From Thermodesulfobacteriota bacterium (lineage in GTDB: Bacteria > Desulfobacterota > WTBG01 > JAGOGO01): a stretch of DNA of 32,000 bases. Within the stretch, counting starts at the first letter, position 1. Each line of letters begins with the position of its first letter. A program made the position numbers and the translations under genes. The stretch spans positions 885,622-917,621 of the forward strand of contig CP113000.1 of NCBI GenBank assembly GCA_026625185.1, given 5' to 3'. Shown here in pieces: positions 1 through 32,000 of this stretch. Below the pieces are notes generated by a model. That model saw nothing but the letters and a program-made list of their open reading frames with translations. It was not told the origin of the DNA and did no database searches.

Positions 1-884
1 GGAGTTTAACCTTTACTGCTGAGGGAAAGTTAAAACCTGTTGAAAACAAACCAGTCCTTTCTTCGTGGATTGGAAATGGCACCGTATTTTTAGATGCTAT
101 GAGCTGCCAGGGTCTCGGCACCATCCAAAATCTTAAAAGTACCGGGTTTACGCTCGATAAAAACATTCTTCGTTTGTCATTGGAAGGCCTGTTGAATAGA
201 GGCCCCTCAGCAGTTCAATGCGTTATCGATTTCAGACAAAGTCGGCCGGTAATAAAATTAAACGGACAAGGAAAAGACATTGAGCTATCCGAAGACCAAA
301 CCATGTTGGATTATGTTATTCCGATCCGCTCCCGCTCTCGACAGCTAACCGGAAAAGGATTTTTTTCTTTCCAAACATCCTGGCAAGGATTCGATTGGGA
401 ACAAGAGATAAGCAGGAGCATCGTGGGAACCGGAAAAATAAGTTTAGAGGATGGAAGCGTTGAAACCGAAGGCGTCTTAAGCGAGATACTGACTGTTTTG
501 GGAAAATCTGAGTCGATTCAGTTTGACCAGGTTCAGAGTCCTTTCCGCCTTGGGGAAGGGAAAATTTATGATAACACTATCCAGGTAAACGGGCCCGATA
601 TCGAGATAACGTTTCAAGGCTGGACGTCCCTTATTTACGATCCTGAAAAAAAGGGGAACCCAATTAGGTATGCGGTAACCGGAGCTTCTTTTAAAAATTT
701 TCCGGGCAAAGATGCGCAAAAAATTTTACCTTTTCTTAGCGGAGAAAATGGCGCCATCCCGATTTACATTAAAGGTACCGTACAAAAGCCGAAAGTATCC
801 GTAAAATTTCGCAAGGCAAAAAAATTTTTTAAAGATTTTTTTAACCCCTCTAAAAATTCTTTCCATGATCTTGAGGGAGCGTGA
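1..884 (+). CDS. AsmA-like outer-membrane biogenesis protein, C-terminal part (5' end lies outside the window)
   Basis: The frame of ORF 99..884 is open from base 3 with no stop, so the gene runs off the left edge. The C-terminal sequence resembles AsmA/DUF3971-type C-termini from memory. TGA stop at 882-884. Confidence 0.45.
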   Translation, partial: SLTFTAEGKLKPVENKPVLSSWIGNGTVFLDAMSCQGLGTIQNLKSTGFTLDKNILRLSLEGLLNRGPSAVQCVIDFRQSRPVIKLNGQGKDIELSEDQTMLDYVIPIRSRSRQLTGKGFFSFQTSWQGFDWEQEISRSIVGTGKISLEDGSVETEGVLSEILTVLGKSESIQFDQVQSPFRLGEGKIYDNTIQVNGPDIEITFQGWTSLIYDPEKKGNPIRYAVTGASFKNFPGKDAQKILPFLSGENGAIPIYIKGTVQKPKVSVKFRKAKKFFKDFFNPSKNSFHDLEGA

Positions 885-955
885 AGCTCCGCAAAAGTTG
901 CTTTTTTTGTGCCAATTTAATATATTACAAAAAGGGTCCTAAATCACAACAAAAT

Positions 956-1042
956 GCGTCATTCCCGTCCCCACCTTCGCGGGGATAAACTCCAGCGGGA
1001 ATGCAGAAAAATACCGGATTCCGGTTCAAGCCTGAAATGACA
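956..1042 (-). repeat. REP-like element, family 1 (inverted copy)
   Basis: The reverse complement reads tgtcatttcaggcttgaaccggaatccggt...gggacgggaatgac. It shares the modules GTCATTCCGnnCTTGAnnCGGAATCC and GGAATGAC with the copies at 13116 and 14886. Confidence 0.7.
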
Positions 1043-1158
1043 ATATGCATATTTCATTGGGTATAGCAGGCTGTTAGAAAACCCCCTGATCCCTCTTTCG
1101 AAAAACGGGGGCTAAGGGTATTTAACAACGATGTTTTATGCACAGGAGGTATTTCTAG

Positions 1159-2679
1159 ATGCCGCCAAAAAAAATTGAAAGATTTGCCCAAAAAATTTTC
1201 CTGAGTATTCTGGTTTCAGGTTTATTCTTGATTTCTTTCTCCTTCTCCGGCTGTGCTGTTAACCCGGTTACGAGACAAACTCAGTTCATGACGGTTTCCG
1301 AAGAACGGGAATTTAACATGGGGCAGCAGCTGGATAAGCAAGTCCGGGAAGAGATGGGCTTTTATTTGGAAGTACCTGAGCTTCGCTCTTTAGTCAAGCA
1401 AACCGGGGGGGCTATAAGTCAGAATGGTGCCCGGGCCAAAACCCTTAACTATCGGTTTGAAATTGTGGACTCACCTGATTTTAATGCGTTTGCTTTGCCC
1501 GGGGGCTTTGTCTATGTCCACCGTGGGCTCTTGGATAAAGTAAACTCAACGGATGAGCTTGCCTCAGTGTTAGGGCATGAAATTGCCCACGTGGATGCCC
1601 GGCATTCGGCGGCTCTGATTTCCAAAGTCGAGTTGTTGAACATTGGACTTTTGGCAGCCAATGTGGCGACCCAAGGCGCTGTTCAGCAGTTCGGTGACTT
1701 AATAAATATAGGCGCGGTGTTAACGTTAAACAAGTTTTCCCGGGATGCGGAACGGGAAGCTGACCACTATGGAACACTCTATATGTCAAAATCTGGATAT
1801 AACCCCAAATCGTCTCTCGAAGTTATGAAGGCAATTCAACGGATTCAGGTTCGAGAGCCAAACAACGTTGAGACCTGGTTTATGACCCATCCCCCTACGA
1901 GTGAACGGCTGGTAAACCTAGATCACGAGATTGGCAACATTCAGCAGATTCAACCAACAGCATTGAACACCCCGATAAAACGAAATCAGTATATAAGGAC
2001 GCTTGACGGTCTGGCAGTAGGAGAATGGAATGGACAGGAATTAATAAGGGGAGATTACTATTACAACAAAGAATTTCTCCTTAAAATGAAATTGCCGGAA
2101 GGGTGGGAAGGCCAAATAAACAACAAAACATATACTGCTGTTTTTGGACAGCCCAAAAAAGATCTTTACGTAATGTTCAACGTCGAACCCTTAAGAACTC
2201 AGAAGACCTCTGAAGATTATTTTCGTGACTTTGAAAAAAAGCTGGGGCAACGTGGCCTGAAAAAAGATGGCACAACTTCCTCTAATACAAAATATGGCGG
2301 AGGAATAGGTGCCTACAAAGGATCAAGCGATAGCCTGGGCGCTATTAAGGGAGTTGGGTTTGCTTTTGTTAATGACATTAATGGCTATTCCCTGCTTGGT
2401 ATAAGCAAGACAGCTGATTTTCAAACATTTCGGCCGCTGGTGGAATCAATGGTCCAAAGCCTTACCTTTATCTCCCAAAAGGAAGCCGCTGACCTCCAAC
2501 CTGCTCGTCTGAAAGTCCATGAGGTAAAAGGGGGAGAGACCTGGGAAAGCATCATGAAAAAGTATTTTAGTACCTCGGAGGGAAAAGAAAAACTGGCCGA
2601 GTATAATGGACTGCTGGTTAACCAAAACCCTGCTGCGGGTATTCTCCTTAAGATCCCGCCCACACTCCACTTTCAATAA
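1159..2679 (+). CDS. M48-family zinc metalloprotease lipoprotein with C-terminal LysM domain
   Basis: SD aggagg at 1144-1149. Signal peptide with lipobox-like FSFSGC. HEIAH zinc motif (LGHEIAHVDARH). C-terminal HEVKGGETWESI...GILLKIP matches the LysM pattern. Confidence 0.85.
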   Translation: MPPKKIERFAQKIFLSILVSGLFLISFSFSGCAVNPVTRQTQFMTVSEEREFNMGQQLDKQVREEMGFYLEVPELRSLVKQTGGAISQNGARAKTLNYRFEIVDSPDFNAFALPGGFVYVHRGLLDKVNSTDELASVLGHEIAHVDARHSAALISKVELLNIGLLAANVATQGAVQQFGDLINIGAVLTLNKFSRDAEREADHYGTLYMSKSGYNPKSSLEVMKAIQRIQVREPNNVETWFMTHPPTSERLVNLDHEIGNIQQIQPTALNTPIKRNQYIRTLDGLAVGEWNGQELIRGDYYYNKEFLLKMKLPEGWEGQINNKTYTAVFGQPKKDLYVMFNVEPLRTQKTSEDYFRDFEKKLGQRGLKKDGTTSSNTKYGGGIGAYKGSSDSLGAIKGVGFAFVNDINGYSLLGISKTADFQTFRPLVESMVQSLTFISQKEAADLQPARLKVHEVKGGETWESIMKKYFSTSEGKEKLAEYNGLLVNQNPAAGILLKIPPTLHFQ

Positions 2680-2960
2680 CAGCGATAGGAAGACTTCTCT
2701 ACTTTCTGAATGAGAATGAAAAGCATAAACCTCGTTCCGAGCAATCTGACGGGGTTTTTTTCTGTTGTCTCGTTTGCCCCTGTCCAAGCTTGACAACGAA
2801 TTAGGGATAAAAATTTCTGAGCAAGGGGGCCCCGCCTTTTTCCCACAATGAATGGATTTATCCTATGTAAAAAATCCGTGGTTTCCCTGATAAAACCGGC
2901 CTCATAACCCTTGCCTTTTCTTGCAACCCTATTCTTGTAAGCAACACAAGAAAATCCCTG

Positions 2961-2990
2961 TTGAAATTCATAAGGGAGATAAGTTAGAAT
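2961..2990 (+). promoter_or_regulatory. Candidate sigma70-type promoter (TTGAAA - 18 nt - TAGAAT) for the GT4 leader
   Basis: Hexamers read directly at 2961-2966 and 2985-2990. It would give a roughly 265-nt leader containing repeat copy 1. Confidence 0.3.
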
Positions 2991-3121
2991 ATTTGCACCG
3001 AGTGCTGATATCGCCCTAAAAATAAGAGCATATCAGCATTACGTGACAATGTGCATGAGTTTGTTAACCATAGGGATCAAAAAGCCCCCCTTTTTTTTCA
3101 TGGTAAGATGCGGAATAATAA

Positions 3122-3239
3122 CAAGTTGCATTCAAAAGTAGATCGAGGCGGCGACGAGGAATCGACGCAGGCGTATATTTTTGTACGTCGAGGAGTATGA
3201 CGAGGAGCCAACAAAGATATACAAATGAAGGCAACTTGG
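3122..3239 (+). repeat. 118-nt structured repeat, copy 1 (5' leader of the GT4 gene)
   Basis: Differs at 4 of 118 positions from 7584-7701, in the same orientation. The ends caagttgcattca / tgaaggcaacttg are inverted complements. The interior is GA-rich with four CGAGG/ACGAGGA units and a gcgta..tacgt hairpin. Confidence 0.85.
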
Positions 3240-3262
3240 TATAAGGTGAAAGGTAGGAATCG

Positions 3263-4423
3263 GTGAAGATTGCCCTGATTCGAAAAGACTATTCTCTTGC
3301 CTGGGGAGGGGCGGAGCGCTACGCGGTCAATTTGAGTGAATGCCTGGCCAGAATGGGGCATGAAGTCCATGTGTTTGCTAATACGTGGAGCAGGCCCCCT
3401 GATCATGGGATTTCAATCCATAAAGTTCCTATCTTAACCATTTCTTCTTCGTTAAAAAATTTATCATTTGCTTATAATTGTCGAAAACTTCTTGCCCGTG
3501 AAAATTTTGACATAGTCCATTCCCTCTCCCAGACTTTTTCCCAGGACATATACCGGATGGGAGACGGCATCCACCGACACTGGCTTACCATACAGACCCC
3601 CAATTTTTTTTACCGCTTTTTAAAAACCTTAACTCCCCGGCAGCAGGTTATTTTATTCCTCGAAAAAAAGACGTTTCATCCTTTACAGTATAAAATGATT
3701 ATTTGCATCTCTCAACTTTGCAAAAAACACGCTATGAGTTACTTTAAGGTTCCGGAGGAGAAGATCCGTGTGATTTATAATGGCGTTGATCACGCGCAAT
3801 TTAATCCGGGCTTAAGGAACCGGTACAATAAGGAAATTCGCAAAAAATTACAGATACCCGAGGAAGCCGTCGTTATTCTCTTCATCGCGAACAACTTTAA
3901 ACGAAAAGGACTAAAGCATCTTCTTCAATCTCTTCCCTTAATCCAAAGAGGGAAAGAACCCCTAACCGTTTTAGTGGTTGGCCGGGGCAATCCTCTTCCG
4001 TTCCGCCGCATTGCGGAGCAGATTGAGCTGTCCGACCAATTACTTTTTGTGGCGCAAACTGATAATATTTTTCAGTATTATGGAGTTGGCGATATCGTCG
4101 CGCACCCTGCTCTCTCTGACCCCTTCTCCAATGTTTGTTTGGAAGCGTTAGCCTGCGGAATTCCCGTTATAACGACGAAAGAGACCGGAGCCTCAGAAAT
4201 CATTCGTCCCGAAGAAACCGGGGTTGTCATCTCAGACCCTCATGACCATGCGGCATTAGCCGCCGGCATTTCCCGTTTTCTCCCGCACGAGGTAAGGGAT
4301 TTGGTGAGAAAAAAAGCTTCTCAATCTGTCCAAAATTTTACCATTGAGGAAAATACCCTTAAAACTTTGAAAGCTTATAAACAGGTTCTGGAGATAAAAA
4401 AACATAAAGGCGGTTTTCAATAA
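3263..4423 (+). CDS. Glycosyltransferase family 4 (GT-B, WaaG/RfaG-like)
   Basis: GTG start. N-terminus MKIALIRKDYSLAWGGAERY and C-terminal E-x7-E region (LEALACGIPVITTKETGASEII) are typical of GT4 enzymes. Confidence 0.85.
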   Translation: MKIALIRKDYSLAWGGAERYAVNLSECLARMGHEVHVFANTWSRPPDHGISIHKVPILTISSSLKNLSFAYNCRKLLARENFDIVHSLSQTFSQDIYRMGDGIHRHWLTIQTPNFFYRFLKTLTPRQQVILFLEKKTFHPLQYKMIICISQLCKKHAMSYFKVPEEKIRVIYNGVDHAQFNPGLRNRYNKEIRKKLQIPEEAVVILFIANNFKRKGLKHLLQSLPLIQRGKEPLTVLVVGRGNPLPFRRIAEQIELSDQLLFVAQTDNIFQYYGVGDIVAHPALSDPFSNVCLEALACGIPVITTKETGASEIIRPEETGVVISDPHDHAALAAGISRFLPHEVRDLVRKKASQSVQNFTIEENTLKTLKAYKQVLEIKKHKGGFQ

Positions 4424-4480
4424 ATGGAACAAAAAATTTACTAAAGCAGCGGTTGATTCCGATTCGTGGTTTCTGAAAAA

Positions 4481-4528
4481 GTTTACCCCGTTAGAAACCC
4501 AGTTAGATATCAAATAGCTAACAGGGGG
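4481..4528 (+). repeat. REP-like hairpin element, family 2
   Basis: Reads tttaccccgttagaaacccagttagatatcaaatagctaacaggg. The same tttaccccgttagaaa head and CCnGTTAGAT-N7-ATCTAACnGG hairpin occur at 28934-28990. Confidence 0.7.
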
Positions 4529-4586
4529 AAGAAGCAGGGTGTAAATCCCATTAGAAAATTTTCTTACTGGATGAATGCCTTGCTTG

Positions 4587-4616
4587 CCCTGTCAGATTCC
4601 AAAATATCTAACCGGG
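4587..4616 (+). repeat. REP-like hairpin element, family 2 (hairpin module only)
   Basis: Reads ccctgtcagattccaaaatatctaaccggg, an imperfect version of the 28960-28988 hairpin. Confidence 0.6.
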
Positions 4617-4796
4617 TGAAAAATTCCTCCAAGGGGGTTTACAAAGTTGGCGAAGAAGTCACAACTTTTCTGATTCAAATAAAGCAGATTGACATTAATT
4701 AATGTTTAAATTATAAATTCATTTTATTTCAGATAAAAAGGCACGGAATCCGCTTCAAGAATTCAAAATCATAATTTTGTCTGGGAGGATAACGTG

Positions 4797-5732
4797 ATGT
4801 CTAAAGGCATCTTTTTTTTATTTTTTTTGTTTTTTTTTGTTTTTACCAACGCTGTTAAGGCGGCTGAGCCCGAACAACATCTTGTGATTCTCTATAATAG
4901 TGATACTAAAGGCTATATAGAGGGCTGCGGTTGAAAGCACGAACAAGGGGGACTGGCCCGGCGGGCCGGCTTAGTGAAAGAATTGAGAGAGAAAAATAAA
5001 AACACCATCCTTCTGGACGGTGGGGACTCTATTTCCGCAGGGAAGGATCTCCCTGAACTAAGGGCTGAAATCAGTATGGAGGCATTAGGCCTCATGCATT
5101 ATGATGCACTTAATATAGCTGACGGAGAATTGGGTTTGGGTGAAAAATTTTTTCAAGATCTCCAAAAAAAAGTTTCGTTTCCCTTATTATCCGCCAATCT
5201 TTTTAAAAACAAAAAGCTTTTAGGCCAGGACTATCTCATAAGGAAATTTGAAGGATTTACCGTGGGTATCATTGGCCTAGTTTCTCCAATCTATTTTAAT
5301 CCCGAACTCTTAGCCAAAGAAGGTTTAGAGATCAAAGACCCGGAAGAAACCCTTAATGAAATTTTACCTAGGTTGAAGTCAGAGGCAAGCATCATTATCC
5401 TCCTTTCCCACTTAGGTAAAAATGAGACCACCTTGTTACTCCGAAAGATGTCCGGGGTCAATGTGGCGATTGTCGGACATGATCCGGGAATGCTTAACCA
5501 GCCAGCATTATGGAACAAAACGATTTTGGTACAAAACAGTTCGCAGGGAAAATTTCTCGGAGTCTTAGATCTTACCATAGGAACAAAGGGAGTCATAGAA
5601 AATTATACCGTAAACATGGTTAACATTACGGAGAATACTCCTTCTGACCCGGAGGTTATCGCTCTCATTCGTGAGTTTAAAAAAAAGAAAAACTCTCAAC
5701 CCCCTCAAACAAAACAAAAGCGCCCTGAATAA
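4797..5732 (+). CDS. Secreted calcineurin-like metallophosphoesterase / 5'-nucleotidase-like protein interrupted by one in-frame TGA (4932-4934): Sec candidate or pseudogene
   Basis: SD gggagga at 4783-4789. ATG 4797 opens the signal peptide MSKGIFFLFFLFFFVFTNAVKA. The frame is continuous with tracked ORF 4974..5732 except for TGA at 4932. Downstream sequence (GGLARRAGLVKELR...ILLDGGDSISG..., GHD) is metallophosphoesterase-like. Confidence 0.6.
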
Positions 5733-5763
5733 GGGATAATGTATTTGCCCTCCAAAAAAACAT

Positions 5764-6558
5764 ATGGTGACCATTGTAATCCCTCACTATCAGACCCTCG
5801 AGATTATAAGATTATGCCTGAGGTCCATTCGAAAGTTTACCCCCCAACCTTATAAAGTAATCGTTGTTGATAATGATTCTCAGGATGAATCTCTTGAATA
5901 TTTGAAATCCGTTAAATGGCTACACCTTATTCAAAGAAAAGAGGTGGCGAAAAGGGGGTCCTGGGCTCATGGTTCAGCATTGGATATTGGACTCACGAAT
6001 ACCCAGACAGAATTTTTTCTTGCTCTCCACTCCGATGTAATGATTAAGGACTCCTCCTGGCTTAATAAGCTGCTTGCCCCTCTTCAGCAAAATCCTGCTT
6101 TATTTTGTGTGGGAACGGGAAAGTTAGAGGATGTTCCCTTGGCCTATCGAGTATTTAAAAAAATGGGGGACGTAAAAGGACTCCTTCGTTTTTTGAAGAC
6201 CGACCTTCTTCGCCACCCTGACCGGATTCTCCCCGAGTATATTCGAACCACCTGTGCCGTCTATCGAACTGAAATCTTAAAAAAAGAAAGGTTATCTTTC
6301 CTTCCTCGCGAGGAGCAGGGAATGACCTCCGGGCAAGCTCTCTATTATGAACTGGTTAAAAGAGGATACCAAACCCTTTACCTTCCTCCAGGAGAATTAA
6401 AAAAAATGATTGACCACCTATGCCACGGCACCATGATTTTAAACCCTGAGCTTGGGGCACGAAAACGAACAATATCAAAAGGCATCCGAAGGATCAAAAG
6501 AGAACTGAGCGAAGGATGGATAAAAAGTCTTTTAAAAGATTCTACCTTGGATCAGTAA
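5764..6558 (+). CDS. Glycosyltransferase family 2
   Basis: N-terminus VTIVIPHYQTLEIIRLCLRSI...VIVVDNDSQDES is the classic GT2 (GT-A) signature. Confidence 0.8.
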   Translation: MVTIVIPHYQTLEIIRLCLRSIRKFTPQPYKVIVVDNDSQDESLEYLKSVKWLHLIQRKEVAKRGSWAHGSALDIGLTNTQTEFFLALHSDVMIKDSSWLNKLLAPLQQNPALFCVGTGKLEDVPLAYRVFKKMGDVKGLLRFLKTDLLRHPDRILPEYIRTTCAVYRTEILKKERLSFLPREEQGMTSGQALYYELVKRGYQTLYLPPGELKKMIDHLCHGTMILNPELGARKRTISKGIRRIKRELSEGWIKSLLKDSTLDQ

Positions 6559-6580
6559 ACTCCGTAAGAAGGCTTTTTCA

Positions 6581-6609
6581 CCCTGTTAGCCATTTGATAT
6601 CTAAACGGG
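6581..6609 (+). repeat. REP-like hairpin element, family 2
   Basis: Reads ccctgttagccatttgatatctaaacggg, with the same stem/loop layout as 4501-4528 and 28960-28988. Confidence 0.55.
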
Positions 6610-6706
6610 TTTCTAACTGAGTAAAAACGTGGCAATGAAGAAGTAAGCTGCAAAAAAAGTTTTACAAAAATCAAAAAACCAACTCATATAAGACTCAACT
6701 ACCACT

Positions 6707-7564
6707 ATGAAATCTTTGCCTTTACCAAGCAATTTAGTCTTCCGCAACCATATGGTTATTAACCGAGAGTTCGAACCCTTGTTAAAAGAAAACGGTTTAG
6801 ATGATTTTGATGCAATGATGAAATTCGATAAAGGGGAAGTAGTTAAACAAAAAAGCAAATACCGCTCTACCATTCATTTTTATCTTACAGAAAAAGAACG
6901 CAGGGTTTCCGTTTATCTTAAGCGTTACCGCTTTTCTTTGATATCCGAGTTTGTGAAAAATTGCTTCTTTTTTTTTCGAACCTATTCGGCTATTTATGAA
7001 TGGAGATGCATCCTTAAATTTAAGGCATCCAATCTCCCTACCATGACCCCTATTGCCGTGGGAATGCGACGGCGAATTCCTTTTTGGAATGAATCCTTCC
7101 TTTTAACCCAAGGAATTACACCTACAAAAACCCTCGAACAAGAATTGGAAAATTATCCCCCTCCCCTGGATAGTATTCGGGTACAACAAAAAAGGGTCTT
7201 GATTGCTAAACTGGCAGCGCTTACCCAGAGAATGCATGGGGAGGGCTTTAAACATCAAGATTTCTACCTATGCCATATCTTGGTAAACTCAAGTGTTCCA
7301 GATGATCCTCTCCTTTATGTTGCCGATCTCCACCGGGTGAGGAGAAAGAAAAAAAATAACAAAAGCTGGCAAATCAAAGACCTGGCCGCGCTTAATTATT
7401 CTGCTTCCCAGAAATTTATAAGCCGAACCGACCGGCTCCGATTTATGAAACACTATGACCCGATTTTAGCCAATGACCTTCTCTTCCTTAAAAAGATAGT
7501 GAAAAAGACCGCGCAAATTCAAAGCCATGAAGAAAAAAAAGATAAAAACTCACATCGGGCGTGA
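6707..7564 (+). CDS. Lipopolysaccharide kinase (Kdo/WaaP) family protein
   Basis: Motifs HQDFYLCHILV and YVADLHRV match the Kdo/WaaP kinase catalytic-loop pattern. It sits among glycosyltransferases. TGA stop at 7562. Confidence 0.75.
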   Translation: MKSLPLPSNLVFRNHMVINREFEPLLKENGLDDFDAMMKFDKGEVVKQKSKYRSTIHFYLTEKERRVSVYLKRYRFSLISEFVKNCFFFFRTYSAIYEWRCILKFKASNLPTMTPIAVGMRRRIPFWNESFLLTQGITPTKTLEQELENYPPPLDSIRVQQKRVLIAKLAALTQRMHGEGFKHQDFYLCHILVNSSVPDDPLLYVADLHRVRRKKKNNKSWQIKDLAALNYSASQKFISRTDRLRFMKHYDPILANDLLFLKKIVKKTAQIQSHEEKKDKNSHRA

Positions 7565-7583
7565 TGCGAGCTTAGACTCATAC

Positions 7584-7701
7584 CAAGTTGCATTCAAAAG
7601 TAGATCGAGGCGGCGACGAGGAATCGACGCAGGCGTACATTTTAGTACGTCGAGAAGTATGACGAGGAGCCAACAAAGATATACAAATGAAGGCGACTTG
7701 G
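7584..7701 (+). repeat. 118-nt structured repeat, copy 2 (overlaps SD and probable start of larE)
   Basis: See copy 1. The 3' arm tgaaggcgacttgg contains GAAGG (7689-7693) and TTG (7698-7700). Confidence 0.85.
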
Positions 7702-8555
7702 CATCAAAAGCTAATTCCCTGCGAAAAATCCTTCGGGAGATGGGACGAATACTGCTTGCTTTTTCAGGGGGAGTGGATAGCGCTTTTCTCCTTAAAATCG
7801 CGTATGAAGAATTGGTTGAGAATGTTCTCGCAGTTACCGCTGTTTCTCCAATTCACCCAACGGAAGACTATGAAAGCGCTTGCCGGATTGCGCGTTCTTT
7901 CAAAATAAAGCACATGGTGATCGAAACCAATGAACTAAAAAACCCCAACTTCTGGAGCAACCCTCCTGACCGATGTTATTTTTGTAAAAAGGAACTTTTT
8001 CAGACATTACAAGCTATCGCTCGCCAAAAAAACATCGCTTTTGTGATTGATGCCAGCACCATTGATGATTTATCAGACTTTCGGCCGGGAAGAACCGCGG
8101 CGCAAGAAGAAGGCATAAGAAGTCCGCTTATAGAAGCGAGGTTTACCAAAAAAGAAATTCGGACCCTCTCCCAAGAAATGGGATTGCCGACCTGGAATAA
8201 ACCCTCCATGGCGTGCCTGGCATCAAGGTTCCCGTACGGCGAGTTCATTAGTCTTGAGAAGATAAACCGCGTGGCTCGCGCGGAGAATTTTCTTCGGGAC
8301 TTCGGCTTCAGCCAGGTCCGGGTAAGAAGTCATGATAAACTTGCCCGCATTGAAGTTGATGCTGAGGACATTCAAAAACTTACTAATCCTGAACTTCGTG
8401 AAAAAATTATTAACGAGCTAAAGCATCTGGGCTTTATTTATGTCACCATTGACCTTGAAGGTTATAGGACCGGAAGTCAAAATGAAGTTTTGACGGTTTC
8501 GGGGGACGCAAAGAGCAAAGAGCCTGGAGCAGGGGGCGAGGATTATATTTCGTGA
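7698..8555 (+). CDS. larE: LarE-like PP-loop ATP-dependent sulfur transferase (ATP-utilising enzyme of the PP-loop superfamily)
   Basis: PP-loop AFSGGVDSAF. CLASRFPYGE matches the LarE Cys-containing SRFPYG motif. The C-terminal FIYVTIDLEGYRTGS is typical. The tracked ORF start at 7527 reads through the repeat. TTG 7698 gives a 20-residue lead-in to the PP-loop, as in characterised LarE. Confidence 0.75.
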   Translation: MASKANSLRKILREMGRILLAFSGGVDSAFLLKIAYEELVENVLAVTAVSPIHPTEDYESACRIARSFKIKHMVIETNELKNPNFWSNPPDRCYFCKKELFQTLQAIARQKNIAFVIDASTIDDLSDFRPGRTAAQEEGIRSPLIEARFTKKEIRTLSQEMGLPTWNKPSMACLASRFPYGEFISLEKINRVARAENFLRDFGFSQVRVRSHDKLARIEVDAEDIQKLTNPELREKIINELKHLGFIYVTIDLEGYRTGSQNEVLTVSGDAKSKEPGAGGEDYIS

Positions 8556-8628
8556 AACGTGAGCACGTAATGCGTGAAGTGTTTTAACACCTTACGCTTT
8601 ACGATTTTCATTTCACGTTTTGTTTTTT
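8554..8628 (+). terminator. Long imperfect hairpin plus T-tract after larE (probable intrinsic terminator)
   Basis: Arms gaaacgtgagcacgtaatgcgtgaagtgtt / aacaccttacgctttacgattttcatttcacgtttt, followed by ttttgtttttt. Confidence 0.45.
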
Positions 8629-8629
8629 C

Positions 8630-8790
8630 TTGACATTTTCATTGGTTAGTTTTACAAAACACTAAATATCAACCCCAAAAAAGAATAGGGACGGAAAGGA
8701 ACCGGGAGTCTTTTATGGGAAGAATTTTTAAGACTGATGAGGAATAAAATAAGGCCGAATCGCCGGACATAAAGGTGATAGGCCTTTTTG
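8630..8790 (+). ncRNA. ORF-less promoter-leader-terminator module (candidate sRNA or decayed higA cassette), paralogue of 19025-19191
   Basis: TTGACA (8630-8635) - 17 nt - TACAAA, then an AACCCCAAAAAAG box. Terminator aaggcc..atcgcc..ggtgat..ggccttttt at 8751-8790 is about 82% identical to 19149-19190. No ORF longer than 10 codons. Confidence 0.3.
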
Positions 8791-8817
8791 GTTTCGGGAC
8801 TCAGCTTAGTTGGTGGC

Positions 8818-8992
8818 TTCGAACCGGCTTATACAGTCTGTATAAGACCGGAGCTATCAAAACAACAAAATGGTTTAACAATATAATATTATATGATATT
8901 TATAATTTATTAGAAAAAATCGGAAACGTCTTATACAGAAAGCAACAGTCTGTGTTTGCTGTATTATACAGACTGTATAATCAGTGTTAGAT
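8818..8992 (+). mobile_element. attC-like site (long, 175 bp) preceding the first cassette
   Basis: R''-like TTCGAAC (8818-8824) and consensus R' GTTAGAT (8986-8992). A 17-nt arm ttatacagtctgtataa (8829-8845) is the exact complement of ttatacagactgtataa (8964-8980). Confidence 0.35.
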
Positions 8993-9008
8993 TAAGGAAG
9001 TTAGCTAA

Positions 9009-9593
9009 ATGAATATACGAAGTCTACAATACGGAATAACAATATGCGCTCTACTGGTTGCACTTGCGCATATCATATGGCCAAGTCTTACTATTGATGC
9101 CATCACTGTTACTCTAATTTTCATTGCGTTAGTTCCGTGGTTAGCGCCCCTGTTCAAATCACTCGAACTCCCTGGTCGATTGAAAATTGAATTCCAGGAC
9201 TTTGAGCGTGCGCGGACAAAGGCTGATAAAGCAGGGTTGTTAAGTGAGTTTCCACGAATTGAATCCGAAAGACAATACTCATTCCAACTCGTTGCACAAG
9301 AAGACCCGAAACTAGCGTTGGCGGGGCTTCGTATTGAGATTGAAAAACGATTAACCGAAATAGCTGAATCGAATAACATAAACCCGGAAAAGGCAGGCAT
9401 AGGCCGTTTGTTAAGGATCTTAGGAGAAAGACAATTGCTATCTCAAGAGCAACGCTCCGCATTAGCAGACATGGTAGGTTTACTCAATTCAGCGGTTCAT
9501 GGGGGAGAAATAGATAATCGGGCTGCTGAATGGGCATTAGATGTTGGTCCAAGGCTAGTCAGTGCATTAGAGGCCAAAGTAAATAAAATCTAA
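9009..9593 (+). CDS. Hypothetical membrane protein (two N-terminal TM helices plus helical C-terminal domain), cassette-borne
   Basis: ATG 9009 with aaggaag upstream. Hydrophobic stretches ITICALLVALAHIIW and ITVTLIFIALVPWLAPLF. The stop TAA lies inside the attC R'' box. No family recognised with confidence. Confidence 0.6.
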   Translation: MNIRSLQYGITICALLVALAHIIWPSLTIDAITVTLIFIALVPWLAPLFKSLELPGRLKIEFQDFERARTKADKAGLLSEFPRIESERQYSFQLVAQEDPKLALAGLRIEIEKRLTEIAESNNINPEKAGIGRLLRILGERQLLSQEQRSALADMVGLLNSAVHGGEIDNRAAEWALDVGPRLVSALEAKVNKI

Positions 9594-9644
9594 CCAACCA
9601 ATCCACCGGACGGCTTTCAGCCGCCGGTGATCGGTACGTTAGGC
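9588..9644 (+). mobile_element. attC recombination site (57 bp)
   Basis: R'' ATCTAAC (fits RYYYAAC) and R' GTTAGGC (fits GTTRRRY). Arms CAACCAATCCACCGGACGGC / GCCGCCGGTGATCGGTAC pair except for two extra bases (C, A) on the R''-L'' arm. Central loop is tttca. Confidence 0.6.
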
Positions 9645-9694
9645 TGCTGGTTTGATGACATTGATTGCTTGATATAATTGAGGAGAACTATGGC

Positions 9695-11116
9695 ATGAAT
9701 GAACTTCTGTTTGATCCCGCAACGCACCGCAAAGCAGGTCGTCTTCTGGGAGAACTCCTGGCGAACTATGAAATTGATCTCTTGAATCAACCTGTGTTAC
9801 CACAAATCAATCGAGACGCCATGCGAGCGATCCTTACTGAACCCCTCCCAGAAGAGGGAAAACCGCTTGAGGAACTGTTTCAAGAATTCCGAGATGTTGT
9901 TGTGCCAAATTCTACTCACGTGGCGCATCCGCGTTTTCTCCCTTACGTGCTTCCCTCACCAAATGGCATCTCAGCGTTTGCCGATGCCCTGGCAAGTACC
10001 CTCAATCAGAACTGTAATCTCTGGACGCTGTCACCTGCGGCAAATGCCATTGAACAACGCGTCATTTCCTGGTTTAACGAATTATTCTCGTTTCCCAAAG
10101 GCAGCGGCGGCATCATTACAAGCGGTGGCTCAATGGCTAACCTGACGGCTCTTGCGGTAGCTCGCGATACGTATATCGGGAATACAGCGAGAACGGAAGG
10201 GGTTCAGGGGAGGACATCACCGCTGATACTCTATGTTTCAGAAGAGGTGCATAATAGTGTTGACAAAGCTGCCGTGATCCTTGGACTTGGGCTGAATAAT
10301 GTTCGTCACATCCCGTGTGACTCGCAGTTTAGGATGTGTATGGACCTCCTTAAAGATGCCATATTCCGAGATCGCCGTGAGGGCTTGAGCCCGTTCTGTG
10401 TGGTTGGCTCAGCCGGAACAGTCACGACAGGGGCGATTGATCCGCTTGATACTCTGGCAGATTTTTGTGGAGAGGAACGCTTGTGGCTTCACATTGATGG
10501 GGCCTATGGCGCTCTAGCCATTCTCAGCGAAAGAATGCAGGCACAGTTATTGCCTGCAGGCCGAGCGCATTCGCTGTCACTCGACCCTCACAAATTACTC
10601 TTCAACCCTCTGGAGGCCGGATGTGTGCTTGTACGAAATGCTGAAGACATGCGGTCAACGTATAGTTTCATTCCAAGCTATCTTTCGATGGTGTCTGACA
10701 GCGACTTTCTGAACTATGCGGAATATGGCCCGCAACTTTCACGGAGTTTTAAGGCCCTGAAGGTGTGGTGGTCATTACGAGCCTACGGACGAAAAGCGTA
10801 TGCGAGGGCGATAGAGAATCTATTTGACCTTGCCTCATATATGGGTGAACGGATTCAAGCCGAAGCAGAGTTGGAACTGGTGGCACCAGTCACGTTGAAT
10901 GCGGTGTGTGTACGATGTCGCAATCTCACTGACTCCCAGAATGAGAGTGTGCTTGCACGCCTGCTATCCGAAGGGATAGCGTTCCTTGGCAGGGCACAGG
11001 TGAAGGGGAAGTTCTGTCTCCGAGCCTGTTTCATGAATTTACGAACAACGCGTGAGGATGTGGATCATATCCTTGAGGAGATGATCCGTTTCGGAGAAGA
11101 GGAACTTAGAAATTGA
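9695..11116 (+). CDS. Group II PLP-dependent amino-acid decarboxylase (aromatic-L-amino-acid / tyrosine decarboxylase-like), cassette-borne
   Basis: SD gaggag at 9680-9685, 9 nt before ATG 9695. Motifs SGGSMANLTALAVAR and SLDPHKLL (PLP lysine) are typical of the DDC/GAD/HDC family. Confidence 0.85.
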   Translation: MNELLFDPATHRKAGRLLGELLANYEIDLLNQPVLPQINRDAMRAILTEPLPEEGKPLEELFQEFRDVVVPNSTHVAHPRFLPYVLPSPNGISAFADALASTLNQNCNLWTLSPAANAIEQRVISWFNELFSFPKGSGGIITSGGSMANLTALAVARDTYIGNTARTEGVQGRTSPLILYVSEEVHNSVDKAAVILGLGLNNVRHIPCDSQFRMCMDLLKDAIFRDRREGLSPFCVVGSAGTVTTGAIDPLDTLADFCGEERLWLHIDGAYGALAILSERMQAQLLPAGRAHSLSLDPHKLLFNPLEAGCVLVRNAEDMRSTYSFIPSYLSMVSDSDFLNYAEYGPQLSRSFKALKVWWSLRAYGRKAYARAIENLFDLASYMGERIQAEAELELVAPVTLNAVCVRCRNLTDSQNESVLARLLSEGIAFLGRAQVKGKFCLRACFMNLRTTREDVDHILEEMIRFGEEELRN

Positions 11117-11154
11117 ACAGTAGGTTGGATAAGATACTGTAAATAAATTGTTTC

Positions 11155-11293
11155 GCCTAACAAATGCGTGGAAGTGACTTTGGGGGCGCGCGCCAGTTTT
11201 AACTTACGTGCTTTCGGTAACGTTCAGTGGTGGTGTCAGCGTCGTTGCCCGTTGTCAGAGCGTCCCCAAAGCCCCTCACGCCGGTCGTTGGCC
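11155..11293 (+). mobile_element. attC-like site (139 bp)
   Basis: R'' GCCTAAC (fits RYYYAAC) and R'-like GTTGGCC (one mismatch). Arm gcctaacaaatgcgtggaagtgactttgggggcgc is an imperfect complement of gcgtccccaaagcccctcacgccggtcgttggcc. Confidence 0.5.
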
Positions 11294-11305
11294 CAAATAA
11301 TATAA

Positions 11306-11926
11306 ATGAATAATATATACCCTGACATCGAGTGGTATATCGGCATCAGTTGTGAAAAACAACTATCTCCTCACTGTCCCTTTGCGAACGTTCACAGATG
11401 CCCTCGTTATTAACAATCTCTCGCGTTGCTGGGCGTAAAAGGTCAAATGACTGAAATACCTAAAGAAGAAGATACGGCACTTCTCAACAAATGGCAGTCT
11501 ACAGACGTATGGCCGATAGTCAGAGAGCATGCGACAGCGATTAGCGGGAGTAATTGGAAAAGTACTCATTATACGAATTTTTGTCCTGAAATAAGCTACG
11601 ACAAATTTGGTTTATTCGCATCAATGCTTTGCACTTACATCGATGAAATTGATAAAGAGGCAGCAGAGAAATTACTGATTGAAAACGGACGGTCGCAGGC
11701 AAAAGACTGGCGATGGAATTGGGCATATGTCGTACCTCTACATTATTCGGAGTGCCCGATATATTCTCAACTGCCAGTTCAGTTCTCTGTTGCTACTCCT
11801 CCTCAGAATCATAAAGAGGAAATATTATCTGTCAAGCCTGGCATTTTCGGCGTATCAATTGATTTGCGTAGAAACAGCCGGGACGCCGCACAAATCACCC
11901 TTCAGCATCTATACATGACGAACTAA
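11306..11926 (+). pseudogene. Hypothetical Cys-rich protein gene interrupted by an in-frame TAA (11411-11413), cassette-borne
   Basis: ATG 11306 gives MNNIYPDIEWYIGISCEKQLSPHCPFANVHRCPRY, then TAA. The same frame continues into tracked ORF 11426..11926 (QSLALLGVKGQMTEIP...). Confidence 0.45.
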
Positions 11927-12054
11927 TTATTTGCGCATACGTTACAACACCCTTCGACAAGCTCAGGGTGACCGGTCGTGGTGAGCCTGTCGAACCATGT
12001 GCAGGGTATTCTCTTGGCAATGATAGCCATGCGCAATTGTTTATAACGTTGTGT
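11917..12054 (+). mobile_element. Degenerate attC-like site closing the cassette patch
   Basis: Outer pairs GACGAAC / GTTGTGT (5 of 7 complementary), ttgcgcat / atgcgcaa, and ttcgacaagctca / tgagcctgtcgaa. Both core boxes deviate from consensus. Confidence 0.3.
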
Positions 12055-12080
12055 ATAATAAAATTAAAAGATTATGAGAT

Positions 12081-12110
12081 CCTGAATCAAGTTCAGGAAT
12101 TATTTTTTTT
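12081..12110 (+). terminator. Intrinsic terminator candidate
   Basis: cctgaa-tcaag-ttcagg hairpin followed by aattatttttttt. Confidence 0.45.
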
Positions 12111-12127
12111 ATTACGTGGGTTTTATA

Positions 12128-13084
12128 ATGAAAGCACTAATCTTTGATGGAAAAATCCGCATAGAAAAAAACCTCCCAATTCCGAGAAGAAAGCCTTTTG
12201 AGGCGCTCATCCGGGTCTTAAAAGCAGGAATTTGTCAGACTGACTTGGAGATCATAAAAGGCTATCTTCATTTTCAAGGAATATTAGGGCATGAATTTGT
12301 TGGCATCATTGAGGAGAGCCAAAATCAAGAACTTTTAGGAAAAAGAGTGGTTGGGGAAATCAACCTTGCCTGTGGAAAGTGTATATATTGTCAAAAAAAA
12401 ATGCCTTCCCACTGTAACGCCCGTTCAGTCTTAGGAATAAAAGATAAAAATGGTTGTTTTGCTGAATATATCACCCTGCCGATAGAAAATATTCACGTAA
12501 TTCCTGATTCAATTTCTGACGATGAAGCAATCTTTGTAGAGCCTTTAGCTGCTGCCCTGCAAATCCTCACCCAAGTCCATATCCGACCTCAAGATGATGT
12601 CGTAATTTTAGGAGATGGCAGGTTAGGACAATTATGCGCCCAGGTCATGAGTCTAACCGGAGCCCAAGTACTGACAGTAGGAAACCATCTGAAAAAATTA
12701 AAGATCCTCAAAAAAAGGGGGATAAAAACTTGTAGATTTGATGAAATTTCCCAAAAAAAATCCGATGTTGTAATAGAATGCACTGGGTCTCCGGCTGGTT
12801 TCAACGCTGCCTTAAACTTGGTCCATCCGCGGGGGACCATTGTTTTAAAGAGCACCTACGAAGTTAAACCATCAATAGATCTGGCGCCGATAGTCATTGA
12901 TGAAATAACGATTATAGGGTCTCGCTGTGGTCCTTTTCCTCCCGCCATTCGTCTCTTAGAAAACAAAATCATTGATGTTCTCTCGCTTATCTCCCAAAGG
13001 TTTTCCCTCGATAACGCTCTTGTGGCTATCAAGGCGGCACACCAGAAAGAAAACCTCAAGATCATCTTAGACATAAGCAAGTAA
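12128..13084 (+). CDS. Zinc-dependent alcohol dehydrogenase (MDR) family protein
   Basis: ATG 12128 (MKALIFDG). Catalytic-zinc region CQTDLE...GHEFVG. Structural-zinc cluster CGKCIYCQKKMPSHC. Confidence 0.8.
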   Translation: MKALIFDGKIRIEKNLPIPRRKPFEALIRVLKAGICQTDLEIIKGYLHFQGILGHEFVGIIEESQNQELLGKRVVGEINLACGKCIYCQKKMPSHCNARSVLGIKDKNGCFAEYITLPIENIHVIPDSISDDEAIFVEPLAAALQILTQVHIRPQDDVVILGDGRLGQLCAQVMSLTGAQVLTVGNHLKKLKILKKRGIKTCRFDEISQKKSDVVIECTGSPAGFNAALNLVHPRGTIVLKSTYEVKPSIDLAPIVIDEITIIGSRCGPFPPAIRLLENKIIDVLSLISQRFSLDNALVAIKAAHQKENLKIILDISK

Positions 13085-13115
13085 TGTAGTGATTCAGAAA
13101 TGTCTTAGCTTTACT

Positions 13116-13182
13116 TGTCATTCCGGGCTTGACCCGGAATCCAGTGTTTTTGGGCTGGATTCCCGCTTTCGCGGGAATGACG
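13116..13182 (+). repeat. REP-like element, family 1
   Basis: Reads tgtcattccgggcttgacccggaatccagtgtttttgggctggattcccgctttcgcgggaatgacg, two hairpin modules. Confidence 0.75.
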
Positions 13183-13300
13183 GCCCCGGAATTTATGTAA
13201 AGAAGTGTTAGATTCGCTACACTAAGAGGGTAATAGCAGCGGCTTAGATCAGGGAAGATATTTTATCTTTCTGATGATTTTATCAACACAATGTATTTCG

Positions 13301-13330
13301 TTGACAAATAAATACAATATATGGTAGAAT
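13301..13330 (+). promoter_or_regulatory. Candidate promoter TTGACA - 18 nt - TAGAAT
   Basis: Hexamers read at 13301-13306 and 13325-13330, about 80 nt upstream of the small ORF at 13409. Confidence 0.4.
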
Positions 13331-13408
13331 TTAAAAAATTAACTGAACAGAGTTTTCAAATAAATGGTATAAAATTTCGGAAAATCAAGAGGAGGAGATA
13401 AAAAAACC

Positions 13409-13615
13409 ATGGGAAGCTTAATTCTTGATTTCCAACATAAAGTTAATCCGTTGCATATCTATTGTCGGCTTCTTGACAAAGGGTTTGCCCCGCGAATTTC
13501 TCTCCGTCTAAGTCGTTGTTATGAAATTTTAATTTATAAGTGGCTATCCCCTCTGACTTTTTTTTTAATCTTCTTTTATCGATCAGTTAAAAAAAATAAA
13601 ATTTCGAAGAATTAA
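13409..13615 (+). CDS. Small hypothetical protein (68 aa, C-terminal hydrophobic helix)
   Basis: Strong SD aagaggaggag 8 nt upstream of the ATG. Consensus-like promoter upstream. No family recognised. Confidence 0.45.
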   Translation: MGSLILDFQHKVNPLHIYCRLLDKGFAPRISLRLSRCYEILIYKWLSPLTFFLIFFYRSVKKNKISKN

Positions 13616-13631
13616 TCTGCCGAAAATATTT

Positions 13632-14540
13632 TTACGGTGGGCATTGGGCACAGATCGAGGTAAAAAGAGCAGTACTAAGATATCTGTCACCACGATCAGG
13701 GAAAAGCACCACTATCGTTCCTGACCTCATTGATTGAGCGAACTTCAAAGCGCCCGCCAAAGCGGCTCCACTGCTCATTCCCACAAAGATGCCTTCTTCC
13801 ACCGCCAACTGCCTGGCCATACTAAAGGCAGGTTCATCATCAATGATGATTCGTTCGTCAAGTTTTTTAGGGTTAAAAATTTTAGGAACAATAGACTCCT
13901 GCATATTTTTTAATCCCTGAATTCGATGCCCTAAAGTCGGCTCAATTCCAACAATTTTAATTTTGGAATTAAATTCTTTCAACCGCTGTCCTGTTCCCAT
14001 TAAGGTAGCGGTTGTTCCCATCCCTGCCACGAATGCATCAATCTCCCCTTTCGTTTGTTCGATAATTTCCGGGGCGGTTCCTTCATAATGAGCTTTTACA
14101 TTATTGGGATTGGAATATTGGTCGGGCATGTAATAGATGCCAGGATGGTTTTCAAAAATCTGGTAGGCCCGGCGAATCGCGCCATCTACCCCTTGATTTG
14201 CCGGACTAAGTTCAATTTCGGTGCCAAACGCCTCCAAAATCCTTCGCCTTTCTTCGCTCACGCATGCTGGCATGACCAGTTTTGCTTTATATCCTTTGGC
14301 GGCTGCAACCATGGCCAGACCAATGCCCGTATTCCCGGATGTTGGCTCTAATATAATTTTATCCTTCGTGAGTTCACCGCTTTTTTCGGCTTTTTCTACC
14401 ATACATAAGGCCGGACGATCTTTGACAGAACCCCCAGGATTAGATCCCTCCAGTTTAGCCAAAATCCTAACCTTTTTGTGGGGATTAATTTTATTGATTT
14501 CAACCAGCGGGGTTTTCCCGATTAACTTTAAAATACTCAT
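13632..14540 (-). CDS. cysK: Cysteine synthase (O-acetylserine sulfhydrylase family, PLP-dependent)
   Basis: Motifs NPGGSVKDRPA (PLP lysine), TSGNTG and GTGGT-like loop. Unusual C-terminal tail ...SICAQCPP. Confidence 0.9.
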   Translation of the reverse strand: MSILKLIGKTPLVEINKINPHKKVRILAKLEGSNPGGSVKDRPALCMVEKAEKSGELTKDKIILEPTSGNTGIGLAMVAAAKGYKAKLVMPACVSEERRRILEAFGTEIELSPANQGVDGAIRRAYQIFENHPGIYYMPDQYSNPNNVKAHYEGTAPEIIEQTKGEIDAFVAGMGTTATLMGTGQRLKEFNSKIKIVGIEPTLGHRIQGLKNMQESIVPKIFNPKKLDERIIIDDEPAFSMARQLAVEEGIFVGMSSGAALAGALKFAQSMRSGTIVVLFPDRGDRYLSTALFTSICAQCPP

Positions 14541-14797
14541 TTTTTCCCTTACGCTTAACGTTTTGATGTGTTGTTTATTAAACCTCTGGAATTCAGAGTT
14601 GTTTTTTTATAAAATATTTTAGGAAAATATACAAAGAAACAAGTAAAATAACAAAATATTTTTTTATTAGTTTAATTTTTATAAATTTTTCTGCAAATTT
14701 TTCCTGACATCGGTAAAATTCCGGGAGGTGTGGGATCGTCTTTTTTTGAGTCTGTCTTCTTGCCATTATCCCTTGGAATTTTTCACCCCCATAGAAC

Positions 14798-14820
14798 TGC
14801 CCGGTTAGATTCCCAAGATA
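14798..14820 (+). repeat. Partial REP family 2 copy
   Basis: ctgcccggttagattcccaag matches ctgcccggttagatctcaaat at 28955-28975. The second arm is missing. Confidence 0.4.
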
Positions 14821-14885
14821 ATGAACGACCTAAATAAAGAGGCATTCTTTTTTTGTCATGCCGTGGCTCCGTTATTGTCATTCCG

Positions 14886-14989
14886 CACTTGATTCGGAAT
14901 CCGGGGGGCAGGTAACAAGTGGTTCAGTTTTATCGCTTCATGAATCACCCTTCTGGATTCCCGCCTTCGCTGGAATGACGCTTTTGGGA
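14886..14989 (+). repeat. REP-like element, family 1 (longer spacer)
   Basis: Reads tgtcattccgcacttgattcggaatcc ... ggattcccgccttcgctggaatgacg. A partial extra head, tgtcatgccg, lies at 14864. Confidence 0.75.
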
Positions 14990-15097
14990 TACTACCCATA
15001 AAGAGAACACATCTTCTATGCCAACTTATTTAGGACGTCTTAGTGGACGAGGGACAAACAATTTGACATAGGGGTTTAGAGAGGAGGGCATCCCGTC

Positions 15098-15270
15098 ATG
15101 CCAAGGAAACCAAGACGTTTGCTCCCGGAGTGCTCCATCATGTTATGGGCCGGCCGGGGGATAGCAAGGCAGCGATTGCCTGGTTTCTTGGGATAACGAC
15201 CTCAGCGGTTAATCGGTTGGCAAACTCAGAGGGATTGCCAGAGACAGAGAAATATATTAAGTTGTTTTAG
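15098..15270 (+). pseudogene. Frameshifted, internally deleted remnant of an IS200/RAYT-like (Y1) transposase
   Basis: MPRKPRRLL, then after a 1-nt frame change PGVLHHVMGR. This resembles the N-terminus M(P/A)R.PR...PG..HHV..RG of REP-associated/IS200-like transposases. It is fused directly to an HTH-like tail AAIAWFLGITTSAVNRLANSEG. Confidence 0.4.
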
Positions 15271-15299
15271 TCCCTACGTCCCCTTTTATCCCCGAACCA

Positions 15300-15450
15300 A
15301 TGGGGAAAAGGATTGCCAAAAAGGTCAATGGGGTGATCACAGAAAGGTATCCTTGGCAAGGGTTGACTCGATTGCTTGCCGTCTAGGGTGGTTCAAATAA
15401 TCGCATGATACCGTTCAATTATGGAAATGGCCGTATGATTATTTTTCCCA
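15300..15450 (+). pseudogene. RHS/YD-repeat protein fragment with in-frame TAG
   Basis: MGKRIAKKVNGVITERYPWQGLTRLLAV*GGSNNRMIPFNYGNGRMI resembles a YD-repeat unit. It is far too short to be functional, and has a stop at 15384. Confidence 0.35.
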
Positions 15451-15474
15451 GATGCGCTTCTCGGAGAAAACCGC

Positions 15475-16824
15475 TTAGGCGATCTTTTCTTCGGGGTTGA
15501 TGGGATTGACCACCAGGCCGCTTAAAAGCTTGGGAATAAAGTAGGTTGATTTTTGCGGCATAACTTCCCTCTGGGCAACAACATCACTTACCTGTTCAAT
15601 CCGGGTTGGATTAAGCAGAAAGGCTACTTCGCACACGCCGGTTTTCACCAGCTCGACTGCCTCGCGCTCAGTATGTACAAACGTGAAATTATCTTCCCAG
15701 CGGGGATCATTGCAGGTTATCCCCATGAGGGTATTAAACACCAGAAATTCCATGATGGTTACATCAAGATAGCGCAGCGCTTTGGACAGGTCCTGGCGGA
15801 TAACTTTATCCATCAGGGAAAAATCCTTGAGCCGCAAGAGAAAATAGCCGCCCTGCTTCTTGGTCACCATTCCAAGCATGAACCGTTCTTTCGCTTCTTT
15901 TTTCATGGCGGCTAACACCTTTTCACGTTCACGTTCTTCGGTTTCAGAAGCAAAGGGGAAGACTTGGATATCAAAAAATTCCTGCGCCTTGTTTAAAAAT
16001 TCGGTTGCGTTAAAATTAAGATTTTTAAGTAACCGATGGGTAGGCAGGATCACCAAACCCGCATCATCCATGTTGGTAAAATACATCAGGGTGTAGTTAA
16101 ACGGTTCGGCGCCCGTTGAGCCGGGATACTTCTCCCGCATAATTTTTTGGTAATTAAGCGCGGTCTCATACCGGTGGTGTCCGTCGGCAATTAATACTTT
16201 TTTATCGTGCAGTACTTGTTCTATTTCCTTGATTACTTCCGGGTCATCCACAACCCACAGTTTATGGCGAACACCATTTTCATCCATGACATCAAGATAA
16301 GGAGACTTTTCCCCAGCCGCATCACAATGACGCTCAATCGTAAACGAAGGATCTGAGTAAAGAGAAAAAACCGGGTTAAAATTAGCCCGGCACGCCCTGG
16401 TGAGGTTAAGGCGGTCAGCCTTGGGTTTGCTCAGCGTTCTTTCGTGGGGAAGGATCACGCCGGAACTAAACTCCTCCAGCTTAAAAAGACAAACAAACCC
16501 TTTCCTTCTCCGGGATTCACCCGAAGGAAGCTTAAAATCCTGGACATAAAAAAAGATCGCCGGCTTGGGAGTCCGAACCAGTGTGGCATCCTTCTGCCAG
16601 GTTGCTAAAAAATCAGCGGCCCGGGTATACCGGTTGTTCATTTCATTGTCATCAGGCTCCTGTTTTCCTAAATCTAACCGGATAATATTGAGCGGATGTT
16701 TTTTGTAATAATAGTCCTGCTGCTCGGCGTTAATAACATCATACGGAGGAGCGACCACCAGCTCTAGATCTGCAATTTTTTCTTTGTTGTAAAGATAGCC
16801 GCGAAAAGGTTTTATAATAGCCAT
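15475..16824 (-). CDS. DUF1015 domain-containing protein
   Basis: N-terminus MAIIKPFRGYLYN...VVAPPYDVI and overall length match the DUF1015 family as remembered. Confidence 0.8.
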   Translation of the reverse strand: MAIIKPFRGYLYNKEKIADLELVVAPPYDVINAEQQDYYYKKHPLNIIRLDLGKQEPDDNEMNNRYTRAADFLATWQKDATLVRTPKPAIFFYVQDFKLPSGESRRRKGFVCLFKLEEFSSGVILPHERTLSKPKADRLNLTRACRANFNPVFSLYSDPSFTIERHCDAAGEKSPYLDVMDENGVRHKLWVVDDPEVIKEIEQVLHDKKVLIADGHHRYETALNYQKIMREKYPGSTGAEPFNYTLMYFTNMDDAGLVILPTHRLLKNLNFNATEFLNKAQEFFDIQVFPFASETEEREREKVLAAMKKEAKERFMLGMVTKKQGGYFLLRLKDFSLMDKVIRQDLSKALRYLDVTIMEFLVFNTLMGITCNDPRWEDNFTFVHTEREAVELVKTGVCEVAFLLNPTRIEQVSDVVAQREVMPQKSTYFIPKLLSGLVVNPINPEEKIA

Positions 16825-16914
16825 GGAAGAAAAATTCCTTTAAAATAAAAGTTGTTAAAAAAATATCGTAACTTATTATCATACGACAAATCTTAGTTCA
16901 AGGATTTTATCATC

Positions 16915-18219
16915 ATGCGGGTTGCCATTGCCACCTTCGGCTGCAAAGTCAATCAATATGACTCGGAAATAATGAGGGAAAATCTGGAAGAGAAAGGTTT
17001 TGCCCTAGTCCCTTTTTCTGAAGCCGCAGATATTTACATGATAAACACTTGCACGGTCACCGGAAAAACCGACTTCCAGGCCCGCCAGATGGTAAGGCGC
17101 GCCCATCGAAACAACCCGGACGCAAAAATTGTGGTGACCGGCTGTTACGCTCAGGCCGCGCCCGAAGACTTGAAAAAAATTCCCGGGGTGTCCCTGGTAA
17201 TCGGGAATCACGAAAAATGGGAAATCGGGACCCTGCTCTCAGAATCGGAAAAAATCCCTTCCTCCGGCATCATGGTAACCCCGATAGGAGAAGAACTGTT
17301 CTTCCCTGAGAAAAAAATTAAAAAGTTCTCCGCTAAAACAAGATTTTTTTTAAAAATTCAGGATGGTTGCAACGCTTGCTGTTCATACTGCATCGTTCCC
17401 CACGTAAGAGGGAAAAGCCGGAGCATGACCCCCAAAACCGTTTTAGATTTTCTTAGCACTATTGGTTCATCGGGGTATAAGGAGGCAGTCCTTACCGGAA
17501 TCCACCTCGGAGCCTATGGACTTGACCTATCTCCCCAAACTTCGTTATTAAACCTTCTTCAAAAAATCGAAAAACAAATGTCTGTTCCCCGTGTTCGCTT
17601 AAGCTCCATCGAACCTAATGAAATAAACCAAGAACTGATTGACTTTCTGGCTGATTCCACGATCTTCTGCCCTCACCTCCACCTTCCGCTTCAAAGTGGA
17701 GACAATACTATCTTGCGAAAAATGAATCGGCCTTATTCCGCTCTAAATTTTCACTCTTTAGTTTTGAGATTAAAAAATGCTATTAAGGACCTGGCCATCG
17801 GCGCGGATGTGATCGTCGGTTTTCCCGGAGAAGGGAACGAAGAGTTTTCTCAAACCCTGCGACTACTCGAAGAATTACCTATCACCTACCTCCATGTTTT
17901 TCCTTTTTCACCGCGAAAAGGGACCACGGCTTTTAGTTTTCCCAATAAAGTAAAAGGCGATGCTGTTAAAACAAGGAGTGAAATTTTAAGACGGTTAAGC
18001 AAAAAAAAACGGGAAAGTTTTTACCGATCGTATCTCAACAAAAAATTACCCATCCTGATTGAAGCCCGACGGCATCGAAAGACCGGCCTGCTCAAAGGCT
18101 TATCCCGAAATTACCTCTCGGTTCTAATAGAAGGCAGTGATAACTTAATGAATCAAGAAATAACGGTTCGCATTACTTCCGTAGAAGGGGAAGAAATAAA
18201 AGGGGAGATAGCACAATAA
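16915..18219 (+). CDS. mtaB: Radical-SAM methylthiotransferase, MtaB-like (UPF0004 N-domain + radical SAM + TRAM)
   Basis: ATFGCKVNQYDSE N-terminal cluster. CNACCSYC radical-SAM motif. A roughly 430-aa architecture with a TRAM-like C-terminus. Confidence 0.8.
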   Translation: MRVAIATFGCKVNQYDSEIMRENLEEKGFALVPFSEAADIYMINTCTVTGKTDFQARQMVRRAHRNNPDAKIVVTGCYAQAAPEDLKKIPGVSLVIGNHEKWEIGTLLSESEKIPSSGIMVTPIGEELFFPEKKIKKFSAKTRFFLKIQDGCNACCSYCIVPHVRGKSRSMTPKTVLDFLSTIGSSGYKEAVLTGIHLGAYGLDLSPQTSLLNLLQKIEKQMSVPRVRLSSIEPNEINQELIDFLADSTIFCPHLHLPLQSGDNTILRKMNRPYSALNFHSLVLRLKNAIKDLAIGADVIVGFPGEGNEEFSQTLRLLEELPITYLHVFPFSPRKGTTAFSFPNKVKGDAVKTRSEILRRLSKKKRESFYRSYLNKKLPILIEARRHRKTGLLKGLSRNYLSVLIEGSDNLMNQEITVRITSVEGEEIKGEIAQ

Positions 18220-18274
18220 CTACTGCCCTGTTACTTTTCGTAATCGCTGTCAGGAAAGAACCTCCCGCTTTTTC

Positions 18275-18303
18275 TTGACTTTTCCTCTCAATAACATTAA
18301 AGA
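18275..18303 (+). promoter_or_regulatory. Candidate higA promoter (TTGACT - 17 nt - TAAAGA) followed by palindrome CCCCAAAAGGGG
   Basis: Hexamers read directly. The 12-bp palindrome at 18320-18331 lies between the -10 and the start codon, a likely autoregulatory operator. Confidence 0.35.
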
Positions 18304-18344
18304 AAAAAGAAATCTTTAACCCCAAAAGGGGATACTTTCTTATC

Positions 18345-18647
18345 ATGAAAAAACAGTTGCATTCAGTGTATCCCGGAGAAGTCCTCTTGGAAGAATTTCT
18401 AAAGCCCATGGGTATAAGCCAGAATAGACTCGCCTTAAATATCGTGGTGCCGGCACGAAGAATAAACGAGATTGTTCTTGGGAAACGAAGCGTCACGGCG
18501 GATACCGCCCTGAGACTTGCGAAGTTCTTCGGCGCCTCTGCCGAATTCTGGCTGGGATTGCAGGCGCAATACGACCTGGATGTTACTGCCGAGGCGCTGG
18601 GAGAACGACTGGAGCGTGAAGTCGAAAGACAGGCTCACGCCAGATAA
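18345..18647 (+). CDS. higA: HigA-family antitoxin (XRE-type HTH), no toxin gene adjacent
   Basis: PGEVLLEEFLKPMGISQNRLALNIVVPARRINEIVLGKRSVTADTALRLAKFFG is the canonical HigA/VapI HTH. The 125 bp upstream cannot hold a higB. Confidence 0.85.
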   Translation: MKKQLHSVYPGEVLLEEFLKPMGISQNRLALNIVVPARRINEIVLGKRSVTADTALRLAKFFGASAEFWLGLQAQYDLDVTAEALGERLEREVERQAHAR

Positions 18648-18692
18648 TAAAGTGGGACATTTTTTTTGGGAAACAGCCCCAGGGACACGTTT

Positions 18693-18720
18693 TATGCAGT
18701 CTGTATAATCATTGTTCTGC
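18693..18720 (+). repeat. Homologue of the 3' arm of the 8818-8992 attC-like site (half-site remnant)
   Basis: tatgcagtctgtataatcattgttctgc versus tatacagactgtataatcagtgttagat at 8965-8992. No complementary 5' arm nearby. Confidence 0.45.
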
Positions 18721-18728
18721 CCCTAAAA

Positions 18729-18756
18729 TTGACCAAAAATTATAATTTTGTATAAT
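18729..18756 (+). promoter_or_regulatory. Candidate promoter TTGACC - 16 nt - TATAAT
   Basis: Hexamers at 18729-18734 and 18751-18756, about 90 nt upstream of the ORF at 18847. Confidence 0.5.
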
Positions 18757-18846
18757 GAATGAAAATTCGTTTTTACATTGATAAAAAAACCGGGCTTCCT
18801 CACATTTACAGACATAAGGTGCGGGAAGCCGAAGGAGACAAAAACG

Positions 18847-19044
18847 ATGAAACAAAGTAGATTCCCAAAAGGATGGGACGAGGAGCGCGTCAAGCGCGTT
18901 CTTGATCATTACGAAAATCAAACTGAGGTTGAAGCCGTTGCCGAAGACGAAGCTGCTTGGGAAGATGCATCACAGACTTTCGTCGAAGTGCCGAATGAAC
19001 TTGTCCCTGCCGTTCGACGGTTACTTGCAAAAAAAGTAGCCTGA
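18847..19044 (+). CDS. Small acidic antitoxin-like protein (65 aa)
   Basis: SD aaggaga 8 nt before ATG 18847. The sequence FPKGWDEERVKRVLDHYENQTEVEAVAEDEAAWE...VPNELVPAVRRLL resembles a widespread small TA-associated family, from memory only. Confidence 0.55.
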   Translation: MKQSRFPKGWDEERVKRVLDHYENQTEVEAVAEDEAAWEDASQTFVEVPNELVPAVRRLLAKKVA

Positions 19045-19191
19045 TTTTTATTAAACAAGGGAAAACGTTTAACCCAAAAAAGGGATATCTTCTTATTGTG
19101 AAAAAAGGTAGCGAGTAAGAAAGCTTTCAAAATTAGTGAGCATACACAAAGGCCGGATTGCCTGATAACAAGGTGAGAGGCCTTTTTTTTT
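19025..19191 (+). ncRNA. ORF-less promoter-leader-terminator module (candidate sRNA or decayed higA cassette)
   Basis: The 5' 45 nt (19066-19110) are about 82% identical to the higA leader and start (18313-18357). The start is GTG followed by only 6 codons. Terminator 19148-19191 is about 82% identical to 8751-8790. Confidence 0.3.
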
Positions 19192-19260
19192 GCGAGACAG
19201 GATACACAATAACACATTTTTTAATTAATCTGCTTTATACTTGTTAGGGGTAAATAAAAA

Positions 19261-20058
19261 ATGACTTTAGTAGTAAGTGATATTTCACATCTAGGGATAA
19301 TCATGGTTGGAGACTCGGCGGTTACTTATAAGTCGAATGCTAATGACCTAGAAGTTAGCGATGGAGCAGTAAAAATTCAATATGCCCCAAAAGTAAACGT
19401 CGGTTTTGCTTTTTGGGGGGATGCCTCGGTTAATAATATAAGGATAGACAATTGGATGATAAATTTTATTAAATACCATATAAAACCTAATGATTCACTA
19501 GAAACAATTGGAGATAAACTTGTAAGTCAACTAAATCCTATTCTTACATCTACCAATAAACCTTGGAAGGATTTGGTACGTGGAATTCACATCGCTGGAT
19601 ATAGAAATGGGCTGCCCTGTTTATTTCATATTCATACAGGACATAATGATGAACCTGCTCATGAGTTGAAATTTTACAGGGATTTTCCTGATGACCAAAA
19701 ATGGAGCGAATTTCAGTTTAGTTATTTTCTTAATTTTGGTTTTATACATCTTGGAAACGGCTATCATCCGTTATTTGGCCCCTTATTTGATTATGTTTTA
19801 AAATATTCCAAAGAGTTAAGGGCAAACCTTAATATTGAATTCCCACAGAAGAATATCATAGGAAGGCTGGAATTCTATAAACTTTTGGTAAAGTTCGTTG
19901 CAGGTACTTTAATTGCTTCTGGGATACATCCTGGGGTCAACGATAAGCTTTCTGCAGTTGTTTTTAATGAAAACGGCTTACTTATTGATGAAAGATTAAA
20001 TTTAAAAAAGAAAAATCGGACCATAAAAGATCATAATATTTCAAATGTCTATTTTTAA
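19261..20058 (+). CDS. Divergent HslV/proteasome-beta-like (Ntn hydrolase fold) protein, very AT-rich
   Basis: After Met the N-terminus TLVVSDISHLGIIMVGDSAVT ... VKIQYAPKVNVGFAFWGDAS parallels HslV [21 protein letters not shown] ... [22 protein letters not shown]. No HslU-like ATPase nearby. Confidence 0.5.
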   Translation: MTLVVSDISHLGIIMVGDSAVTYKSNANDLEVSDGAVKIQYAPKVNVGFAFWGDASVNNIRIDNWMINFIKYHIKPNDSLETIGDKLVSQLNPILTSTNKPWKDLVRGIHIAGYRNGLPCLFHIHTGHNDEPAHELKFYRDFPDDQKWSEFQFSYFLNFGFIHLGNGYHPLFGPLFDYVLKYSKELRANLNIEFPQKNIIGRLEFYKLLVKFVAGTLIASGIHPGVNDKLSAVVFNENGLLIDERLNLKKKNRTIKDHNISNVYF

Positions 20059-20471
20059 GCATGTCACTAACTAACCATTCGCTCAAGACGACCGAATGGA
20101 CGTACAACGAATACCCACGCGTGTAAATGGGAAGCGCAAGATTGAAATTTATGAATTCGCGCGGCGGTAGTGGTAAATTAAAAGGAAACGTTTCGGCAGC
20201 AGATGAAAGGACGGGACGTTGTTGAGAATTAACTCTTCAGTAAGTTCGCCACACTCCATTCATCGCGTATAGTGGCGTATCGCAATCCCCTCTTGATAGG
20301 GGTGTCACGAAGTGACGGGGTGTGTTGAGGAGTGTTTGATTTCTTTTGTCACGATTATTAGTCAAGGCATAAATATGACCGTACTTAATGCCCCCTCATT
20401 TCCATCCTCTCCCCGGCGGAAAGGGGAAATCATTAGAATTTATCTCTACCTTTGCGATAGGACCTGAATAA

Positions 20472-20756
20472 ATGCGGTTTAACAATGTCTGGCCTTATCG
20501 GCGTATTTTGTTTTCCCGAAATTTCGTTGCTTCTTTGTGGCGATCTCGCCAAAATATTACCGCACGCCATCTCGGTAGTGCTCCACCTGCCGGCCCATTC
20601 ATGGCGGAGCTTGATGTGACCTACCACTGCAATTGTTGCTGTGAGATGTGCCAGCGGTGGAAAGATGCTCGTACAAACGAATTGACGTTGGCTGAATACC
20701 AGAATCTTGCCACTTCAATTCATGCCTTGGGGTGCTGTGGCGAGTATTGTTGTTAA
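20472..20756 (+). pseudogene. Radical-SAM enzyme, N-terminal fragment only (truncated)
   Basis: ELDVTYHCNCCCEMCQRW carries the CxxxCxxC cluster. Family-like sequence stops around 20725 (..LTLAEYQNLA). The frame ends at 20756 after 94 codons and overlaps the next ORF. Confidence 0.55.
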
Positions 20757-21162
20757 TGTAGTAAAGGAAATCCTGGGGGTAGCGTTGGAAGAAATGGGAT
20801 TGGACCTTGATGGTCTTGAAAATATTCTGGAGGATTTTAGCGATGATCAGTTAAACAAATTTAATGGATTACTTAACTTATTCAGGGACCTACAGTTACT
20901 CGCAGGAAGCCTCCACAATGGCTATGAGAATATCAATGCTTCACTTGTTAATTGTTCATTGGAAGAATTAATGGCCGGCGATAAAATGAGCATTATTTGG
21001 TCCCTCCACGAGACATTGCAGCGTGTGTTCAGTGCTCTCAAATCAGTCTTTAAAGCATTAAAGGCCTTCATCGACATCATGCCATCTGACCAGCAAAATG
21101 CTATTTGGGAAATGCTTGACAGTAAAGATGGGCGTTTCAGAGGGTGGCTTGAGAATGTATAG
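20722..21162 (+). CDS. Hypothetical all-helical protein (146 aa)
   Basis: ATG 20722 within tracked ORF 20707..21162. No recognisable family. Followed by the A/T-rich hairpin aaaaagggagaaaag...cttttcccttttt. Confidence 0.4.
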   Translation: MPWGAVASIVVNVVKEILGVALEEMGLDLDGLENILEDFSDDQLNKFNGLLNLFRDLQLLAGSLHNGYENINASLVNCSLEELMAGDKMSIIWSLHETLQRVFSALKSVFKALKAFIDIMPSDQQNAIWEMLDSKDGRFRGWLENV

Positions 21163-21351
21163 TACTGAACAAGGATAGGAATGATGGTTGAGGGAAAAAA
21201 GGGAGAAAAGGGGACGTCTCACTCAATCGTTTTTTTCTTTTCCCTTTTTAAAAATTCACTTTATTTTGCCCTGATTTTTATCAAAAGTGTGGGGAATTAG
21301 CTTTTGAGAAACGGAAAAAACGGAATTTTTTAAATTATCGAAATTACTTAA

Positions 21352-21392
21352 GGGCGATAAGGGATTCGAACCCTTGACCTTTGGCCCTGAAG
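21352..21392 (-). pseudogene. tRNA 3' half (variable loop, T-arm, acceptor 3' strand), no 5' half
   Basis: The minus strand reads ...aggtc AAGGG TTCGAAT CCCTT ATCGCCC t. The complementary acceptor strand GGGCGAT is absent from the 70 nt upstream. Confidence 0.55.
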
Positions 21393-21576
21393 TGCATTAA
21401 CTTGTTAGAATGAGTTTTTAAATTTGATTGGAACTGTTTAGGTTTGTTTGGGGAAATTAGTCTCCGGGAATGGTTCACTTTAAGTCTGTTTAGGCCTGTT
21501 TTAGTCTGACTACTATATAAAAACTATATAATAACCTATCCAAGAATTTCCTTTAATTTCCAGAAAATCTTTAATT

Positions 21577-21606
21577 TTGGTAAGACAAAAATTGGTAAGA
21601 CAAAAA
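21577..21606 (+). repeat. Perfect tandem duplication of a 15-mer (ttggtaagacaaaaa x2)
   Basis: Read directly. Nearby are two ctgtttagg(t/c)(t/c)tgttt units (21434, 21485) and two cc(t)ttaatttcc units (21550, 21626). Confidence 0.8.
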
Positions 21607-21675
21607 AGATATTTATTTATTTCCCCTTAATTTCCCTCACAGGAATGCTAATTTTCTATCCCCTCGCTTCTGTCA

Positions 21676-21867
21676 TTAGTTCATTAGACCTGAAATTAGG
21701 GTTTCTTGGGTTGCCCACTTCAACCTCTCCACCAATGCTTTATGGTAGGCTTTCCATTGGGGACAACACTTTGTGTGCATTCTCCAAAACACAGCGATTG
21801 CTGATTTGGGATATTTCTCTGAATAAGCCCTAACTTTACACAATCCGCACTTAGAATTAATTTCCAC
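21676..21867 (-). CDS. Small Cys-rich protein (63 aa)
   Basis: GTG start preceded by aaggaggagaag on the minus strand. CGLCKVRAYSEKYPKS...WRMHTKCCPQWKAY resembles a small conserved family (C..C ... WHT..CPGWKAY), from memory. Confidence 0.5.
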   Translation of the reverse strand: MEINSKCGLCKVRAYSEKYPKSAIAVFWRMHTKCCPQWKAYHKALVERLKWATQETLISGLMN

Positions 21868-22325
21868 CTTCTCCTCCTTGATTATCAGTTAAAAAATTTT
21901 AACTTGAGACTCCTCTGAAACATCTCTTCAAGGATACCCCAATCCCCGTTTTATATTAGATGATACTGAAAAAACAAATTTAAAATTTTTTTACCATAAC
22001 CTATAGAGAGATTTCAACGAAATTATGCATCAATTTTTTAAACCTTTATTAAAGGAGAAAAAAACTGCATTTCCTTTAAACGACATCGAAAGGATTTTCA
22101 GTCCAAACTCAAGGGTCTTAAAGTTTTAAATTTTTTTCGGAACTGTTTAAGTTTGGGAAAGAAAATGGGACATCCTGAAAAAAAATAAAGCGAGCCAACT
22201 TTTTGGCAGGTAATTTTTAAGGAGGGGGTCAGTTAAAATCAAAGCTTGAAATTTTTCTTTAATTATTCTAAACTTAAAAATAATAACCCGGTTATTTTTT
22301 TCTTTTAAGAAGAAAGGAGGTCTCT

Positions 22326-22610
22326 ATGGCAACTTTTATAATGTGTGGTAAGTATTCGTTAGAGGCTCTTAAGGGGATTAAAGCGGAACGGACCCAGAAG
22401 TCCGTTAAATTGATTGAAAAGTTTGGAGGTAAGGTTGAGGCAATGTATGCTGTGCTGGGAGAGCAAGATTTGGTGTTTATTTTAGATTTTCCGGGTATTG
22501 AGGAAGCTGCCAAGGCTTCAATTGCCTTAGCCAAAACGACTGGCATCGCGTTTTCAACTAGCCCCGCGATTTCGGTTGATCAATTTGATAAAATTACTGC
22601 CAGGCTTTAG
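22326..22610 (+). CDS. GYD domain-containing protein
   Basis: Strong SD aaggagg. About 95 aa with a GKY...GG.V...Y...G..D pattern typical of the GYD family. Confidence 0.75.
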   Translation: MATFIMCGKYSLEALKGIKAERTQKSVKLIEKFGGKVEAMYAVLGEQDLVFILDFPGIEEAAKASIALAKTTGIAFSTSPAISVDQFDKITARL

Positions 22611-22663
22611 TTCCTCAGGGACCGGCCTTGCGCTGACAGTTAAACCTATGTTTAAACGGCAGG

Positions 22664-23740
22664 ATGAAATCAGGTAATCCCTTGCGGAAAACTGCCCGGA
22701 CGGATGCGCGTAAGCTCCTCCAATTTCTTGAGCAGAAGAGAGAAGCTTTATCTCCTCTTTTGATCCTTACCCATGATTATCCTGATCCGGATGCTTTGGC
22801 AAGCAGCTTTGCCTTTGCTTATTTGGTCAAGAAGGGTTTTAATATTTATACCCGGATAGTGTATGGTGGTATTATTGGGAGGACGGAGAACCGGGAGATG
22901 GTTAAAATTCTTAAAATGCCGGTCCATAAGTTTAACGCCAATGACCTTAAAAAATTTTCTCAGGTAGCCTTGATTGACACCCAGCCGGAATTTGAAAATA
23001 ATTCTTTTCCTGCAGACCGGCAGGCCACCCTTGTTATTGACCAGCATCCTTCACTCATCAAGCCTTCGGCTGTCTGTAGTATTGTGGACCTGGAGTGCGG
23101 AGCAACATCAGTAATTCTTGCCCAGGCACTGCTTTTAAGTAACATTGACATTCCCCGGAGGATAGGAACCGCGCTCGCCTATGGTATTTTAACTGATACG
23201 CTCAACCTTTATAGAGCCAAAAGGGCTGATATTATCAAAACCTATAGCGCTCTTTTGCCTTTTTGCGATATGCGTATTTTAGCGCACATCCAAAATCCTT
23301 CGCGATCAAGAAAATTTTTTACTACTCTGGGAAAAGCTATTAAAGACGCCATGGTTTGTCAAAAGCTGCTTGTTTCCCACCTCGGGTGGGTAGAAAACCC
23401 GGATTTAGTCTCGCAGATAACTGAGTTTCTATTGACTTATAAGGGGATGCGCTATGCATTTTGTACGGGAAGATATAATGAAAGAATTCACTTTTCGCTT
23501 CGAGCGACCAACCCGAATGCTTTGGCGGCAAATATTTTACGAGACATTGTCAAGGATCCGAAAGAAGCCGGAGGGCATGATACCATTGCCGGAGGTAGTT
23601 TTGAGGTGGGGAAGGAGGGCGCCGAGTCCACCTGGAAAGAGGTAGAGGAGTCCCTTACCCAAAAACTGATCGAACGGTTAAACATATCAGGAAAGAGTAC
23701 GTTTTACTTTCCCTTCAAGCTAACCCCCCGCATAAAATAA
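22664..23740 (+). CDS. DHH/DHHA1-family phosphoesterase (NrnA/Pde2-like)
   Basis: HDYPDPDALAS (DHH motifs I-II), VIDQHPS (motif III, with DQH instead of DHH), and GGHDTIAGG (DHHA1 GGGH-like motif). Confidence 0.75.
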   Translation: MKSGNPLRKTARTDARKLLQFLEQKREALSPLLILTHDYPDPDALASSFAFAYLVKKGFNIYTRIVYGGIIGRTENREMVKILKMPVHKFNANDLKKFSQVALIDTQPEFENNSFPADRQATLVIDQHPSLIKPSAVCSIVDLECGATSVILAQALLLSNIDIPRRIGTALAYGILTDTLNLYRAKRADIIKTYSALLPFCDMRILAHIQNPSRSRKFFTTLGKAIKDAMVCQKLLVSHLGWVENPDLVSQITEFLLTYKGMRYAFCTGRYNERIHFSLRATNPNALAANILRDIVKDPKEAGGHDTIAGGSFEVGKEGAESTWKEVEESLTQKLIERLNISGKSTFYFPFKLTPRIK

Positions 23741-23752
23741 GGCCGATGGACG

Positions 23753-24949
23753 ATGGAGTTTTTTAACTTTATTAGAGATATTACGATAGCCGATTTTGTC
23801 GATATCCTCTTTATGTCGCTTGTTATTTACAGTGTGCTGATTTGGTTTAAAAAGACCAAGGCGGCCTTTGTTTTGACCGGCATCATCATCATGGCCGGGG
23901 TTTATCTTGTTGCCCGACAATTTGATTTAACGTTAACGGCTTCAGTCTTGCAAGGTTTTTTTGCCGTGATATTAATTGTGGTGGTGGTAATTTTTCAAGA
24001 GGAACTGCGACATTTTTTTGAAAAGATAGCGGTTTGGAGCTTAAACCGAAAAAACCAAAAACCGATGCAGATATCTCGACCCGAAGTAGAGACCTTGGTT
24101 CGTACGCTTAATGATTTTGCCCATGACAAGATCGGCGCCCTTATTGTTATTCAAGGAAAAGATTTGGTTATGCGCCATTTGGATGGAGGAGTAGAGTTAC
24201 ACGGAAAACTCAGTGAGTCACTTTTAAAAAGCATTTTTGATCCTCACTCTTCCGGGCATGATGGAGCAGTGGTGATTGAACGGGATCAGGTAAGCCAATT
24301 TTCCTGTCAGCTTCCGCTTTCCAAGGATTTTAAAACCCTTGGTCAAACCGGTACCCGCCATGCTTCTGCGCTGGGGTTATCAGAATTAACCGATGCGCTT
24401 TGTCTCGTGGTTTCGGAGGAACGGGGAACAATTGTTATCGCCCGCAATGGCGCACTTCAGACGATTGCTGATAGTGAAACCTTGAGCGCGGCCATAAAAA
24501 ATTTTTATCAGGAGATCAGCCCCCCGCCGGTAAATAAGCTCCGGCAGGAGTTTTTCAAAAAAAATTCCCGGGAAAAAATCATAGCGCTGGTTATGACATC
24601 GGCGCTTTGGTTTGTTTTGGTCTATGGATCAAAACTTGTCTATAAAACTTATACGGTTCCGATTGAGTATTCGGCTTTGCCTACTGGTCTTACGGTTGAA
24701 GAAATTGCCCCTAAAGAAATTGAGGTTTCCTTTTCCGGGCCACGCCGGGCGTTTTATTTTTTTAATATCAATGAGGTCAAGGTCATTCTGAAGCTCTGGA
24801 ACGTTAAAGAAGGAAGGCATAGTTTCAAGATCGCAAAATCTTACCTTTCCTTTCCCCAGGGTATCGGCCTTGAAAATCTTGAGCCGTCAGTGGTACGAGT
24901 TAATATTGCTGCTTTAGCCGGCACCGAAAAAAAGGAGCCATCACCGTAA
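23753..24949 (+). CDS. cdaA: Diadenylate cyclase CdaA fused to a C-terminal TM helix and YbbR-like domain
   Basis: Three N-terminal TM helices. DAC motifs HDGAVVI and GTRHASALG. It then adds about 130 residues (IIALVMTSALWFVLVY + YTVPIEY...EIEVSFSGPR) resembling a YbbR/CdaR repeat. Confidence 0.8.
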   Translation: MEFFNFIRDITIADFVDILFMSLVIYSVLIWFKKTKAAFVLTGIIIMAGVYLVARQFDLTLTASVLQGFFAVILIVVVVIFQEELRHFFEKIAVWSLNRKNQKPMQISRPEVETLVRTLNDFAHDKIGALIVIQGKDLVMRHLDGGVELHGKLSESLLKSIFDPHSSGHDGAVVIERDQVSQFSCQLPLSKDFKTLGQTGTRHASALGLSELTDALCLVVSEERGTIVIARNGALQTIADSETLSAAIKNFYQEISPPPVNKLRQEFFKKNSREKIIALVMTSALWFVLVYGSKLVYKTYTVPIEYSALPTGLTVEEIAPKEIEVSFSGPRRAFYFFNINEVKVILKLWNVKEGRHSFKIAKSYLSFPQGIGLENLEPSVVRVNIAALAGTEKKEPSP

Positions 24950-24950
24950 A

Positions 24951-25454
24951 ATGAAAAATTTTGAGTTCACGATTCGACCTGCGGCACTTGAAGATGCTGA
25001 AAAGATTTATGACTTGTTAAATGACGTGGGAGCAGAAAATACGTACTTTATGCTCGAACCAGACGAGAGAACAGTGGAGCAGATCAAAGGGCTGGTTCGC
25101 CAGCAAACCCTTAAGCGGAGCCTTCTTTTGGTGGCCGAAAATAATGGTATCATTGTAGGAGTATTAGGTTTTATCGGAGGAGGATTTAGGAAGATTGCCC
25201 ATGTTATCGAAATAGGTTTGGCAATTGGAAAAGATTTTCGAAAATCAGGAATTGGGTCAACTCTTTTCCGGGAAGCGATAGCCTGGGCGCGCAAAAAAGG
25301 ATTTCATCGTTTGGAGCTTGGGGTTTTATCCACTAATCAGCAAGCGATCTCGCTCTATAAAAAATTCGGATTTCAGGAGGAAGGAGTGCGTAAGAATCGG
25401 TACCGGATTGAAGAGACCTGGGTAGACGAACTTTTAATGGCCAAGCTTCTGTAA
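24951..25454 (+). CDS. GNAT-family N-acetyltransferase
   Basis: The R.SGIGS.L acetyl-CoA loop (FRKSGIGSTLF) and size are typical of GNAT enzymes. Confidence 0.8.
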   Translation: MKNFEFTIRPAALEDAEKIYDLLNDVGAENTYFMLEPDERTVEQIKGLVRQQTLKRSLLLVAENNGIIVGVLGFIGGGFRKIAHVIEIGLAIGKDFRKSGIGSTLFREAIAWARKKGFHRLELGVLSTNQQAISLYKKFGFQEEGVRKNRYRIEETWVDELLMAKLL

Positions 25455-25555
25455 AGTTATTGTGCATACCCGCGGGCATAAAAAATATAGTCGCGTCTTT
25501 TGCGTCATTACGGTTATTATTACGGGGAGATAACTTCTTAGGAGAAAAAGACTTT

Positions 25556-26587
25556 ATGATCAGTAATTCCGTTTTTTTGAAAGCCTGCCGGAGAGAGCCA
25601 ACTGAATATACCCCGATTTGGCTCATGCGTCAGGCGGGCCGGTATTTAAGTGAATACCGGGCAATGAGAGAAAAAGCTTCCTTCCTGGCGATGTGTAAAA
25701 ATCCCGATTTAGCTGCCGAAGTTACTCTGCAACCGATAAAGCTCATAGGGATGGATGCAGCGATTATCTTTGCCGATATCCTTCTCCCGCTTGAACCAAT
25801 GGGAATTAAACTTGAATTTTCCCAAGGCGAAGGGCCGATAATTCATAACTCCATTCAGAAAGAAAGTGATATAGAAAGCCTGCGGGTCATTGAACCGGAA
25901 GAAGATGTTCCGTATGTGCTTGAAGCGATTAAAAAAGTTGTTAATGAGCTTAACAACACAATACCGCTCATTGGTTTTGCCGGTGGCCCGTTTACCTTGG
26001 CGAGCTATTGCATAGAAGGGGGTCATTCCCAAAACTTCATTAAAACAAAACAGTTTATGTATCATAACCCAAAATATTGGCATCTTTTTATGGAAAAACT
26101 CTCGACGGTCGTTACTCGCTATCTTAATGCTCAGATTGCGGCCGGCGCGCAGGCTATACAGGTCTTTGACAGCTGGGTGGGTTGCTTAAGCCCTCATGAT
26201 TACGCTCGGTTTGTTTTGCCTCATTCGCAAAAGGTTTTTCAGGGACTTACCAACGATGTCCCGGCTATTCATTTTGCGACGGGTGCAGCTGACCTCCTTG
26301 AGCTTATGAAAGCAGCCGGGGGTAATATTATTGGGGTGGATTGGCGAGTTGAGCTCGGCCACGCCTGGAAACGTCTGGGGTATAACGTCGGGATACAGGG
26401 TAATTTAGACCCGGTCACATTGCTTGCTCCGACTGCAATGATCAAGGAGCGAGTGAAAAAAATTCTTCAGTCAGCCGAAAACCGTCCCGGACATATCTTT
26501 AACTTAGGCCACGGTATCCTTCCCCAAACTCCCCTTAAAAACGTTGTCGCGCTGATTAACATGGTCCATGATCTTAGCAAGCGATAA
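25556..26587 (+). CDS. hemE: Uroporphyrinogen decarboxylase
   Basis: SD aggagaa before ATG 25556. PIWLMRQAGRYL signature. The tracked ORF start at 25460 is an upstream extension. Confidence 0.9.
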   Translation: MISNSVFLKACRREPTEYTPIWLMRQAGRYLSEYRAMREKASFLAMCKNPDLAAEVTLQPIKLIGMDAAIIFADILLPLEPMGIKLEFSQGEGPIIHNSIQKESDIESLRVIEPEEDVPYVLEAIKKVVNELNNTIPLIGFAGGPFTLASYCIEGGHSQNFIKTKQFMYHNPKYWHLFMEKLSTVVTRYLNAQIAAGAQAIQVFDSWVGCLSPHDYARFVLPHSQKVFQGLTNDVPAIHFATGAADLLELMKAAGGNIIGVDWRVELGHAWKRLGYNVGIQGNLDPVTLLAPTAMIKERVKKILQSAENRPGHIFNLGHGILPQTPLKNVVALINMVHDLSKR

Positions 26588-27520
26588 ATGGAAAAACCTT
26601 ATCAACATACCGGCATTCTGCTTTTAGCTTTTGGAGGACCCAGTTCGTTAGAGGACGTAGAGCCTTTCTTGAAAAATGTTTTTTCCGGCCGATCGCTTAA
26701 CCCTTTTGTTGTTAATCAGGTAAAAAAACGTTACCAGCTTATCGGGGGAAAATCTCCGCTGCCTGAAATTACCGAACAGCAGGCGCAGCTGCTTCAGAAT
26801 AATCTTAAAAAGAGGGGAATGATCTGTGACGTTTCTATCGGCATGCGTTATTGGCAACCTTTCATCTCAGAGGCTATTAACACTTTACACGCAAAGGGAA
26901 TAAAAAAAATCCTCTGCATTATTTTATCGCCTTTTTCAAACGTGGCCGCGACCGGAGGCTATAACGAAGCTGTTTATCAGACGATCAGGCGGTTTCACCA
27001 GACCATGGAAGCGCATTTTGTTTCACCCTGGAACACGCATGCTCGTTATCTTGATGCGGCAGCAGACAGGATAAAAGCAGGGCTGAATTTGTTTTCTGCA
27101 AACATAAGGACCTCTGTCCCCATCGTTTTTTCTGCGCACAGCCTTCCCTTAGAGCGCGTTAGCGATGGTCTTTATGTAAATGAAATTAAAAAAACCATTG
27201 CCGGGGTGATAACGCGTTTAGAAAACCATGAATGGTATCTTGTCTTCCAAAGCCAGGGAAAAGAAGGAGCGTGGCTCGCGCCTCATGGGGAAGACGTCCT
27301 CAAAAATATTGCTGCGAGCGGTAAAAAAGATGTGCTGGTAGTACCTTTAGGATTTGTTTCTGATCACCTGGAAACACTTTACGACCTTGATATTGTTCTC
27401 AGAAAAAAAGCTCTTGACCTGGGACTTAATTTTCAACGGGCGCCTTCACTCAATGACAGCCCTCAATTTATCGAAGCCTTAACTGAGGTCATCGTAACCT
27501 CTCTGAGTAGCGGAACATAA
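26588..27520 (+). CDS. hemH: Ferrochelatase (HemH / coproporphyrin ferrochelatase type not distinguishable)
   Basis: GILLLAFGGPSSLEDVEPFL N-terminus with family-typical length. Abuts hemE and overlaps hemY by 1 nt. Confidence 0.85.
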   Translation: MEKPYQHTGILLLAFGGPSSLEDVEPFLKNVFSGRSLNPFVVNQVKKRYQLIGGKSPLPEITEQQAQLLQNNLKKRGMICDVSIGMRYWQPFISEAINTLHAKGIKKILCIILSPFSNVAATGGYNEAVYQTIRRFHQTMEAHFVSPWNTHARYLDAAADRIKAGLNLFSANIRTSVPIVFSAHSLPLERVSDGLYVNEIKKTIAGVITRLENHEWYLVFQSQGKEGAWLAPHGEDVLKNIAASGKKDVLVVPLGFVSDHLETLYDLDIVLRKKALDLGLNFQRAPSLNDSPQFIEALTEVIVTSLSSGT

Positions 27521-28944
27521 TGACGCGCACTGAAAAAACCATCGCCATTATCGGGGGGGGTATTGCCGGCCTTTCTGCCGCGCAGGTGCTTCAGAAAGAA
27601 ATGGAAGAGCGGAAAGAAGCGATAACCTTCTTGCTGGTGGAAAAAGAAAATCGGTTAGGCGGAAACATCCTGACTGAGCGACACGATGACTTTATCATCG
27701 AGGGAGGCCCGGACTGCTTTTTATCCGAAAAGCCTGAGACAATTACGCTCTGCCACAAACTCGGCATTCAGGATCACTTAATGAAGACCAATGAGCATGT
27801 CCGCGGCATTTTTATTCTCTCCAAAGGAACCTTACAAGAACTCCCGGAAGGGTTTATGCTTCTTGCGCCCACGAATTTTTCTTCGTTTATCAAAAACCCT
27901 TTAATTTCACCGTTGGGAAAACTCCGGATGGCGATGGATCTTATCATTCCAGGAATAAAATCCGCTGAGGAGGAAAGTTTAGCACAGTTTGTCACCCGGC
28001 GTTTGGGAAAAGAAGTTTTGGAGAAAATCGCCGAACCCCTGGTAGCTGGTATTCATGCCGGCGAGCCGGAAACCATGAGCCTTAAGAGCACCTTTCCGAG
28101 GCTGATTGAGTTAGAGAAAAGCTATCGAAGTTTGATCATCGGAATGATAAAAAGAAAAAAAATGTTCAAAGGGAAAAAGAGCACTAATAACTACACCATG
28201 TTTATGAGTTTAAGAGAAGGTTTGGCGACACTTCCCGACACGGTAGCTGCTTCACTAAATCCCAAGAGATTTTTGACCGGAAACCCGGTCATTAGTGTTG
28301 AAAAACTTTCTGATGCTTCCGGATACCTTCTCACTTTGGCAAAGGGAGAGTTGTTAAAGGTTATGTCAGTGGTGTTTGCTACACCGGCGTTTGTCACTTC
28401 CGACCTCTTTAAAGGAATAGACCCCGTGCTTTCATCGGAGCTTTTATCCCTTCCGTATGTTTCCACTGCTACGATCTCCCTTGCCTATGAACGTAAAGAG
28501 GTCTCTTATCCAATGAATGGTTTTGGATTTGTAATTCCTCGGATCGAAAACAGGAAAATCATGGCCTGTACGTGGACCTCAAAAAAATTCGCGCATCGGG
28601 CGCCGCACGATAAGCTCTTAATCCGTTGTTTTGTGGGCGGGATAAAAAATGAGCATTTAACCCGTCTGAACGAGTCTGCGCTTATTGCGATCTCTCGCGA
28701 GGAACTCCGGGATATTATGGGCATACATGCTGAACCATTATTTGCCAAGGTTTTTCGGTGGGAGAAATCAATGCCGCAATATATGGTTGGTCACGAAGCG
28801 AAGATAAAAAGAATTGAGGAAAGGTTATCGCTTAACCCGGGGCTCTTTTTGGCGGGAAGTGCCTATTATGGTATTGGAATCAGCGATTGCATTAAAAGCG
28901 GTGAAAAGGCTGCTCTGGCAGCGCTCAAATTTTTACCCCGTTAG
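27520..28944 (+). CDS. hemY: HemY-type protoporphyrinogen/coproporphyrinogen oxidase (FAD)
   Basis: IAIIGGGIAGLSAA dinucleotide-binding motif. hemE-hemH-hemY order as in Bacillus hemEHY. The last codons and TAG stop lie in a REP family 2 element. Confidence 0.85.
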   Translation: MTRTEKTIAIIGGGIAGLSAAQVLQKEMEERKEAITFLLVEKENRLGGNILTERHDDFIIEGGPDCFLSEKPETITLCHKLGIQDHLMKTNEHVRGIFILSKGTLQELPEGFMLLAPTNFSSFIKNPLISPLGKLRMAMDLIIPGIKSAEEESLAQFVTRRLGKEVLEKIAEPLVAGIHAGEPETMSLKSTFPRLIELEKSYRSLIIGMIKRKKMFKGKKSTNNYTMFMSLREGLATLPDTVAASLNPKRFLTGNPVISVEKLSDASGYLLTLAKGELLKVMSVVFATPAFVTSDLFKGIDPVLSSELLSLPYVSTATISLAYERKEVSYPMNGFGFVIPRIENRKIMACTWTSKKFAHRAPHDKLLIRCFVGGIKNEHLTRLNESALIAISREELRDIMGIHAEPLFAKVFRWEKSMPQYMVGHEAKIKRIEERLSLNPGLFLAGSAYYGIGISDCIKSGEKAALAALKFLPR

Positions 28945-28990
28945 AAATGTCCCGCCTGCCCGGTTAGATCTCAAATATCTAACCGGGTAA
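28934..28990. terminator. REP family 2 element acting as a probable bidirectional terminator between hemY and the convergent epimerase gene
   Basis: Perfect 11-bp inverted repeat cccggttagat-ctcaaat-atctaaccggg (28960-28988) between the stops at 28944 (+) and 29010 (-). Confidence 0.55.
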
Positions 28991-29009
28991 AGAAGTACGG
29001 GTTAAATGC

Positions 29010-29948
29010 TCAGCGTGAAATCCTTCTAACGGGGTTTGCTTTAAAAAATTCGATTGTCTTTTTCAACCCTTCATCGAATTCGACCTTAGGCTCCCACCCT
29101 AATGTCTGTTTAGCTTTTTCTGCGGAGAGGACACTGCGGAATTGCTCTCCTTTTTGGGGTTCTCCGTGAACTTCCAGCGCCTCCGCATGAGCGAGAGACT
29201 GAATCTTTGTGAAAAGATAATTAACCGTTGTTTCCTTTCCGGTGCCGACATTGAATGGCCCCTTTATGCCATCTTTTAAGGCCAGCACATTTATCCGGGC
29301 CACATCTTCCACATACACAAAGTCTCGGGTCTGTTCCCCGTTTCCATTGATGATCGGTTGCTTTCCGGTCAGCATGCTTTGGGAAAAAATAGCAATCACC
29401 CCGGCCTCACCCAGAGGATCCTGCCGAGGACCGTAAACATTAGCATAGCGAAGCGCTACATAGGGGAGGTCAAAGTTGTTTTGGTAATAGTAAAGATAAC
29501 TTTCTCCGGATAGTTTAGCTACCCCGTAAGGGCTCAGGGGTCTCAGCGGATGTTTTTCGTCAGCAGGGAAATAATCCTGTTCACCGTAAATAGCTCCTCC
29601 TGAGGAAGCAAAGATTATTTTTTTTACCCCGTATTCCCGGCTTAATTCCAGGAGGTGAACAGTTCCCCGGATGTTGATTTCTAAGTCATAAATCGGGTCG
29701 GTTACTGAATCTCGAACGCTCACCTGGGCAGCATGGTGGTTTAGAACATCAGGCTTTTCCTTACCAAAAATCTCCTCTAAGCTTTCGTCTCGAATATCAA
29801 GGTGATAAAAGGATGCCGCAGGGTTAATATTAGCTTTTTTCCCGTTCGAAAGGTTATCAATGATGATAACCTGATGACCTTCCTTGATAAGGAGATCGGC
29901 GATATGGGAACCAATAAAACCTGCGCCGCCAGTAAGCATTATTTTCAT
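29010..29948 (-). CDS. NAD-dependent epimerase/dehydratase (UDP-glucose 4-epimerase-like SDR)
   Basis: GGAGFIGSH Rossmann motif, YGVAKL (YxxxK), about 312 aa. Confidence 0.8.
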   Translation of the reverse strand: MKIMLTGGAGFIGSHIADLLIKEGHQVIIIDNLSNGKKANINPAASFYHLDIRDESLEEIFGKEKPDVLNHHAAQVSVRDSVTDPIYDLEINIRGTVHLLELSREYGVKKIIFASSGGAIYGEQDYFPADEKHPLRPLSPYGVAKLSGESYLYYYQNNFDLPYVALRYANVYGPRQDPLGEAGVIAIFSQSMLTGKQPIINGNGEQTRDFVYVEDVARINVLALKDGIKGPFNVGTGKETTVNYLFTKIQSLAHAEALEVHGEPQKGEQFRSVLSAEKAKQTLGWEPKVEFDEGLKKTIEFFKANPVRRISR

Positions 29949-29987
29949 CGAAATATCCTTTTTATACTATGAACAAAATAAGAAACC

Positions 29988-31004
29988 TCAGGCGCCATAA
30001 TATACCTGATACCAACCCACAAATTTTTTCACCCCTTCTTCAATCGGAGTGGTGGGTTTAAAATCAACATCCTTTATTAAGTTCTCAACATCAGCAAACG
30101 TTGCAGGAACATCACCCGGCTGGAGGGGTAAAAAATTTTTCTTGGCTTTTCTTCCCAGGCATTCTTCTAAGATCTCGATGAGGTATAAAAGCTTCACCGG
30201 GTTATTATTTCCAATGTTATAAAGTTTAAACGGAGCCGCGCTCGTTGCCGGATCAGGATTTTCGCTGCTCCATTTTGGGTTAGAATCCGGAATTCTTTTC
30301 ATCACCCTGATAACACCTTCGATGATATCATCGATATAGGTGAAATCACGTTCCATATTGCCGAAGTTATAAATATCAATGGGTCGATTTTCCAACATCG
30401 CCTTGGTAAAAAGAAAGAGAGCCATATCCGGCCTTCCCCAGGGACCATAAACGGTAAAAAACCTAAGGCCAGTAGTGGGAATGCCAAATAAGTAACTGTA
30501 ACTATGAGCCATCAATTCATTTGCTTTCTTCGTTGCCCCATAAAGGGAAATCGGATGGTCAACATTTTGATGGACAGAAAACGGCATCCTGGTATTTAAT
30601 CCATAGACTGAGCTGGATGAGGCAAAGACCAGGTTTTTTACCTTAGCGTGCCGGCAGCCTTCCAGGATATTTAAAAACCCATAGATGTTACTATCAAGAT
30701 AATTATAAGGGTTAATAAGCGAGTACCTCACTCCTGCCTGAGCTGCAAGGTTAACCACAACGTCAAATTCTTCGGACTTAAATAAAGAAAGAATATCTTC
30801 TTTCTTTTCCAAGGAAAGTTTGATAAATTTAAATTTCTTTTTGCTCTCCAGTTGTGCTAAACGGGCCTTTTTTAATGCGACATCATAATAATCATTTAAG
30901 TTATCAATGCCGACAACCTCATCCCCCTCTTCTATCAATCGCTTACAGAGGTGAAACCCGATAAACCCGGCTGCACCGGTTACCATTTTTTTACTTTTTG
31001 ACAC
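29988..31004 (-). CDS. NAD-dependent epimerase, UDP-glucuronate 4-epimerase (CapI/LpsL)-like
   Basis: [21 protein letters not shown], and YGATKK (YxxxK). These are typical of the CapI-like subgroup. Confidence 0.8.
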
Positions 31005-31247
31005 TTTATTTGTCTCCCCCTGATTTAGGAACCATTTTTTACCTTACCTTATATACTAAAATTCTCCTCTTAAGGCGAGGATTTTTTTCCTTTTTGACGA
31101 TAAGCAAATATTTTAAAGTAGCGCATTAGGCTCAGTATGACTAAACCCATAAAAAAGAAAAAATCTCATATTTTTTACAAAGTTAACATGCTGATTTAAT
31201 AAATATTTTTAATACCAGCCCATCCTATCGGCTTATAGAGGCATGAA

Positions 31248-31276
31248 TTGACTTAAGAATTTAGATGGGTTATAAG
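31248..31276 (+). promoter_or_regulatory. Candidate promoter TTGACT - 17 nt - TATAAG
   Basis: Hexamers at 31248-31253 and 31271-31276, about 55 nt upstream of ATG 31333. Confidence 0.35.
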
Positions 31277-31332
31277 ATAAAATTAATTAATGTTCATTAA
31301 ACAAATCATCGGACAAAAAAGGAGTATCATTA

Positions 31333-32000
31333 ATGGCCTTGACCAAAGGTAACAACGTCGCAGAATTAGAAAAACTCCGGTCTCTGATCGCTTATAACGA
31401 GAGCTTAAAAAATATTACTCATCAGCTCCACCTTGCTGAAAACATTGATGATATTTTGATAAATTTTAAAGATAATATCCTTGCACTCTTTGATGCCGAG
31501 AGGATCACGATTTATGCGGTTGATCATGCCAAAAGGGAAATCTACTCAAAAATGAAAGAGGGAAATGAGATAACCGAGATTCGTCTTCCGATCGATCGGT
31601 CGAGTATTGCCGGATACTGCGCTTCTACCGGAAAAATAGTCAGTATAAACAACGCGTATGATGATAAAGAATTATATGGTTATTCTCCGGACTTAGGATT
31701 CGATAAAACTTGGGATTTGAAGACCGGTTTCAAGACGCTGCAGGTACTTGCTGCTCCATTTCTTTATGAGAAATATTTAATGGGGGTTATCCAATTGTTG
31801 AACAAAAAAACAGGGGCTACCTTTACCCAGGAAGACAAACAAATTGCAGCTGAAATGGCGGATGTGTTGGGATTAGCTTTTTATAATCAGATTCAAAAAG
31901 CAAAAAGGAAGCCTACCAAATTTGATTATCTTCTCAGCAATAACATTATATCCCAGAAGGAATTAGAGGACGCCTCTATCCGAGCACGGGTGACCCAAGG
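31333..32000 (+). CDS. GAF-domain protein, probably an N-terminally extended GspE/PilB-type secretion ATPase (3' end outside the window)
   Basis: SD aaggag 8 nt before the ATG. The frame is open to the window edge, so it is absent from the ORF track. A GAF-like block (RITIYAVD...GYCASTGK...LQVLAAP...GVIQLLNK) is followed by KFDYLLSNNIISQKELEDA, resembling the T2SS-E N-terminal domain. Confidence 0.6.
   Translation, partial: MALTKGNNVAELEKLRSLIAYNESLKNITHQLHLAENIDDILINFKDNILALFDAERITIYAVDHAKREIYSKMKEGNEITEIRLPIDRSSIAGYCASTGKIVSINNAYDDKELYGYSPDLGFDKTWDLKTGFKTLQVLAAPFLYEKYLMGVIQLLNKKTGATFTQEDKQIAAEMADVLGLAFYNQIQKAKRKPTKFDYLLSNNIISQKELEDASIRARVTQ

Follow-up and report, generated by a model that had tools for sequence, protein, structure and literature searches.

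We found that a near-identical repeat present twice in the window (the whole 32,000-nt stretch of DNA analysed) is almost certainly a non-autonomous DNA transposon, or MITE, in the form of a 123-bp imperfect palindrome with 5'-TACCA...TGGTA-3' termini. This reading rests on the inverted ends, duplication of a TNA triplet, the target in which that triplet lies, dispersed copies, size variants, and polymorphism between filled and empty sites. A preliminary description of this DNA had instead put the repeat forward as an unclassified structured RNA in the leader of a GT4 glycosyltransferase gene (hereafter GT4), with a MITE as the alternative. The RNA claim failed, as the element occurs in unrelated contexts, GT4 lacks it in the related contig L151, and the second window copy is part of coding sequence; it was the alternative that prevailed, with copies dispersed, in both orientations, within genes, and bordered by target-site duplications (TSDs). 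The element is ordinary selfish DNA of sediment-dwelling Thermodesulfobacteriota and not a dedicated GT4 regulatory RNA.

The repeat had been given as 118 nt long, at 3122-3239 and 7584-7701, with four differences between the copies. On recheck we obtained the same count (4/118, at repeat positions 55, 61, 72, and 112), with the correction that the substitution near the end, which had been placed at 3234/7696, is actually at 3233/7695. The repeat is therefore real, but the limits claimed for it fell short, as the unit is 5 nt longer and has 3-bp duplications in addition. All copies start with TACCA and end with TGGTA, which sets the unit at 123 bp, and the true units in the window are 3119-3241 and 7581-7703 (consensus TACCAAGTTGC...GCGACTTGGTA). 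Both lie on the + strand; copy 1 reads TAACAAGTTGC...GGCAACTTGGTA and matched the family profile with an nhmmer E-value of 5e-38, and copy 2 reads TACCAAGTTGC...GGCGACTTGGCA and matched it at 7.5e-40. The terminal inverted repeats (TIRs) pair TACCAAGTTGCATTCAAAAGTAGATC with GATATACAAATGAAGGCGACTTGGTA; in copy 1 the left TIR (3119-3144, + strand) pairs with the right TIR (3216-3241, + strand), and these ends form helices 1 and 2 of the fold described below, with compensatory changes. The first 52 nt of the repeat occur exactly twice in the window and in none of 100 shuffles, and no third copy of the element was found within the window.

Copy 1 is bordered by identical TAA triplets (3116-3118 and 3242-3244) and copy 2 by identical TCA triplets (7578-7580 and 7704-7706). 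Among the matches listed, 85 distinct sites had enough flank for comparison, and at 74 of these the same TNA triplet stood on either side (TAA 21, TTA 19, TCA 19, TGA 15). The register of the duplication was sharp, with 74 agreements at offset 0 vs. 12 or fewer at other offsets. Looking outward, position -4 was a pyrimidine in 70/85 sites and position +4 a purine in 58/85, and given a TNA duplication with Y on its left and R on its right we take the target to be YTNAR. When the flanks of each copy were joined in silico and searched against the collected loci, we recovered six filled/empty pairs at the nucleotide level, in which the related contig was continuous and had a single TNA. Beyond these six, both window copies have empty counterparts. 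The copy 1 site, occupied in the window and in L010, reads ...GGTAAGATGTGGAATAAGGTGAAAGG... upstream of GT4 in L151, with a single TAA; the copy 2 site, occupied also in L019, is uninterrupted in L151 and L152, where the larE site is exactly 126 bp shorter. One of the six empty sites lies in the window itself; it is the TGA at 8736-8738, where the related metagenome contig L052 has a copy of the element (2138-2260).

Copy 1 lies between genes, 21 nt ahead of the GTG start (3263) of GT4 (3263-4423, + strand; Pfam Glycos_transf_1 and Glyco_transf_4), which is a neighbor outside the element, as is the purine-rich ribosome-binding region of the gene (AAGGTGAAAGGTAGGAATCG). The GT4 orthologue in L151 has no element upstream. 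A promoter had been proposed at 2961-2990, and a TTGAAA-18-TAGAAT site is indeed present there, but one such site was found vs. 1.1 expected from shuffles, which leaves it no weight; at the element itself we found neither a terminator nor a feature that would sequester the Shine-Dalgarno (SD) sequence. Copy 1 most probably just landed in an intergenic TAA, and an effect of its stable hairpin on the GT4 mRNA, if any, would be a by-product and not a purpose. A 102-aa antisense ORF (window 3098-3406, - strand) runs through copy 1, and a JGI prediction at this locus, P0001 (145 aa), crosses the element in a different antisense frame (-2). Neither is a genuine gene, and both owe their existence to the open antisense frames of the element.

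The statement that both copies lie immediately 5' of + strand genes holds for copy 1 with respect to GT4 but not for copy 2, which is inside the frame of a larE-like PP-loop gene (7527-8555, + strand; a 342-aa ORF) and interrupts the 5' part of its coding sequence in frame. Homologues without the insert (P0025, P0028, and P0029; 84-88% identity) begin MKKKK...L(S/N)AKAN, and for this reason we place the native start at the ATG at 7527; copy 2 then interrupts the gene at about codon 18 as an in-frame insertion of 42 codons. Gene calls of filled alleles either read through the insert (P0007 and the 342-aa ORF) or place the start at an ATG inside the element (P0022, P0023, and P0026).

That the element can sit inside genes without destroying them, as copy 2 does in larE, follows from the length and the frames of its main size class, which adds 123 + 3 = 126 bp, equal to 42 codons, and is open in three of six frames. 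The earlier claim of stops in all three frames of copy 1 was mistaken; one + frame is open over the full repeat, its stop being the TAA duplication right behind, and two - frames are likewise open across it. Three or more open frames occurred in 3.3% of mononucleotide shuffles, and the multiple-of-three length, which only the 123-bp class has, is suggestive at most of adaptation. We also considered and rejected a small protein encoded by the element, as three of the four differences between the window copies are non-synonymous in the open + frame and divergent members do not keep the internal ATG.

A six-frame translation of the repeat, searched against a protein collection, found the element in frame in 21 predicted proteins from unrelated families and in both orientations. 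The sense-frame hosts were YdjC-like, HEAT-repeat, 23S_rRNA_IVP four-helix-bundle, and TadE-like proteins and a larE orthologue, and the antisense-frame hosts were an ATP-grasp protein, NlpD/M23 peptidases (at the N-terminus), and a truncated IS200-type transposase (behind it). With the insert the YdjC Pfam match takes 302 residues for 265 model positions, and the Pfam matches of 23S_rRNA_IVP and ATP-grasp end at the insert start; P0004, P0008, and P0010 also carry the in-frame insert. Species-representative genomes, scanned with a 20-mer, yielded 17 true matches, of which 13 lie in SMAG_U8427 (a Thermodesulfobacteriota MAG) and 4 in the MAG MFD00709.bin.2.91. Eight of 24 genome-scan loci were set aside as chance matches in high-GC genomes, as were matches of the 18-mer GGCGACGAGGAATCGACG in viral contigs, where they fell in high-GC coding DNA; a less GC-rich 20-mer replaced this 18-mer in later scans, and the viral contigs gave no match to the element terminus. 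At least 120 metagenome contigs carried the terminal 20-mer, and an nhmmer profile search of the collected loci returned 168 matches, 120 of them full length among the matches listed. There are more than 120 further copies in public data, in unrelated contexts and both orientations, and the search for copies beyond the window turned up what marks a MITE on all four counts, namely many copies, either orientation, positions inside genes, and TSDs.

Among the matches listed 65 sites could be classified, and 59 of them were intergenic and 6 inside ORFs. The flanking genes showed a modest orientation bias, being co-oriented with the element at 26 sites vs. anti-oriented at 11 (p = 0.02), with a further 19 convergent and 9 divergent sites. 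An NCBI MAG contig that also carries this GT4 gene, JARDUJ010000093.1, breaks off 54 nt inside copy 2, as is typical of repeats that disrupt assemblies. At L070 5635-6597 (the same as L122 661-1623) two copies stand opposed, with their 3' ends inward and a total of 963 bp, and such a pair could behave as a composite unit.

The family comes in several sizes, from 103 to about 164 bp with rare longer ones, the classes among the matches listed being 123 bp (44 distinct sites), 103 bp (16), and about 160 bp (9), plus rarer ones. The 103-bp class has lost the central hairpin by deletion, and the class of about 160 bp has a different central hairpin module. At two insertion sites with orthologous flanks we saw different classes, 123 bp in L104 (5556-5678) vs. 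160 bp in L027 (2588-2747), and 103 bp in L028 (7143-7245) vs. about 160 bp in L007 (match at 5944); such sites could be hot spots that were hit more than once, or copies could have swapped their central modules. A second sub-family has other termini (TTCCATTTCTAAATCAAAG...; T[T/A]CCAT[T/C]TCTAAATCAAAG...) with the same purine-rich core, central hairpin, and TNA duplication, and its members include L130 13038-13120, L111 4344-4425, L049 1493-1570, L106 7469-7547, L125 11445-11522, and L131 810-872, some members of the sub-family having an extra GC-rich hairpin insert. A CUGAUGA motif in this sub-family raised the possibility of a hammerhead, which we rejected, as the main family does not conserve the motif and Rfam lends it no support. 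Shortened or interrupted copies were seen as well: L046 (- strand, the copy running from 7001 on the reverse complement) has a 46-bp deletion derivative, TACCAAGTTGCATTCAAAAGCAGATCGAGGCGGCGAC|GTGGTA, with TCA on both sides, copies in L067, L077, and L078 are truncated at other points, and in L029 a REP-like unit is inserted into a MITE copy after position 54.

The + strand of both window copies is predicted to fold as one long imperfect hairpin, with energies of -38.9 kcal/mol for copy 1 and -37.4 kcal/mol for copy 2 (z = -6.5 and -5.7; 0/200 shuffles as good), and the fold is asymmetric between strands (-38.9 kcal/mol for + vs. -29.6 kcal/mol for -). The 8+4 bp closing helix and the internal hairpin that had been described both appear in the computed fold, the latter as a central hairpin GGCGTAY...GTACGTC (in copy 1 at 3170-3189, + strand, GGCGTATA-TTTT-TGTACGTC; this is the module absent from the 103-bp variant), and their helices co-vary. 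Between the two, single C-G pairs are spaced by 2x2 loops built from the purine-rich CGAGG units as tandem G.A, and we recovered all four of the CGAGG-type units noted previously, in the form (A/G)(T/A)CGAGG. With both arms of the hairpin purine-rich and carrying tandem G.A loops, the element is strand-asymmetric.

Conservation of this structure was assessed on 30 diverse members, with 500 shuffles and slid partners as controls. The whole-length hairpin was 94% paired across the 30 members (slid controls 25-41%), with double changes at 14 of 38 pairs, and none of the 500 shuffles reached the observed values. The terminal helices 1 and 2 had 95% of cells paired and showed compensatory changes, helix 5 (the central hairpin) was 99% paired with changes from C-G to U-A and from A-U to G-C, and compensatory changes reached the interior at pairs 41-89, 44-86, 45-85, and 59-71; the consensus has two G.U pairs and no A.C pair. 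Covariation in support of the helices is therefore present, but between sub-families of a palindromic mobile element, and such an element also accounts for it. The interior complementarity exceeds the need of a transposase that binds the ends, and the MITE reading does not fully explain it. Within individual copies the picture is that of neutral drift without structure-preserving bias: among 41 distinct 123-bp copies, G.U-creating and A.C-creating changes were equally frequent (12 events each), and the number of variants per column was 2.1 at paired vs. 2.5 at unpaired columns. Structure appears to be selected in propagating lineages and not at each locus.

These observations bear on whether the + strand hairpin of the MITE, transcribed together with adjacent genes, is also used in RNA, as an mRNA stabilizer, processing site, or protein platform, with copy 1 modulating GT4. 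RNA-level use has been proposed for ERIC and Correia elements, and here it draws on the far better folding of the + strand, the extent of pairing and double changes relative to shuffles, the occurrence of G.U but not A.C pairs in the consensus, the excess of co-oriented flanking genes, and a core common to sub-families with different termini and to Trichlorobacter lovleyi. We nevertheless regard it as unlikely, given that G.U and A.C events are balanced and paired and unpaired columns vary similarly, that the variants of 103 and about 160 bp, with the central hairpin deleted or replaced, have also spread, that GT4 and larE occur without the element in relatives, and that the element offers neither of the terminator and SD-sequestering features sought. 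A reading confined to the purine-rich core (CGAGG tandem G.A loops around GGCGTAC...GTACGTC) is that it is kept for a role of the single-stranded + strand, as RNA or DNA, either as a protein-binding or RNA-processing module tolerated or exploited by its hosts or as a hairpin transposition intermediate; this seems to us quite doubtful, and to our knowledge a hairpin transposition intermediate is not known for transposases that make TSDs.

A dedicated cis-regulatory, riboswitch-like leader for GT4 and the downstream PP-loop gene would fit the sense orientation of both window copies relative to the adjoining + strand genes, the stable fold with conserved helices, and the former annotation of relatives in Geobacter metallireducens as 'predicted short RNA elements' (PMC2700814). 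Its contexts, though, are unrelated (YdjC, HEAT, 23S_rRNA_IVP, ATP-grasp, TadE, NlpD, IS200 tnpA, and larE), with both orientations, convergent and divergent intergenic positions, and six sites inside ORFs, and there are TNA duplications and empty sites, a copy 2 that lies inside coding sequence, and individual copies free of purifying selection on structure. We exclude a gene-specific regulatory RNA because of this distribution, and a riboswitch-like leader has next to no likelihood. The preliminary description had found no match to a known riboswitch, and Rfam 15 agrees, as nothing relevant emerged for the whole window at gathering score, nor at E<=10 for the surroundings of either window copy or for the copy in T. 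lovleyi. Also highly improbable is a REP- or IS200/IS605-type unit that moves as single-stranded DNA by means of a Y1 (HUH) transposase recognizing a strand-specific hairpin. The strand-asymmetric hairpin, with an interior kept by compensatory change, would suit such an enzyme, and one copy adjoins a fragment of an IS200-like Y1_Tnp (P0005). However, Y1 transposases (IS200/IS605, RAYT) do not duplicate their target and place the element 3' of a fixed motif of four or five nucleotides, whereas the present family has the 3-bp duplication at 74/85 sites and a single TNA in empty sites, and we exclude Y1/HUH mobilization because of this duplication. The Y1_Tnp match of P0005 is truncated at model position 51/121 and runs into the element, and we therefore consider the P0005 gene a target and not a partner.

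For the MITE reading, movement would require a transposase supplied in trans that recognizes the inverted ends; the YTNAR target would be cut with a 3-nt stagger and the element joined to it, and repair of the stagger would duplicate TNA. The enzyme would be a DDE transposase of the IS5/PIF-Harbinger kind, judging by the TNA duplication, which in a palindromic target points by analogy to this superfamily. The IS1031 and IS427 groups of ISfinder duplicate TNA, a rule for which we found no quotable statement in the literature. In canonical Harbinger elements, which are related to IS5, the TSD is 3 bp long (PMC12730594). Within approximately 1 Mb of collected loci we found no inverted pairs of termini 0.6-3 kb apart, as an autonomous element would have. 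A 1.8-kb IS5/IS1182-like IS is present in L151 (13476-15320), a contig syntenic with the window, and encodes a 518-aa transposase with DUF772, DDE_Tnp_1, and DDE_Tnp_1_6. We rejected this IS as the partner of the MITE, as its GAGCCTGTCGAAAAA inverted ends are unrelated to the element termini; a phmmer search found no homologues of its transposase in the ORFs of the other loci.

These results remove a false lead, as the element is no new riboswitch for cell-envelope glycosyltransferases, and leave a MITE family defined by sequence, limits, target, and variants. The family breaks MAG assemblies and causes invented ORFs and wrong starts (larE, NlpD, and the spurious P0001), and it provides a clear bacterial case of a TNA-duplicating MITE that forms a hairpin over its whole length and lies in frame within conserved protein domains. 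By extension, the 'short RNA elements' that Geobacter genome papers list are suggested to be mobile as well. The window has other repeats besides. A 54-nt inverted repeat (4482-4535 and 6572-6625, 87% complementary) surrounds 2 kb of DNA that encode a hypothetical protein and a GT2 glycosyltransferase; its arms are copies of another dispersed repeat (also in L038, L100, L053, L048, L094, L022, and L051), which could represent either a mobile cassette or another MITE family. Paired palindromes of REP-like type (TGTCATTCCGGGCTTGACCCGGAATCC ... CTGGATTCCCGCTTTCGCGGGAATGAC) at 13115-13182, 14875-14980, and 994-1043 are dispersed in many of the collected loci, and the unit inserted into the MITE copy of L029 is one of them.

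Among known elements, ERIC and Correia repeats resemble the family in form. Both are often co-transcribed, and processing by RNase III or RNase E and IHF binding have been shown for these families. In common with the present family, ERIC (IRU) of enterobacteria and Correia (NEMIS) of Neisseria are non-coding imperfect palindromes with TIRs, of 100-155 bp, have a short A/T-containing target duplication and many, mostly intergenic copies, and form long RNA hairpins with size variants that arise by internal deletion or insertion (PMC10969869). The likeness is one of form; ERIC and Correia duplicate TA (2 bp), whereas the present family duplicates TNA (3 bp) within YTNAR, and the host phylum differs. 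Rickettsia palindromic elements (RPEs) are palindromes of about 100-150 bp that lie in frame inside genes with the frame kept (PMC10969869), which recalls the 42-residue insert in larE, YdjC, 23S_rRNA_IVP, ATP-grasp, and HEAT proteins, although the resemblance is functional only. Unlike RPEs, the copies found here are mostly intergenic (59/65) and have clear TIRs and TSDs, and since the added length is divisible by three in the 123-bp class alone, their in-frame tolerance may be incidental. With MITEs mobilized by transposases of the IS5 family (IS1031, IS427, and ISL2 groups) or of PIF/Harbinger, Tourist-like elements among them, the family shares a 3-bp TNA/TWA duplication, a palindromic A/T-centred target, and short TIRs; unlike for those MITEs, neither a matching transposase nor an IS ending in TACCAAGTTGC turned up in the approximately 1 Mb of loci.

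Probable distant relatives come from the Geobacterales. The 2009 genome paper of G. metallireducens lists Gmet_R1001-R1024 as 24 'predicted short RNA elements', treated as possible regulatory RNAs, with TIRs, target duplications, and mobility unreported (PMC2700814). Like the present family these are multicopy intergenic palindromes, of about 113 nt, with a GRCGTAGC...GCTACGCC central hairpin flanked by CCTCG/CGAGG. Reverse complements of 5 of 13 Gmet members matched our profile (10-20 bits, E-values from 6e-7 to 5e-4 in a 1.6-kb search space), and the similarity is confined to the core, with different termini and weak scores. A stronger core match (40.7 bits, E-value 2e-13, reverse complement) was found in pGLOV01, a plasmid of T. 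lovleyi and thus of a cultured member of the Geobacterales. This core copy (L153 1490-1590; NC_010815.1, about 26233-26333) lies between cobN and a DUF2149 gene, has diverged termini and no clear TNA duplication, and carries no annotation in the gene table of PLSDB, where RNA genes and pseudogenes are left out. The genome paper of G. bemidjiensis describes multicopy sequences in genes, on both strands and without frameshifts (PMC2996986). Chunjie of Geobacter uraniireducens, likened here by description, is a recently active MITE of the same phylum that occurs in operons without disruption and has size variants, with a length of 178-235 bp vs. 123 bp here (PMC10969869). The repeat represents a new MITE family of uncultivated Thermodesulfobacteriota, probable distant relatives of which had already been noticed in Geobacter.

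Follow-up and report, generated by a model that had tools for sequence, protein, structure and literature searches.

How is a TGA codon decoded when it falls early in the frame of an otherwise intact gene for an exported protein? This question is raised by positions 4797 to 5732 of the window, the 32,000-nucleotide stretch of Thermodesulfobacteriota DNA analysed here, where a forward-strand frame opens with an ATG at 4797, meets TGA at 4932-4934 and then runs on unbroken for 265 sense codons up to a TAA stop at 5730-5732. An earlier reading, made from the nucleotide sequence alone (hereafter the sequence-only reading), had proposed that the TGA encodes selenocysteine (Sec) in a secreted metallophosphoesterase, and had named a recent nonsense mutation as the competing explanation. 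In our assessment, which draws on comparisons with relatives of the gene, the TGA at 4932-4934 very probably does stand for selenocysteine, in a gene for an exported protein that resembles 5'-nucleotidases.

Layout of the gene

Read through the TGA, the coding sequence (4797-5732, + strand) comprises 311 codons plus the stop and would encode an UshA-like selenoprotein of the short form, with codon 46 read as Sec. The elements that frame it can be read directly and are those originally described: a Shine-Dalgarno-like GGGAGGA at 4783-4789, 7 nt 5' of the ATG; the triplets TGC GGT TGA at 4926-4934, which spell Cys44-Gly45-Sec46, the CxU motif of the family; and a frame open to 5732, for which the standard ORF list gives only the segment 4974-5732. 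That segment corresponds to a truncated ORF of 252 amino acids called in public annotation (P0001 in our searches; WAC08399.1, 'hypothetical protein'). The first 22 residues (4797-4862) were likewise correctly picked out, as far as inspection can tell, as a signal peptide: the N-terminus MSKGIFFLFFLFFFVFTNAVKA|AE has the appearance of an export signal of the Sec type, with cleavage inferred after VKA. Equivalent hydrophobic N-termini are present in the orthologues, and in the structural model of one of them, the Cys-containing P0002, the N-terminal helix is predicted with low pLDDT. P0002 and P0003, two full-length homologues with Cys, run colinear with the recoded sequence from the signal peptide on. 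A scan for promoters and terminators around the gene returned hits at chance level only.

Elsewhere in the window, as had been noted before, TGA is an ordinary stop (of ORFs that end at 884, 7564, 8555 and 11116), and it terminates 6 of the 21 large ORFs, which are well supported and matched at full Pfam coverage; there is therefore no change of the genetic code.

Assignment to the UshA-like selenoproteins

With U replaced by C, the best NCBIfam match of the protein is NF041198, 'UshA-like (seleno)protein' (E = 6.5e-53, 180.1 bits), which covers residues 7-302 and positions 2-307 of the 519 in the model; the SoxB, UshA and CpdB models match below it. The sequence-only reading did not recall this enzyme family among known selenoproteins, and in this it was mistaken. 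'COG0737, UshA-like', with the motif CxU, is a listed selenoprotein family, represented by 76 Sec sequences in the 2008 GOS study, where it was grouped with families characterised earlier (Zhang & Gladyshev 2008, PMC2398784), and it appears again in reviews of 2022 and 2026 (PMC9312934, PMC13188914). The family has thus been known in bacteria since at least 2008, and because it is already catalogued, the call made here is a correct one and not a new discovery. The protein has both the COG0737-type homology and the Cys-x-Sec motif, which vindicates the pair C-G-U as proposed, CxU being the signature motif of the UshA-like selenoproteins. It shares with the literature family the same homology, a Sec placed two residues after a Cys, and homologues with Cys in its place, although the literature entries are table listings, likened to our protein by homology and motif, and the protein itself is 311 residues long and carries GCGU rather than PCGU.

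Two curated models describe UshA-like selenoproteins, and neither reaches the short form. NF041198 (UshA_like_PCGU, a 519-position equivalog) has in common with our protein the column of the CGU/C and the stretch GGLARRA, but its cutoff of 275 bits is not attained, and its C-terminal half, which resembles a multihaem cytochrome c554 (PF13435) and is present in P0051 and P0101, is absent from our protein. Short-form relatives score 170-187 bits against this model, whereas long forms with the cytochrome domain score 276-390 and pass the cutoff. The second model, NF049981 (UshA_like_Sel_2, 262 positions), is of similar length and a distant homologue (E = 1e-15), but it gives only 57.9 bits against a cutoff of 140, and its motif is CxxU where our protein has CxU. 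The gene is a new and currently mis-annotated member of a known selenoprotein family, and the short form is arguably the seed of a third UshA-like subfamily.

The TGA position among relatives

A search of 5.8 billion proteins recovered the identical 252-residue truncated product, P0001, which is present on 5 contigs, as well as about 25 clusters of orthologues at 58-80% identity, all of them 252-258 residues long and cut at the same point. For relatives, DNA was taken from genomes in GTDB, from metagenomes at JGI and from single contigs. Aligning orthologues at the TGA column, a check that the sequence-only reading had called for, showed that 17 distinct loci among the fetched relatives have TGA and 7 have Cys, and it is on this column that the assignment of 4932-4934 to selenocysteine is based. 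The TGA-bearing loci span Thermodesulfobacteriota, Myxococcota, Neomarinimicrobiota and others. Eleven of the 17 belong to close orthologues and read GCGU; L152, from a clade that shares 46% protein identity, has PCGU, with the U at the same column; and the remaining ones are long-form genes with PCGU or CPGU in MAGs of Syntrophaceae, Myxococcota, Neomarinimicrobiota and FCB. Cys stands at this position in the full-length homologues P0002 and P0003 (both ..YIEGCGCK..), P0032 (..SCGCK..), P0051 and P0101 (both ..CGC..), and P0045. Opposite the UGA, homologues invariably have Cys; Trp and Gly do not occur there.

The same column bears on three other readings of the locus. One attributes the TGA to an error of sequencing or assembly in the window, a thought suggested by the long T-runs nearby (4812-4845), which are error-prone in some technologies. 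Independent assemblies of this organism, on the other hand, have the identical TGA (L001 and L150, both at 100%, and L151, a Logan SRA assembly), and an NCBI MAG contig of 100% identity shows the same split into 45 and 252 amino acids; with orthologues carrying the TGA too, we regard an error as scarcely conceivable.

A second reading holds that a recent TGC- or TGG-to-TGA nonsense mutation has killed a Cys-containing UshA-like gene and left a pseudogene. Orthologues of the Cys form do exist (P0002, P0003, L067), and public annotation treats the gene as broken. The mutation would, however, have to account for 17 distinct loci of several phyla that share this TGA; beyond it, the frame is open, conserved at 58-80% identity, and free of further stops or frameshifts. 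A dead gene is on these grounds highly improbable, and the evidence supports a clear preference for the selenocysteine reading over the nonsense mutation.

According to the third, the locus gives two products, a secreted 45-residue peptide that stops at the TGA and an independent, cytoplasmic protein of 252 residues that starts at GTG 4974. This is how both JGI and NCBI call the locus, and the GTG is possible as a start. A protein begun there, however, loses its signal peptide and strand 1 along with CxU and the GGLARRA motif found throughout the family, parts that are colinear in the Cys homologues and belong to the fold; no Shine-Dalgarno sequence was seen before 4974, and conservation runs on across the TGA. 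Two separate products are accordingly most unlikely. Taken together, the recurrence of the same TGA in 17 loci and in independent assemblies renders nonsense mutation, sequencing error and two genes untenable, and leaves selenocysteine as the reading that we follow below.

A hairpin downstream of the TGA

No other 17-mer of the gene is as rich in GC as 4953-4969 (94% GC, against 41% for the gene as a whole), and this stretch folds as the sequence-only reading had predicted, with a core stem of 7 bp (4953-4959 paired with 4963-4969) around a GGC loop at 4960-4962. Two or three weaker pairs extend the stem to 4949-4972, for a folding energy of -14.2 kcal/mol. The hairpin is encoded by the codons of GGLARRAGL, and its loop lies 28 nt past the U of the UGA. 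In the bacterial SECIS (bSECIS) model, a stem-loop is found just 3' of the UGA, with its apical loop about 16-37 nt away and a G in the loop. SECIS loops of the E. coli type have GU, and the GGC loop seen here is without it.

The hairpin is real, though its energy alone is not above chance. Its stability does not exceed that of dinucleotide shuffles (z = -0.56), nor significantly that of 3000 synonymous re-codings of the same peptide in the codon usage of the window (p = 0.06-0.17), because the peptide GGLARRAG is inherently GC-rich and self-complementary at the nucleotide level. No SECIS or other credible Rfam match appeared in a gathering-threshold scan of the window or in a permissive scan of 4880-5030.

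Comparison with orthologues is more telling. The stem is kept in 11 of 11 Sec orthologues, and the L152 clade, for all that it shares only 46% protein identity, carries the same 21 nucleotides, GGACTGGCCCGGCGGGCTGGT; conservation of the hairpin, the absence of which would have counted against the original proposal, is thus what we observe. The changes in the stem among Sec orthologues are from G-C to G-U, with one double change from G-C to A-U and one change from A.C to A-U that extends the stem. As covariation this amounts to a single double change among the 10 Sec orthologues analysed, which is not significant, 220 of 500 shuffles having equalled it. Codon choice gives a clearer signal. When only residues invariant across nine orthologues are considered, mean codon entropy is 0.49 bits at the nine hairpin codons against 0.89 at the other 60 four-to-six-fold sites, and a single codon is used at 4 of the 9 hairpin codons against 8% of sites elsewhere (permutation p = 0.008). 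Synonymous constraint of this kind is not expected in a dead gene, and together with the distribution of the TGA it effectively refutes the pseudogene.

Of the five Cys forms whose DNA was in hand, the hairpin is broken in three: in L145 and L146 the stem is disrupted by the amino-acid changes A->P and R->L, and in L154, where Arg-Arg is written AGA AGA, there is no hairpin. A weak remnant persists in L155, and in L067 the hairpin is unchanged. The long-form PCGU genes have a hairpin of another kind, CUUGGC-GGUCUU-GCCAGG, which begins 15 nt past the UGA and shows true compensatory changes; its GGUCU loop, at +22, is like that of E. coli, whereas the gene in the window has a GGC triloop at +28. 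On the strength of the fold and the comparison of orthologues, we consider 4949-4972 the probable SECIS of this gene.

Selenocysteine machinery

None of selA, selB and selD was found among the roughly 27 Pfam-annotated ORFs of the window, which also contains no tRNAs, tRNA-Sec included, and ARAGORN found no tRNA-Sec in the fetched loci. Among these loci, a tblastn search (with an E. coli SelD query) detected selD on L145 only. A link to Sec decoding comes from MAGs that overlap the window. Positions 1-7634 are 100% identical to JARDUJ010000093.1 of MAG GCA_029216095.1 (Thermodesulfobacteriota bacterium), and positions 7644-14664 are 99.99% identical to JARDUI010005129.1 (L160) of MAG GCA_029216075.1. 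The latter MAG also contains a 431-kb contig (L156) with a selD gene in the cluster YedE-TusA-...-cysteine desulfurase-TusA-Se_S_carrier-SelD, and the N-terminus of this SelD (..TTTVKGAGU ASKLGPGDL..) is obtained by reading through an in-frame TGA. A SelD that itself contains Sec implies full Sec decoding. The same selD locus is present in both JGI samples that contain the window sequence, and its tetranucleotide composition correlates with that of the window at 0.95, compared with 0.97 for one half of the window against the other. The link between this selD and the window is indirect and would hold through MAG binning and composition, not through one shared contig.

Downstream of the TGA of the L156 selD there is an 8-bp hairpin with a GGG triloop. 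A comparison of the hairpins of Sec- and Cys-containing selD genes gave no discrimination between the two.

That the window itself offered no directly found Sec machinery would fit yet another reading, in which the UGA is read through without Sec, either by a near-cognate tRNA for Trp or Cys or under a reassigned code (table 4 or 25). Code reassignment is excluded because TGA serves as a normal stop and the residue that aligns here is Cys. The wider reading has against it the same two observations, the well-supported ORFs that end in TGA and the constancy of Cys in homologues, as well as the membership of the protein in a curated selenoprotein family and the Sec-type selD of the associated MAG GCA_029216075.1, so that we give it very little credence. 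With selenocysteine as the preferred reading, the UGA at 4932-4934 would be decoded by the standard bacterial route, in which Sec-tRNA(Sec) would be brought by SelB bound to the mRNA hairpin at 4949-4972, and the single gene 4797-5732 would yield an exported protein with a mature form of about 289 residues.

Fold, active site and possible role

With U replaced by C, the protein has no Pfam match at E <= 0.1, Metallophos included. Profile and pairwise alignments to solved structures, however, place it with the N-terminal domain of CD73, UshA and Thermus 5'-nucleotidase (profile E = 1e-38), and more weakly with SoxB. The AF2 model of P0002, which is 72% identical to our protein, has a pLDDT of 92.9 and matches the N-terminal domains of 5'-nucleotidases in Foldseek with TM scores of 0.75-0.83 and E-values of 1e-24 to 1e-21; it covers about half of each 5'-nucleotidase target, with target-normalised scores (TMt) of about 0.45-0.5. 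As judged from this model, the protein has the N-terminal calcineurin-like fold of 5'-nucleotidases. That fold is common to the canonical enzymes (E. coli UshA, human CD73 and Thermus 5'-nucleotidase) and SoxB, but the canonical 5'-nucleotidases combine complete dimetal and catalytic motifs with a 5_nucleotid_C substrate-binding domain, and our protein, which ends at residue 311, is without either. The initial label 'metallophosphoesterase' therefore holds at the level of the fold; it fails in that Pfam Metallophos does not match, catalytic residues are replaced and the C-terminal domain is absent.

Four residues, D36, D77, H205 and H228, match the metal ligands of 5'-nucleotidases, and their counterparts in CD73 are D36, D85, H220 and H243. 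The motif GD is kept along with H205 and H228. The motif DxH, in contrast, has become D-T-K and GNHE has become A-D-G-E, so that three canonical catalytic residues are missing; in CD73 numbering, H38 is replaced by Lys and N117-H118 by Asp-Gly. Across the fetched loci the two features are mutually exclusive: relatives that keep ND-x-H never carry the Cys/Sec motif, and genes with CxU or CxC lack that His.

Cys44-Gly45-Sec46 is the most conserved N-terminal feature of the protein. In the P0002 model the pair is placed in the loop that connects strand 1 to helix 1, where the pLDDT dips to 78. In the profile alignment this loop has a Cys at the Sec column in CD73 and in snake-venom 5'-nucleotidase, and that Cys is disulfide-bonded. 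In long-form relatives the same domain is fused to a multihaem cytochrome. Since the C-terminal substrate domain is absent and three catalytic residues are missing, we infer that the protein probably has a redox function in the periplasm and is not a nucleotidase. C44 and U46 might form a redox-active selenenylsulfide that would serve as the working centre, and the biochemical role could be that of a periplasmic redox or chalcogen-handling enzyme, not of a phosphoesterase. Genes with CxU or CxC have at the same time lost the catalytic His motifs, and this confines the hypothesis to a redox role other than phosphatase activity.

Annotation and genomic neighbourhood

Pipelines split the gene into pieces of 45 and 252 amino acids because it scores 180 bits where the cutoff is 275, and for the organism of the window as well as about 25 relatives the NCBI and JGI records accordingly hold a divided gene, annotated as 'hypothetical protein' or '5'-nucleotidase'. 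An additional, third model would bring in an entire clade of Thermodesulfobacteriota selenoproteins, and so would a lower cutoff. What is known of Sec decoding and of the families that use Sec is unchanged by this gene; the novelty that remains would lie in a short-form clade with its own type of hairpin and an apparently remodelled active site. One could go further and see in the short UshA-like proteins that lack the cytochrome domain (GCGU or PCGU, 290-360 amino acids) a distinct selenoenzyme family missed by current models. In such a family the dimetal site of 5'-nucleotidases may have been remodelled around a Cys-x-Sec redox centre, and an unusual triloop hairpin rich in G (CC-GGC-GG, no GU), similar to the one behind the TGA of the L156 selD, may direct Sec insertion. 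We hold this stronger proposal to be rather unlikely.

A screen of the window for other frames that join up across a TGA gave two candidates. The one at 18144-18645 was rejected as a selenoprotein gene, a HigA-like antitoxin beginning after the TGA, and the one at 20461-21160 was not convincing.

More distant members of the family are found in unrelated gene contexts, and context therefore does not identify the function. Within the lineage of the window the arrangement is constant: the gene is directly followed on its 3' side by a GT2 glycosyltransferase, and the order GT4 - gene - GT2 - Kdo/WaaP kinase is fixed (L147-L149). This fixed place among genes of the LPS-core type (GT4, GT2 and Kdo/WaaP kinase) may hint at a role in the cell envelope.

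The long-form hairpin and the reading frame

The long-form UshA-like selenoprotein genes, which carry a C-terminal multihaem cytochrome half, have a common SECIS-like hairpin of their own, CUUGGC-GGUCUU-GCCAGG, which differs from that of the short form and starts 15 nt after the UGA. Across the long-form PCGU genes compared (loci L017, L018, L023, L028, L031, L038, L039 and L005), this hairpin shows compensatory changes from U-A to G-C and from C-G to U-A that span phyla, and in two Cys forms (L006 and L007) its loop reads GGC in place of GGU.

In the short-form selenoprotein gene of the window, the signal-peptide region FFLFFLFFFVF is encoded by successive T8, T8, T9 and T5 runs (4812-4845). 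Homopolymer tracts of this kind are prone to slippage and to sequencing error; the frame through them is intact both in the window and in independent assemblies. The orthologue in L003, a locus of the long-read assembled MAG CAVTQE01, has extra stops and frameshifts past the Sec codon (about 3200-3940; ..GGDSI*RRCKFPH..), which probably reflect assembly indels rather than decay of the gene.

Association with selenium metabolism

On a 2.5-kb contig (L145), a Cys-type selD (..SGGCGSK..; 2-559, minus strand) lies next to, and divergent from, the Cys-form UshA-like orthologue P0002 (876-1787), a single case of such a neighbourhood that hints at a link between the UshA-like protein family and selenium metabolism. 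A selenium-handling cluster found in three further selD loci (L156, L157 and L158; about 375-6942) encodes a YedE-like Sulf_transp protein, TusA, HGD-D, BcrAD, an Aminotran_5 desulfurase/lyase, a further TusA, Se_S_carrier and SelD. The SelD of this cluster is interrupted by an in-frame TGA (GAGU), downstream of which lies a hairpin with an 8-bp stem and a GGG triloop, and most database SelD matches from this lineage, at 313-316 aa, show the same N-terminal truncation.

Repeats around the selenoprotein gene

The selenoprotein gene and the adjoining GT2 gene are bracketed by a 54-nt inverted repeat (4482-4535 and 6572-6625), seen in the window genome only, whose arms are 87% complementary and each partly palindromic in themselves. 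The left arm falls within a 78-aa ORF (4466-4702) for which no homologues were found and which is probably spurious.

Another repeat, direct and about 125-130 nt long with copies 94-97% identical, occurs at 3113-3242 and 7575-7704 in the window, at 556-685 and 5889-6009 in L003, and at 59-185 and 2508-2628 in the locus L068. Inverted repeats of 9 nt form its termini (CCAAGTTGC...GCAACTTGG). It can be folded as a long, imperfect hairpin (about -39 kcal/mol) and always stands, in constant orientation, 20-40 nt upstream of the start of a GT4, GT2 or PP-loop gene. Its conservation is 94-97% even where the proteins of the genomes compared share only about 66% identity, yet it is absent at the syntenic loci L147-L149. 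Since short-read contigs end within it (window 7634 and 7644), the repeat probably exists in multiple copies. A MITE-like element and a leader RNA are both possible identities for it, and a search of Rfam gave no match.

Other genes of the window

Further downstream, an ORF for an XRE-family, HigA-like antitoxin (18345-18647; ..RLALNIVVPARRINEIVLGKRSVTADTALRLAKFFG..) is surrounded by several short ORFs with no Pfam match (18.2-22.6 kb). In the region 22664-28944, cdaA, encoding a diadenylate cyclase, adjoins a DHH/DHHA1 phosphoesterase gene, and after this pair come a GNAT gene and a cluster of hemE, ferrochelatase and amine-oxidase-type (HemY-like) genes.

Follow-up and report, generated by a model that had tools for sequence, protein, structure and literature searches.

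The attI site of an integron is a double-stranded site that is bound by its cognate IntI and receives cassettes at G|TT, and attC sites have an R'' box of consensus RYYYAAC and an R' box of consensus GTTRRRY, which enclose imperfect L''/L' repeats. IntegronFinder defines arrays without an integrase, CALINs, as two or more attC sites that share a strand and are spaced by less than 4 kb, with no integrase within 4 kb, pseudogenes being sought within 10 kb (Cury et al., 2016, PMC4889954). CALINs are common and 95% of them have no intI pseudogene nearby; insertion at secondary sites is one recognised origin, but how they come about and whether they stay active has yet to be settled in the field (PMC4889954). 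Among the attC sites that have been tested functionally, attC_ereA2, which has a GAA loop and carries two extrahelical bases, reaches about 1e-2 in recombination at attI1, and extrahelical bases are needed for attC x attC recombination (Bouvier et al., 2009, PMC2727003).

Here we describe a locus in a window (the whole stretch of DNA that was analysed) of 32,000 nt from a Thermodesulfobacteriota bacterium (GCA_026625185.1, CP113000.1, positions 885,622-917,621, forward strand). An earlier note had proposed that it holds an integron cassette cluster with no integrase adjacent (CALIN-like), a proposal supported by two same-strand attC sites, boundaries at G|TT and the lack of intI in the 32 kb. 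Since one site is a homologue of an attC that has been tested functionally and the region is missing from two close relatives, 8790-12084 is very probably a chromosomal cassette array without a nearby integrase gene, i.e., a CALIN. It comprises two intact cassettes and one decayed cassette downstream of larE. The element is of an ordinary, known type, of which it is a further case, and its sole unusual feature is an attI-like platform without an integrase.

Materials and Methods

Searches for attC sites were performed with a covariance model, R1, which was built from 19 bona fide attC sites taken from outside sequences only. R1 is a rough surrogate for the IntegronFinder model, with a shortened calibration, and its training set includes two sites homologous to site 1. 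An alternative MAFFT alignment (A5), without two shifted sites, was worse and was dropped; attC sites of the 5-nt and 6-nt spacer classes could not be aligned in register. On 327 kb of other loci R1 gave no match of at least 19 bits outside attC sites. IntegronFinder retains attC sites with E below 1.

Results

attC Sites and Cassettes

Four attC sites, numbered 0 to 3, had been proposed, two of which stand: the two top matches of R1 in 64 kb of searched sequence are exactly sites 1 and 2, end to end as first proposed (Table 1), so that not all four fall below an attC model threshold. Sites 0 and 3 are inverted repeats that do not qualify (see below).

Table 1. Features of the larE-adh locus, in window coordinates.
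Feature	Position	Strand	Basis
Left copy of 12-bp imperfect direct repeat, AATGAAGTTTTG	8481-8492	+	Homology to empty-site relatives stops here
C-terminal tail of larE ORF, 20 codons, TVSGDAKSKEPGAGGEDYIS	8493-8555	+	Outside LarE family model
Conserved unit: TTGACA-17-TACAAA, about 125 nt, hairpin and T-run	8631-8789	+	Alignment, BLAST
attI-like region: five TTATACAG / CTGTATAA motifs, AT-rich core, crossover G at 8986	8790-8986	+	Overlaps site 0 of the earlier note
Cassette 1, 652 bp; ORF1 9009-9593 (194 aa, hydrophobic N-terminus)	8987-9638	+	L037 homology
Site 1, attC of cassette 1, 57 bp, attC_ereA2 family	9588-9644	+	R1, homology, fold
Cassette 2, 1649 bp, 50.3% GC; ORF2 9695-11116	9639-11287	+	PF00282; L051 homology
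Site 2, divergent attC of cassette 2, 139 bp	11155-11293	+	R1; boundary tests
Cassette 3 remnant, gene from ATG 11306	11288-11868	+	L043 homology; homologue alignment
Unrelated 3' filler, contains site 3 of the earlier note	11869-12084	.	Palindrome, R1
Terminator-like hairpin and T-run	12080-12108	+	Overlaps right repeat copy

Site 1 scores 44.5 bits with R1 (E 1.2e-9). Its R'' is ATCTAAC, with the stop codon of ORF1 inside it, its R' is GTTAGGC, and the L boxes are AATCCACC (L'') and GGTGATC (L'). The bottom strand is predicted to fold into an R box, a 2-nt spacer, a stem and a GAA loop (-18.2 kcal/mol, z = -5.7; 0/200 shuffles as good), and it carries the extrahelical bases that had been read from the sequence, a bulged G and, 6 nt further in, a bulged T, on the R''-L'' arm. 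Over 52 nt the site is 86.5% identical (45/52) to attC_ereA2, a match found in 112 plasmids, and one stem pair has changed from C-G to T-A in a compensatory manner. An identical core of 33 nt is shared with an attC that lies behind an unrelated gene in L037. Site 2 (GCCTAAC...GTTGGCC) is the second best R1 match in the window at 15.6 bits (E 0.1), which is below every training attC (at least 28.9 bits). Its fold is no better than that of shuffles (z = -0.5) and is predicted to contain a 2-nt TC bulge on the correct arm and two 1x1 mismatches, without the canonical G and T. Site 2 owes its assignment as an attC to its R1 score and the boundary tests, not to its fold. Both sites lie on the + strand, 1.5 kb apart, within the spacing of the CALIN definition, with the caveat that site 2 is weak.

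The cassette boundaries are confirmed independently by two properties. The R'' of each site is complementary at 7/7 positions to the bases that open the same cassette (for site 2, GCCTAAC against G|TTAGGC), as is also the case in the control arrays L037 and L043, and homology to unrelated contigs starts at the preceding R' G|TT for all three cassettes (cassette 1 in L037, cassette 2 in L051, cassette 3 in L043). Cutting at G|TT yields cassettes of 652, 1649 and 761 bp, and the three co-oriented ORFs are all present (9009-9593, 9695-11116 and 11447-11926), as the earlier note had it.

The homologue of cassette 1 in L037, 86% identical, is itself a cassette, which likewise starts with G|TTAGAT and has ATCTAAC as its R''. 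ORF1 had no match in Pfam, NCBIfam, PHROG or PDB and a single marginal PADLOC match (PD-T7-4, E 0.0089, 13.5 bits). ORF2 is a PLP-dependent group II decarboxylase (PF00282, E 3.7e-72), and cassette 2 matches Ca. Vecturithrix granuli (L051) with 87% nucleotide and 90% amino acid identity from 9637 onwards, i.e., from the R' of site 1. No attC follows the close ORF2 homologues in L051-L054, where homology stops at the stop codon. Cassette 2 is also the only GC outlier, relative to 42.5 +/- 2.5% (maximum 47.3%) in equal-sized windows elsewhere; the patch as a whole is indeed richer in GC than its flanks, but the contrast noted before (~48% against ~30-40%) was overstated, the values being 46.4% and about 42%. 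Close homologues of all three ORFs occur in very different lineages, which is consistent with horizontal spread, and homologues of ORF1 and ORF3 occur within cassette arrays elsewhere.

The third cassette had been described as carrying its own attC. The cassette is real, with nucleotide homology to L043 from 11285 (the R' of site 2) to 11868 only, but its attC is absent. Its gene has an in-frame TAA at 11411, where the homologues have Tyr, and its C-terminus diverges from these homologues, which are all about 200 aa. Cassette 3 is a truncated pseudogene that has lost its 3' end together with its attC. ORF3 gave no match in Pfam, NCBIfam, PHROGs, PDB sequence or PADLOC searches. The supposed site 3 (11917-12054) is an inverted repeat whose best local R1 match, 3.5 bits, does not span the site; its R''-like GACGAAC agrees at 5/7 positions with the expected GGCCAAC, and cassette homology has already ended at 11868.

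Integrase Search

The statement that the window holds no integrase was borne out: Pfam searches of all large ORFs gave no PF00589-type match, and no IntI was detectable with IntI1 by tblastn against all six frames of the window (best E 11). Neither the window nor the loci of the relatives contain an intI fragment detectable by tblastn. A complete integron, with an intI carrying the IntI-specific insertion beside attI, was thus not found within the 32 kb. In the promoter scan nothing was better than shuffles, and Rfam gave nothing relevant and no attC match (whole window at the gathering threshold, 8300-12300 at an E-value threshold).

Flanks and Relatives

The upstream gene is larE, as previously named (TIGR00268, 330 bits), the model matching residues 61-318 of the ORF only. 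The synteny comparison at about 90% nucleotide identity shows that the three genes are not conserved neighbours in relatives: the region is either absent (L006, L061) or occupied by other cassettes (L059, L060, L062). In L006 and L061, larE is joined directly to the dehydrogenase gene (adh); window positions 5750-8492 correspond to 7232-9967 of L006 and 12085-13084 to 9956-10958, with an overlap of 12 bp, and L061 has the same empty junction. The difference, 3.6 kb, is bounded by a 12-bp imperfect repeat containing GTT (AATGAAGTTTTG / AATCAAGTTCAG), at whose right copy, 12085-12096, homology to the empty-site relatives resumes.

The tail of the larE ORF is common to L059 and L060 and absent from L006 and L061. 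The whole of 8493-8789 is common to L059, L060 and L062, all of which carry other cassettes, and homology to them stops at 8789 (BLAST). The conserved unit at its end (Table 1), which matches no Rfam family, is a candidate small-RNA gene. In the relatives the interval from larE to the junction varies and contains many small repeats. A truncated tRNA at 8790-8830 was considered as an integration target and rejected, ARAGORN finding no tRNA in the window or the relatives.

At the right end the filler contains a palindrome, TTCGACAAGCTCA...TGAGCCTGTCGAA (11953-11994), within a 29-nt, 72% inverted repeat (11910-11938 / 12029-12057); its motif is a dispersed repeat that recurs in the unrelated loci L011 and L053. 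When 8493-9008 and 11869-12096 were compared with all collected loci and plasmids, the short palindrome was the only homology. The right end, 11869-12096, is not accounted for by the cassette-array reading.

Junction Upstream of Cassette 1

The element upstream of cassette 1 had been taken for a further attC, site 0 (8818-8992). It does contain an inverted repeat (20 nt, 95% complementary, arms 112 nt apart), but the best local R1 match reaches 5.8 bits without spanning the site, the stem of 17 bp pairs perfectly, without bulges or extrahelical bases, and its counterpart in L062 lacks an R'' with AAC at the corresponding position. In four sequences (the window, L062, L059 and L060) the same junction architecture precedes different first cassettes: the sequence immediately left of G|TT, with the crossover here at G8986|T8987, is similar in all, and the right flank varies. 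Judged from these four sequences, the element thus behaves like an attI-like junction conserved in the relatives. The TTATACAG / CTGTATAA motifs lie at 8829, 8838, 8931, 8964 and 8973, five of the six copies in the whole window, where 0.59 would be expected, an enrichment that favours the attI-like reading.

Discussion

Following established integron biology, each cassette would once have been a circle, inserted at G|TT by an IntI-type tyrosine recombinase acting on the folded bottom strand of its attC. As there is no intI nearby, this recombinase either would have worked in trans, encoded at another locus or on a transient mobile integron, or would have been lost. The different first cassettes at the same junction in the relatives suggest that the junction was used repeatedly. 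We tentatively raise the possibility that 8790-8992 (~200 bp with the TTATACAG / CTGTATAA repeats, an AT-rich core and an end in ...TATAATCAGT G|TT) may be a new kind of attI platform, which would persist without a neighbouring integrase and be loaded repeatedly in trans by an IntI encoded elsewhere, leaving related species with different cassettes at the larE-adh locus.

Several other explanations have to be weighed. Ordinary, vertically inherited genes with chance palindromes or terminators would fit the fold of site 2 and the failure of sites 0 and 3 against the attC model, but this reading, without any integron feature, is extremely improbable and is refuted by the homology of site 1 to attC_ereA2 (model E 1e-9), the 7/7 complementarity of R'' and cassette start that occurs twice, the breaks in homology exactly at G|TT and the absence of the region from L006 and L061. 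Quite unlikely, too, is a one-off insertion of a multi-cassette circle by a passing integrase at a secondary site (GNT) at the 3' end of larE, without any attI. Such an origin is recognised for CALINs (PMC4889954), the 3.6-kb difference is bounded by a GTT-containing repeat and the LarE family model stops just before the junction. However, the boundary of the first cassette, at 8986, falls 494 bp within the indel rather than at its edge, the stretch from that edge to the boundary has no recognisable attC at its end, 8493-8789 is shared with L059, L060 and L062, which carry other cassettes, and the sequence left of G|TT is similar in four genomes.

The attI-like reading of the junction also has to be set against site 0 being an atypical attC that belongs to a conserved first cassette without an ORF, with later cassettes arriving by attC x attC recombination. 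The inverted repeat, which has a similar counterpart in L062, and the combination of an R''-like TTCGAAC (8819-8825) with a consensus R', GTTAGAT (8986-8992), would agree with this; we consider it unlikely given the R1 result, a stem without the extrahelical bases that such recombination requires (PMC2727003), the missing R'' in L062, and the fact that no upstream G|TT boundary complementary to TTCGAAC was found. A dead relic of a complete sedentary chromosomal integron, from which the intI beside the attI-like site was deleted and in which the cassettes are frozen and decaying, with no recombination today, is possible rather than probable. The truncated cassette 3, the weakness of site 2, the retention of the attI-like region and the variable, repeat-littered space between larE and the junction in the relatives all point in that direction. 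Against it, no intI fragment was found by tblastn in the window or the loci of the relatives, the ORFs of cassettes 1 and 2 are intact, as is site 1, and different first cassettes at about 90% identity imply turnover after divergence, or else independent loss from a longer ancestral array.

The locus provides a natural series at one chromosomal site, with two empty-site genomes and four that have the junction in common but differ from one another in the first cassette behind it, which makes the choice between a relic and a platform serviced in trans directly testable. If the trans-loaded platform were true, some CALINs would be active satellite integrons, not debris. Furthermore, the attC family known from the clinical ereA2 cassette is in circulation among uncultured environmental bacteria, on unrelated cassettes, which bears on the origin of the recombination sites of resistance cassettes.

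Comparison with Known Systems

Like the CALINs described previously (PMC4889954), the locus has at least two same-strand attC sites spaced by less than 4 kb and lacks a nearby intI, forms a small array of cassettes of unknown or non-resistance function and has no intI pseudogene near the array. It differs in that one of its three cassettes has no remaining attC, and the CALIN definition neither requires nor reports a conserved first junction with differing cassettes, as seen here. Secondary-site (GNT) insertion by IntI likewise leaves cassettes without an integrase in ordinary genes, and the indel has a GTT-containing repeat; here, however, the cassette boundary lies off the indel edge and the junction is conserved in relatives with other cassettes.

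Sedentary chromosomal integrons, e.g., the Vibrio cholerae superintegron, are likewise chromosomal, with cassettes of unknown function, and share with this locus a fixed first junction and a cassette content that varies between relatives at a fixed locus. In contrast to these, the array has no adjacent intI, two or three cassettes only, and heterogeneous attC sites (57 and 139 bp) instead of one homogeneous family. The TTATACAG motif of the junction bears no resemblance to known IntI binding sites. Site 1, finally, has the L boxes of attC_ereA2 of class 1 mobile integrons in identical form (AATCCACC / GGTGATC), as well as its GAA loop, two extrahelical bases and length of 57 bp, whereas it has R'' ATCTAAC in place of GCATAAC and one stem pair changed on both sides, and lies behind an unrelated gene on an environmental chromosome.

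Recombination sites

Site 1 is a bona fide attC, as the earlier note had proposed from the sequence alone: it is the top match of an attC covariance model, its fold is more stable than those of shuffles and it is homologous to attC_ereA2. The model (R1), made for the present analysis as a surrogate for that of IntegronFinder, was trained on 19 attC sites, all from outside the window, i.e., nine class 1 sites (qacF, aadB, VIM-2, arr-3, dfrA27, aadA2, dfrA1, aadA1, and ereA2) and 10 sites of the metagenomic arrays L037 and L043, which were reached via homologues of ORF1 and ORF3; it comprises 60 positions and 15 pairs (R box and inner L stem). With filters off and both strands searched, the two best matches in the window coincided to the base with sites 1 and 2 as previously delimited (see table), ahead of a third-ranked match elsewhere in the window (12.1 bits, E 0.96). 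In 327 kb of other loci, R1 recovered every training site (29.9-62.6 bits) and two new sites, and it gave no non-attC matches there, except that one true site was also hit on its reverse strand.

The bottom strand of site 1 folds into a 5-bp R box with a 2-nt spacer on either side, followed by a stem and the loop GAA; the R''-L'' arm carries a bulged G and, 6 nt further in, a bulged T. The fold energy is -18.2 kcal/mol (z = -5.7), a value equalled by 0 of 200 shuffles. When the 3.6-kb region was compared by BLAST with 72,556 plasmids, the sole match was 52 nt of site 1, found in 112 plasmids at 86.5% identity. In the two plasmids inspected it lies directly 3' of ereA2 within class 1 integrons, the order in pKJK172 being intI1, ereA2, and the match. 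attC_ereA2 has been tested functionally and possesses two extrahelical bases and the loop GAA (PMC2727003); its L boxes are identical to those of site 1, and one stem pair is altered on both sides, from C-G to T-A. A 33-nt core of site 1 also occurs in L037, 3' of an unrelated gene for a LinB-like nucleotidyltransferase.

Features of the larE-dehydrogenase region and associated repeats in the window
Feature	Position	Strand	Description
125-nt repeat, copy 1	3118-3242		95% identical to copy 2
larE	7527-8555	+	TIGR00268, 330 bits
125-nt repeat, copy 2	7580-7704		95% identical to copy 1
Candidate small-RNA gene	8631-8789
Site 0	8818-8992		attI-like junction
Cassette 1	8987-9638		start G|TTAGAT; own R'' ATCTAAC; complementarity 7/7
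ORF1	9009-9593	+	194 aa, no family
Site 1	9588-9644	+	R1 44.5 bits, E 1.2e-9
Cassette 2	9639-11287		start G|TTAGGC; own R'' GCCTAAC; complementarity 7/7
ORF2	9695-11116	+	PLP-dependent decarboxylase, PF00282, E 4e-72
Site 2	11155-11293	+	R1 15.6 bits, E 0.1
Cassette 3 (remnant)	11288-11868		start G|TTGGCC; R'' of site 3 GACGAAC; complementarity 5/7
ORF3	11447-11926	+	no family
Site 3	11917-12054		rejected as attC
Palindromic repeat	11953-11994
Zinc-dependent dehydrogenase	12128-13084	+

Cassettes and gene content

In a cassette array, each R' contributes its last six bases to the next cassette and, therefore, R'' should be complementary to the start of the cassette to which it belongs. Two boundary tests, i.e., this complementarity and the onset of homology, are independent of any attC model. 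The complementarity is complete for cassettes 1 and 2 and partial for cassette 3, the L043 homologue of which has the expected R'' GGCCAAC; in the control arrays it is 7/7 for three consecutive L043 cassettes and 5/7 to 7/7 for consecutive L037 cassettes. Homology with unrelated contigs begins at the crossover for all three cassettes. Cassette 1 and its 86%-identical L037 homologue have a common start (GTTAGATT) and the stop codons of both lie inside ATCTAAC; cassette 2 aligns with “Ca. Vecturithrix granuli”, a member of a different phylum, over window 9637-11123, i.e., from R' of site 1 onward (90% aa and 87% nt identity); and the alignment of cassette 3 with L043 starts at 11285, in R' of site 2.

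In the Vecturithrix copy (L051, DF820467; window 9639-11123) homology runs from the G|TTAGGC crossover and the attC is missing; the decarboxylase gene there resembles a cassette that, once transferred, became fixed without its attC. Homologues of ORF1 (70 and 67% identity) occur in two loci from other genomes, L041 (10001-11390) and L042 (10001-11448), each directly followed by a ~260-aa gene without family, and no attC was seen at the L042 locus. These two genes may form a conserved module, unlike the single-gene cassette form. L037 (3836-11549) is an array of at least eight cassettes, an ORF1 homologue among them, with attC sites that mostly belong to a single homogeneous family (AATACAGCCG...CGGCTGATT); the first junction of the array reads ...TATATTAATTG|TTCGGT, it ends at an IS3-family transposase, and no integrase was found in the 4 kb upstream.

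ORF3 is a pseudogene and cassette 3 has decayed. In the ORF3 region (11306-11926) the reading frame is interrupted at 11411 by a TAA; the homologues all have Tyr here, in the motif CPRYYQS (longer form CPxANVHRCPRYYQS); the family alignment (~200 aa) continues across this codon, and the C-terminus departs from the homologues from DLRK... on. The intact family (~200 aa) is Cys-rich, widespread, and uncharacterised. Nucleotide homology with L043 ends at 11868, and the 228 bp 3' of this position contain a palindrome (TTCGACAAGCTCA...TGAGCCTGTCGAA), the arms of which recur in the unrelated loci L011 and L053, and which is, therefore, a dispersed short repeat. Copies of the palindromic repeat (TTCGACARGCTCA / TGAGCYTGTCGAA) are located at 7904-7931 and 12938-13065 in L053 and at 16592-16604 in L011, both from unrelated metagenomic genomes; the element is dispersed and REP- or MITE-like. 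Site 3, previously taken for a degenerate attC of cassette 3, is rejected as such: searched alone, its region yielded at most 3.5 bits with R1, from short fragments not spanning the site, its R'' matches at 5/7, homology is lost at 11868, and the dispersed repeat lies within it.

The remaining genes of the 32 kb are housekeeping genes, among them those for glycosyltransferases, Kdo kinase, CysK, a radical SAM enzyme, CdaA, haem biosynthesis enzymes, and sugar epimerases. In agreement with the earlier note, the window contains no tyrosine recombinase, and tblastn of IntI1 against it gave a best E of 11. The GC-rich patch that had been claimed holds for cassette 2 only (50.3% vs 42.5 +/- 2.5% in equal-sized windows elsewhere); the whole patch is at 46.4%, against flanks of ~42%.

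The 125-nt repeat is bounded by inverted repeats (CCAAGTTGC...GCAACTTGG); copy 1 is immediately upstream of the GT4 gene and copy 2 falls within the 5' extension with which larE is annotated. Since the larE copy is absent from two relatives, L061 and L062, the repeat behaves as a mobile MITE-type element, which also suggests that the true larE start is near 7705.

The locus in related genomes

Six relatives were recovered, the flanking genes of which are ~88-92% identical at the nucleotide level. In L006 and L061 the dehydrogenase gene follows within ~30 nt after larE and window 8493-12084 is absent. L059, L060, and L062 all have window 8493-8789 and then diverge into different cassettes. The contig of L063 ends inside larE (aligning to window 7123-8365 only) and is uninformative on the state of the locus. 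The common stretch consists of the larE tail and a conserved unit, in which TTGACA-17-TACAAA is followed by ~125 nt and a terminator. 3' of 8789, the three relatives have, in order, small repeats, a region resembling 8790-8986 that includes an AT-rich stretch and the motifs GTCTTATAyAG / CTGTATAAGAC, the junction ...TATAATcagt, and G|TT with a different gene: in L059 (G|TTAGCA) an ORF of 179 aa and, 3' of it, an attC-like site (R1 20.1 bits, E 0.005) and then an IS; in L060 (G|TTCGGA) a two-gene unit with a DUF6036/AbiEii-like nucleotidyltransferase; and in L062 (G|TTCGGC) another ORF. Five of the six copies of TTATACAG in the window fall within 8829-8980, with 0.59 expected for the whole window. 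In the window and these three relatives the left side of the junction is fixed, and variation on the right begins exactly at G|TT. On this comparison, the description that fits site 0 best is that of a conserved, attI-like junction. Its earlier reading as an attC upstream of cassette 1 did not hold: extrahelical bases are lacking, L062 is without an R'', and R1 gave at most 5.8 bits when the region was searched alone, from short fragments not spanning the site.

The 8631-8789 unit (TTGACA-17-TACAAA, ~125 nt, and a hairpin with a T-run) is 77-89% identical to its counterparts in L059, L060, and L062, and the sequence changes in its terminator stem leave the pairing intact; Rfam gave no match. 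Located 3' of larE and ahead of the cassette junction, it looks like an independent candidate gene for a small RNA. A promoter scan performed no better than on shuffles, and the sole strong promoter-like element (8631-8660) has a terminator of its own downstream. In L060, the 3' end of the candidate small RNA and its terminator are duplicated as direct repeats (1265-1305 and 2252-2306) flanking the attI-like region and its cassette, which may point to a duplication or an integration at this terminator. Another short repeat, CCCCTCTTGATAGGGGTGTCACGAAGTGACGGGGTGTGT, is intergenic at window 20284-20345 and lies just upstream of the attI-like region in L059 (3343-3384) and L062 (5015-5076).

Origin of the locus

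An insertion may be the cause of the 3.6-kb difference from L006 and L061, as suggested by two observations: the LarE family model stops at residue 318, just before the junction, and the LarE proteins of these empty sites finish a few residues past the end of the model. However, a 20-aa larE tail is kept in three relatives, and the difference could equally reflect a deletion mediated by a 12-bp repeat, as L006 and L061 have one AATGAAGTTTTG and the window has two imperfect copies (8481-8492 and 12085-12096).

Cassettes are mobilised in circular form, and the folded bottom strand of attC is recombined by IntI at G|TT with attI or another attC (PMC2727003, PMC4889954). Most likely, an IntI encoded elsewhere, or lost since, inserted the cassettes at the 8986|8987 junction, and cassette 3 and the right end decayed later. 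The locus holds two cassettes with attC sites and boundaries, has no intI within 32 kb, and varies in presence, absence, and content among relatives. It is not a complete integron by definition; operationally it is a CALIN, i.e., an attC cluster without integron integrase, which upholds the CALIN-like reading of the earlier note, with site 2 weak by the surrogate model R1. CALINs as a kind are already known, and the modestly unusual aspect of this one is that cassettes turn over among relatives at a conserved attI-like junction that has no integrase.
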